From: an uncultured Flavobacteriales bacterium
GTDB lineage: Bacteria; Bacteroidota; Bacteroidia; Flavobacteriales_D; Parvicellaceae
Direction: 5' to 3'
DNA: 44,095 bases
Assembly (NCBI GenBank): GCA_947311095.1
Contig: CAMZKF010000305.1
Span: 1-44,095, forward strand
Position 1 is the stretch's first letter, and every line of letters starts with the position of its first letter. The notes under the pieces were generated by a model. The model was not told the DNA's origin. It saw only the letters and a program-made list of their open reading frames with translations, and did no database searches. Positions 1-44,095 of this stretch are shown here, in pieces. A program made the position numbers and the translations under genes.

Positions 1-54
1 TTATTAATTTTTATCCAATAATAATTTATTACAATTTTAATTATACACCTTTTT

Positions 55-1704
55 ATGAAAAATATTTTAATTCTTATTTTTACTTTTATTATTGTTTCTA
101 TTTCTTGGGGACAATACGATACATTAAGGTGCGATTTTACGGTTAAAGACACCTTGAAATATGTGTGGAGTAAGACTTCTTCGCCTGCATCTTTATCTAT
201 GAATACTATAAATGACGCTAGCTCTGGAGTTCCCGACGATGGATATAAGGCTTACGGACAACTGTTTGAAGCTCCCGATACTGTAGCTCTTGAAGGTTTT
301 TGCTTTTATGCTTATATGTATAGTGGCGTTGAAGATACTGCTATTGTGAAAATTTATCAAACAAATATGGCAGGGACGTTAGATTCGTTGATTGATTCGA
401 CTTCTGTTTCTATTCCTTTAAAACTCAACTATGCTGGTGATTTATATTCAGATAGCATTAAAATTTGTGTAGATTTAGACACTACTCATTATTTATTAGG
501 TGATTATGTGATTACTTTAGAGAATAATTCTAGTTCCGATATGTATCTTGTTAGAGACCAAATAGGAGATGGCAATCAAGAAGATTTGTCGTTTTCGTAC
601 TATTATTGGGACAGTAATCATACTTACGATGGTTGGTATAGAAATTACAGTATTTTTGGTTCGGCTTGGGATTTTGATGTTATTATAGAGCCGATTGTTT
701 CTTATGGTTTAACGACGCAACATTTAATTAATAAAAATAGTGGTTGCTTTGGCGATACACTTCAAATTTCGAGTAGCATAGAATACAATGATAGCTTAAT
801 GTATAATAGGATGTATAATCCTAATTACGCTAACTACGCAGATACGACTGGCTTTATTTACATTTATGGAGATGACACCATTACAACGGACACTTCTCAT
901 GTTTATGCCTTGTCTGGTGCTTATAATGCTTTGTTTACTGGTGCTACAAATTTTAGTGGTTGGACTTTTAATGACTACAATGCTTTTTGTTCTTATTATG
1001 CTACGGCATATCAATTTAATATAAACTTAGGTAACGATACCATTGTGTGTAATGATTCTTTAATACTATCGGGAGGTCAATATTTTGATAGTTATTTATG
1101 GAATACGAGTGACACAACGAGCTTATTAACGATTTATTCAGACTCTTTGCCAAATGGAGTTAATGAATTTAGCTTAATAACTTCTTTTCAAGGCTGCGAA
1201 AGTTATGACACCATTTTAGTTACAGCAAATGAACTTTCTGTCAACTTAGGAAATGACACAACTCTATGTTTGAATCAACAATTAACAATAGGAGGTGATG
1301 TTCCTGGGGATTACAGTTGGAGTAGTGGTCAACTTACGGACTCTATATTGGTAGGTCCGTTTAATGCGTCCGATTCCTTGTTTTATGACGTAGAGGTAGA
1401 TTTTAACGGTTGTATAGGAAGAGATACCATTCTAGTTTTTATTGATAATTGTTTAGGTGTTAAGGAATATACTAAAAATATTTCAATCTATCCAAATCCT
1501 GCGACAGAGTATATTGTTATATCTGACATATTTAATCATACAGCTATGCTTAGTGTTACGGATTTGAGTGGAAAACAAATAATATATAAGAAAGTATCAG
1601 AAGGAACTAAAATCGATGTAAGTGACTTAAACAGTGGTGGTTATATCTTAAATTTTAAAAGTGATAAAATTAATTACCAACAAATATTACAAATAATAAA
1701 ATAA
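55..1704 (+). CDS. Secreted T9SS cargo protein with type-A C-terminal sorting domain; function unknown
   Basis: N-terminal signal peptide MKNILILIFTFIIVSISWGQ. Two tandem ~70-aa modules (LGNDTxxC...YxW...DTILV) at nt 1018-1227 and 1237-1443. Last ~75 aa (ISIYPNPATEYIVIS...GGYILNFKSD...QIIK) fit the T9SS CTD pattern. Confidence 0.8.
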   Translation: MKNILILIFTFIIVSISWGQYDTLRCDFTVKDTLKYVWSKTSSPASLSMNTINDASSGVPDDGYKAYGQLFEAPDTVALEGFCFYAYMYSGVEDTAIVKIYQTNMAGTLDSLIDSTSVSIPLKLNYAGDLYSDSIKICVDLDTTHYLLGDYVITLENNSSSDMYLVRDQIGDGNQEDLSFSYYYWDSNHTYDGWYRNYSIFGSAWDFDVIIEPIVSYGLTTQHLINKNSGCFGDTLQISSSIEYNDSLMYNRMYNPNYANYADTTGFIYIYGDDTITTDTSHVYALSGAYNALFTGATNFSGWTFNDYNAFCSYYATAYQFNINLGNDTIVCNDSLILSGGQYFDSYLWNTSDTTSLLTIYSDSLPNGVNEFSLITSFQGCESYDTILVTANELSVNLGNDTTLCLNQQLTIGGDVPGDYSWSSGQLTDSILVGPFNASDSLFYDVEVDFNGCIGRDTILVFIDNCLGVKEYTKNISIYPNPATEYIVISDIFNHTAMLSVTDLSGKQIIYKKVSEGTKIDVSDLNSGGYILNFKSDKINYQQILQIIK

Positions 1705-1708
1705 GAGG

Positions 1709-1738
1709 TTGCAAATAGAAAAAAAATATATATATTTG
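1709..1738 (+). promoter_or_regulatory. Bacteroidota-type promoter (TTG-N19-TATATTTG) upstream of rpmG
   Basis: TTG at 1709-1711 and TATATTTG at 1731-1738 match the -33 TTG / -7 TAnnTTTG consensus. Located 35 nt upstream of the rpmG ATG. Confidence 0.5.
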
Positions 1739-1772
1739 CACCCTTGAATTAACAAAATAAGAATTTTTAGAG

Positions 1773-1958
1773 ATGGCAAAAGCTAAAGGAAATAGAATAC
1801 AGGTAATACTTGAGTGTACAGAACATAAACAATCTGGAAAGCCAGGTACTTCTAGATACATAACTACGAAGAACAGAAAAAACACACCTGAGAGAATAGA
1901 ATTGAGAAAATATAACCCTATTTTAAAAAAATACACTCTTCATAAAGAGATAAAATAA
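1773..1958 (+). CDS. rpmG: 50S ribosomal protein L33
   Basis: 61-aa [22 protein letters not shown]...[22 protein letters not shown] is typical L33 in sequence and length. Confidence 0.95.
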
Positions 1959-1965
1959 TTGAGAC

Positions 1966-2121
1966 ATGGCAAAGAAAGTAGTAGCATCCTTACAAAAAGG
2001 AGGAGGAAAACAACATACAAAAGTTATTAAGATGGTGAAAAGCCCAAAAACAGGGGCTTATTCATTTAAAGAAGAAATAGTTCACAACGATAAAGTTGCT
2101 GATTTTTTCAATAAAAAATAA
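1966..2121 (+). CDS. DUF4295-family small basic protein (51 aa), not in the supplied ORF track
   Basis: ATG at 1966, TAA at 2119-2121. Translation MAKKVVASLQKGGGKQHTKVIKMVKSPKTGAYSFKEEIVHNDKVADFFNKK. Lies 7 nt after rpmG, as in other Bacteroidota, and is followed by a strong terminator. Confidence 0.8.
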   Translation: MAKKVVASLQKGGGKQHTKVIKMVKSPKTGAYSFKEEIVHNDKVADFFNKK

Positions 2122-2138
2122 TCATTTATTAAAATGAT

Positions 2139-2172
2139 AAAAAACCTTATTTCAAATGAAATAAGGTTTTTT
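2139..2172. terminator. Bidirectional rho-independent terminator between DUF4295 (+) and DUF72 (-)
   Basis: Perfect 10-bp stem ACCTTATTTC (2144-2153) / GAAATAAGGT (2158-2167) with loop AAAT. Flanked by an A-run upstream and a T-run (2168-2172) downstream. Confidence 0.8.
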
Positions 2173-2216
2173 CTTGCTTTTTATAATCCTCTTTCGAAAT
2201 TAAACTTAGGGTGGTG

Positions 2217-3116
2217 TTATTTAGAGTAATCGACTAGACAAGGGATATTATAAGTTGTCAATGCATTAATTTCTTTAATTAATGCATTGTTAAAAGGAAC
2301 TACATCTTGCCTGTTATCGCCAGAAACATGAGCGTAAAACCAAATATCTGTTATGCCTCTAGTTGTTAAATAAGCCAATTGTTGCGCCCATAGTTTTATT
2401 CTTGATTTGTCTATCGAATTGTGCACACCTCCCACAAAGCGAACAAATAAATGTTGGTTCACAATCCTAAAATGCATGACATCTCTTCTCCCAGGTGTAT
2501 CGGTTATTACGGGAATAATATTGTTTTCGATAAAAAGATGGTGCCATTCGTTTTTTATGATTTCATCTTCAAACCACTCTTTAGCCCTTAATTCAATAGC
2601 AAAAGGAACATCTTTAGGCAAAAAGTCTATGAAATCTCTTAGGAGATTAAAGTTATTCGGTTTAAAGTAACCAGCCATCACTGCAAACGAAATTCCTCTT
2701 TTTGCTTCTAAAAAATCTAACGCTACTAAAAACCGTTCTAAATGAACTTTAGCTTTATCTTCCATTATGTTTTTTCGATGCGTAATTACCTGTGGAAATT
2801 TCATGGAAAATGTAAAATCTTTATCCGTTTCGCCTAACCACCTTTCTAACACCTGTTGTTTAGGTGTTCCATATCGAGTAGCATTTACTTCTATACTATT
2901 AAACTGTCGAGCGTATTCTTTAAGAAAATCTTTAGCTTTTGTACCATTGGGATAAAGTGTTCCTTTGTAGTTCTTGTCTGACCAAACTGGAGCTCCAAAA
3001 TGAAATTTAACCATATTGTTATTCGGTAAATTATCTAAAATAGAAATAGATAAATCGCACAGTGGTTTAAAGTTAAAATCTATTCCATTCTTATCTTCAA
3101 TGTTTCCAAATTTCAT
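2217..3116 (-). CDS. DUF72 (YecE-like) family protein
   Basis: 299 aa with motifs FNSIEVNATRYGTP and FPQVITH, typical of DUF72 proteins. Confidence 0.7.
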   Translation of the reverse strand: MKFGNIEDKNGIDFNFKPLCDLSISILDNLPNNNMVKFHFGAPVWSDKNYKGTLYPNGTKAKDFLKEYARQFNSIEVNATRYGTPKQQVLERWLGETDKDFTFSMKFPQVITHRKNIMEDKAKVHLERFLVALDFLEAKRGISFAVMAGYFKPNNFNLLRDFIDFLPKDVPFAIELRAKEWFEDEIIKNEWHHLFIENNIIPVITDTPGRRDVMHFRIVNQHLFVRFVGGVHNSIDKSRIKLWAQQLAYLTTRGITDIWFYAHVSGDNRQDVVPFNNALIKEINALTTYNIPCLVDYSK

Positions 3117-3127
3117 AACAGCCTAAT

Positions 3128-3164
3128 TAAAAAAAAGCGACTACTACTAAGTAAATCGCTTTTT
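3128..3164 (-). terminator. Probable terminator downstream of dnaN
   Basis: On the minus strand, AAAAGCGA...TCGCTTTT stem with a 15-nt loop, followed by a T-run. Begins ~70 nt after the dnaN stop. Confidence 0.45.
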
Positions 3165-3232
3165 ATATTCTTTTTCAAACCTGATTTTAATTGAAACACT
3201 AAAGCCAAATAGTATTTCAAAGTCTGTTTATT

Positions 3233-4354
3233 TTAATGCTGTAACATAACAGGCATAACTAACATTAGTATATCTTCATTTTCATCTTCTGGGCTTTCAG
3301 GCAATAATATACCAGCTCTATTGGGAGCACTTAATTCCAATACTATAGTTTCTGTATCTATATTGTTTAGCATTTCAAGTACAAATCTAGAGTTAAATCC
3401 TATTGACATTGCTTCCCCTTCATACGAACAAGTCAAACGTTCATTTGCTTCATTAGAAAAATCTAAATCTTCAGAACTTAAAACCAACTTACTACCATCT
3501 ATTTTGAATCGAACTTGATGTGTTGTTTTGTTTGCAAAAATAGCAACTCTTTTAATAGAACTCAATAAAGATTTGCGGTCGATTGTCATTCTATTAGGGT
3601 TTTCATTTGGAATTACAGCTTCGTAATTAGGATATTTTCCGTCTATTAAACGGCATACTAAATTAAAACTATCAAATTTAAAATGAACATTGCTTTCGTT
3701 GTATTGAATTGTAACTTCTTTTTCCGAGTTATTCAGTAAATTTTTCACCAAGAGCATTGGTTTTTTAGGAATAATAAATGAAGCTGCGTTATCGGCTTTT
3801 AGATCTGTTCTTCTATATCGTACCAATTTATGAGCATCAGTTGCGACAAAAGTTAAACTATCTGTTTCTAACTGACAAAAAATACCACTCATGACAGGTC
3901 TCAAGTCATCATTGCCAGCGGCAAATATTGTTTTTTCTACTGCTCTAAATAAAATTGATGAATTAATTATGACACTAGAAGAATTTTCCAATACGGGTAT
4001 TTTTGGAAACTCTTCTCCATTATAGCCACTTAATTTATATTTTCCATAATCAGATGCTATTTCAACAGCAAAAGTAGAGTCATCTATCAAAAAAGTTAAA
4101 GGGTGGTCTGGAAAAGTTTTTAAGGTATCCATCAATAACTTTGCAGGTATGGCAACGCTTCCTGTTTCTTTAGCTTCAATTTGAAGCTCTGTAGTCATGG
4201 TGGTTTCCAAATCTGAAGCAGAAACGGTTAACGTTTTTTCATTTATATCAAAAAGAAAGTTATCTAAAATAGGTAATGTGTTTGAACTATTTAAAACACC
4301 TCCGATAGACTGCAATTGCTTTAATAAAGCTGTGCTCGATACTATAAAATTCAT
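3233..4354 (-). CDS. dnaN: DNA polymerase III subunit beta (sliding clamp)
   Basis: 373 aa. N-terminus MNFIVSSTALLKQLQSIGGVLNSSNTLPILDNFLF, overall length and three-domain pattern are typical of DnaN. Confidence 0.95.
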   Translation of the reverse strand: MNFIVSSTALLKQLQSIGGVLNSSNTLPILDNFLFDINEKTLTVSASDLETTMTTELQIEAKETGSVAIPAKLLMDTLKTFPDHPLTFLIDDSTFAVEIASDYGKYKLSGYNGEEFPKIPVLENSSSVIINSSILFRAVEKTIFAAGNDDLRPVMSGIFCQLETDSLTFVATDAHKLVRYRRTDLKADNAASFIIPKKPMLLVKNLLNNSEKEVTIQYNESNVHFKFDSFNLVCRLIDGKYPNYEAVIPNENPNRMTIDRKSLLSSIKRVAIFANKTTHQVRFKIDGSKLVLSSEDLDFSNEANERLTCSYEGEAMSIGFNSRFVLEMLNNIDTETIVLELSAPNRAGILLPESPEDENEDILMLVMPVMLQH

Positions 4355-4622
4355 CTTTTTTATTTGCTAAAAATTAATAACATTCTCCTTTTTTACATCA
4401 ATTAAATATTTAACTAAATGTAAAAAAAAGAGCTAAACGCAAATTTAATACAAATACAACGATTCAACAAGCACTAGAGCAAGAGTTATCAACAATTTAA
4501 AACAGAAAAGTCGCTTAAACTTATTCGACCTTAAAATTTTCGCTTTAAAATTATTTTATTTTTCCTATTTTAAAAACCTAATTTTAATAAAAAACTATTC
4601 CTCAATTGGAATTTTAGTTGAA

Positions 4623-4630
4623 TATTTTTG
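4623..4630 (+). promoter_or_regulatory. Candidate -7 box (TATTTTTG) for the 4659 gene
   Basis: Matches TAnnTTTG, 28 nt upstream of the ATG. Confidence 0.35.
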
Positions 4631-4658
4631 TTATTTTAGTCAAAAAAAAAGAGACAAA

Positions 4659-5171
4659 ATGAACGATACTATTTTTGACGATAATTTTGACAATGATTTT
4701 ACGACTAAAAAACGCCCTGATTTTTTAACCGTTTTACTTGTACTTACTTCAATTTCTGTTGTGTTTACTGTTGCAGGAAGCATTTTGAACTTTATGAATA
4801 GTGCAAATGCTTTAGATCAGATGGAAGAAATAATGATGTCGTTTGAAGATCTTCCCACAGACAATGACGCTTCCGTTAAATTAATCAACGACTATCAACT
4901 TTTTTTTCAAGCATCGATAGATAATTTAAAAGCAATTAGTTTAAGTAATTTAATTCTTTACTTACTAGAAGGGTTTGCAGTGTTAATGTTATATCATTTA
5001 GATAAAAAAGGATATTGGATTTATTTGAGTTGTCAAATTGGCTTTGTCACTTCTTGCTTCATGTTTTACCCTAGCGACAACTACATAACTTCAATACTAC
5101 TTGTTTACACTATTTTCACATCACTTCTATTTGCTATATTTTATGGAGTTAACTACAAATACTTAAAATAA
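4659..5171 (+). CDS. Hypothetical membrane protein
   Basis: 170 aa with several hydrophobic segments (LTVLLVLTSISVVFTVAG, LILYLLEGFAVLML, ILLVYTIFTSLLFAIF). No motif recognised. Confidence 0.55.
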   Translation: MNDTIFDDNFDNDFTTKKRPDFLTVLLVLTSISVVFTVAGSILNFMNSANALDQMEEIMMSFEDLPTDNDASVKLINDYQLFFQASIDNLKAISLSNLILYLLEGFAVLMLYHLDKKGYWIYLSCQIGFVTSCFMFYPSDNYITSILLVYTIFTSLLFAIFYGVNYKYLK

Positions 5172-5175
5172 CACT

Positions 5176-6126
5176 ATGGAAACAACAAAAACCTACGATG
5201 ATTTTCCTGCTTGGAAAGACTTTCAAGCTTATTATCCAGAAGAATTTAGAATTACACCGAACTCTAAACCTAGTGAAGAATATTGGGAATGGGACGAATA
5301 CTCGGTTCATTTAGACCGTTACTCTCCCAAAAATAATTCTAAAAAAATTAAAATATTGCTCATTCATGGAGGTGGAGGAAATGGCAGGTTAATGGCTCCA
5401 ATGGGAGTGGTTTTAAGTGGATTAGGATACGAATGCGTTGCTCCTGACATGCCTGGTTTTGGACTTACCAAGATTAGAAAACCCAACAGTTACAACACTT
5501 GGGTAAAACTTGTTAGTGCTTTGGTTGATAAAGAATTAAAAAAAGATGGAAAACCCATTGTTTTATGTGGTATAAGTCTTGGAGGAATGTTAGCTTATCA
5601 TGCCGCTTGTGTTAATAATAAAATCAAAGGAATTATGGTTTCTAGTTTAGCTGACACAACCGATCCTAAAGTTCAAATTCAATTATCGAAAAATGATATT
5701 ATAGGTAAAACAGGAGCAAAAACGCTGTCTGCTATGAAAAAACTAACAGATAATATAAAAGTTCCTATAAAGTTAACTACAAAGATGTGGGCGATGGCAA
5801 ACGATCCTTCTTTTGTTAAGAAATTAAAAAAAGACAAAGTAGGTTCGGGGTCTTGGGTTTACTTAAAGTTTTTAAGAACACTTTTTGAAGCAAAACCAGC
5901 TATTGAACCAGAAGATTTTAACAATTGCCCTCTTTTCTTTTTTCAACCAGAAAAAGATTTTATAATTCCTTGGGAAATTTCGGAGCCTTTCTACAATCGT
6001 CTTGCCTGCGAAAAAGAAATGATGTTTTTAGAAAATTGTGGACATATTCCTATGGAAAATCCAGGTCTATTTCAGTTGAAAGACAGGGCTTTAGCCTTTG
6101 TTGAAAAAATAGAAGCAAGAATTTAA
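5176..6126 (+). CDS. Alpha/beta-fold hydrolase
   Basis: 316 aa. HGGGGNG oxyanion-type motif, GISLGG nucleophile elbow (GxSxG), and C-terminal CGH for the catalytic His. Confidence 0.75.
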   Translation: METTKTYDDFPAWKDFQAYYPEEFRITPNSKPSEEYWEWDEYSVHLDRYSPKNNSKKIKILLIHGGGGNGRLMAPMGVVLSGLGYECVAPDMPGFGLTKIRKPNSYNTWVKLVSALVDKELKKDGKPIVLCGISLGGMLAYHAACVNNKIKGIMVSSLADTTDPKVQIQLSKNDIIGKTGAKTLSAMKKLTDNIKVPIKLTTKMWAMANDPSFVKKLKKDKVGSGSWVYLKFLRTLFEAKPAIEPEDFNNCPLFFFQPEKDFIIPWEISEPFYNRLACEKEMMFLENCGHIPMENPGLFQLKDRALAFVEKIEARI

Positions 6127-6146
6127 TCTTTTTTTTTAATAAAAGC

Positions 6147-6176
6147 TTGGATATTAAATAATAGTTTGTATCTTTG
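6147..6176 (+). promoter_or_regulatory. Promoter (TTG-N19-TATCTTTG) for tRNA-Ser
   Basis: TTG at 6147-6149 and TATCTTTG at 6169-6176. The tRNA starts 12 nt downstream. Confidence 0.55.
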
Positions 6177-6188
6177 CCATCGCTAAGA

Positions 6189-6273
6189 GGATAGTTGGCA
6201 GAGTGGTCGAATGCGCCAGTCTTGAAAACTGGTTTGTCGCAAGGCAACGGGGGTTCGAATCCCTCACTGTCCG
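6189..6273 (+). tRNA. tRNA-Ser (anticodon TGA), class II with long variable arm
   Basis: Acceptor stem GGATAGT/ACTGTCC. Anticodon stem-loop CCAGT-CTTGAAA-ACTGG. Variable arm TTGTCGCAAGGCAAC. T-arm GGGGG-TTCGAAT-CCCTC. Discriminator G. CCA is not encoded. Confidence 0.95.
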
Positions 6274-6279
6274 CAGGTT

Positions 6280-6312
6280 AAAAGCTTCATCAAACGATGA
6301 AGCTTTTTTTTT
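6280..6312 (+). terminator. Rho-independent terminator after tRNA-Ser
   Basis: Perfect 10-bp stem AAGCTTCATC (6282-6291) / GATGAAGCTT (6296-6305), loop AAAC, T-run 6306-6312. Confidence 0.85.
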
Positions 6313-6335
6313 GTTCAATAAATTACTTAAGTCAC

Positions 6336-7007
6336 ATGAAAAAAGTACTTCTCTTTTTATTCGTAATTTTTATTTTTATTTCTTGCCATAAAAAAAATCA
6401 ACAAGCAATAACCAATTATCCTATACACACCAATATTACAGTTAGTTATTTTTGGATAGGAGAAGAAGGGAATCAAAATAATAAAAATATTCCAAATAGC
6501 CAATCGGCTTGGGATGATAAGTGGAAAGAGCATTATGGAGGAATAGACGACCCTAGCAACAGAAGCAACAACCTCCCTTTAAATTTCACACCAAAAGAAA
6601 ACCCTTTTTATTTTGCATTACCTTATAATGATTTTAAATCAAAAAGAGGAAAAAGAAAGAGGCATGCAAAACAAGACATTTATTGGTCGGATGAAAAAGA
6701 TTGGTCAAATAGCGAATCGATGTGTAAAAATCGGTGGATTAAAATAACAAAAGGCTCTACGACTTGCTACGCTCAATGGGAAGATGCAGGTCCATTTGGA
6801 GAAAATGATTGGCGCTATGTATTTGGAAATAAAAAACCTAAAAGCAGAACGAATAACCGTGCGGGCTTAGATGTTTCTCCTGCTGTTAAAGATTTTTTAG
6901 ACTTAGAAGACCTCGACAAAATTGACTGGCAGTTTATAGACGAAACTAAAGTCCCTGTGGGACCTTGGTCAACCATTATTACGACTTCAACCGTATATTG
7001 GGAGTAG
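6336..7007 (+). CDS. Hypothetical lipoprotein
   Basis: Start moved to the ATG at 6336 (MKKVLLFLFVIFIFISC, lipobox Cys) because the track start at 6297 lies inside the tRNA terminator. Family not recognised with confidence. Confidence 0.6.
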   Translation: MKKVLLFLFVIFIFISCHKKNQQAITNYPIHTNITVSYFWIGEEGNQNNKNIPNSQSAWDDKWKEHYGGIDDPSNRSNNLPLNFTPKENPFYFALPYNDFKSKRGKRKRHAKQDIYWSDEKDWSNSESMCKNRWIKITKGSTTCYAQWEDAGPFGENDWRYVFGNKKPKSRTNNRAGLDVSPAVKDFLDLEDLDKIDWQFIDETKVPVGPWSTIITTSTVYWE

Positions 7008-7015
7008 AATTTCAT

Positions 7016-7489
7016 CTAGCGATGATGATATGGTTCATTTTTTAATATGGTAAAACCTCTGTATAATTGTTCTTTAAAAATAAGACGTACCATTTGATGA
7101 GAGAATGTCATTTTGGATAACGCTATTTTTTGATTACTTCGTTTGTAAACTTCGTCGCTAAATCCATAAGCTCCTCCAACAACAAAGGTTACTCTTTTTA
7201 CCCCTGAATTTAATTGTTTTTGTAAGAATTGACTAAACCCAACCGAATTATATTCTTTTCCATTTTCGTCTAATAGAATTAAAAAATCTGAATTTTCGGT
7301 TTTCCCTAAAATCAGTTCCCCCTCTTTTTGTTTGATTTGTAATTCGGATAAATTTTTAGCTTTTTTTAGTTCTGGTATTACAATTTCTTCAAAACGAATG
7401 TAGTGTTTTAGTCTTTTTTCATATTCTTGTTCTCCTTCTATTAAGTATTTTTTATTTGTTTTTCCTACGACTATTAATCTGACTTGCAT
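7016..7489 (-). CDS. rlmH: 23S rRNA (pseudouridine1915-N3)-methyltransferase RlmH
   Basis: SPOUT-type sequence ending ...LYRGFTILKNEPYHHR. Start set at the internal ATG (MQVRLIVVGKT), giving the usual ~157 aa. Confidence 0.85.
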   Translation of the reverse strand: MQVRLIVVGKTNKKYLIEGEQEYEKRLKHYIRFEEIVIPELKKAKNLSELQIKQKEGELILGKTENSDFLILLDENGKEYNSVGFSQFLQKQLNSGVKRVTFVVGGAYGFSDEVYKRSNQKIALSKMTFSHQMVRLIFKEQLYRGFTILKNEPYHHR

Positions 7490-7538
7490 ACCAAAGTTTT
7501 TTATTAACTTTGACAAATATAACCATTACCTAATTAAA

Positions 7539-8372
7539 ATGACAATTAAAGATTTTGTTGCTTTAGCAATTGAAGAAGATATAAAAGACGGAGATCACTC
7601 TGCATTAGCTTGTATTCCCTCCGGTGCAAGAGGAAAAGCTAAGCTATTGGTAAAAGAAGATGGCATAATTGCAGGAATTGAAGTGGCGAAACAAATTTTT
7701 AAAGAATTTGATGATTCTGTTATTTTTGAACAATTGATAAATGATGGCGACAATGTAAAATATGGCGATATTGCTTTTTACATTGAAGGCTACTCTCAAA
7801 AGTTGCTTGGTGCTGAACGTTTAGTTTTAAATATTATGCAACGAATGAGCGCTATAGCTACACTTACCAACAAATTTGTAGTTGAAATTGGAGATTTACC
7901 AACGAAAATTCTAGACACAAGAAAAACAACTCCTTTAATTCGTTTTTTGGAAAAGGCTGCTGTAAAAATAGGAGGAGGAGAAAATCACCGCATGGGATTA
8001 TACGATATGGTTATGCTAAAAGATAACCACATTGATTTTGCTGGAGGTATTGAAAAGGCAATATTGAAAACAAACGATTATTTAGAAAAAAATAATTTGA
8101 ACCTTAAAATTGAAATTGAAACTAGAAATTTGGAAGAAGTTAAAGAGGTTTTGAGAATTGGAAAGGTTAACCGAATAATGCTTGATAATTTTTCTCACAA
8201 AGATTTGAGAATTGCCGTTGAATTAATAAACGGAAAGTTTGAAACGGAAGCTTCGGGAGGTATTAAATTATCGACCGTAAAAAGCTATGCCGAATGTGGT
8301 GTTGATTATGTGTCATCGGGAGCTTTAACCCATTCGGTTCATAATTTAGATTTGAGTTTAAAAGCGGTATAA
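7539..8372 (+). CDS. nadC: Nicotinate-nucleotide pyrophosphorylase (quinolinate phosphoribosyltransferase)
   Basis: 277 aa with LDTRKTTPLIRFLEKAAVKIGGGENHRMGLYDMVMLKDNH, typical of NadC. Confidence 0.9.
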   Translation: MTIKDFVALAIEEDIKDGDHSALACIPSGARGKAKLLVKEDGIIAGIEVAKQIFKEFDDSVIFEQLINDGDNVKYGDIAFYIEGYSQKLLGAERLVLNIMQRMSAIATLTNKFVVEIGDLPTKILDTRKTTPLIRFLEKAAVKIGGGENHRMGLYDMVMLKDNHIDFAGGIEKAILKTNDYLEKNNLNLKIEIETRNLEEVKEVLRIGKVNRIMLDNFSHKDLRIAVELINGKFETEASGGIKLSTVKSYAECGVDYVSSGALTHSVHNLDLSLKAV

Positions 8373-8419
8373 GGATAATATGAATTTTATGAAATAATAA
8401 TTGGAAGATTTTCTTTTGT

Positions 8420-8544
8420 GTTAGGGATTACTCATTTATTGCTTTTTAAATTTGTATTCGTAATGTCGTTTCGCTCAGCTGTAGCTTTTGTTTTTTTTTA
8501 ACAAAAATAAAGATATAGCGAATAGTCCGCTCGAACGCCCAAAA
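8420..8544 (+). repeat. Intergenic repeat element, copy A
   Basis: Shares three blocks with 26964-27100: GTTAGGGATTACTCATTTA (identical), TTCGT[A/G]ATGTCGTTTCGCTCAG, and AAGATATAG..GAATAG.CCGCTCGAACGCCCAAAA. The blocks are separated by an A/T-rich spacer with a T-run. Confidence 0.8.
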
Positions 8545-8573
8545 CAGGAAAATAGAATTAGTTGATATTATAA

Positions 8574-9512
8574 ATGATAAAAAAAATAAAATATTACATT
8601 TTCAATAATCCCTTTGTTAGAACGACAAAGAAATGGAGCTCTAAAATCGTACTACCTGGTTTTGAGGGGTTAACGCTGTATGCGGTTGTTATGTTTTTAG
8701 TAGAGTCGTTTCAGAAGGCACAGTACGGGACAAGAAGTGCGGCGATTTCTTTTAAATTTTTTGCTGCTATTTTTCCTTCTTTAGTCTTTTTACTGTCGTT
8801 AATTCCTTATGTTCCGATTGATAATTTTCAAGAAGATTTATTGTTTTATTTGTCGGAGATGTTGCCTCACAACGCTTATTCGTTGATTGAGCATACGATG
8901 AACGATTTAATTACTAGAAAACACAATGTTCTGTTGTCGATTGGTTTTTTGTTTTCATTGTTCTACGCTTCTAATGGATTAAATGCGCTGCTCGATAGTT
9001 TTAACGACTCTTATCAAATAGAGAAAAAAAGAAGTAATTTAAAGCAACGCTTTATCTCTTTTGGAGGTTTTGCTGCTATTACTATATTCTTAATTTTGGC
9101 TATTTCTTCACTCATATTAGGAGAGGTAGCAATTCATACTTTATTTAAAGGAGGTCTGAGTCAAATAGGTAATGTTCTTTTTCACCTTATTCGTTGGGTT
9201 GTGATAATTGGAGGTACTATATTTAGTGTAAGTACGCTTTACAATATTGGGAATCCAGAAAGAAAACAATGGAAGTATTTTTCGTCGGGAGCGACATTGG
9301 CTACCATTACTATTATTTTAGCATCGAAAGGACTTATCTTTTATTTTGATAATTTTGGAAAATACAATGAACTTTACGGCTCTATTGGCTCTTTACTTAT
9401 AGTGTTAATTTGGCTCCAAACAATTAGTTATATTTTATTGGTTGGCTTCGAGTTATCAACCCATACCGACGCACACAGTATAACGGAAGATAAAAAATTA
9501 AACACCCCTTAA
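8574..9512 (+). CDS. YihY/BrkB-family membrane protein
   Basis: 312 aa, multi-pass. Motif RSAAISFKFFAAIFPSLVFLLSL is typical of the YihY family. Confidence 0.75.
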   Translation: MIKKIKYYIFNNPFVRTTKKWSSKIVLPGFEGLTLYAVVMFLVESFQKAQYGTRSAAISFKFFAAIFPSLVFLLSLIPYVPIDNFQEDLLFYLSEMLPHNAYSLIEHTMNDLITRKHNVLLSIGFLFSLFYASNGLNALLDSFNDSYQIEKKRSNLKQRFISFGGFAAITIFLILAISSLILGEVAIHTLFKGGLSQIGNVLFHLIRWVVIIGGTIFSVSTLYNIGNPERKQWKYFSSGATLATITIILASKGLIFYFDNFGKYNELYGSIGSLLIVLIWLQTISYILLVGFELSTHTDAHSITEDKKLNTP

Positions 9513-9516
9513 CAAA

Positions 9517-9684
9517 ATGGAAATATCAAATTCTGATGTATTGCAACTCACTTTTCAAACTTTCTTAATTTTAGTATTGGGAATGGTGCTTTGGCGTTTT
9601 GTAGTTTCTTATTCAAAAAAATCATCAAAACCCAAAGGTAGTTCTTATTTTGACACTAAATATAAAGACAAGTGGAATCGATAG
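9517..9684 (+). CDS. Possible small membrane protein (55 aa), not in the ORF track
   Basis: ATG lies 4 nt after the YihY stop. MEISNSDVLQLTFQTFLILVLGMVLWRFVVSYSKKSSKPKGSSYFDTKYKDKWNR has one TM helix and a basic tail. Only ORF and position evidence. Confidence 0.3.
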   Translation: MEISNSDVLQLTFQTFLILVLGMVLWRFVVSYSKKSSKPKGSSYFDTKYKDKWNR

Positions 9685-9730
9685 TTTTAACGATTTTAAT
9701 TTTAAACAACTCCTGTAACAAACCAAAAAC

Positions 9731-10498
9731 ATGAAACAATTTTTATTTTTAGCTTTATTTTTTCTTTTAACCTTCAACGCTTTTTCTCAAGATATTTTTG
9801 GGCGTAGAAAAAAAGATTTAGTCGAATTTAGAGTTTACAAACAAGGGGGGTGGATTTTTGCACCTGGCTTAACTTACACTCCTGGATATGTGCCTAAGAA
9901 CGACAAAAGAGATCTTAAACAAAAAGGAGGCTTAGGGCTATATGCCGAAATTGGTCGTTTCCGTATTTTTTATGAGGGAGGTAATTTTTTCAATTATTTA
10001 GATTATAGTTTAGCTTTCAAACGCCTCAAAGGAGCAGAAGATTTTAACGGTAACAAAGCCATTTTTAAACAAAATTTTGCTGTTGCTAACTTCAATATTA
10101 ATAATATTTGGCAGTTGGGAGATTATAAATTCATTCAAAATAGTTTAGGGTTAAACTTAGATTATAAATTTTCGGACAGTTACCAACCAAATGGTTCTGA
10201 TGTCCTAGCTCCCAAGAACACCGAAAACCTACTATTTTCACTGCATTATAAAATTGGTTATGGTATAAAAGTTAAGGACAACTTATTTATTATTCCTGCA
10301 CTAGAATTTCCAATTTTGAATGCAATGCAATGGGAAAATGGAAAATCTACTTACGGTATTTTTAGTAGTCGCTACAAACCTGTAATGTTGTCGGTTCGTT
10401 TTGCTTTTTTAAGTAAAAGAGGTACTATGGCATGCCCCGACAATGGACTAACACCTGCGGATAAGAAGAAACAAGAAATGTATCAAATGGGGCAGTAA
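9731..10498 (+). CDS. Hypothetical exported protein, probably an outer-membrane beta-barrel
   Basis: Signal peptide MKQFLFLALFFLLTFNAFSQ, with alternating aromatic/hydrophobic beta-strand-like pattern. Confidence 0.55.
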   Translation: MKQFLFLALFFLLTFNAFSQDIFGRRKKDLVEFRVYKQGGWIFAPGLTYTPGYVPKNDKRDLKQKGGLGLYAEIGRFRIFYEGGNFFNYLDYSLAFKRLKGAEDFNGNKAIFKQNFAVANFNINNIWQLGDYKFIQNSLGLNLDYKFSDSYQPNGSDVLAPKNTENLLFSLHYKIGYGIKVKDNLFIIPALEFPILNAMQWENGKSTYGIFSSRYKPVMLSVRFAFLSKRGTMACPDNGLTPADKKKQEMYQMGQ

Positions 10499-10505
10499 TT
10501 TCAAA

Positions 10506-11387
10506 TTACCCCCAAATAATTCTAAAAACAAGAGAGTGATTTAAGCCAAAAGGTTTTAAATTAGCATACATTTTGGTTCTTACAAACAAGGCGTTATAAT
10601 TCAAGTCAAAGGTAAATTTATCGTTGAATTTATATTTCATTCCTGTTCCTATACCACCTCCAAAACCTGTTCCTCCTGTAGGGCGACTAGCTTTAAACAC
10701 ATTTTGGTTTCCGTTTTGACCATTGATGTAATTGTTGTGCAATATTTGATAATTAACTCCATTAATTCTAAAATAATTCTTCTCTAATTTTGCATTATTC
10801 ACATTTGCAAAAAAGTTAAAATAACCAATTGCCAATCCATCATTATAATAATTGGTTTGCACTCCCACATTCAAATTTGTTCGACTTTCTTGTCCAAAAA
10901 CGGGAATTTGTTCTAATCTAGGTTGACCAATCAAAGTTGGGTCATTGGAATTAGCAACAGCTACGGTAAACACATTCTTAAAATTTATTTTAGCATAATT
11001 TAATTCCGCATAAACAGCCACAGACTCATCTAGCTTTATACCTGCATGTCCTCCTATATTCATGGCTACTTGGTAGGTCGCTTCTTCAGGGCTTGCAAAA
11101 CCTACAATCTTATAATCGTATTTAAAATATTGGAAAACGGCCTGTTTAAAAAAGTAATTGTTAAAATAATAATTTGCGCCATAATACCCCTCATTCTTCG
11201 TTCCGTCTTCAAAATAATCATAGCCAGCGTTATACATTATAGCCGTTTTCTTGTTTGCCTTAAAAGCTCCAATATTTATCCCCAAAAACAAACTAGCTCC
11301 CTCTTCTTCTGTCTCCATTTCCTCGTCATTTTGAGCATTCATCGACAACGTTAAAACTCCTATTAAGGTCAATAATAAATATTTCAT
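10506..11387 (-). CDS. Hypothetical exported protein, probably an outer-membrane beta-barrel
   Basis: Signal peptide MKYLLLTLIGVLTLSMNAQ. Gly/aromatic-rich strand pattern and C-terminal ...HSLVFRIIWG. Confidence 0.55.
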   Translation of the reverse strand: MKYLLLTLIGVLTLSMNAQNDEEMETEEEGASLFLGINIGAFKANKKTAIMYNAGYDYFEDGTKNEGYYGANYYFNNYFFKQAVFQYFKYDYKIVGFASPEEATYQVAMNIGGHAGIKLDESVAVYAELNYAKINFKNVFTVAVANSNDPTLIGQPRLEQIPVFGQESRTNLNVGVQTNYYNDGLAIGYFNFFANVNNAKLEKNYFRINGVNYQILHNNYINGQNGNQNVFKASRPTGGTGFGGGIGTGMKYKFNDKFTFDLNYNALFVRTKMYANLKPFGLNHSLVFRIIWG

Positions 11388-11395
11388 TTCTTTTA

Positions 11396-11492
11396 TTTTG
11401 GGCGTAACCCCGATAAAATAATCGGGGTCGCGCTATTCGTTTCAATCTTTTTATGAAAAATAAAAAGGATTTCCTCTACTATCGCTTACGCA
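11396..11492 (-). repeat. Divergent copy C of the intergenic repeat (minus orientation) with an inserted perfect hairpin
   Basis: The reverse complement reads ...CGTAAGCGATAG...T-run...AAAGAT..ACGAATAGCGCG[ACCCCGAT-loop-ATCGGGGT]TACGCCCAAAA. It shares the CGAATAG...ACGCCCAAAA end block with copies A and B. 8-bp hairpin at 11407-11428. Confidence 0.55.
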
Positions 11493-11519
11493 AATCAGCA
11501 CAAACATCAAATTATCCTA

Positions 11520-13523
11520 CTACAATTTTAACAAACTTAATAATTGTTCTTCAAATCGTTTTTTTGGTAAAAAATCATCTTCCAGAGCTGTTGCAAAAGG
11601 TACAGGAGTATCCAAACTAGCACTTCTAATGACGGGAGCATCTAAAGCTTCAAAACAATTTTCGGTAATCAAAGCCGATAATTCGCCTCCTATACCTCCA
11701 GTCATACAAGCTTCGTGCAAGACAATAACTTTTCCAGTTTTTCTTACCGAATCATAAATAGCTTCGGTATCTAAAGGTAATAACGTTCTCAAATCGATTA
11801 AATCAGCATTTATTTCAGGATATTTTTCTAACACTTCTAATCCCCAATGTACTCCCATTCCATAAGTAATAATAGAAATATCATTCCCTTCTTTTATTCG
11901 ATTTGCTTTTCCAATTTCTACAGTATAATAATCGTCAAAAACGTCTTCGCTAATACTTCGATACAGTGCTTTATGCTCAAAAACCATTACAGGATTAGGG
12001 TCTTCTATTGCAGCTGCTAACAAGCCTTTAGCATCGCCAGGAAAAGCAGGGTAAACAATTTTTAAACCAGGTGTATGAAAAAACCACGCTTCGGTACTTT
12101 GAGAATGAAAAGGTCCTGCTCCGACCCCCGCCCCAGTAGGCATACGTATAACAACATCGGCATTTTCACCCCATCTATAATGTAATTTTGCTAAATTATT
12201 TACAATTTGATTAAATCCAACCGTTACAAAATCAGAGAACTGCATTTCCATAATTCCTTTATACCCATTGATAGACAAACCTAAAGCCGCCCCAACAATT
12301 GCCGATTCGCATATCGGAGTGTTTCGAATTCTTCCTTTTCCAAATTGTTCTAAAAAGCCATCGGTGATTTTAAAAACACCTCCGTATTCTGCAATATCTT
12401 GTCCCATTATTACAGTGTTGTCAAATTTTTCCATCGACTGTCTTAATCCATCTGAGAGCGCATCAATCAATCGTTTATTAGTTTTAGTCGCATTAGTAGG
12501 GATTGTAGTTGCTGTTTGATGTGCTTTAAACAGCATTTTATATTCACGTTCTGTATCTGCTTGTATTTCTGGTGCCGCATCAGCTTGTTTCCATTTTGTA
12601 TTAATTTCTGCTTTTATAGACGCTCGTAAATCAGTTATCATTTCTTGGGTCAATACTTTTTCATCTAACAAGAAGCGTTCAAAATTATCGACAGGGTCTT
12701 TAACTGCCCATTTATCTTGTATTCCTTCTGGATAGTATTTTGTACCCGAAGCCTCTTCGTGTCCTCTCATTCTAAAGGACATTAATTCTATTAAAATTGG
12801 GCGAGGATTTTCAACAATAGAAGCCCTTGCTTTACTTATTGTTTCGTAAACGTCTATCAAATTGTTTCCGTCGGCTTGAATGGCTTCCATTCCATATCCA
12901 ATTCCTTTATCTATAAATTGTTTACACCTAAATTGTTCTTTAGAGGGAGTAGATAAGCCCCATTGGTTATTTTCAACTACAAAAATAACAGGTAAGTCCC
13001 AAACAGCAGCAACGTTTAACGCTTCATGAAAATCACCTTCACTTGCTCCTCCGTCTCCCGTAAAAACAATCGTTACTTTTTTATTGTCAGATAATTTATT
13101 TCCCAATGCAATTCCATCGGCAATCCCCAATTGAGGGCCTAAATGAGAAATCATACCTACAATATGATTTTCTTTCGTTCCAAAATGAAAAGAACGGTCG
13201 TGCCCATTGGTATAACCATTTTCTTTTCCTTGAAACTGCATAAACAAACGTTCCAAAGGTAATTTACGAGTCGTGAAAACACCCAAATTACGGTGCATTG
13301 GCAACATGTATTCATCTTCTTGCATAGCCAAAGCACATCCAACCGAAATAGCTTCTTGTCCAACACCCGAAAACCATTTAGAAATTTTTCCTTGACGCAA
13401 GAGAATCATCATTTTATCTTCAATTAAGCGAGGCAATAAAATAGCCTTATAAAATGCGAGTAATTCATCGTTTGATAACGCTTTACGATTAAATTGAATT
13501 GGTTTAAAATGTGTAGTTGTCAT
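11520..13523 (-). CDS. Fused 2-oxoacid dehydrogenase E1 component, alpha plus beta subunits (TPP-dependent)
   Basis: 667 aa. The N-terminal half has the TPP motif GDGGASEGDFHEALNVAAVWDLPVIFVVENNQWG. The C-terminal half is E1-beta/transketolase-like (GQDIAEYGGVFKIT...NTPICESAIVG). Confidence 0.85.
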   Translation of the reverse strand: MTTTHFKPIQFNRKALSNDELLAFYKAILLPRLIEDKMMILLRQGKISKWFSGVGQEAISVGCALAMQEDEYMLPMHRNLGVFTTRKLPLERLFMQFQGKENGYTNGHDRSFHFGTKENHIVGMISHLGPQLGIADGIALGNKLSDNKKVTIVFTGDGGASEGDFHEALNVAAVWDLPVIFVVENNQWGLSTPSKEQFRCKQFIDKGIGYGMEAIQADGNNLIDVYETISKARASIVENPRPILIELMSFRMRGHEEASGTKYYPEGIQDKWAVKDPVDNFERFLLDEKVLTQEMITDLRASIKAEINTKWKQADAAPEIQADTEREYKMLFKAHQTATTIPTNATKTNKRLIDALSDGLRQSMEKFDNTVIMGQDIAEYGGVFKITDGFLEQFGKGRIRNTPICESAIVGAALGLSINGYKGIMEMQFSDFVTVGFNQIVNNLAKLHYRWGENADVVIRMPTGAGVGAGPFHSQSTEAWFFHTPGLKIVYPAFPGDAKGLLAAAIEDPNPVMVFEHKALYRSISEDVFDDYYTVEIGKANRIKEGNDISIITYGMGVHWGLEVLEKYPEINADLIDLRTLLPLDTEAIYDSVRKTGKVIVLHEACMTGGIGGELSALITENCFEALDAPVIRSASLDTPVPFATALEDDFLPKKRFEEQLLSLLKL

Positions 13524-13694
13524 AATTTTAAATAAATTTAGACTTCAAAAATAGATAAAAACATTTGCTTATTACGATTATGTAGGACGTTTTTTTGTTT
13601 AAAAAAGCACAAAAGGAAGAATTATAATAACTATTTAAACGCATAGTGAATAAAAAAAACATTAGCAATAGACAATAAATAAATCACTTTTACG

Positions 13695-13702
13695 TATATT
13701 TG
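13695..13702 (+). promoter_or_regulatory. Candidate -7 box (TATATTTG) for porV
   Basis: Exact TAnnTTTG, 19 nt upstream of the ATG at 13722. Confidence 0.45.
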
Positions 13703-13721
13703 TTTTCACATAGAATTTAAC

Positions 13722-14981
13722 ATGAATTTAAAAAATAAGATTACAACGGTTTTACTAGGAGGTTTTTTAGCTTCAAACGGCGTTTCTTACGCTCAAATTT
13801 CAAGTCAACAACTTTCAGGAAAGAAGATAAATACCATTACTACTGCGGTGCCTTTTTTATTGATTACCCCTGATTCTAGGTCTGGAGCTATGGGTGATGT
13901 TGGAGCTGCAATTAGCCCTGATGCAAATTCAATGCATTGGAATGCTTCAAAATTAGCATTCATAAAAAAAGATGCTGGATTTTCAATGTCGTATTCTCCT
14001 TGGTTAAGAAAATTGGTTAACGATATTAATTTAGCGTATATTACAGGTTACAAAAAAATAGACGACATGTCAGCTGTTAGTGCTTCGTTGCGTTATTTTT
14101 CACTAGGAAACATTACATTTACAGATCAAACAGGAGGACGAGTTCGTGATTTTAATCCTAATGAATTTGCATTAAGTGGTGCGTACGCTCGTAAGATGAG
14201 TGAGAATATTTCAATGGGATTAGCATTAAGGTATATAAATTCAAACCTGACAGGAGGAACTCCTGTAAATGGAGCGGTAACCAAAGCAGGTCAATCAATA
14301 GCTGCAGATGTGTCTGCTTTCTATCAATCAAATGAATTTGACGTAAGTGGTAAAGACGCAACGCTTGCCGTAGGATTAAATATTTCAAATATAGGAAGTA
14401 AAATGTCTTACTCTAATTCGTCTGACAATAAAGATTTTATCCCAACTAACTTAAGGCTAGGAACAGCCTTTAATATGGAAATAGACGAATACAATAAGTT
14501 TACAATAGCGCTAGATGCGAATAAATTATTAGTAGCTACTAATCCTGTATATAAAACAGATGAGAATGGTCAAATAGTTTTAGATCCTAACACCAATAAT
14601 CCTGTTGTCTTTTCTGGAAGAAGTAACAACGTAGGGGTTGCTTCTAGTATATTTGGTTCTTTTTCTGATGCTCCTGGTATTGTTCTTAAAGATGAAAATG
14701 GTCAAACAATAGGCGTAAAAAAAGGAAGTAAATTCAAAGAAGAGTTATCGGAGGTTAATTTATCTTTGGGTGCCGAATATTTTTACAACAACGTTTTTGC
14801 GGTAAGAGCTGGGTATTTTTATGAAGCTCCAACAAAAGGAAATAGACAATTTGTATCTTTTGGAGCAGGTATTAAATATCAAGTGTTTCAGTTAGATTTA
14901 TCTTATTTAGTAGCATTAACACAGCAAAGTCCAATTGCAAATACTATCCGTTTTTCTCTATTATTTAATTTTGGAGAATAA
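13722..14981 (+). CDS. porV: Type IX secretion system outer-membrane shuttle protein PorV (LptO)
   Basis: 419 aa with signal peptide. N-terminal signature TAVPFLLITPDSRSGAMGDVGAAISPDANSMHWNASKLAF is typical of PorV. Confidence 0.85.
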   Translation: MNLKNKITTVLLGGFLASNGVSYAQISSQQLSGKKINTITTAVPFLLITPDSRSGAMGDVGAAISPDANSMHWNASKLAFIKKDAGFSMSYSPWLRKLVNDINLAYITGYKKIDDMSAVSASLRYFSLGNITFTDQTGGRVRDFNPNEFALSGAYARKMSENISMGLALRYINSNLTGGTPVNGAVTKAGQSIAADVSAFYQSNEFDVSGKDATLAVGLNISNIGSKMSYSNSSDNKDFIPTNLRLGTAFNMEIDEYNKFTIALDANKLLVATNPVYKTDENGQIVLDPNTNNPVVFSGRSNNVGVASSIFGSFSDAPGIVLKDENGQTIGVKKGSKFKEELSEVNLSLGAEYFYNNVFAVRAGYFYEAPTKGNRQFVSFGAGIKYQVFQLDLSYLVALTQQSPIANTIRFSLLFNFGE

Positions 14982-15001
14982 TTAACATTTAATATTCAAA
15001 T

Positions 15002-15034
15002 AAAAAAAGAGCTGATTAACCAGCTCTTTTTTTT
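15002..15034 (+). terminator. Rho-independent terminator after porV
   Basis: Stem AGAGCTG (15008-15014) / CAGCTCT (15021-15027), loop ATTAAC, T-run 15028-15034. Confidence 0.8.
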
Positions 15035-15108
15035 GTTTAAGTAGTTAACCAAGTTGTTTTCATTAAAATTACTTTTTTTTTTGATAGCTAAACTTCAACT
15101 TTTTCACG

Positions 15109-15116
15109 TATATTTG
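15109..15116 (+). promoter_or_regulatory. Candidate -7 box (TATATTTG) upstream of the substrate-binding lipoprotein gene
   Basis: Exact TAnnTTTG, ~115 nt upstream of the ATG at 15231. Confidence 0.35.
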
Positions 15117-15230
15117 CATATTAGTTTTTGAACTAAAGTCAATAAAATAAATTGTATTTCATTGTATAACAAAAGTTTAAAATGATTTATAAAAAAAACA
15201 TTGGTTAATTAAAAAAGAAATTTGTTTATT

Positions 15231-17014
15231 ATGAAGATGATTAGAAACACATATTTAGCACTATTTGGTAGTCTTTTTTTGCTATATAGTTGTGGAGGGG
15301 AGGTAGCAAAAGATACACAAGAGGAAATAAAATCGGAGCAAAAGCGCATAGCTACGGGAACAGTGTTGAATCATGGTAAAGAAATTCCGATAAAATATGG
15401 GGGACTATTTCGAATGAATGAAAGTTCGACATTTAAAACTTTATTTCCTCAAAGCATTGGTGATTTGGTGAGTGTACATATCGCAAGTCAAGTTTATGAA
15501 GGTTTAGTCAAATTCAATAAGAAAACATTAGAAGTAGAGCCTTGCATTGCCAAAAGTTTTACCCCAAATGAAGATGCTTCTGTTTGGACTTTCAAGTTAA
15601 ACGAAAATGTGTTTTTCCATGACGACGATTGTTTTACAAATGGAAAAGGAAGACAAGTAAAAGCTCAAGATATTAAATATTGCTTAGATTTGTTGAGTAC
15701 AGCTTATCCTCAAAATAAGAATTTTTATGTCATCCAAAATAAAATATTAGGGGCAAATGAAAATTATAAACTAACTGGAGAAGGTAAGACAATTGAAGGA
15801 GGTGTAAAAGGAGTAAAAGTTATCGATGACTTTACACTTGAAATAACATTAAGTAATTCTTTGTCCTTTTTTCCTAAGTTATTGGCTCATAATTCTTGTT
15901 GGATTTTTCCTAAAGAAGCTTTTGAAAAATACGGAGAAGATATGAGAACACATACTGTTGGTACAGGTCCTTTTTTAGTGCAAGCAATAAAAGAAGGGAA
16001 TCAAGTTCGATTAAAACGAAACGCGAATTACTGGAGAAAAGATAAATTTGGAAATCAATTACCTTATATCGACTTAGTTAAAATTACATTTACGAAAGAT
16101 AAAAAGTCAGAGTTATCAAACTTTAAGAAAGATAATTTAGACATGATTGTAAAACTACCCGTAGATGAAATGGAGGCTGTTTTAGTTGGGTTAGATGAAG
16201 CTGTTAAAGGAAGTAATACTCCATTTGATTATCAACAAACAGAAGCAATGGAAATATTGAATTATGATTTTTCACATCATAAAGAAATCTTTAAAGATAT
16301 AAGGGTTAGAAAAGCTTTTTGCTATGCAATAAATAGAAAAAGTATTATTCAATATACCTTAAGAGGGGAAGGAGAACCTGCAACCCATGGAATAATTCCT
16401 AAATCGAGTAATTATGACAATACAGTAAAAAAGGGTTTGAATACAATCCTGAAAAAGCTAGGGAACTACTTGCTGAAGCGGGTTATCCTAATGGCGTTGG
16501 ATTTCCCAAAGTAACCCTTACGCTTAGTGAAGGAGGAGGGCGAAACAGTAGAATTGCGGAAGTAGTATATAGTATGTTGCAAAAAAACTTAGGAATACGC
16601 ATTGACGTGGACATTATTCCATTTACTACAATTTTAGAAAAAATGAACAACGGAAGCCTTTCTTTTTATAGAAGGTCTTGGGTTGCTGACTATCCAGATG
16701 CTTCTTCATTTTTAGAAATGTACTATGGAAAATCAGTTCCAAAAGATACGTTAGAAGCATCTATGATAAATACTTCTAGGTATCAAAACCCAATTTACGA
16801 TTCAATATTTGAACTAGCAATGAAAGCTCCTGACGAAAAAAGCAGAGAGAAACTATATCAACAATGTGATCAAATATTAATAGACGATGCCGCTACACTT
16901 CCTATTTTTTATTCGGAATACGTGAGGCTTGTAAAAGCTAATGTAATTGGCTTTCCTATTAACGCTATGGATTATCGAGATTTATCAACTGTATTTTTCT
17001 CATCTAAGAAATAA
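15231..17014 (+). pseudogene. ABC-transporter family-5 (peptide/nickel, OppA-like) substrate-binding lipoprotein, split by a frameshift in an A6 tract
   Basis: Lipoprotein signal MKMIRNTYLALFGSLFLLYSC. The reading frame changes at A-run 16427-16432. The -1 frame continues as GFEYNPEKARELLAEAGYPNGVGFPKVTLTLSEGG...SMLQKNLG, joining track ORFs 15222-16514 and 16574-17014. Confidence 0.8.
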
Positions 17015-17023
17015 AAAAAGAAT

Positions 17024-18031
17024 ATGAAAAACAAACTATTTTTCTCTGCTATATTAATAGCTTCTATAACAGCTTGTGTACCTGCACGAAAATTTGAAGA
17101 CCTACAAAAAAAAGAAAAAGCGTGTGCTGATGAAGTGACGAAAGTTAAAGCTCAAAACTTAGCTTACGAAACTAAAAACACAGAATTAAATTCTAAAGTA
17201 GAGCTTTTAAATAAAGGAGTTAACCGATTAAAGGCAGATACTTCTTTGTTAGGTAAATCGCTAAGAATGAAAGAGCGTCAATACGACAAAATAAATGCCT
17301 TAAATGAGCGAATCCAAGACCAGTTAGAATCTTTGCAACGAGGGAGTACCATTGAGAATCAACGATTAATGAATGACCTTACTGCTACAAGAGTAGAGTT
17401 ACAAAGAAAAGAAGATGAACTAAACAGACTAGCTAAAGAACTAAAACTTTTAGAGGCAAAGCTAAACAAAAAAGAAGCGACTTTAAATCAATTGTCAGCA
17501 GATTTAGAAAGTAGAGAGCAACGCGTTAAAGAGCTTGAAGCAATGATAGCTAAAAAAGACGCAGCAGTAAAAGCCTTGAAAGATAAAGTAACTGACGCGC
17601 TATTAGGTTTTAAAGACAAAGGGCTTACCATAGAACAGAAAAATGGAAGAGTTTATGTTAGTTTAGAAGCTAAACTTTTATTTCCTTCGGGAAGTACTCA
17701 AATAAATGCTGAAGGAAAAAACGCTTTAATACAATTGGCAGAAGCATTGCAGGACCAAACAGATTTAGACTTATTGGTAGAAGGACATACAGATACGGAC
17801 AAATTGAAATCGGCTTCTCACCCAAAAGACAATTGGGAACTTAGTGTTTTAAGAGCAACTAGCGTTGTTGAAATAATGCTTGCAAATTCGACAATAGATC
17901 CTAAAACAATAACAGCTGCTGGTAGAAGTTCTTTTTTACCCGTAGATGAAACTAACAAAGCTAAGAATAGGAGAATAGAAGTCATTCTTATTCCAAACTT
18001 AGATGAATTGTTTGATCTTATTTCAAAATAA
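17024..18031 (+). CDS. OmpA-family lipoprotein with long coiled-coil region
   Basis: Lipobox LIASITAC, ~170 aa of heptad-like charged sequence, and a C-terminal OmpA/MotB peptidoglycan-binding domain (GHTDTD...NRRIEVILIP). Confidence 0.8.
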   Translation: MKNKLFFSAILIASITACVPARKFEDLQKKEKACADEVTKVKAQNLAYETKNTELNSKVELLNKGVNRLKADTSLLGKSLRMKERQYDKINALNERIQDQLESLQRGSTIENQRLMNDLTATRVELQRKEDELNRLAKELKLLEAKLNKKEATLNQLSADLESREQRVKELEAMIAKKDAAVKALKDKVTDALLGFKDKGLTIEQKNGRVYVSLEAKLLFPSGSTQINAEGKNALIQLAEALQDQTDLDLLVEGHTDTDKLKSASHPKDNWELSVLRATSVVEIMLANSTIDPKTITAAGRSSFLPVDETNKAKNRRIEVILIPNLDELFDLISK

Positions 18032-18052
18032 AAAGCCGTTAAAGATGTAATA

Positions 18053-18082
18053 AAAAAGCCTGAATTAATTCAGGCTTTTTTT
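18053..18082 (+). terminator. Rho-independent terminator after the OmpA-family gene
   Basis: Stem AGCCTGA (18057-18063) / TCAGGCT (18070-18076), then T-run 18076-18082. Confidence 0.8.
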
Positions 18083-18190
18083 ATGAAAACACTTCAGAAA
18101 GCAGGCTTGATTATGACCCATAATACCAAATGAATAATGAAATACGATAATAAAACTATTAAATTTCATTTCATTATTGGTAATCAATGC

Positions 18191-20109
18191 TTATTTTTTT
18201 ACAATTTTTTGCGTCATTAAATAATCGGAGTATCTAATATTAAGAAGGTAAATGCCACTTGCTAAATCATTGGTTTTAATGTTAAGTTGACTGCCTTTAT
18301 CTATTTTGTATTCAGTTTTCCATAACGTTTTTCCTAGTGCGTCAGTTATAGAAACAATTATAGGTTTATCATTTACTTTATCCAACTCTAAATTAACGGT
18401 TAGATTATTGGAAAAAGGATTAGGAAAAGCCAAGCAGTTTTCGTTACTAATAAAAGATTTATTCAATGTGTTATTTAAAGTATCCGAATCTTCTAAATGA
18501 TTAGGGTTTATAGCTTTTATCATTAAGTTATGTTCTGAAAATTGATGTACACTAAAGCTTGGTAAGTTTATTAATAAAGTATCATTTGGTTGTAAATCTC
18601 CCGTCCAAATATAAGTTGACGAATAATTATCTATTCCATATTTAAAAGTTAAATATTCTAAATTTTGCTCTCCAATATTTTTTATAATAAGAGAAGGATA
18701 AATTGTATTTCCACAAGTTAATTCTAAAGGGCTTTCAATTCTAATTAAACTCACGTTATTTAGAGGTGCATTAGGGTCAAAACCAGTTAAAGAAGTAACC
18801 CCCGAATTGTTAGGGTCGAGCCAATCACGTAGTCTATTGGTAGCGCTACTTCCGTTCCAAGAAACAGCAAATTTTCCATAGTAATCATTTATACTATTAG
18901 AACAATTGGCTTGTCCTCCATGAAGCTGTCCTATAATATAATGATTTTCGTCCCACAACCCAGAACCAGAAGAACCACCTTCCGTAGTTGTATTTCTATC
19001 CCAAGCTAAAATATTCCATTCGGCATTGACTATTGCAGACCCCATGTTGCCAGATGCTGGAGCATTATCGTCAAATGATATTTTTTTTACATCTCCCCTA
19101 GGGTGGTGTATTCCTACTGTCGAAAATGGTACGTCGCCCGAATTGTTCCAACCTGCATAATAAACTTCATACGATGCTGGAGGGACAGTATTTAATAATA
19201 TTAATCCAAAATCAGAATTAACATTTCGAGCTTTAAATGAAGAACCATTAATTAAATCATTGGTTACAGCCGTTTGACTATTGGAAGCCGTTTGACTACC
19301 ACAAATAGGGCTATCATAATTAAAACGAAAAACAGCGCTAGCCATTGATTGCGGACTACAATGATTAGCTGTTAAAAAATAAGGTTTTCCATCATTATTT
19401 GTATTGTTAACTAAAGTTCCCGAGCACAATCCGCCTCCATTTACAATTCTTGCAACAGCTTTAATTTCATTTCGCCACAAGTCGCCATCGGGGCAAATTA
19501 CATCCATATTGCAATTTCCAGACTCGTTAACTTTCATTTTATTCTCCCAATTATTAATGTCAATATAGCCATGAACTACCATTCCAATATTTAATCGACT
19601 ACTTTCTTTGCTGTTTTTAGGTTGGTAATATTCAACTATTATTTTGTCACCTTTAATCAAGTCTGTTCCCAATACATTGTCTTCATTATTATTAGCCGAA
19701 GTATATGCTCCTTGTACCTGTTGCTTGTCGGAACTGTATAAATGAAGGTAAGCTCCTTGCTCTAAATAAAAATCATTAAAAATAAGGTTTATAGAAATTG
19801 CATTTTTGCTTTCCAATTCTAAGCGACAGATTTTACTACCTCCGTTCAAATTTATCCAACTTCCTGCGTCAAATAAAGAGATAGAAACATGGTGTTCGAA
19901 ACCAAACATATACATCCCTGTTCCTTTTTTTATATTTTCTTTATTATCTGCTATTGCTTGTTGGACATCAAAAGAAGGCATTGAAACAGTTGGAACATGT
20001 GTCTTATTACTTTTAATGAAAATGATTTTGGAAACACAGGTTTAGTTGTTTGACCAAACGTATTATAAAAGATAAAACTTAAGAATAGTAATATGATATG
20101 TTTTTTCAT
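18191..20109 (-). pseudogene. Secreted S1-family (lysyl-endopeptidase-like) serine protease with T9SS C-terminal domain; signal peptide lies in a different frame
   Basis: Catalytic motifs LTANHC (His), NSDFGLILL (Asp) and GGSSGSGLW (Ser). CTD AFPNPFSNNLTVNLEL...GIYLLNIRYSD...KIVKK. The signal peptide MKKHIILLFLSFIFYNTFGQTTKPVFPKSFSLK starts at 20109 in another frame. The frames join at homopolymer 20011-20014. Confidence 0.75.
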
Positions 20110-20318
20110 CGTCTATTTTTTTTATGAAAATACTAAAATTAGTAACTAACCAACACTATTTTCTATTATTTATTTTGCTTTATTTAAAACAAGCTACTTG
20201 GTTTTCTTATTTGTAAAAGCTCTATTAAGCTCAACTTTATAATTTTTTCAAGGACTATTGAACAGTACAGTAACTTCAAAAATTAAGAATAGTTGTATCC
20301 TAAAACTTTAAATATAAA

Positions 20319-20332
20319 ATGACTCAAATCAT
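20319..20332 (+). promoter_or_regulatory. Candidate CRP/FNR-type operator (ATGAC-N4-ATCAT) upstream of the cytochrome c / HCO pair
   Basis: Near-palindrome with a TGA-N6-TCA core and 7/10 matches to TTGAT-N4-ATCAA. Lies 48 nt upstream of the TTG start at 20380. Confidence 0.3.
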
Positions 20333-20379
20333 CTGATTTTTAAATGAAGGAGTATAGTTTTACAAAAAAATAATAAGCC

Positions 20380-20802
20380 TTGAAAAATAGAGACGGTAAT
20401 CGAATTGTACTAGCTATATTAATTGTAGTGTTTGCAATTTACAATAGCATTATATACACAAAAAACACATCTGCTAGTAGTGCTCCTCTACTATCGAAGA
20501 AAGGTATAGAGGGGGAAAAAATATGGCAAAAAAATAATTGCACCGCATGTCATCAGTTTTATGGTTTGGGAGGATATCTAGGTCCTGATTTAACCAATTT
20601 GATTTCAAATCCAATCAAAGGAGAAGAATACGCTAAAGCTATTTTCAATAGCGGTATAAAATCAATGCCTAAATTTAACTTCACTACACAAGAAAAAAAC
20701 AATTTAATCTCTTTTTTAAAAGAAGTTGATCGAACTGGATTTTACCCCAATAAAAATGTGAAGTTTAAAAGTAATGGATGGGTTTCAATAAAATACAAAT
20801 AA
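20380..20802 (+). CDS. Membrane-anchored monoheme cytochrome c, NorC-like
   Basis: 140 aa, TTG start, one N-terminal TM helix (IVLAILIVVFAIYNSIIY). Heme motif NCTACHQFYGLGGYLGPDLTN and distal SMPKF Met. Confidence 0.75.
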   Translation: MKNRDGNRIVLAILIVVFAIYNSIIYTKNTSASSAPLLSKKGIEGEKIWQKNNCTACHQFYGLGGYLGPDLTNLISNPIKGEEYAKAIFNSGIKSMPKFNFTTQEKNNLISFLKEVDRTGFYPNKNVKFKSNGWVSIKYK

Positions 20803-20804
20803 AA

Positions 20805-22142
20805 ATGGAAGCGAATAAAAGATTCTCAATATTGTTTATCACACTTGGAATAATGGCATTAGCTACAACAGTTCTAATAGGTGTTTTAGCTTCATTTGTG
20901 TACTTATATCCCGATTTCTTGAAAGACTACATTCCGTTTAATAGGCTACGACCACTGCATACCACTTCGGCTATATCTTGGATTATATTGACTGCAATAG
21001 GGGGAATTTATTATTACATTCACAGTTTAGAAAATACTTACATTTCCTTTCCTAAATTAGAAAAAGCGCATTTTTTTATTTTCTTAATCACGGGTATATC
21101 CATTTATTTTTCTTTATTTTTTGGAAAGATGGGAGGAAGAGAATACTTAGAATACTATCCACTATTAACAATTCCAATATTAATCGGATGGATCTTTTTT
21201 GGTATTAATTACTTTACTACAATGTTAATCAATGTAAAAAAATGGCCAGTCTATTTTTGGATGTGGGGAACAGGTATCCTTTTTATGATTTACCATTTAT
21301 CAGAAGCTCATTTTTGGTTGTTTTCTTCTATTCGTAATGACTTCATAAAAGACATTAGTATTCAATGGAAATCATACGGATCATTTGTGGGAAGTTGGAA
21401 TTTATTGGTATATGGAACAGCTATTTATTTAATGGCAAAAATAAAAAAGGATGACAGTATAGGAAGAGGAAAAGAATATTTTTTCTTTTATTTTTTAGGA
21501 TTAACAAACTTAATGTTTGGTTGGGCTCACCATACTTATATAATCCCGACACAACCTTGGATAAGGTACGTAGCTTATGTGGTTAGCATGACAGAATGGA
21601 TAATATTTATACATATTGTATATAATTGGAAAAAATCACTCAAAAAAGACAAGATGATAATTAATCAAATGGCATATAAATTTCTAATTGCTAGTGACTT
21701 TTGGGTATTTTTTAATTTAATGCTAGCATTACTAATGTCTATCCCCTCACTTAATTATTTTATGCATGGCACTCATATTACTGTAGCTCATTCTATGGGT
21801 ACTACCATTGGAATTAACACTAGTATATTATTAGCATCGGTTTCTTTCGTTGTTTCGGATTTATTAAAAAACAATAAACTAAATCATAACAAAATTTTAA
21901 GAATAGGTTATTATGCTTTCAACACTTCATTATTTTTATTTTTAACTGTACTTATAGAGAGTGGTATCTTTAAAGCTAGATGGATACTAAACAACCCCAA
22001 CTCTAATTTTGGAATATATCAAGAAGATTCTTCCTTTATTTATATTTTTTTCGTTATAGCTGGAATTGTATTATTTATAAGTCTAATTACTGTTATAATT
22101 CCTATTCTAAAACATTTATTAAAATCATTATTTTCGCGCTGA
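20805..22142 (+). CDS. Heme-copper oxidase superfamily catalytic subunit (C-family/NOR-like); candidate nitric-oxide reductase large subunit
   Basis: Start set at the ATG 2 nt after the cytochrome c stop. ~12 TM helices. Motifs RLRPLHTTSA (helix II His), YHLSEAHFW, GWAHHTYI (His-His) and HGTHITVAHSMG (helix X). Confidence 0.7.
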   Translation: MEANKRFSILFITLGIMALATTVLIGVLASFVYLYPDFLKDYIPFNRLRPLHTTSAISWIILTAIGGIYYYIHSLENTYISFPKLEKAHFFIFLITGISIYFSLFFGKMGGREYLEYYPLLTIPILIGWIFFGINYFTTMLINVKKWPVYFWMWGTGILFMIYHLSEAHFWLFSSIRNDFIKDISIQWKSYGSFVGSWNLLVYGTAIYLMAKIKKDDSIGRGKEYFFFYFLGLTNLMFGWAHHTYIIPTQPWIRYVAYVVSMTEWIIFIHIVYNWKKSLKKDKMIINQMAYKFLIASDFWVFFNLMLALLMSIPSLNYFMHGTHITVAHSMGTTIGINTSILLASVSFVVSDLLKNNKLNHNKILRIGYYAFNTSLFLFLTVLIESGIFKARWILNNPNSNFGIYQEDSSFIYIFFVIAGIVLFISLITVIIPILKHLLKSLFSR

Positions 22143-22281
22143 CGACAATAGACTTTTATAAGCAATAGTTGATTTGTTACAACTAAAAACCATTTGGATA
22201 ACGACTCCTAGTTTATTGTTTTTCTAGAATAAAATTTCAAAAAAAAAACAGAATAAAAAGCCTTAAAATCAACAAAAAGGA

Positions 22282-22289
22282 TAACTTTG
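22282..22289 (+). promoter_or_regulatory. Candidate -7 box (TAACTTTG) for the Crp/Fnr gene
   Basis: Exact TAnnTTTG, 27 nt upstream of the ATG at 22317. Confidence 0.4.
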
Positions 22290-22316
22290 TCTTTTTTAAC
22301 TTTAGAATAAAAAACT

Positions 22317-23018
22317 ATGAGTAAAATTGTCGATATTCCTGCATGCGTAGATTGTAAAAATAAAAACAGTGTTTTTTGTTCAATACCCAATGATGAAAAA
22401 GAAATATTGGGAGATAAGAAACTAAATAATTTATATAAAAAAGGAGAAATTATTTTTCAAGAAGGGGGAGCTTCTCACGGCTTATTTTGTATTTATAGCG
22501 GAAAAGTTAAATTAACTAAATTGGGACAAGACGGAAAAGATCAGGTTGTCCGATTTTCTAACACTGGCGACATTTTGGGGTACCGTTCACTGTTAAATAA
22601 CGAAGCCTATCAAGCTACGGCAATAGCATTGGAGGATTCTTTTATATGTCAATTATCAAAAGATAATTTTATAAACTCAATTAAAGAAAATGCATCTCTA
22701 TCGTTGGAAATAATTCAACTGTTGTCTTCGAATTTAAAAAATGCAGAAAAACAACTTGTAAATATTGCTCAAAACACAGCAAAAGAAAGGATTATAGCCT
22801 CTATTTTATTACTTCAAGAAGTTTTTGGATTTAAAGAAGACGGTAAATCGTTAGATATTATATTGACAAGGTCTGAAATAGCAGATATAGCAGGAACAAC
22901 TCCTGAGACAGCAATAAGAACTTTAAAAAAGCTGAGTTCCAAAAAAATAATTGAATTAAAAGGAAAAACCATTATAATTCCTAATTTAACGGCTTTAGCT
23001 TCCGTTTCTGGATTTTGA
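22317..23018 (+). CDS. Crp/Fnr-family transcriptional regulator with FNR-like cysteine cluster
   Basis: 233 aa with a cNMP-binding-like beta-roll (YKKGEIIFQEGG...) and a C-terminal HTH (RSEIADIAGTTPETAIRTLKKL). Cys10-x2-Cys13-x7-Cys21 plus Cys111 at the end of the beta-roll. Confidence 0.8.
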   Translation: MSKIVDIPACVDCKNKNSVFCSIPNDEKEILGDKKLNNLYKKGEIIFQEGGASHGLFCIYSGKVKLTKLGQDGKDQVVRFSNTGDILGYRSLLNNEAYQATAIALEDSFICQLSKDNFINSIKENASLSLEIIQLLSSNLKNAEKQLVNIAQNTAKERIIASILLLQEVFGFKEDGKSLDIILTRSEIADIAGTTPETAIRTLKKLSSKKIIELKGKTIIIPNLTALASVSGF

Positions 23019-23297
23019 TTATCTTAGTTGACAATCTAACACTATTTCTGTTGAGGTATTGCTTAGGTCATTTATCATAAAATCTTTTTTATTGGTACAA
23101 CTAGCAAAGGCTTCATTTTCTCCTTTTTCTCTGAAAATTTCTGAATCAAAAATGGTTTTGGAAATAGTATCGTAAGTTACATTTCCATTAATAGTTGTTG
23201 TTTCTATCACTTTTTTATATCCGTTGCATTCACAAGTATATGGCTTTTTACAAGCGACTATGAAGATGATGAAAATTGTAAAAAATTTTTTATCCAT
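23019..23297 (-). CDS. Small hypothetical lipoprotein
   Basis: 92 aa. Signal/lipobox MDKKFFTIFIIFIVAC and several additional Cys residues. Confidence 0.5.
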   Translation of the reverse strand: MDKKFFTIFIIFIVACKKPYTCECNGYKKVIETTTINGNVTYDTISKTIFDSEIFREKGENEAFASCTNKKDFMINDLSNTSTEIVLDCQLR

Positions 23298-23590
23298 TCT
23301 AAAATAAATATTGTAAACTGTAAGAGTAGGTGTTAAATTTTACAAGGTTTTTCCTTGTGTCTTGCTTAAATTCTGTTTTCAAATTTAGAGTTTTATTTTT
23401 AAATTCAGAAGTTTTTTTTATGAAAATTGACTCATCTAATTCAAATCATTTCTATAAAGTATCAAAAGATGTTTTTACTTTTTGCTTTCGTCTAAGACTG
23501 TCATGCCTTCTGTTGGAGTTTTTAAGACTCTAAAAAGAGATTAAATTGTTATTTCATTTCTTTAGGCTGTTGTTATTTTATTTAATTGTT

Positions 23591-25294
23591 TCAATAAATA
23601 AAATTAAACGTTTTTACAGTTCTGTTTCCTCTTTCGTCTCGAACTATTATTTTTAGAGAATGTTTGCCTTTATTTATTTTATTGTATTCATCAAAATGTA
23701 GTGTGAGTGTTGCTTTTCTTGGGCTGTAGTTAGCGAGCATAAACTGTTTGTCAATGTATATTTTATATAATTTGATACCACTTAGATTGTCGCTTATTCT
23801 AAATTGAATCGTTTGTTGGTTTGCAATATTTTTTCCATTGCTAATATTTAAAGGTGTAATTACAGGAGGCACACTGTCTATTTTTACCGTGTAATTTCCA
23901 AAATCTCTAACTTTAGTTTCTATCCAACCGTTTTTAAAAGAGCCTCCTTTTGCTCTTACTCTTTTTTTGTTGTTGCTAATTTTTATAATTACCGCTTTAT
24001 CTGTTTGATTCGATGGTATTCCTTGTGTTTTTATTTTCATTACAAAATATTTTTGTAAAGGAATTTCGCTATTACCAAAGTGATGTAAAGGTGCAGGATA
24101 ATTTAATGTTTTTTCTTTAGAATACTTTGTTTGAGTAGGCTCATAAACGGTTTTTTCTTCCATTTCAACCTCAAAGTCATCTTGTTTTAGTTCGTATTTA
24201 TCTAAGGGGTCAATTTCATATTTTTTTACGATGGTAGGAATTTTAGTAGTTGTTGATTGAACTTTAAACGCTAGGGTAGAAGCGTTGCCATAGCTGTCTT
24301 TAATGGTGTATTTCAAGTGGTGTATTTTGTTATCGTTGAAGTAAATGTAGCCATTGTTAATTAAATTGCTGTAAATTACTAAGTCGTTGTTTTCTGTAAC
24401 AAATGATTTGTGAAAACTTCTTCTTTTTTTATGGTATTCATAATAGTCTTTGTGAGCATTGATATACCTATTTGTCGAAAAGTCGATTTTTTCCATCGTT
24501 TGCTTAAAAATAGTCTTTTCATCAAATGCCAATTCTATAGTATAAATGCCACATTTGTTTTGAGCTGCATTTAAGCGGTCTATTGTGTGGACTCCAAATC
24601 CTATTTTACCATTTACAGTTATTGTTGGATTGTTTTTTAAAGTGTAAATTCCATTTGTTCCTACGGTGGGATATACTTTTGTTTTTCTTTGATTATCGAT
24701 AGCTCCTTCAATAGGATATACTTTTAGATTAAAGATACTTGGTTTTACGTTATCTTTTATGTCGAAATGGAATAGCAAAGGATTTACAGGATTTTCGGAT
24801 ATTGTTTCTCTAATTTCAAAATGTAAATGAGGTGCAGAAGAACTTCCAGAATTACCAGAATAAGCAATTACTTCTCCTTTTTTTATTTTTAATTCTTCTG
24901 GAGTTAGTAAAATATTTATTGTTTCTGTTTCTGTTTCAAATTGTTTTTTTCTCAAATAGTGTTCAATCTTTTTAGGAAAATTTCTTAGGTGGGCATATAC
25001 CGAAGTGTAGCCGTTAGGATGTGTAATGTAAATAGCTTTTCCATATCCCCAATGCGAAATATTTATACGAGAAACATAGCCAGAATCGATAGCATACACT
25101 CGATAGCCTTGTTTGTGATTTGTTTTGATGTCTAAACCTGTGTGAAAATGATTGCTTCTTAATTCTGCAAAATTTCCAGCTAATACTAAGGGAATATTTA
25201 GCGGATGTCTAAAATTTGTTTTGTCGTAAGCAGTTTGAGAGTAAGCAGCTGAAGATAGAATAATTGATGCTATAAAAATGATTAAAAATTTCAT
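23591..25294 (-). CDS. M23-family metallopeptidase (LytM-like) with long C-terminal extension
   Basis: Signal peptide. HFHTGLDIKT (HxxxD) and SSAPHLHFEIR (HxH) zinc motifs. ~370 additional C-terminal residues. Confidence 0.85.
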   Translation of the reverse strand: MKFLIIFIASIILSSAAYSQTAYDKTNFRHPLNIPLVLAGNFAELRSNHFHTGLDIKTNHKQGYRVYAIDSGYVSRINISHWGYGKAIYITHPNGYTSVYAHLRNFPKKIEHYLRKKQFETETETINILLTPEELKIKKGEVIAYSGNSGSSSAPHLHFEIRETISENPVNPLLFHFDIKDNVKPSIFNLKVYPIEGAIDNQRKTKVYPTVGTNGIYTLKNNPTITVNGKIGFGVHTIDRLNAAQNKCGIYTIELAFDEKTIFKQTMEKIDFSTNRYINAHKDYYEYHKKRRSFHKSFVTENNDLVIYSNLINNGYIYFNDNKIHHLKYTIKDSYGNASTLAFKVQSTTTKIPTIVKKYEIDPLDKYELKQDDFEVEMEEKTVYEPTQTKYSKEKTLNYPAPLHHFGNSEIPLQKYFVMKIKTQGIPSNQTDKAVIIKISNNKKRVRAKGGSFKNGWIETKVRDFGNYTVKIDSVPPVITPLNISNGKNIANQQTIQFRISDNLSGIKLYKIYIDKQFMLANYSPRKATLTLHFDEYNKINKGKHSLKIIVRDERGNRTVKTFNFIY

Positions 25295-25682
25295 TGAATG
25301 CTATTTGGTTTGAGTGTAAAGTAGGCATTTAAAGAGTGCCGTCAGGTTTATTGTTATTGTCGTTGCAAAACTTTATCCAAAGATACAAACTTAATGGTTT
25401 GTACATTCAAATCGATTCTGTTTTTGAAAAAAGAGATTACATTTTTTTTAGGTTTTTATTGTTGAAAAGTCTTAAAATATTGATTTTCAAGAATTGATAT
25501 TAAATTAACATCGAATAGCTCTTAATAAAACAATCTCTTATCTGATTTCTTTTCGTTAAAAAAAATTGCTTGCCCGTTTATCTATTTTAATGAAGTCGTG
25601 AGTTCTATTTCTTTCAGCTCATCTCAAAATTTAATAGGTATGATTCCGTTTATTTAATCTATTTTAAGTTGCTTTTTTATGA

Positions 25683-25690
25683 TATATTTG
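25683..25690 (+). promoter_or_regulatory. Candidate -7 box (TATATTTG) for folC
   Basis: Exact TAnnTTTG, 25 nt upstream of the ATG at 25716. Confidence 0.45.
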
Positions 25691-25715
25691 TAATATTTTT
25701 TCAAACAATAATATA

Positions 25716-26942
25716 ATGACCTATCAAACTACGCTTGACTTTATTTATTCTCAATTGCCTCAGTATCAAAAAATAGGAGGTAAAGCTTACAAATCGTCTT
25801 TGAAAAATATAGAAGCGTTGTGTAAAATGTTAGGAAATCCTGAAAGAAAAATTAAAACAATTCACATCGCAGGAACGAATGGAAAAGGATCTACAAGTAG
25901 TCTTTTAGCTTCTGTTTTGACAGAAAGTGGTTATAAAGTCGGTTTGTTTACGTCTCCTCATTTAATCGATTTTAGAGAACGTATTACAATTGATAGGCAA
26001 ATGATATCGGAGAGATTTGTAGTTGAGTTTGTAGCTAAATATAAAGAATTAGTAAAAGAAATACAGCCTTCTTTTTTTGAATGGACAATGGCTTTGGGGT
26101 TTTATTATTTTGAAAAGAAAAAGGTAGATGTAGCGGTTATAGAAACAGGATTGGGAGGGCGTTTGGATTCTTCGAATGTTGTGAGTCCTTTGGTTAGTGT
26201 AATTACAACTATTGGAATTGAACATACGCAATATTTGGGGAATACGCTAAAAGAAATAGCATTTGAAAAAGGAGGTGTAATAAAGCCTAATAAACCAGTT
26301 ATAATAGGTCGAGGTGTAGAAAAAGAAGCACTGGAGGAATTAAAACGATTGGCTGTATTGAATAATAGTAAAGTAGTTATAGCTTCTGAAAATGAGCAAT
26401 ATTATGAGTCTGGATTGTTGGGAGAGATTCAACAATATAACATAGCGACTGTTTTAGCTGTCTTGAATGAGGTAAAACCTATTTTTGAGGCTGTAAATGA
26501 TATTACAATTAAAAAAGGGTTGAAAAATGTAACTAAAAACACATTGTTGAGAGGGCGTTGGGAATTAATAGACCAAACGCCAAGAATAATAGCCGATATA
26601 GCTCATAATGTACAGGCTGTTGAGGAGATTGTAAAACAATTGGAGAATGAAAAATTTGATAATTTGTCTATTGTTTGGGGAATGGTAGAAGATAAGGACA
26701 TTGAAAAAGTGGTTGGTTTATTGCCCGATAATGCAACTTATTATCTTTGTGAACCTAAAATAAATAGAGCCATGAAATTGGAAAAATTAGCTTCGTTTTT
26801 TAAAGGGAAGAATATAGTGTTATGTGAGAGTTGCGTAATGGCTTATCAACAATCAAAAAAAGAATTGAAGACGGAAGATTTGTTGCTAATTAGTGGTAGT
26901 AACTTTGTAGTTTCTGAAGTATTGGAAGGGGGAGAATGGTAA
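25716..26942 (+). CDS. folC: Bifunctional folylpolyglutamate synthase / dihydrofolate synthase
   Basis: 408 aa with the Mur-ligase P-loop IHIAGTNGKGST and GLFTSPHLIDFRERI. Confidence 0.9.
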   Translation: MTYQTTLDFIYSQLPQYQKIGGKAYKSSLKNIEALCKMLGNPERKIKTIHIAGTNGKGSTSSLLASVLTESGYKVGLFTSPHLIDFRERITIDRQMISERFVVEFVAKYKELVKEIQPSFFEWTMALGFYYFEKKKVDVAVIETGLGGRLDSSNVVSPLVSVITTIGIEHTQYLGNTLKEIAFEKGGVIKPNKPVIIGRGVEKEALEELKRLAVLNNSKVVIASENEQYYESGLLGEIQQYNIATVLAVLNEVKPIFEAVNDITIKKGLKNVTKNTLLRGRWELIDQTPRIIADIAHNVQAVEEIVKQLENEKFDNLSIVWGMVEDKDIEKVVGLLPDNATYYLCEPKINRAMKLEKLASFFKGKNIVLCESCVMAYQQSKKELKTEDLLLISGSNFVVSEVLEGGEW

Positions 26943-26963
26943 ATTAGAATTAAGCCTTATTGA

Positions 26964-27100
26964 GTTAGGGATTACTCATTTATATCATTTATAACTTTGT
27001 GTTCGTGATGTCGTTTCGCTCAGTTGAAACGGCATCCTTTTATTTTTTTTATTTCAAAAAAAGAAAAGATATAGTGGATAGCCCGCTCGAACGCCCAAAA
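26964..27100 (+). repeat. Intergenic repeat element, copy B
   Basis: Same three blocks as 8420-8544. 26964-26982 is identical to 8420-8438. 27002-27023 has 1 mismatch. 27066-27100 has 3 mismatches. Confidence 0.8.
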
Positions 27101-27157
27101 AATAAAAAAAGGAATAGATTTATTAGAGAATATAATGGAGACTCAAAAGAATTACGT

Positions 27158-27165
27158 TATTTTTG
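27158..27165 (+). promoter_or_regulatory. Candidate -7 box (TATTTTTG) for prfB
   Basis: Matches TAnnTTTG, 24 nt upstream of the ATG at 27190. Confidence 0.4.
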
Positions 27166-27189
27166 AGCAATTGAAAATATGAATATAAA

Positions 27190-28272
27190 ATGATTACATC
27201 AGACCAGTTAAAAGAAATTAGTGAACGTTTAGATGCATTGTACGGTTATTTAGAAATAGAAAACAAGAAAATGCAGATAGAGGAAGAGGATTTGAAGTCT
27301 CAGGATCCAGAGTTTTGGAATAAACCTAAGGAAGCTCAAGTATTGTTGAAAAAACTAAAACATAAGAAATTTTGGGTTAAATCTTATGAAGATGTTAGGG
27401 CTGATTGTGATGATTTGGAAGTTCTTTTTGATTTTTGTAAGGAAGGAGAAGCAACCGAAGATGAGGTGCAGGAAGCTTATGATTTGTTATTGAAGCAAGT
27501 AGAAGAGTTAGAGTTTAAAAACATGTTGAGCGCTGAAGAAGATTCGCTTAATGCAGTGCTTCAATTGACCGCAGGTGCAGGAGGAACGGAAAGTTGTGAT
27601 TGGGCTGGAATGTTGATGCGTATGTACATTATGTGGGCAGAAAAAAACGGAATGAAAGTGAAAGAAATTAACTATCAGGAGGGTGATGTAGCGGGGATAA
27701 AAACAGTAACTTTGGAAATAGAGGGCGATTTTGCTTACGGTTATTTGAAAGGAGAAAATGGTGTACACAGACTGGTTCGAGTGTCGCCTTTTGATTCGAA
27801 TGCTAAACGGCATACGTCCTTTGTGTCGGCATATATTTATCCGTTGGTGGACGATACCATTGAAATAAAAATTAACCCAGCTGATATTAAATGGGAAACT
27901 TTTCGTTCGGGAGGTGCTGGTGGTCAAAATGTAAATAAAGTAGAAACGGCTGTTCGGGTTCGGCACAAGCCTTCGGGATTAATTATTGAAAATTCTGAAA
28001 CGAGGTCGCAGTTGGGTAATAAAGAAAAAGCAATGCAATTGTTAAAATCACAACTGTACGAAATAGAAATGCGTAAACGTCAAGAAGCTCGTTCGGCGGT
28101 GGAGTCTGAGAAAAAAAATATAGAATGGGGTTCTCAAATTAGAAGTTATGTGTTGGACGATAGAAGAGTAAAAGATCATAGAACCAATTATCAAACAAGC
28201 AATACCGACGCTGTGTTAAATGGAGAAATTGACGATTTTTTGAAAGCTTATTTAATGGAACTTGGAGGGTGA
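27190..28272 (+). CDS. prfB: Peptide chain release factor 2 (single uninterrupted frame)
   Basis: 360 aa with the SPF tripeptide (VRVSPFDS) and GGQ ([11 protein letters not shown]). The N-terminal [11 protein letters not shown] region is read through without an in-frame TGA. Confidence 0.92.
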
Positions 28273-28337
28273 TTTAAAAAAAGGATTGGACGGTTTGTTC
28301 TTGAGAATGAGAAATAATTGAGCATTTTACCGTTTTG

Positions 28338-28724
28338 TCACTTATGGAATAGTTTTAGCTTTTTTACTACAAAAACAGCCAATAAACTTCCTGTTGTATT
28401 TGCTAACGCATCAAAAATATCGCCATTGCGATTGGGAATGAAATTAGCTTGGATAAATTCTATAATAATTCCTAAACTTACAGCGTAAATAAAGGCAAAT
28501 AAGAATGGACTTTGTTTTAGTTTATTAATCCATTCTTGTTTTGAAAAACTATGTATTGCTAAAAAAGTTAAGACAAAATATAGACCTCCGTGAACTAGTT
28601 TGTCTAAATGAGGAAGGTTTAATATTGGAGGAGATGGAATTTCGTTTCCTGGTATAATGCAAACCACTACGACAATAAATGTCCAGATAATTGTTTTTGA
28701 ATTGTGTGTTATAAATTGAAGCAT
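28338..28724 (-). CDS. VanZ-family membrane protein
   Basis: 128 aa, 4 TM segments, LDKLVHGGLYFVLTFL motif. Confidence 0.65.
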   Translation of the reverse strand: MLQFITHNSKTIIWTFIVVVVCIIPGNEIPSPPILNLPHLDKLVHGGLYFVLTFLAIHSFSKQEWINKLKQSPFLFAFIYAVSLGIIIEFIQANFIPNRNGDIFDALANTTGSLLAVFVVKKLKLFHK

Positions 28725-28776
28725 TTTGATGTCGTTTTTTCTTTTTTCTAAATTTAAAGTAGTAAAATATTTAGTT

Positions 28777-29538
28777 TTAAAGTCTTAAATCTTCCTGCCT
28801 AAAATCTATTTTTTTTAACGTTTCAATGGTAGAAGCTACGGTAGAAATGGGGAGTGTAATCATAATGCCAATCACAGGAATAAAAAGCAGAAGCGTGAAT
28901 AAAAATCCATTGCCAACCGCCACTCCCTTGTGTTGTTTTACAAACGAAATACTTTCAGAAGAGTTAAAATAACGCTCCATGGTGTAATCCATGTTTCCGA
29001 ATCCAGCATAATAAGATTGAATGTAGAGAAGGAGAACGGTTGTAACTAAATTTAAACCAGGAATAAAACTGAGTAAAATAAGAGGTAACGTATAAAGCAT
29101 TTCCCAAAAAAAAATTCGAATGTTAATTTTAATTCCTCTTGATAAAAGTTTTATAAATTCAGTAGGTGTATTGGTTTTGGTTAATTTTTTTCCTGTTAGA
29201 TGTGTTTCAATTCTTTCGGAAATTGGTGTCATAAATGGAGCAGATAAAGCCATTAAAATATGTTTGTAAATGCTTAATCCAACAACTATAACCAAGAAAA
29301 AAACAACCCATTTGCTTGTCGTATTTATAAATTCTTTTCCTGTTTCAAAAGTCCAGATACTAGCTATTTTACCTCCTATAAATTCGGAGCTTGAATAAGC
29401 TAAAGCTATGATAATTGAACCAATTAACAAGCCAATTAAGGCAGGAATAAAAAAGAATTTCCAAGGTTTTAGTTTTTTAATTAGTACTAAAGCTTTTCCG
29501 TAGGCTAGAATGCCTTTTGTGAAATCTAGAATAAACAT
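28777..29538 (-). CDS. EI24/CysZ-like domain membrane protein
   Basis: 253 aa, multi-pass. N-terminus MFILDFTKGILAYGKALVLIKKLKPWKFFFIPALIGLLIG resembles the EI24-domain family. Confidence 0.55.
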   Translation of the reverse strand: MFILDFTKGILAYGKALVLIKKLKPWKFFFIPALIGLLIGSIIIALAYSSSEFIGGKIASIWTFETGKEFINTTSKWVVFFLVIVVGLSIYKHILMALSAPFMTPISERIETHLTGKKLTKTNTPTEFIKLLSRGIKINIRIFFWEMLYTLPLILLSFIPGLNLVTTVLLLYIQSYYAGFGNMDYTMERYFNSSESISFVKQHKGVAVGNGFLFTLLLFIPVIGIMITLPISTVASTIETLKKIDFRQEDLRL

Positions 29539-29561
29539 GGGGGTAAAGATACGGTATCTGT

Positions 29562-30443
29562 TTAATCTTTTTTGTTTAGCGGGTAAATTAATTGCTGTAT
29601 AAAGGTTTTTGGGAATTTTTTTAAGTTATTAAATCCTAGTTTTATATCTCTTCCGCTGTGAGGGATATAAGCTGTTTTAAACAGGTAATCCCAGATACTT
29701 AAACTAATGCCAAAATTAACTCCGTTTTGGCGATGTTTTGGAAGTTCTTTAGCGTGATGCCAAATGTGCATTGCAGGATTGTTAAATATGTATTTTAAAG
29801 GCCCGTAAGTAATGTTTAAATTAGCATGATTGAGGTGTCCTATCGCAATTGAGATATAATAAACAAGGTAAGCGTCTTCGGGATTAAAATTTCCAATAAG
29901 CATCATTACAATGTATTTCATTGGAGTATAAAAAACATTTTCCATCCAATGGAAACGAAGATGAGCAGCAAATCCCATTTCCTCTACCGAATGATGAACT
30001 TTGTGAAAGTTCCATAAAAAAATAAACTTATGTAAGGTGACGTGTACCAACCATTGAATGAAATCTAAAGAAATAAAGAAAATAAGTAGTTGAACGAAGT
30101 AGGGGAGTTGCTTAGTGTCGTAAATCACTAAACTTTGAGCTCCGTTGGGTAATAAGTTTTCAAAAAACTGAGCAACAACATTGGAAAAAGCCGCAAAGAT
30201 TATAAATTTAAAAATATAAAAATTAAAATACATATAAAATACATCGAGCCAAAAATCTTTTCGAAATATAGCTTGATTTTTTCTCCAAGGGAAAGCAATT
30301 TCTAATCCCCAAACTATAATAGATAATAGGGTGAGCATCCAAAAGTAATTGACGTACCAAGGAGTTACCTGAAAGGTGATTTCATTTAAGATGTAATTAC
30401 CGTAATTGGAAAAAGTGTTTATAAAAGTGCTGTAATAGTTCAT
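29562..30443 (-). CDS. Sterol desaturase / fatty-acid hydroxylase superfamily membrane protein
   Basis: Histidine boxes HKFIFLWNFHKVHHS and MHIWHH, with a multi-TM N-terminal half. Confidence 0.75.
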   Translation of the reverse strand: MNYYSTFINTFSNYGNYILNEITFQVTPWYVNYFWMLTLLSIIVWGLEIAFPWRKNQAIFRKDFWLDVFYMYFNFYIFKFIIFAAFSNVVAQFFENLLPNGAQSLVIYDTKQLPYFVQLLIFFISLDFIQWLVHVTLHKFIFLWNFHKVHHSVEEMGFAAHLRFHWMENVFYTPMKYIVMMLIGNFNPEDAYLVYYISIAIGHLNHANLNITYGPLKYIFNNPAMHIWHHAKELPKHRQNGVNFGISLSIWDYLFKTAYIPHSGRDIKLGFNNLKKFPKTFIQQLIYPLNKKD

Positions 30444-30675
30444 TTATGTTTTTTTTAGGGCAAAGCTAATTTTTTTAGCCTATTTATATTGTAATAATAG
30501 TCACATTTACAAGATATAACTGACAGAAATATGTTGAGAAGGTAACTTTGTTTGAATTTACTTTGCTTTGTTGTAAGTTTTATCTGGAAAAAAGCTATAA
30601 ATAATTATGTGTTTAAATGTTATAAAAGTGTTATTTTGTTAAGGTTTTGCTCTTTTTTTTTACCTTTACATTGTA

Positions 30676-32082
30676 ATGAACAATAAATTCAAGCTCAATA
30701 AGCAGACTTTAACTTTTTTTGATAAAAATCTAGAACAAGAGTTTCGGGAATATACAATATCAAAGTTAGATTACTCTTCTAGGTTAGCCCTTGTTGTTGG
30801 GGGGATTATATATCTAGCGTTTATTCCTATTGACGCTTTTGAGAATGGAGTAAATTTTAATGCTCTTTTTTATAATCGGATAATTCTAGTATCTCTTGTT
30901 TTTTTTGTTCTTTGGATTAGTTTTATTAAAGGGTTTAAAAAATATTATTTTTTAATTACTATAGGTCTGTTTTTTGTTGTCGGTTTGGGGGTTTTACATG
31001 CTATAGTAGAGGATCCTGAGTATCTGTCGGCGTTGTCTCTTATTATTATGTTTTTTACCCTAATTCCATTTTTGACCTTTTCTATGGTCTTAATTATTAA
31101 TTTGATATTTTTTGTACTTTACATTATATGTCTTTTTTTCTTCTTGGATCTAGAAACGTCTATTATTATAAAACAGATTGGAATGCATTTTTCTGTTGCT
31201 TTTATTTCTGTTACCGTTTTTTATATAAAACAAAACTTAGAACGGTTAAACTATGTAAAAGGTAAGAGAAATAAAGCAATAAACGTAGTAGTCAATAACC
31301 AATTAAAAGAACTAGAATTGACGCATAAAAATATTATCGATAGTATTACTTATGCCAAAAGAATTCAAGACGCTCTATTGCCTAGTGATTTAAAAATAAA
31401 AGTGCTTCCCATTGATTTAGAAATATATTACAAGCCAAAAGATACCATTGGAGGCGATTTTTATTGGGTTGAAGATTTGGGTGAGAATGTAGTCGTAGTG
31501 ATAGGTGATTGTACAGGGCACGGAGTGCCAGGTGCATTGATGACTTCACTAGGCATAAATGGACTTATTAATTCGGTAACAGAACAACGAATGGTTGATC
31601 CTAGTCAAATTTTAACTTATTTGGACGATTATGTTTATAATTTGCTGAGCGAAACAGACGAAAACAGAGTGAAAGATGGAATGGAAATAGGAGTTGTAAC
31701 AATAAATAAAAGTAAAGGTACGCTTTCTTTTGCTAGTGCAGGACGACCATTAATTTATGTTGATAACAATGAAGTTCATAGAGTGAAAGCTTTTAAAAGA
31801 GATATTGGTTCTAAGTTAATCAAAACGCCTTACCATACCGAAATATTACCAGTCTCAAATACAGCAACCTATTATCTGTTTTCAGATGGAATGACCGATC
31901 AGTTTGGAGGAAAGCGAAATAAACGATTGGGTAGTAAAGCGTTTAATAATTTTTTATTAAATTTGGAAGAGTTACCTTTGGATAAACAAAAAGAAGAGTT
32001 AGAAAAATATTATAAAGAATACATGGGAAGTACCAAGCAAACAGACGATATGATTTGGGGTGCATTGAAAATAAAAAAGTAA
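30676..32082 (+). CDS. Membrane-anchored PP2C/SpoIIE-family serine/threonine phosphatase (SiaA-like), phosphatase A
   Basis: 468 aa. ~6 TM segments in aa 35-185. PP2C/SpoIIE motifs AKRIQDALLP, GGDFYWVED, GDCTGHGVPGALMTSL, SDGMTDQFGG and QTDDMIW. Confidence 0.85.
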   Translation: MNNKFKLNKQTLTFFDKNLEQEFREYTISKLDYSSRLALVVGGIIYLAFIPIDAFENGVNFNALFYNRIILVSLVFFVLWISFIKGFKKYYFLITIGLFFVVGLGVLHAIVEDPEYLSALSLIIMFFTLIPFLTFSMVLIINLIFFVLYIICLFFFLDLETSIIIKQIGMHFSVAFISVTVFYIKQNLERLNYVKGKRNKAINVVVNNQLKELELTHKNIIDSITYAKRIQDALLPSDLKIKVLPIDLEIYYKPKDTIGGDFYWVEDLGENVVVVIGDCTGHGVPGALMTSLGINGLINSVTEQRMVDPSQILTYLDDYVYNLLSETDENRVKDGMEIGVVTINKSKGTLSFASAGRPLIYVDNNEVHRVKAFKRDIGSKLIKTPYHTEILPVSNTATYYLFSDGMTDQFGGKRNKRLGSKAFNNFLLNLEELPLDKQKEELEKYYKEYMGSTKQTDDMIWGALKIKK

Positions 32083-32083
32083 G

Positions 32084-32467
32084 ATGGAGAATTTATTTAT
32101 AGAAAAGACGAATCAGTCGTTAGAAGTTGATTTTAAAACATCGGGAGAGCTGTTCTTAAAGGGAGTGTCAACCCCTGATCATGTTAATCGGTTTTTTGAA
32201 CCCCTTTTCGAGTGGGTAAAAAACTATAAGGAGAAAGGAGAGAATGATGTGAAATTAGAAATGTTTATAGACTACCTAAATACGTCTTCAACAAGGGTTT
32301 TAATCGAATTAATAGGTCTTGTCGAGTCATTAAAAAACAACGGTATAGGTGTAACTATTGTTTGGTTGTATGATGCCGACGATGAAGATATGCTAGAGTT
32401 AGGCGAAGATTTAGCGTTAATATCAGAAGCCAAATTTGAGTATAAAGGTGTAGAGGTAGATTATTAA
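32084..32467 (+). CDS. DUF1987 / SiaC-like regulatory phosphoprotein, copy 1
   Basis: 127 aa. Starts 1 nt after the phosphatase A stop. FFEPLFEWVKNY and the conserved YLNTSS motif (Thr67 of this ORF). Confidence 0.8.
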   Translation: MENLFIEKTNQSLEVDFKTSGELFLKGVSTPDHVNRFFEPLFEWVKNYKEKGENDVKLEMFIDYLNTSSTRVLIELIGLVESLKNNGIGVTIVWLYDADDEDMLELGEDLALISEAKFEYKGVEVDY

Positions 32468-32577
32468 AAAGGTAAATAGAAATTTTATAAAATTTAAAGC
32501 TTTTTTATTCTGATAAATAATTTTAAAGTTTTTGAGTAACAGGTATTGCCATGGGAAGGCGTTAAAATAAATAATAA

Positions 32578-35427
32578 TTGAAATCAATTAAAAATATATT
32601 AAATAAGTATTTACTTGTTTTTTTAGATGAAAGTTTAGAGAAAGAATACCGCTTACAAGAACTTGAATTAACAAAAAAAAGAATTAGAATAGCAGTTCCT
32701 TTTGTTTTTTCTATTTTTGTTGTTTCGCATATATTAAATTTGCCAACAACATTCAACTTTTTTGATTGGGTACATATTTTAGCTCCGATGGTGGTTGGAG
32801 CAACCGTCTTCTTATTTACTTATTCTCGTTTGTTTTATCGCATTTATTTAACTTTTCTGAATGTTATTTTTGTTTTAATTTCGTTTGCAGGAATAGCTGC
32901 CTCCATTACAAGTGGAGAAGATTTAATTTTTCTGTATATTAGAATTCTGTTTTTTACTTTCATTCTTTTTAATGTTTTTAGAGGAGTGATAATTTCTTAC
33001 TTTGCAATATTCTTTGCAATGTTTTTTATACCTTATTATTTAATAGAACAAAATGTAATATTGACGGCTTCTGAAGCTTTAAAAACAATGCCTTTTTTAG
33101 GTATTTTAGCCTTTTCATTCTATATAAAGCAAAGAGCAAGTAGGCTTAACTTTTATAAAGCAAAAAAACTAGTAAAACAAGCCGAAGAATTGAGACAGTC
33201 GCATAAACAATTAGTCAACGACGGGGCGGTTGGACGAATACTAGAAGGAGCTGCCGATGGTTCTGTTAGTTTAGATCACTTCTTAGAAAACGCCTTAACT
33301 GTTATTTTAGAATTACCATGGCTAAAGAGCCAAGCTAAAGGTGTTATTTTTATTAAAAACGACGACGGTAACTTAGAGGTAAAAGCAGTGAAATCGTTGG
33401 AAATTATTAAAAATAAATGTACGCTTGTTAAATCGGGAGCATGCCTCTGTGGACTGACGTTGGAAAATAAAAAAATGATTTTTGATAGTGCCGTTCCCAT
33501 AGGTTCTGACCTTTGTGTGGACGACATGTCCACTCACGGAAATTATTCCATGCCTCTGCTCTTCAATGAAGAAATTTTGGGAGTTTTAAATGTATATGTA
33601 GAACGAAATCATGTCAAACAAAAAGAAGAAGTAGTATTTTTAGAGTTAGTCTCTAAAACAATAGCCTCTGTAATTCATCGGTTTCATATCGAAAAAAAGA
33701 AGGAAGAACATCGACAAGAATTGCTAAAGAATAAAGCTGTTTTAGAATCGGCTCGAAAAAAATTAGAAAATGATGGAGCTATTGGACAAATACTCAAAAA
33801 CTCAACCGATACAAATTTAAATTTAAAAGTTTTTTTACAAGAAGCATTAGAGGTCGTATTGGATTTGTCGTGGTTAAACATAAAAAGTAAAGGTTCTATT
33901 TTTGTAACCAACGACGACGGAAATTTAGAGATGATAGTCGGAAAAGATTTGGGCGTGTTAACCACTATGTGTGCGTTGATAAAACCAGGTCAGTGCCTTT
34001 GTGGAAAAGCATTAGCACAGAAGAAAATAATATTTGAAAACTGTGTAACAGCCAATCACGATATAGAACCTGAAGGAATGAAACCTCACGGACATTTTAA
34101 TATACCTCTAATGCTAGATAATACCGTATTGGGAGTATTAAATGTTTATGTAGAACATGGACATCAAAAAACACAAGAAGAAGTCGATTTCTTTAACCTA
34201 GTTGGAAATACATTGGCAACAGTTATGTATCGTTTTAAAATAGAAAAAGAAAAAGAGTTACAAAGAAGAGAATTGAATAGATATTATACAGCAATAGAGC
34301 AAAGCGAAGCTACTATTTTGTTTACAGATTTAAAAGGCACTGTAAATTATGCTAACCCTTATTTTTATAAAAAAACAGGATATACAAGGGACGAAATATT
34401 AGGGGCGAGTACAAAAATATTGAGTTCGGGTAAAACACCTCGGTCAACTTATGAGGCTATGTGGGAGAATATTAAAAACAAGAAAACATGGCAAGGAGAG
34501 TTTTATAATAAAAAGAAAAATGGAGAAGAGTTTATTGAAAGAGCTATAATATCTCCTGTAATTAATCCCGACGGAACTGTAGAAGAATATATCGCTGTAA
34601 AAAACGATATTACAGCTTATAAAAAAGCAATTCAACGAATTAAAAGTCAGAAAGACGATATAGAAGAGGCTCATAACAAAATACAAGCCAGCATTGATTA
34701 TGCTAAACGTATTCAAGATTCGTTGCTAAAATCATCTTTAATGCTAAATACCGTATTCGATAATGTATTAGTATCTTATTTGCCGAAAGAAACGGTAAGT
34801 GGAGATTTTTATATTGCGAGAAAACAAAAAGATATAATAACTTTAGCTGTTGCCGATTGTACAGGTCACGGTGTTCCTGGAGCTTTGGTTGCAACCTTGG
34901 GTATATTAGAACTTTCACATATATTAGCAACCGGTAAAAATCTATATGTAAGTCAAATTTTAGATGTATTGACAAACAAGATAAACGAAATGCTAAACAA
35001 TGATAATGAAATAGGCTCTGATGGAATGGACTTAGCTTTGTTGAGAATTGACACAAAAAAACAAGTGATAGAATATTCAGGAGCTAAAGGTATTCTCTAT
35101 TTATATCAAAACAACGAATTAATAAAATTAAAAACAGACCGAGTTTCTATTGGAGAAAAACAGAAAGACCTCGATTTTTCATTTTCATATAATCAAATCA
35201 ACTACAACAAAGGAGATGTATTATTTGTCTTAACAGATGGTTTAATAGATCAATTGAGCGCAGTAAACAAAAGAAGAATAGGCTCTAAACAGGTTAAAGA
35301 ACTTTTTAATCAACTTGTAAAAGAATCGTATGCTCAACAAAAAGAAACGTTAAACGCATTTATAAATACCCATACATCATCGGTTAATCAAACCGACGAT
35401 ATAACTCTAATAACATTTAAATTATGA
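32578..35427 (+). CDS. Multi-sensor PP2C/SpoIIE phosphatase B: 6-TM module, two GAF repeats, PAS, phosphatase
   Basis: 949 aa. TTG start immediately after an in-frame TAA. TM module aa 35-185, GAF-like repeats nt ~33217-33693 and ~33769-34248, PAS nt ~34273-34632 (ATILFTDLKGTVNYANPYFYKKTGYTRDEILG), PP2C nt ~34675-35424 (AKRIQDSLL, SGDFYIA, ADCTGHGVPGALVATL, TDGLIDQL, QTDDITL). Confidence 0.85.
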   Translation: MKSIKNILNKYLLVFLDESLEKEYRLQELELTKKRIRIAVPFVFSIFVVSHILNLPTTFNFFDWVHILAPMVVGATVFLFTYSRLFYRIYLTFLNVIFVLISFAGIAASITSGEDLIFLYIRILFFTFILFNVFRGVIISYFAIFFAMFFIPYYLIEQNVILTASEALKTMPFLGILAFSFYIKQRASRLNFYKAKKLVKQAEELRQSHKQLVNDGAVGRILEGAADGSVSLDHFLENALTVILELPWLKSQAKGVIFIKNDDGNLEVKAVKSLEIIKNKCTLVKSGACLCGLTLENKKMIFDSAVPIGSDLCVDDMSTHGNYSMPLLFNEEILGVLNVYVERNHVKQKEEVVFLELVSKTIASVIHRFHIEKKKEEHRQELLKNKAVLESARKKLENDGAIGQILKNSTDTNLNLKVFLQEALEVVLDLSWLNIKSKGSIFVTNDDGNLEMIVGKDLGVLTTMCALIKPGQCLCGKALAQKKIIFENCVTANHDIEPEGMKPHGHFNIPLMLDNTVLGVLNVYVEHGHQKTQEEVDFFNLVGNTLATVMYRFKIEKEKELQRRELNRYYTAIEQSEATILFTDLKGTVNYANPYFYKKTGYTRDEILGASTKILSSGKTPRSTYEAMWENIKNKKTWQGEFYNKKKNGEEFIERAIISPVINPDGTVEEYIAVKNDITAYKKAIQRIKSQKDDIEEAHNKIQASIDYAKRIQDSLLKSSLMLNTVFDNVLVSYLPKETVSGDFYIARKQKDIITLAVADCTGHGVPGALVATLGILELSHILATGKNLYVSQILDVLTNKINEMLNNDNEIGSDGMDLALLRIDTKKQVIEYSGAKGILYLYQNNELIKLKTDRVSIGEKQKDLDFSFSYNQINYNKGDVLFVLTDGLIDQLSAVNKRRIGSKQVKELFNQLVKESYAQQKETLNAFINTHTSSVNQTDDITLITFKL

Positions 35428-35981
35428 TATCAAATCCCTATGCACAGAAGCATCTAGAGAAAATAGTTACAAGACCTGAATTATATTCAGATTTGTATGT
35501 TATATTAGGTGGCTTAGAGCGAAATAGCATTAGCTATTCAATAAAAATATTAGAACAAAAATTGAGTAAATTAAACTATTCAAAGTCTCTTATATCCAGA
35601 GCTAAATTGGTTGGTATCGAACTGTTGGATAATATTTATAAACATCAAGAAGAAAAATCAACACTCAATCCATATTTCGAAATATCTTTAAACGAAGACG
35701 AATTAAGATTTACATCAGCAAACTGTGTGTCAAAACAAGCGTATGATTTTTTGAGTAAGAAATTAGCAGAATATTCTAAACTAACAATTCCTGAATTAAA
35801 AAAAGAATATATTAATCAACTTAGAGATGGAAAGCTGGATAGAAAAGGTAATGCAGGAGTAGGCTTGTTTTCAATATTGCAAAGATCGGCACAAAATGTA
35901 GAATATAAATTAGATAAAGTAAAAAATGGAGAGTATTACTTTAACTTTATTGTGAAAATAGCTAATGTTCAAAAAAACTAA
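35424..35981 (+). CDS. SiaB-like serine/threonine protein kinase (anti-sigma-factor-type HATPase fold)
   Basis: 185 aa. ATGA start/stop overlap with phosphatase B. N-box-like GIELLDNIYKH and G-box-like GNAGVGLFSILQRS. Confidence 0.75.
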   Translation: MISNPYAQKHLEKIVTRPELYSDLYVILGGLERNSISYSIKILEQKLSKLNYSKSLISRAKLVGIELLDNIYKHQEEKSTLNPYFEISLNEDELRFTSANCVSKQAYDFLSKKLAEYSKLTIPELKKEYINQLRDGKLDRKGNAGVGLFSILQRSAQNVEYKLDKVKNGEYYFNFIVKIANVQKN

Positions 35982-35982
35982 G

Positions 35983-36356
35983 ATGGAAAATTTAATATTA
36001 AAACAAACAGAAACAACCCCTTTTGTATTTGTCAATTGTGAATTCGGACAGATTGAAATTTCTGGAATTTGTATTCCTGAAAATCCATACGCTTTTTTGA
36101 ACCAATAATTAAAAAAATTGACAGCCTTTCTAAAACCCATTCGGATATTTTATTCGATATTTACCTCGATTATATCAATTCTGGAGCGTCTAAAGCGTTG
36201 CTTAATTTATTGTTGGCTGTAAAAGAAAATGATAAGATTGAAATATCAAAAGTTATTTGGAAAATAGAAGAAGAAGATGAAGAAGCTAAAGAGTCGGGAG
36301 AAATGTTAGAAGAAATAACAGAAATGACGTTTGAATATGTAACATTAAACCCTTAA
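35983..36356 (+). pseudogene. DUF1987 / SiaC-like protein, copy 2, interrupted by a frameshift in a T6 tract
   Basis: Frame 0 gives MENLILKQTETTPFVFVNCEFGQIEISGICIPENPYAFLNQ with a stop at 36106. The -1 frame from T-run 36093-36098 continues FEPIIKKIDSLSKTHSDILFDIYLDYINSGASKALLNLL...TFEYVTLNP with a stop at 36354-36356. Joined, the protein is a full-length DUF1987. Confidence 0.75.
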
Positions 36357-36368
36357 TATATATTAATT

Positions 36369-37502
36369 ATGATAGTATCAAAACAATACGAATGGTTGAA
36401 TGGAGAATGGAAGTCTAACAATGAAACCGTAATAAAACCACAATTATGCTTGGTTTTTGGTTCTCGTTTTGAAATAGAAAAAGAAGGAATTTTAGCGGTT
36501 GAAGAATTAAAAAAAAAATATCCAGGTACTAAAGTTGTAACAACTTCTACCGCAGGAAATATTGTAGGAGATGAATTGAAAGATAATACAATGATAGCGA
36601 CTTGTCTTTCGTTTGAAAAAACAGAGATAAATGTGCTGTCTTTTACAATAGGAAAAGGAAGAGCCGAAAAAATAGGAAGCTTAATAGCTAATTCTTATGC
36701 GCAAGAAAGATTGTCTTACCTTCTGTTGTTGAGTACCTCTGAAGTTGATGCTGAAAGTTTGATACATGGAATAAATTCAGTCTTTGCAGGTAAAATAAAT
36801 GTATCGGGAGGAGTAGCTGGAGATGATACTAGGTTTGAAAAAACATTGGTAGGTGTAGATGAAGACATAAAAGAGAATAATATTGTGGCTGTTGGTTTTT
36901 ATAGTGATAACTTATTGGTGTCTAATGGTTCTAGAGGAGGATGGAGTCCTTTTGGTCCAAAAGCTAGAGTAACAAAGGCAGAGGGTAATATTTTGTATGA
37001 AATAGATAATGCACCTGTATTGCCTATTTATAAGGAATATTTAGGGAAAAAAGCAAAAGATTTACCTTCTTCAGGTTTACTTTTTCCTTTCTCTATTATA
37101 GATGAAGAAACAGGAGAACGAATCGTTAGAGCAATTCAAGACATTAATGAAGAAGATGAAAGTTTAGTGTTTTATGGCGAAATAAAAAAAGGTAGTTCTA
37201 TTCAGTTGATGAGAGCCCAAACTGAAAAGTTATTTGAAGGAGCTGTAGATTCAGCTTCAAAAAGTTTATTGACTAAAGATTTAATTCCTCCGCAAGTAGC
37301 TATTTTAATTAGTTGTGTGGCTCGAAGGTTGGCTTTAGATCAATTGACCGAAGAAGAATTGGAAGAAGTTAGAAGTGTCTATGGAGAAAAAACAACAATG
37401 TGTGGTTTTTATTCTTATGCTGAATTGTCTCCTGTAAAAGGAAACTCTAGATGTCATTTGCACAACCAAACACTTACAATAACGTCTTTTTCTGAATTTT
37501 AA
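36369..37502 (+). CDS. FIST (N plus C) domain signalling protein
   Basis: 377 aa. LCLVFGS, TSTAGNIVG, GGVAGDD and C-terminal GFYSYAELSP are typical of FIST_N/FIST_C proteins. Confidence 0.75.
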   Translation: MIVSKQYEWLNGEWKSNNETVIKPQLCLVFGSRFEIEKEGILAVEELKKKYPGTKVVTTSTAGNIVGDELKDNTMIATCLSFEKTEINVLSFTIGKGRAEKIGSLIANSYAQERLSYLLLLSTSEVDAESLIHGINSVFAGKINVSGGVAGDDTRFEKTLVGVDEDIKENNIVAVGFYSDNLLVSNGSRGGWSPFGPKARVTKAEGNILYEIDNAPVLPIYKEYLGKKAKDLPSSGLLFPFSIIDEETGERIVRAIQDINEEDESLVFYGEIKKGSSIQLMRAQTEKLFEGAVDSASKSLLTKDLIPPQVAILISCVARRLALDQLTEEELEEVRSVYGEKTTMCGFYSYAELSPVKGNSRCHLHNQTLTITSFSEF

Positions 37503-37503
37503 T

Positions 37504-38385
37504 ATGGAATTAGAAAAACAAGAAAGAACAAGGTTATTAAAAAGACAGATAAGAAAGTCTTTTGGAGACAAAGAAATTACTTCTCCAGAATTACTTAAAT
37601 TTATCGATTTAGTCAATAAAGCTTATCGTTTTAAGGAAGAAGAAGATTACTTTTACAGAAGGGCAGAAGAAGTTTCAAACAAAAAATATGAAGAAGTAAC
37701 AAAAAAATTATTAGAAAGAAATGATTTTTTAAATTCCTTTAATCATGGAATGGCACATGATGTAAAAAACCATAGCTCCAACATTATTGGTCTTGTCCAA
37801 ATGCTTAAAAAATACACGGAGAAGAAAGATTGGAAAATGATTGCAGAGATTATAAAACAATTAGATGCTTCTTCTCAGCAATTAACTTCAATAGTGCAAG
37901 GTTTTTTATATTTATCACACTCGGAATTTGAAGAGGGTAAGGATTATATAGCTATTTCTCCAGCTACTTTGATTCAAGAAATAGAATGCGAAATAGCTTA
38001 TTTGAAAGCGAGAAAAGAAGTTACAATAGATTACAATCTTGATGAGGTTGTTTTTAATTTTCAAATTATAAAAATTATACTTGTCAATTTAATTTCAAAT
38101 TCAATAAAGTATTCAAAAGAGAATCAACCAGCTCATGTTAAAGTTAACTTACATTGTAACAGCGAAGTCGTAATGTTAGAAGTTGAAGACAATGGAATAG
38201 GAATGGATTTAGAACGAGACAAAAAAAAGTTATTTAACTTATTTAGCGATATAAACGTAACAAAAGGCTATGGTGTAGGTTTATTTTTAATCAGGAAAAT
38301 AGTAGATAAAAACAAAGGAACGATTGAAGTTGAAAGTAAGGTCGGAATAGGAAGCTTATTTAAAATATCAATACCCCAAAGATAA
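37504..38385 (+). CDS. Soluble sensor-less histidine kinase
   Basis: 293 aa with no TM segments. ~75-aa charged/coiled N-terminus, H-box FNHGMAHDVKNH, N-box NLISNSIKYS, G1 DNGIGMD, G2 GYGVGLFLIRKIV. Confidence 0.85.
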   Translation: MELEKQERTRLLKRQIRKSFGDKEITSPELLKFIDLVNKAYRFKEEEDYFYRRAEEVSNKKYEEVTKKLLERNDFLNSFNHGMAHDVKNHSSNIIGLVQMLKKYTEKKDWKMIAEIIKQLDASSQQLTSIVQGFLYLSHSEFEEGKDYIAISPATLIQEIECEIAYLKARKEVTIDYNLDEVVFNFQIIKIILVNLISNSIKYSKENQPAHVKVNLHCNSEVVMLEVEDNGIGMDLERDKKKLFNLFSDINVTKGYGVGLFLIRKIVDKNKGTIEVESKVGIGSLFKISIPQR

Positions 38386-38390
38386 TAAAT

Positions 38391-38774
38391 ATGAATATAG
38401 ATGTAATTATTTTAGTAGATGATAACCCCATTACGTTGTTTTATAATAGAGATGTTGTGGAAGATTTTTACCCCGAAGCAAGTATTGTTTCTTATGAGAA
38501 TAGTGCCGAATTTTTAAAAGATTTTTTAGGGGGTAAATTTGAAAAATATAAAAATATATTACTTTTATTAGATATAAATATGCCCGAATACGATGGGTAT
38601 GAAGTGCTTTCTGAGTTGGAAGACGAATGTGAATACTTAGAAAATTTGACCGTATTAATGATTACTTCAAGCAACTTAAAAGTAGATAAAGAAAAAGCAA
38701 CCCGATTTGTAAATGTTAAAGCTTATATAGAAAAACCTTTGACCATTTCTAAATTAGAAAAAACTTTAAAGTAA
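38391..38774 (+). CDS. Single-domain response regulator (REC only)
   Basis: 127 aa. VDDN acidic pair, phospho-acceptor LLLLDINMP, MITSS, EKPL Lys. No output domain. Confidence 0.85.
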   Translation: MNIDVIILVDDNPITLFYNRDVVEDFYPEASIVSYENSAEFLKDFLGGKFEKYKNILLLLDINMPEYDGYEVLSELEDECEYLENLTVLMITSSNLKVDKEKATRFVNVKAYIEKPLTISKLEKTLK

Positions 38775-38869
38775 CAGCATTTAATTGACTGGAATAAATA
38801 TCAATTTTGAATAGAAATCACGACAGCTTTCAACCTTAAATTAGTCTTCGTTTTATCTTTAAAAAGCAT

Positions 38870-38877
38870 TATCTTTG
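38870..38877 (+). promoter_or_regulatory. Candidate -7 box (TATCTTTG) for recN
   Basis: Exact TAnnTTTG, 16 nt upstream of the ATG at 38894. Confidence 0.45.
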
Positions 38878-38893
38878 TCAAAAATAAAAATAT

Positions 38894-40543
38894 ATGTTGA
38901 CTCATTTATCAATAAATAATTACGCCTTAATAGATGCTTTAGAAATTGATTTTCATAAAGGATTTACGGTCATTACTGGAGAAACAGGGTCAGGTAAATC
39001 TATAATGCTTGGAGCAATTGGACTAATTTTGGGAGGAAGAGCAGATTTTAAATCGCTTAGAGATAAAAACACTAAATGTATAATAGAAGGAACATTTGAG
39101 ATTTCTAAAAATATAAAAAACACTTTTTTTGACGAAAATGATATCGACTTTGAACCAGAAACAACACTTAGAAGAGAAATTACACCAGCAGGAAAATCCA
39201 GAGCTTTTATAAACGATACGCCTGTAAAATTAAATGTAATAAAAGCATTAGGCGAACAATTATTAGATATTCATAGCCAACATCAAACGCAACTATTAAA
39301 TCATGCTGATTTTCAATATCAAGTATTAGACACTGTAAGCAATTCAATACCTGTTTTTAACGATTATATAGAGTTGTTAAAAAAATATAATGACGTTCAA
39401 TTTCAAATTAAAAAATTACTAGAATTAGAACAAAAAGCAAATTCAGAAAAAGATTACATCAATTTTCAACTCGAAGAACTCAGCAAAATAGATTTAGGTT
39501 TAAATAAAAATGAAGTCGAACAAGAATACAATTTACTAGCAATTGCAGAAGATGTAATTAAGGTTTCTTCCGAAGCATCTTCTATTATTAATGACGAAAA
39601 TAGAGGAGTAGTTGCAACTCTTCAACAATTGGAAGTAGTACTATCTAAATTAGAAAAAGTAGATGAAGTTTACGAGCAGTTAATCGAAAGAGTAAAAAGT
39701 ACAAGCATAGAGATTCAAGATGTGGATTTTGAATTAAATAACAAAGTTTCTAGTTTAGAAATAGATGAAGAACGTTTAATGCAGTTAGATGAATTGCTAG
39801 GGGAAATTAACCGTTTGGAAAAAAAATACAATGTATTAGAAATCTCAGAATTACAAATACTAAAGTTAGAATTAGAAAAAAAACAAGGAACTTTTAATTC
39901 AATAGAAGAAGATTTAAATAAGTTAAAAATAAAAGAATCTAAAGCACTAGCTTTGGTTTTGAAAAAAGGGCAGGAATTAACTAAAATTAGAAAAAAAGGA
40001 ATAATTGTCCTCGAAAAAAAGATAATGAATCACCTTAAAGATTTAGCAATGCCTAATGCTATTTTTAAGGTGGAATTAGCACCACTAAAAGAACCTTCAA
40101 GTTTTGGATTAGATTCTATTCAGTTTTTAATAGCAACCAATAAAGGAGCTGATTTTGGTGTGTTAAACAAAGTAGCATCAGGAGGAGAATTGTCAAGAGT
40201 TATGCTTTCGATTAAAGCAATTCTGTCTGAAAGTGGAGCGCTATCAACCCTTATTTTTGACGAGATAGATACAGGAGTAAGTGGAGAAGTAGCCAACAAA
40301 ATGGGCGATATGATGAAACAAATGGGAACTAAAATGCAGGTGATAAGCATTACGCATTTACCTCAAATAGCAAGTAAAGGAACTTCTCATATAAATGTCT
40401 ATAAGAAAGACGAAAAAGAAACTACTAATACTTATATTCAGTATTTAAATAAAGACGAACGTTTGCTAGAAATTGCAAAAATGTTGAGTGGTAATAATCC
40501 TACGGATGCAGCAATGAGCAATGCAAAAGAATTATTAAACTAA
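38894..40543 (+). CDS. recN: DNA repair protein RecN
   Basis: 549 aa. Walker A GETGSGKSI near the N-terminus, long coiled-coil middle, and C-terminal SGGELSRVMLS signature with Walker B LIFDEIDTG. Confidence 0.93.
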   Translation: MLTHLSINNYALIDALEIDFHKGFTVITGETGSGKSIMLGAIGLILGGRADFKSLRDKNTKCIIEGTFEISKNIKNTFFDENDIDFEPETTLRREITPAGKSRAFINDTPVKLNVIKALGEQLLDIHSQHQTQLLNHADFQYQVLDTVSNSIPVFNDYIELLKKYNDVQFQIKKLLELEQKANSEKDYINFQLEELSKIDLGLNKNEVEQEYNLLAIAEDVIKVSSEASSIINDENRGVVATLQQLEVVLSKLEKVDEVYEQLIERVKSTSIEIQDVDFELNNKVSSLEIDEERLMQLDELLGEINRLEKKYNVLEISELQILKLELEKKQGTFNSIEEDLNKLKIKESKALALVLKKGQELTKIRKKGIIVLEKKIMNHLKDLAMPNAIFKVELAPLKEPSSFGLDSIQFLIATNKGADFGVLNKVASGGELSRVMLSIKAILSESGALSTLIFDEIDTGVSGEVANKMGDMMKQMGTKMQVISITHLPQIASKGTSHINVYKKDEKETTNTYIQYLNKDERLLEIAKMLSGNNPTDAAMSNAKELLN

Positions 40544-40567
40544 ACGCTTTTCATTTTTTTTGGAAGG

Positions 40568-42169
40568 TTAAATATCTCGATAAAAGTTAGTTAAATTTGT
40601 TCTAAAACCTATTTGCCAAAAAGATTCAAATTTAAAAAGACTCGTTCCTAGAAATTGATCTTTTATTATTTCATTTCGATAATAATAACTACCAAATAAC
40701 TGCATGTTTGTTTTTCGATTAAATAAATAACTAATTTCTAATCCTGAGAAAGAAACAGTCGAGCTATATTGGTTATCAATAGCGATTAAATTATCTGCAA
40801 GTAAAGGATTTGAAGCTAAACCGAGGTTATTTTTACTCTTTTTAGTGTAAAACATCATTTTTCCAGTAGCCAACCACCTTTCGTATTCGGCATGGGCAAG
40901 TACAATCAATTCCGAAAAATTAGCACCTAAAGGATGGGCTATTTCTTGGTTGGAATGTACATAGTTTTGTATAATGTTGTTAGATGAGGTACTGTAAGTA
41001 AAAGCAGCTACATTATTGTATTCTAATTGTAACCAACTCTTTTTTATCCCTCCAATATCAAACCATTTCCCTCCAATTTGAAATCCTTTTTTCTTTGAAT
41101 CATCAAATACGAATTGACCGTAAACATTAAAATGTTTCTTGATATTGTAATTTATATTTAATCCCAATAAAGAATTATTACTTCCTTTTAATCCGTCTAT
41201 TGCAGTAGTTACACCAATAATGGGAATGTAAAAACTAGGAGCTAAAGGAACTTTTCCTATCGAATCTACATAGTTTTTGTAAATTACCCCCTCAAATAAG
41301 CCTAATTGTAAATTCTTATTTACAGCAAATGACACGTACCTAAACGAACTTCCTTTTCGTTTAAAAAGTGCTTCGGCAGAATGGGTAGCAGGCAAGCGAG
41401 TCAATGTTTGCATCCAACTATTGATGTTTTGATATAAAATTCTATTCTTAAACAGTTGAGTTGTAATCTTTAAATAAGGAGCAGGACTAGCATTATCTGA
41501 CAAAAATAAAGAACGGTAACCGTTGCCTATAAAATGTTTTCCTTGCCCAAATTGAATGTTCAATAATTTAGTTGGAGTGTAACTAAAATACCCCATAGAC
41601 ATAGCTACATCGTGCCCTCGGTCTTTAAATAGTTTTGAACGTCCAAATCCTATCGCTACGTTTTTAGAATCGGCAACACTGTCTAAATAAATGGGGTAAA
41701 AATATTGAGCTTCATAAACTCTTGTTTCAAAAGAAAATTTATGAGTAATGTCTCCTGCAACTCGAACGCCTCTAACGTTATTCGATAGTTTTAACAAGGT
41801 GTCATTGGTTGTGGTTTTTCCGTAAGCAATGTTAAAAAGAGGGTCGGCAACAAGTTTTAAATCTTTTTCTTCTATCGAAAGAAGATTTTCTTTATATAAT
41901 TTTTGTGTAAAGGTGTAATAATATTTACCCGAATCATTATAAATTGGGTTATAGGTTGTTGGTCTGGTGAAACATTCTATTGCGGGTCTTACTGACGAAT
42001 GGAAAATTGAATTAGAATCCTTATTTTCTAAATTATTGCGTTCCAATTGCTGTGTTAAATTATAATTTAAAGGTAAATTCTTCTGCTGTGCTATAATTGC
42101 ATTCACAAAAAATACCGTAATCATAAAGGTGGAAAAATGTTGTAATAAATAGTGTTTATTAAGAGTCAT
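40568..42169 (-). CDS. Hypothetical exported protein, probable outer-membrane beta-barrel
   Basis: 533 aa. N-terminal hydrophobic signal-like region (FSTFMITVFFVNAIIAQQ) and an aromatic/Gly-rich strand pattern. Family not recognised with confidence. Confidence 0.5.
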   Translation of the reverse strand: MTLNKHYLLQHFSTFMITVFFVNAIIAQQKNLPLNYNLTQQLERNNLENKDSNSIFHSSVRPAIECFTRPTTYNPIYNDSGKYYYTFTQKLYKENLLSIEEKDLKLVADPLFNIAYGKTTTNDTLLKLSNNVRGVRVAGDITHKFSFETRVYEAQYFYPIYLDSVADSKNVAIGFGRSKLFKDRGHDVAMSMGYFSYTPTKLLNIQFGQGKHFIGNGYRSLFLSDNASPAPYLKITTQLFKNRILYQNINSWMQTLTRLPATHSAEALFKRKGSSFRYVSFAVNKNLQLGLFEGVIYKNYVDSIGKVPLAPSFYIPIIGVTTAIDGLKGSNNSLLGLNINYNIKKHFNVYGQFVFDDSKKKGFQIGGKWFDIGGIKKSWLQLEYNNVAAFTYSTSSNNIIQNYVHSNQEIAHPLGANFSELIVLAHAEYERWLATGKMMFYTKKSKNNLGLASNPLLADNLIAIDNQYSSTVSFSGLEISYLFNRKTNMQLFGSYYYRNEIIKDQFLGTSLFKFESFWQIGFRTNLTNFYRDI

Positions 42170-42187
42170 TGTCGTCAGTAAAGCAAT

Positions 42188-43114
42188 TTAAAATTGAGAT
42201 TTTACTTCTTCGTAAACCGAACGTATTCCTTCTTCTAGTTCTATTTTATGTTTCCACCCTAATTTATGTAAAATAGATAAATCTAATAGTTTTCTAGGAG
42301 TTCCATCTGGTTTACTTGTGTCAAAAGTTAAAGCTCCTTCAAAACCGATTACTTTTTTTACGGTCAATGCTAAATCTTTTATGCTAATGTCTTCGCCACA
42401 TCCAATGTTCGACAATTGAGGTGCGTTTTCTTCTAACATTAAAAACAGACAAGCTTCAGCTAAATCATTTACGTGTAAAAATTCTCTTTTGGGGCTTCCT
42501 GTTCCCCAAACTTCAACCTCTTTCTCGTTGTTTTTCTTTGCGGTATGAAATTTACGAATCAAAGCAGGTAAAACATGAGAGTTTTCTAAATCGTAATTGT
42601 CGTTAGGTCCATACAAATTTGTAGGCATAGCCGAAATAAAATTGCACCCATATTGATTATTATAAGTTTCACAAAGTTTAATTCCTGCTATTTTTGCAAT
42701 AGCGTAAGGCTCATTGGTCGGTTCTAAAGATCCTGTCAAAAGGTATTCTTCTTTTAGTGGTTGTGGTGCTAGTTTGGGATAAATACAGGATGAACCTAAA
42801 AACAAAAGTTTAGTTACGTTGTTTAAGTAAGCGTGGTGTATAATATTGGCTTCAATCATTAAATTGTCGTACAAAAATTCAGCACGGTAACAGTTGTTAG
42901 CCTGTATTCCTCCGACTTTTGCTGCTGCTAAAAATACATATTCAGGTTTTTCTATTGCAAAAAAATCGCTAACAGCTTGTTGATTTCTTAAGTCTAATTC
43001 TTTAGAAGTTCTTGTAATTATATTATTAAATCCTTGGTTTTTTAAAGCTTTAATAATCGCAGAACCTACCATGCCTCTATGTCCAGCGATGTATATTTTA
43101 CTTCCTTTTTGCAT
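42188..43114 (-). CDS. fcl: GDP-L-fucose synthase (GDP-4-keto-6-deoxy-D-mannose 3,5-epimerase/4-reductase)
   Basis: 308 aa. Rossmann motif [29 protein letters not shown], catalytic YAIAKIAG. Confidence 0.9.
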
Positions 43115-43173
43115 TTAGTTTAGTTTAGTTATTTACAAATATACTCAAACTTTTTTAAGAAATTTAACAGGTC

Positions 43174-44095
43174 TTAATATTGATCCCAGCTTTGATGTTG
43201 TAAATCTTTGGTTGGTACTCCTCCTGTTTTTCGTTTTAAAGCTCTTTTCCAATTTTGGTTTTTTATTTCTCCTGGTATGTCGCTATGCAATAATTCATAT
43301 TGATTTCCAATCATGTTTGGAGAATAGAAAATACAAGCTTTGTTGTTGTATTTTCCTGCTCGGTAATAATGCCAAACTTGATAGGGATATAAATTGTCGC
43401 TACTAGGATAGTCGCTTAAATTATTAGGTAATCCATATTTCAAATAAATTCGACCTCTATCTGTATTGTAGCCTTTTATTCTTCTCGAACCGTACTGATT
43501 TTGGGCATAGCTGATTTGTTTTTTATAATCTCGCCATTCTTTTTCTGGGTCATTTTTGTTTTTGTTTTTCCAAAATTGATAAATAAACTCTCGTTTCATT
43601 TTTTCATTTAGTGCACTTAATTGATTTTTAATTGTACTTTGCTCAAGTTCACTAGCTATAGGAGCAAGCATTTTTATTTGTTCATTTAATGAATCTTTAG
43701 AAATATTAGCCACAAAAGTCCCAATGTACTCTTGCTGATTTAAGTCTGATATTTGAATGTTGTTTTTTAGGTTCAAGCGCTGAAACCTCAATTTTTGCTC
43801 ACTGATTACCTCATTGTTTTTGTTTATAACCTGCAATACGAGGTTGTAATTTCCTGTTTGTAAACTTTCGATGTCCCAAAGGTTTAAAATTGGCTGAGTC
43901 GTAGAAGTACTATATTTTTTCATTCTAAAAAAATCACCAACTGGTTTTTTTGTGTCAAAATCTTCTATGTATTGGGTTAGTAAATATTTTTCGCCAGAAT
44001 CTAAAACTTTTTTTGTGTTGTAAAGTTCAGCGTAGTAGGCTATTTTCTCAAAATCATCGGAAATAAAATCATCGACCATAGGAATGATGTCGAAA
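43174..44095 (-). CDS. GWxTD-domain protein (5' end runs off the window)
   Basis: GYNTDRGRIYLKYGLPN...YPYQVWHY matches the GWxTD signature. The frame stays open upstream of the Met at 44079 to the window edge. Confidence 0.7.
   Translation of the reverse strand, partial: FDIIPMVDDFISDDFEKIAYYAELYNTKKVLDSGEKYLLTQYIEDFDTKKPVGDFFRMKKYSTSTTQPILNLWDIESLQTGNYNLVLQVINKNNEVISEQKLRFQRLNLKNNIQISDLNQQEYIGTFVANISKDSLNEQIKMLAPIASELEQSTIKNQLSALNEKMKREFIYQFWKNKNKNDPEKEWRDYKKQISYAQNQYGSRRIKGYNTDRGRIYLKYGLPNNLSDYPSSDNLYPYQVWHYYRAGKYNNKACIFYSPNMIGNQYELLHSDIPGEIKNQNWKRALKRKTGGVPTKDLQHQSWDQY

Follow-up and report, generated by a model that had tools for sequence, protein, structure and literature searches.

The switch phosphoprotein SiaC (DUF1987) is encoded directly beside genes for a FIST protein, a histidine kinase (HK) and a receiver-only response regulator (REC) in five of the nine divergent lineages inspected, which span GC contents of 26–44%. 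The recurrence of this pairing in several distant relatives suggests, without proving it, that the switch protein targets the kinase module. In the flavobacterial cluster described here, the genes of both modules are tightly packed and their products display the respective domains with intact catalytic and acceptor motifs. Our preferred reading, which we put forward tentatively, is that of a modular SiaC-type partner switch with the FIST/HK unit as its local target; the protein on which phosphorylated REC (REC~P) acts would be encoded outside the cluster.

The features of the cluster are given in Table 1 as positions of the window, i.e. the whole analysed stretch of 44,095 nucleotides from an uncultured Flavobacteriales bacterium. 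In this marine flavobacterial cluster (30676–38774), a SiaABC-like Ser/Thr switch lacking the usual cyclic-di-GMP enzyme stands together with the FIST, HK and REC genes. The gene layout and spacings of a preliminary description were borne out by the ORF listing and the window sequence. Gaps of 1 nt separate PP2C-A from SiaC1, the DUF6272 kinase from SiaC2, and FIST from HK; the other gaps measure 110 nt (SiaC1 to PP2C-B), 12 nt (SiaC2 to FIST) and 5 nt (HK to REC), and PP2C-B overlaps the kinase gene at ATGA. Seven of the eight genes counted in that description are intact, and the eighth, SiaC2, carries a frameshift that had been missed. Its family assignments hold for all eight products in Pfam profile searches, where gathering thresholds were passed except for HisKA (21.9 against 26.9 bits), although the H-box is nonetheless there. 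As also stated there, searches of Pfam and NCBIfam revealed no DNA-binding or enzymatic output domain in the cluster proteins.

Table 1. Features of the cluster and its upstream region.
Feature	Position	Strand	Length	Characteristics
Candidate Bacteroidota-type −7 promoter element, TAACTTTG	30543..30550	+		pattern TANNTTTG; 126 nt 5' of first gene
PP2C-A, membrane sensor phosphatase	30676..32082	+	468 aa	~6 TM helices + SpoIIE/PP2C, PF07228 1.2e-18
SiaC1, DUF1987/SiaC-family phosphoprotein	32084..32467	+	127 aa	PF09345 4e-28; predicted acceptor T67 in YLNTSS
PP2C-B, membrane sensor phosphatase	32578..35427	+	949 aa	~6 TM, GAF_2 x2, PAS_9, SpoIIE (Pfam, 3.6e-17)
SiaB-like GHKL-type Ser/Thr kinase (DUF6272)	35424..35981	+	185 aa	PF19788 2.2e-17
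SiaC2, second DUF1987/SiaC-family gene, frame broken	35983..36356	+		frame-corrected product: PF09345 3.3e-24
T6 homopolymer, SiaC2 frame break	36093..36098	+		1-nt deletion; orthologs 7 nt coding Phe-Phe
FIST_N+FIST_C protein, stand-alone, cytoplasmic, NosP-like auxiliary sensor	36369..37502	+	377 aa	PF08495 6e-39, PF10442 8e-30
Soluble histidine kinase	37504..38385	+	293 aa	N-terminal helix + DHp + CA; HATPase_c 9e-18, HisKA 1.9e-4
Receiver-only response regulator	38391..38774	+	127 aa	PF00072 3.4e-13, sole domain

The candidate −7 element upstream of the cluster is a weak lead because its pattern, TANNTTTG, exceeds expectation only slightly in the window (99 occurrences against 76 expected). 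A pattern scan of the 110-nt internal gap gave no exact match to the −7 motif, and recN has a −7 motif of its own (TATCTTTG at 38870–38877). A sigma-70 promoter/terminator scan remained at background level (51 against 46 expected), the model being unsuited to Bacteroidota. A riboswitch or other RNA 5' of the cluster was likewise discarded, as the Rfam matches in the window were limited to tRNA and Flavo-1, both located elsewhere.

Direct reading of the PP2C-A sequence identified the metal-site motifs GDFY, DCTGHG, DGxxDQ and TDD, and its hydrophobic segments span residues 34–181. PP2C-B starts with a TTG codon, as does its ortholog in locus L001. The TM domains of both phosphatases are homologous (23% identity, 1e-9), and their PP2C domains share 31% identity. 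Scores with the NCBIfam SiaA equivalog were 186 and 149 bits, covering the PP2C part only and far under the cutoff of 700; the two proteins are therefore considered to have homologous domains and not to be SiaA orthologs. The DUF6272 kinase was recognised by Pfam with 63 bits (cutoff 26.6), while in NCBIfam it reached 61.5 bits for SiaB_fam_kinase (cutoff 85) and 31.8 for the SiaB equivalog (cutoff 225). Its profile matches the SiaB chain 6KKO_A at 4.6e-5, and both the N-box (ELLxNIxKH) and the G-box (GNAGxGL) are invariant among relatives.

SiaC1 matches SiaC of Pseudomonas aeruginosa (6KKO_C) at 2.6e-12 with the YLNTSS motif aligned, and the frame-corrected SiaC2 product (124 aa) matches it at 9.8e-6. 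The YLNTSS threonine highlighted in the preliminary description is indeed present in SiaC1 (T67), but SiaC2 carries YINSGAS instead, with Ser67 at the predicted acceptor position. In an alignment with P. aeruginosa SiaC, the acceptor of which is T68, this position is T or S in 29/29 SiaC-like sequences. Judged by their sequences, SiaC1 and SiaC2 (29% identity) are ancient paralogs.

The SiaC2 span covers 374 nt, a length not divisible by 3, and consequently contains no intact ORF; the ORF listing yields just two pieces of 47 and 52 aa. DNA alignment showed 7 nt at the T-run in 5/5 SiaC2 orthologs (L001, L003, L011, L004 and L008), all of them intact. Frameshifts in homopolymers are typical of sequencing error. 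As a second homopolymer frameshift occurs in another gene of the window (near 16425–16436, with an A-run near 16430), an error of sequencing or assembly is the likelier cause of the broken SiaC2 frame. Programmed −1 frameshifting at U_UUU_UUG was rejected, since no RNA structure was detected downstream (z = 0.5).

The FIST protein aligned with the NCBIfam NosP equivalog over the whole of the model, at 69.9 bits for a cutoff of 450; with a score below the cutoff it is not assigned as a NosP ortholog. The FIST fold is confirmed by an AF2 model (pLDDT 93), for which the top PDB fold matches were the FIST of FBXO22, while sequence search recovered no solved FIST sensor. The HK displays the H-box AHDVKNH, and neither a TM segment nor a sensor domain was detected in it by Pfam and hydrophobicity analysis. 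The motif RLLxRQLKK...LVNxxY near its N-terminus is kept in all HKs of FIST-HK-REC triads that were compared. Such a sensor-less kinase beside FIST, as pointed out in the preliminary description, is less surprising than stated there, as it corresponds to the published NosP/NosK arrangement (PMC12570481). In the REC protein, residues DD10-11, D61, T92 and K115 were found by direct sequence reading; its orthologs (127–138 aa) are likewise composed of REC only.

The FIST-HK-REC triad is kept in nine lineages, a small neighbourhood sample in which shared ancestry inflates the count; it occurs without Sia genes beside it in four of them (L009, L010, L051 and L054). Within the clade of the window, L001 contains the full eight-gene cluster with an intact SiaC2 of 125 aa, and in L003 and L011 the cluster is present as far as an N-run or the contig end. 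L008, with 57% (FIST) and 41% (SiaB) identity to the window proteins, displays the order giant GAF/PAS-PP2C, SiaC1-like, Plug, TPR-PP2C, DUF6272, SiaC2-like, FIST, HK, REC. In L052 the order is Plug, TPR-PP2C-DUF6272 fusion, SiaC, SiaC, FIST, HK, REC, and in L053 it is PAS-PP2C, SiaC, TBDR, TPR-PP2C-DUF6272 fusion, FIST, HK, REC, DUF7793, DUF6272, SiaC. Finally, a single divergent SiaC adjoins the triad in L055, with phosphatase and kinase absent nearby. Linked loci thus vary in the sensor domains of their phosphatases, some of them having PP2C-SiaB fusions, and SiaC is the sole Sia component common to every one of them. In a neighbour-joining tree of FIST proteins, calculated without bootstrap support, the two groups parted by the deepest split each include Sia-linked loci. 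Two more contigs probably carry both the SiaC and FIST genes, as sizes coincide at 89749 and 7878 bp. A scan of the genome collection with the kinase profile delivered three loci only, too few for statistics. No GGDEF gene was found with Pfam and gene tables in the cluster or in loci L001, L003, L008, L052, L053 and L055, so that the earlier remark on the missing GGDEF protein extends to the related loci inspected. The preliminary description had equated a failure of the Sia-like and FIST-HK-REC genes to be co-conserved with accidental adjacency; SiaC stands beside the triad in loci of rearranged architecture from five divergent lineages, and this linkage argues against an accident.

Recurrent linkage might also reflect two independent systems co-transcribed for the same physiology or as a shared regulon, with no direct contact between their proteins, which we consider somewhat unlikely. 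Each module is found alone in many genomes, and no domain fusion joins them: 0/88 SiaC relatives combine DUF1987 with an HK or FIST domain. The FIST sequences are alike in linked and unlinked loci, and so are the HKs, for which no distinguishing sequence feature was found. Against this explanation, the linkage survives rearrangements, gene fusions and swaps of sensor domains over the whole GC range, the spacing between SiaC and FIST is very short (12 nt in the window, 3 nt in L008), and L055 retains nothing but SiaC beside the triad.

Sia modules were also encountered with other neighbours. In L004, the genes next to close orthologs of PP2C-B, SiaB and SiaC2 on the downstream side encode a TonB receptor and HmuY, not FIST. 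A SiaB-SiaC pair lies beside an ECF sigma factor in L006/L007, distant SiaB-SiaC-SiaC triads sit among housekeeping genes, and SiaB-SiaC modules are commonly located beside other genes or nothing relevant. The duplication of SiaC against a single kinase, which had been emphasised earlier, is present in the cluster and less surprising than stated, being common in Bacteroidota. The occurrence of SiaB-SiaC pairs beside varied candidate outputs, such as the ECF sigma factor, fits a published proposal by which the neighbours of DUF1987 proteins are modulated by them (PMC8457831). A literature search for DUF1987 paired with FIST found none, DUF1987 itself being barely covered there.

SiaABCD of P. 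aeruginosa is composed of the PP2C phosphatase SiaA, the kinase SiaB, the DUF1987 protein SiaC and the diguanylate cyclase SiaD. The cluster likewise encodes a phosphatase of the PP2C type, a putative SiaB-like kinase of the GHKL type and a DUF1987 protein with the conserved N-T/S acceptor, retains the order phosphatase-kinase-SiaC-target, and its sequences match the SiaB-SiaC crystal structure 6KKO. In contrast to SiaABCD, the cluster contains no GGDEF/SiaD gene, and the SiaD position is occupied by the FIST protein, with the HK and REC genes behind it. Two phosphatases with different sensors (multi-TM; TM+GAF+GAF+PAS) and two SiaC paralogs are further differences, and the scores for the NCBIfam Sia equivalogs are all far under cutoff. 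The second module resembles the nitric-oxide-responsive two-component systems NosP-NosK(NahK)-NosR, in which NosP binds and inhibits the sensor-less NosK (PMC12570481). Here too, a stand-alone FIST protein is encoded beside an HK made of DHp and CA only, plus a cognate response regulator. However, the regulator of the cluster is receiver-only, whereas NosR-type regulators carry a c-di-GMP-metabolising output, and a Ser/Thr partner switch lies ahead of the FIST module.

As in HptB-HsbR-HsbA and RsbU/V/W-type systems, a PP2C phosphatase and a GHKL kinase would set the phosphorylation of a small target-binding switch protein, and the proposed cross-talk of His-Asp and Ser/Thr phosphorylation is a further likeness. 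The switch protein of the cluster is DUF1987 and not the Pfam STAS domain of the RsbU/V/W type, although a structural relation between DUF1987 and STAS has been reported (PMC8457831). No STAS or sigma-factor domain was detected by Pfam in the cluster, nor an anti-sigma factor. Unlike in HptB-HsbR-HsbA, the receiver is a separate protein and not fused to the phosphatase. Stressosome loci of the Vibrio vulnificus type also have a Ser/Thr switch directly 5' of two-component genes without a sigma factor, and signalling to the downstream sensor kinase was proposed, the interaction not being demonstrated (PMC9237108); their families are RsbR/S/T/X, and those of the cluster SiaB/SiaC.

In the opposite wiring, FIST would control HK, and REC~P would modulate the PP2C phosphatases or the SiaB-like kinase, with SiaC1 and SiaC2 as outputs towards a target elsewhere. 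We regard it as unlikely, even though it has better experimental precedent than the direction from the switch to the His-Asp pathway, namely HptB-HsbR-HsbA of P. aeruginosa (PMC6482189; also cited in PMC8457831) and RsfSR acting on SigF in M. smegmatis (PMC10950880). Those precedents have receiver and phosphatase in one fused protein, while the phosphatases considered here have their own TM/GAF/PAS/TPR sensors and no REC; the PP2C-DUF6272 fusions of L052 and L053 do resemble the phosphatase-kinase fusion of HsbR. A receiver-only regulator needs a protein partner, for which the Sia proteins are the nearest candidates, but REC is followed by DUF7793 in three linked loci, which offers a different one. 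Moreover, the isolated SiaC of L055 points to SiaC as the interface. A relation of DUF7793 to SiaC/STAS was rejected (hhalign probability of 0.3%), its sole match being the uncharacterised PDB entry 3BL4.

An accidental adjacency confined to one organism, or a decaying cluster with a SiaC2 pseudogene that is no longer a functional unit, is highly improbable: SiaC2 and a second window gene are frameshifted and the L004 locus has no FIST module, but the linkage is found in divergent lineages, the remaining genes are intact with their catalytic motifs preserved, and both frameshifts lie in homopolymers as expected from sequencing error, with every SiaC2 ortholog intact.

With SiaC acting on the FIST/HK unit as the preferred reading, we infer the following on who binds whom, on signal direction and on the final target. 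The cluster would constitute one operon with two known signalling modules. In the SiaABC-type partner switch, the two paralogous membrane PP2C proteins would dephosphorylate SiaC1 (T67) and SiaC2 (S67), and the DUF6272/SiaB-like GHKL-type kinase would phosphorylate both DUF1987 proteins. In the NosP/NosK-type module, the soluble FIST protein would control the sensor-less HK in trans, and HK would phosphorylate the receiver-only regulator. Unphosphorylated SiaC, most likely SiaC2, would bind the FIST/HK unit, maybe at the N-terminal helix of HK by analogy with the binding of SiaC to the stalk of SiaD, and alter the autophosphorylation of HK. REC~P would then unite the membrane, GAF/PAS and FIST inputs and act on its partner encoded elsewhere.

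The SiaC/DUF1987 family is widespread, also in Bacteroidota. To our knowledge, only one target class has been experimentally tied to it, the diguanylate cyclase SiaD. The recurrent link to a FIST/HK/receiver unit names a concrete candidate for a second target class. DUF1987/SiaC proteins could perhaps, although we say so with some doubt, be general adaptor switches, whose direct target in some Bacteroidota is an HK or its FIST co-sensor and not a diguanylate cyclase. The cluster would represent a defined operon for asking which ligands are bound by FIST proteins of Bacteroidota and which targets their receiver-only regulators have. If true, the coupling would represent a conserved junction from a Ser/Thr partner switch to a His-Asp pathway, bringing at least two phosphatase sensors and a FIST sensor onto one receiver, and would show how Ser/Thr partner switches are wired with two-component systems in a phylum with poorly studied signalling.

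Reading of the ORFs and of the sequence recovered eight co-directional units with exactly the spacings reported in the preliminary description, and profile searches bore out all eight family assignments (see the table). Upstream, 232 nt separate the cluster from a divergent fatty-acid-hydroxylase gene; downstream it is bordered by recN, which has a TAnnTTTG element of its own. The window comes from a low-GC (31%) flavobacterium: PorV and Por_Secre_tail genes are present, and a Flavo-1 RNA (Rfam RF01705, 57.6 bits) supports this origin.

While the layout of eight genes stood, SiaC2 did not prove to be an open frame, and for this reason the preliminary observation is confirmed in part only. Its 374 nt are broken at a T6 run; the corresponding stretch of five orthologs is 7 nt long and encodes Phe-Phe. 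A second homopolymer frameshift of the window, at A6/G3, splits an SBP_bac_5 solute-binding protein gene into ORFs of 430 and 146 aa, indicating either an assembly error or decay of the gene. No stimulatory RNA structure was found 3' of the SiaC2 site, which leaves programmed frameshifting unsupported. From these two observations, a sequencing or assembly error is the most likely cause in SiaC2; a real mutation is possible.

By sequence, the parts of the cluster look functional. Metal-site motifs are kept in both PP2C phosphatases, which share a homologous N-terminal domain of roughly six TM segments. The N-box and G-box of GHKL enzymes are retained in the DUF6272 kinase and in its relatives, and the kinase profile retrieves P. 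aeruginosa SiaB (6KKO_A). The YLNTSS motif of SiaC1 (T67) is conserved in the alignment to P. aeruginosa SiaC; SiaC2 has Ser at this position, which is T or S in all 29 SiaC-like proteins of the related loci. As paralogs, SiaC1 and SiaC2 diverged long ago (29% identity), and each has a separate ortholog in the distant locus L008. The histidine kinase (HK) has an H-box and a conserved N-terminal helix motif; profile and hydrophobicity analysis detected neither a TM segment nor a sensor domain in it. The regulator has the acidic pocket, D61, T92 and K115, and the predicted FIST model (pLDDT 93) finds its best PDB fold matches in the FBXO22 FIST domain.

Coordinates and composition of the features (window unless a locus is named)
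Feature	Positions	Strand	Content
Cluster	30676-38774	+	eight genes
PP2C-A			multi-TM, SpoIIE
SiaC1			PF09345
PP2C-B			multi-TM, two GAF, PAS, SpoIIE
Kinase			185 aa, DUF6272/SiaB-like
SiaC2	35983-36356		PF09345
SiaC2 T6 run	36093-36098
FIST			FIST_N, FIST_C
HK			HisKA, HATPase_c
REC			REC only
Flavo-1 RNA	11422-11496	-
SBP_bac_5 gene	15222-17014	+	A6/G3 near 16425-16436
Cytochrome c and oxidase genes	20380-23018	+	140 aa; 454 aa
L004 TonB receptor, HmuY	3024-6238
L006 SiaB-like/SiaC, ECF sigma	3684-6358
L007 SiaB-like/SiaC, ECF sigma	3710-5309
L008 gene order			giant GAF/PAS-PP2C, SiaC1-like, Plug, TPR-PP2C, DUF6272, SiaC2-like, FIST, HK, REC
L008 Plug	2489-4471
L008 DUF7793	10409-11638
L033 SiaC groups	2940-3872; 9860-11405		
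L052 gene order			Plug, TPR-PP2C-DUF6272, SiaC, SiaC, FIST, HK, REC
L052 Plug	267-2168
L052 fusion	2169-5369
L053 gene order			PAS-PP2C, SiaC, TonB receptor, TPR-PP2C-DUF6272, FIST, HK, REC, DUF7793, DUF6272, SiaC
L053 Plug	4838-6814
L053 fusion	6903-10004
L053 DUF7793	12429-12845
L054 FIST/H-NOX region	7997-16076
L055 gene order			lone divergent SiaC, FIST, HK, REC, DUF7793
L055 DUF7793	12448-12867

Linkage was inspected in the neighbourhoods of kinase homologs and FIST homologs. The cluster is repeated in three close-relative loci (L001, L003 and L011; kinase 70-76% identical). L001 carries all eight genes with SiaC2 intact, then recN as in the window; recN is also downstream in L003, and the L003 and L011 clusters end at an N-run or contig end. 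Another two contigs probably have Sia and FIST genes together, since contig sizes coincide. Linked loci, in which a SiaC gene adjoins the FIST-HK-REC triad, range from 26 to 44% GC. In a FIST neighbour-joining tree (no bootstrap), linked and unlinked lineages interleave, and the deepest split has linked lineages on either side. SiaC, in rearranged architectures, is the only Sia component common to every linked locus. The co-conservation implied by the preliminary description was thus recovered, which argues strongly against accidental Sia-FIST adjacency; accident or decay of the cluster is very improbable.

Within the Sia/FIST clusters, the position immediately before the TPR-PP2C gene is repeatedly taken by a gene for a TonB-dependent receptor (Plug). 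In two loci TPR, PP2C phosphatase and DUF6272 kinase form one polypeptide of ~1050 aa, and the best DUF6272 representatives include similar proteins of ~1055 aa; the two opposing enzymes of the switch can therefore be a single protein.

Both modules also occur apart. The FIST-HK-REC triad is an autonomous unit, found on its own in L009, L010 and L051. In L054 (Arcicella aurantiaca QGGO01000026), the genes for FIST and a hybrid HK are neighbours of an H-NOX (HNOB)/PAS-HK pair. The region also has REC, REC-Bac_transf, glycosyltransferase and exopolysaccharide genes, and seems to place this relative of the FIST protein in an NO/exopolysaccharide setting. Conversely, the SiaB/SiaC pair of L004 is followed, after SiaC2 and in the FIST position, by genes for a TonB receptor and heme-binding HmuY. 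In L006 and L007 such a pair directly precedes an ECF sigma factor gene (with a TPR protein too in L006), a hint that Crocinitomix-like bacteria couple this switch to another output. In more distant relatives, some 30 metagenomic loci (L020-L050), SiaB-SiaC-SiaC triads sit among housekeeping genes (GT4, RNase HII, peptidase S46, GlnRS), often with another SiaC pair close by, in many ~6.5 kb off on the opposite strand; no phosphatase, HK or FIST gene lies within 10 kb of these triads. Judging by these occurrences, it is usual in Bacteroidota for one SiaB to be accompanied by several SiaC and for a GGDEF protein to be absent. DUF6272 proteins form a small family, with 2209 representatives at E<=1e-3 among 1.84 billion proteins; some of them are PP2C fusions. 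Many representatives (P0143-P0278, ~350-385 aa) have two tandem DUF6272 domains, an architecture of which we know no earlier description.

The earlier interpretation, that the DUF1987 proteins may gate the FIST/HK pair, is only partly supported overall; its Sia/FIST-HK-REC linkage is real. In NosP/NosK, the FIST protein binds the sensor-less kinase and inhibits its autophosphorylation (PMC12570481). Unphosphorylated SiaC binds its neighbour SiaD, and general modulation of adjacent proteins by DUF1987 proteins has been proposed (PMC8457831). Most economically, if tentatively, FIST/HK would be the local target of SiaC, and the phosphatase sensors would act together with FIST in setting REC phosphorylation. 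Of the two SiaC proteins, SiaC2 is the favoured candidate for this contact, since its gene directly precedes FIST both in the window and in L008. Among the SiaC relatives checked, none is fused to HK or FIST. That the modules are co-regulated and physically independent is rather unlikely. Less likely still is the reverse wiring, in which phosphorylated REC acts on the phosphatase or kinase, as in the precedents HptB-HsbR-HsbA and RsfSR.

The final output of the pathway is not encoded in the cluster. One candidate to partner the receiver-only regulator is DUF7793. In three linked relatives its gene overlaps or follows REC, and L008 has two copies, each in a pair with a REC; neither the four unlinked triads nor the window's cluster contain it. 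The only match of its profile is the uncharacterised PDB entry 3BL4 (5.5e-6). Elsewhere in the window, a cytochrome c gene overlaps a heme-copper oxidase gene, and a Crp/Fnr-family regulator is next. In the PDB the oxidase matches only nitric-oxide reductase NorB (4XYD at 7e-15, 3O0R at 4e-9). These genes are a possible NO reductase locus, lying ~14 kb before the NosP-like FIST module.

The cluster falls outside SiaABCD, having no SiaD and equivalog scores far under the cutoff, and outside NosPKR by its NosP score (70 vs 450) and REC-only regulator. For NosP/NosK, the placing of FIST beside a sensor-less kinase has been published (PMC12570481). No description of a DUF1987-FIST/HK link was found in a literature search. 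Judged from its genes, the cluster would work like a combination of SiaABCD and NosPKR.
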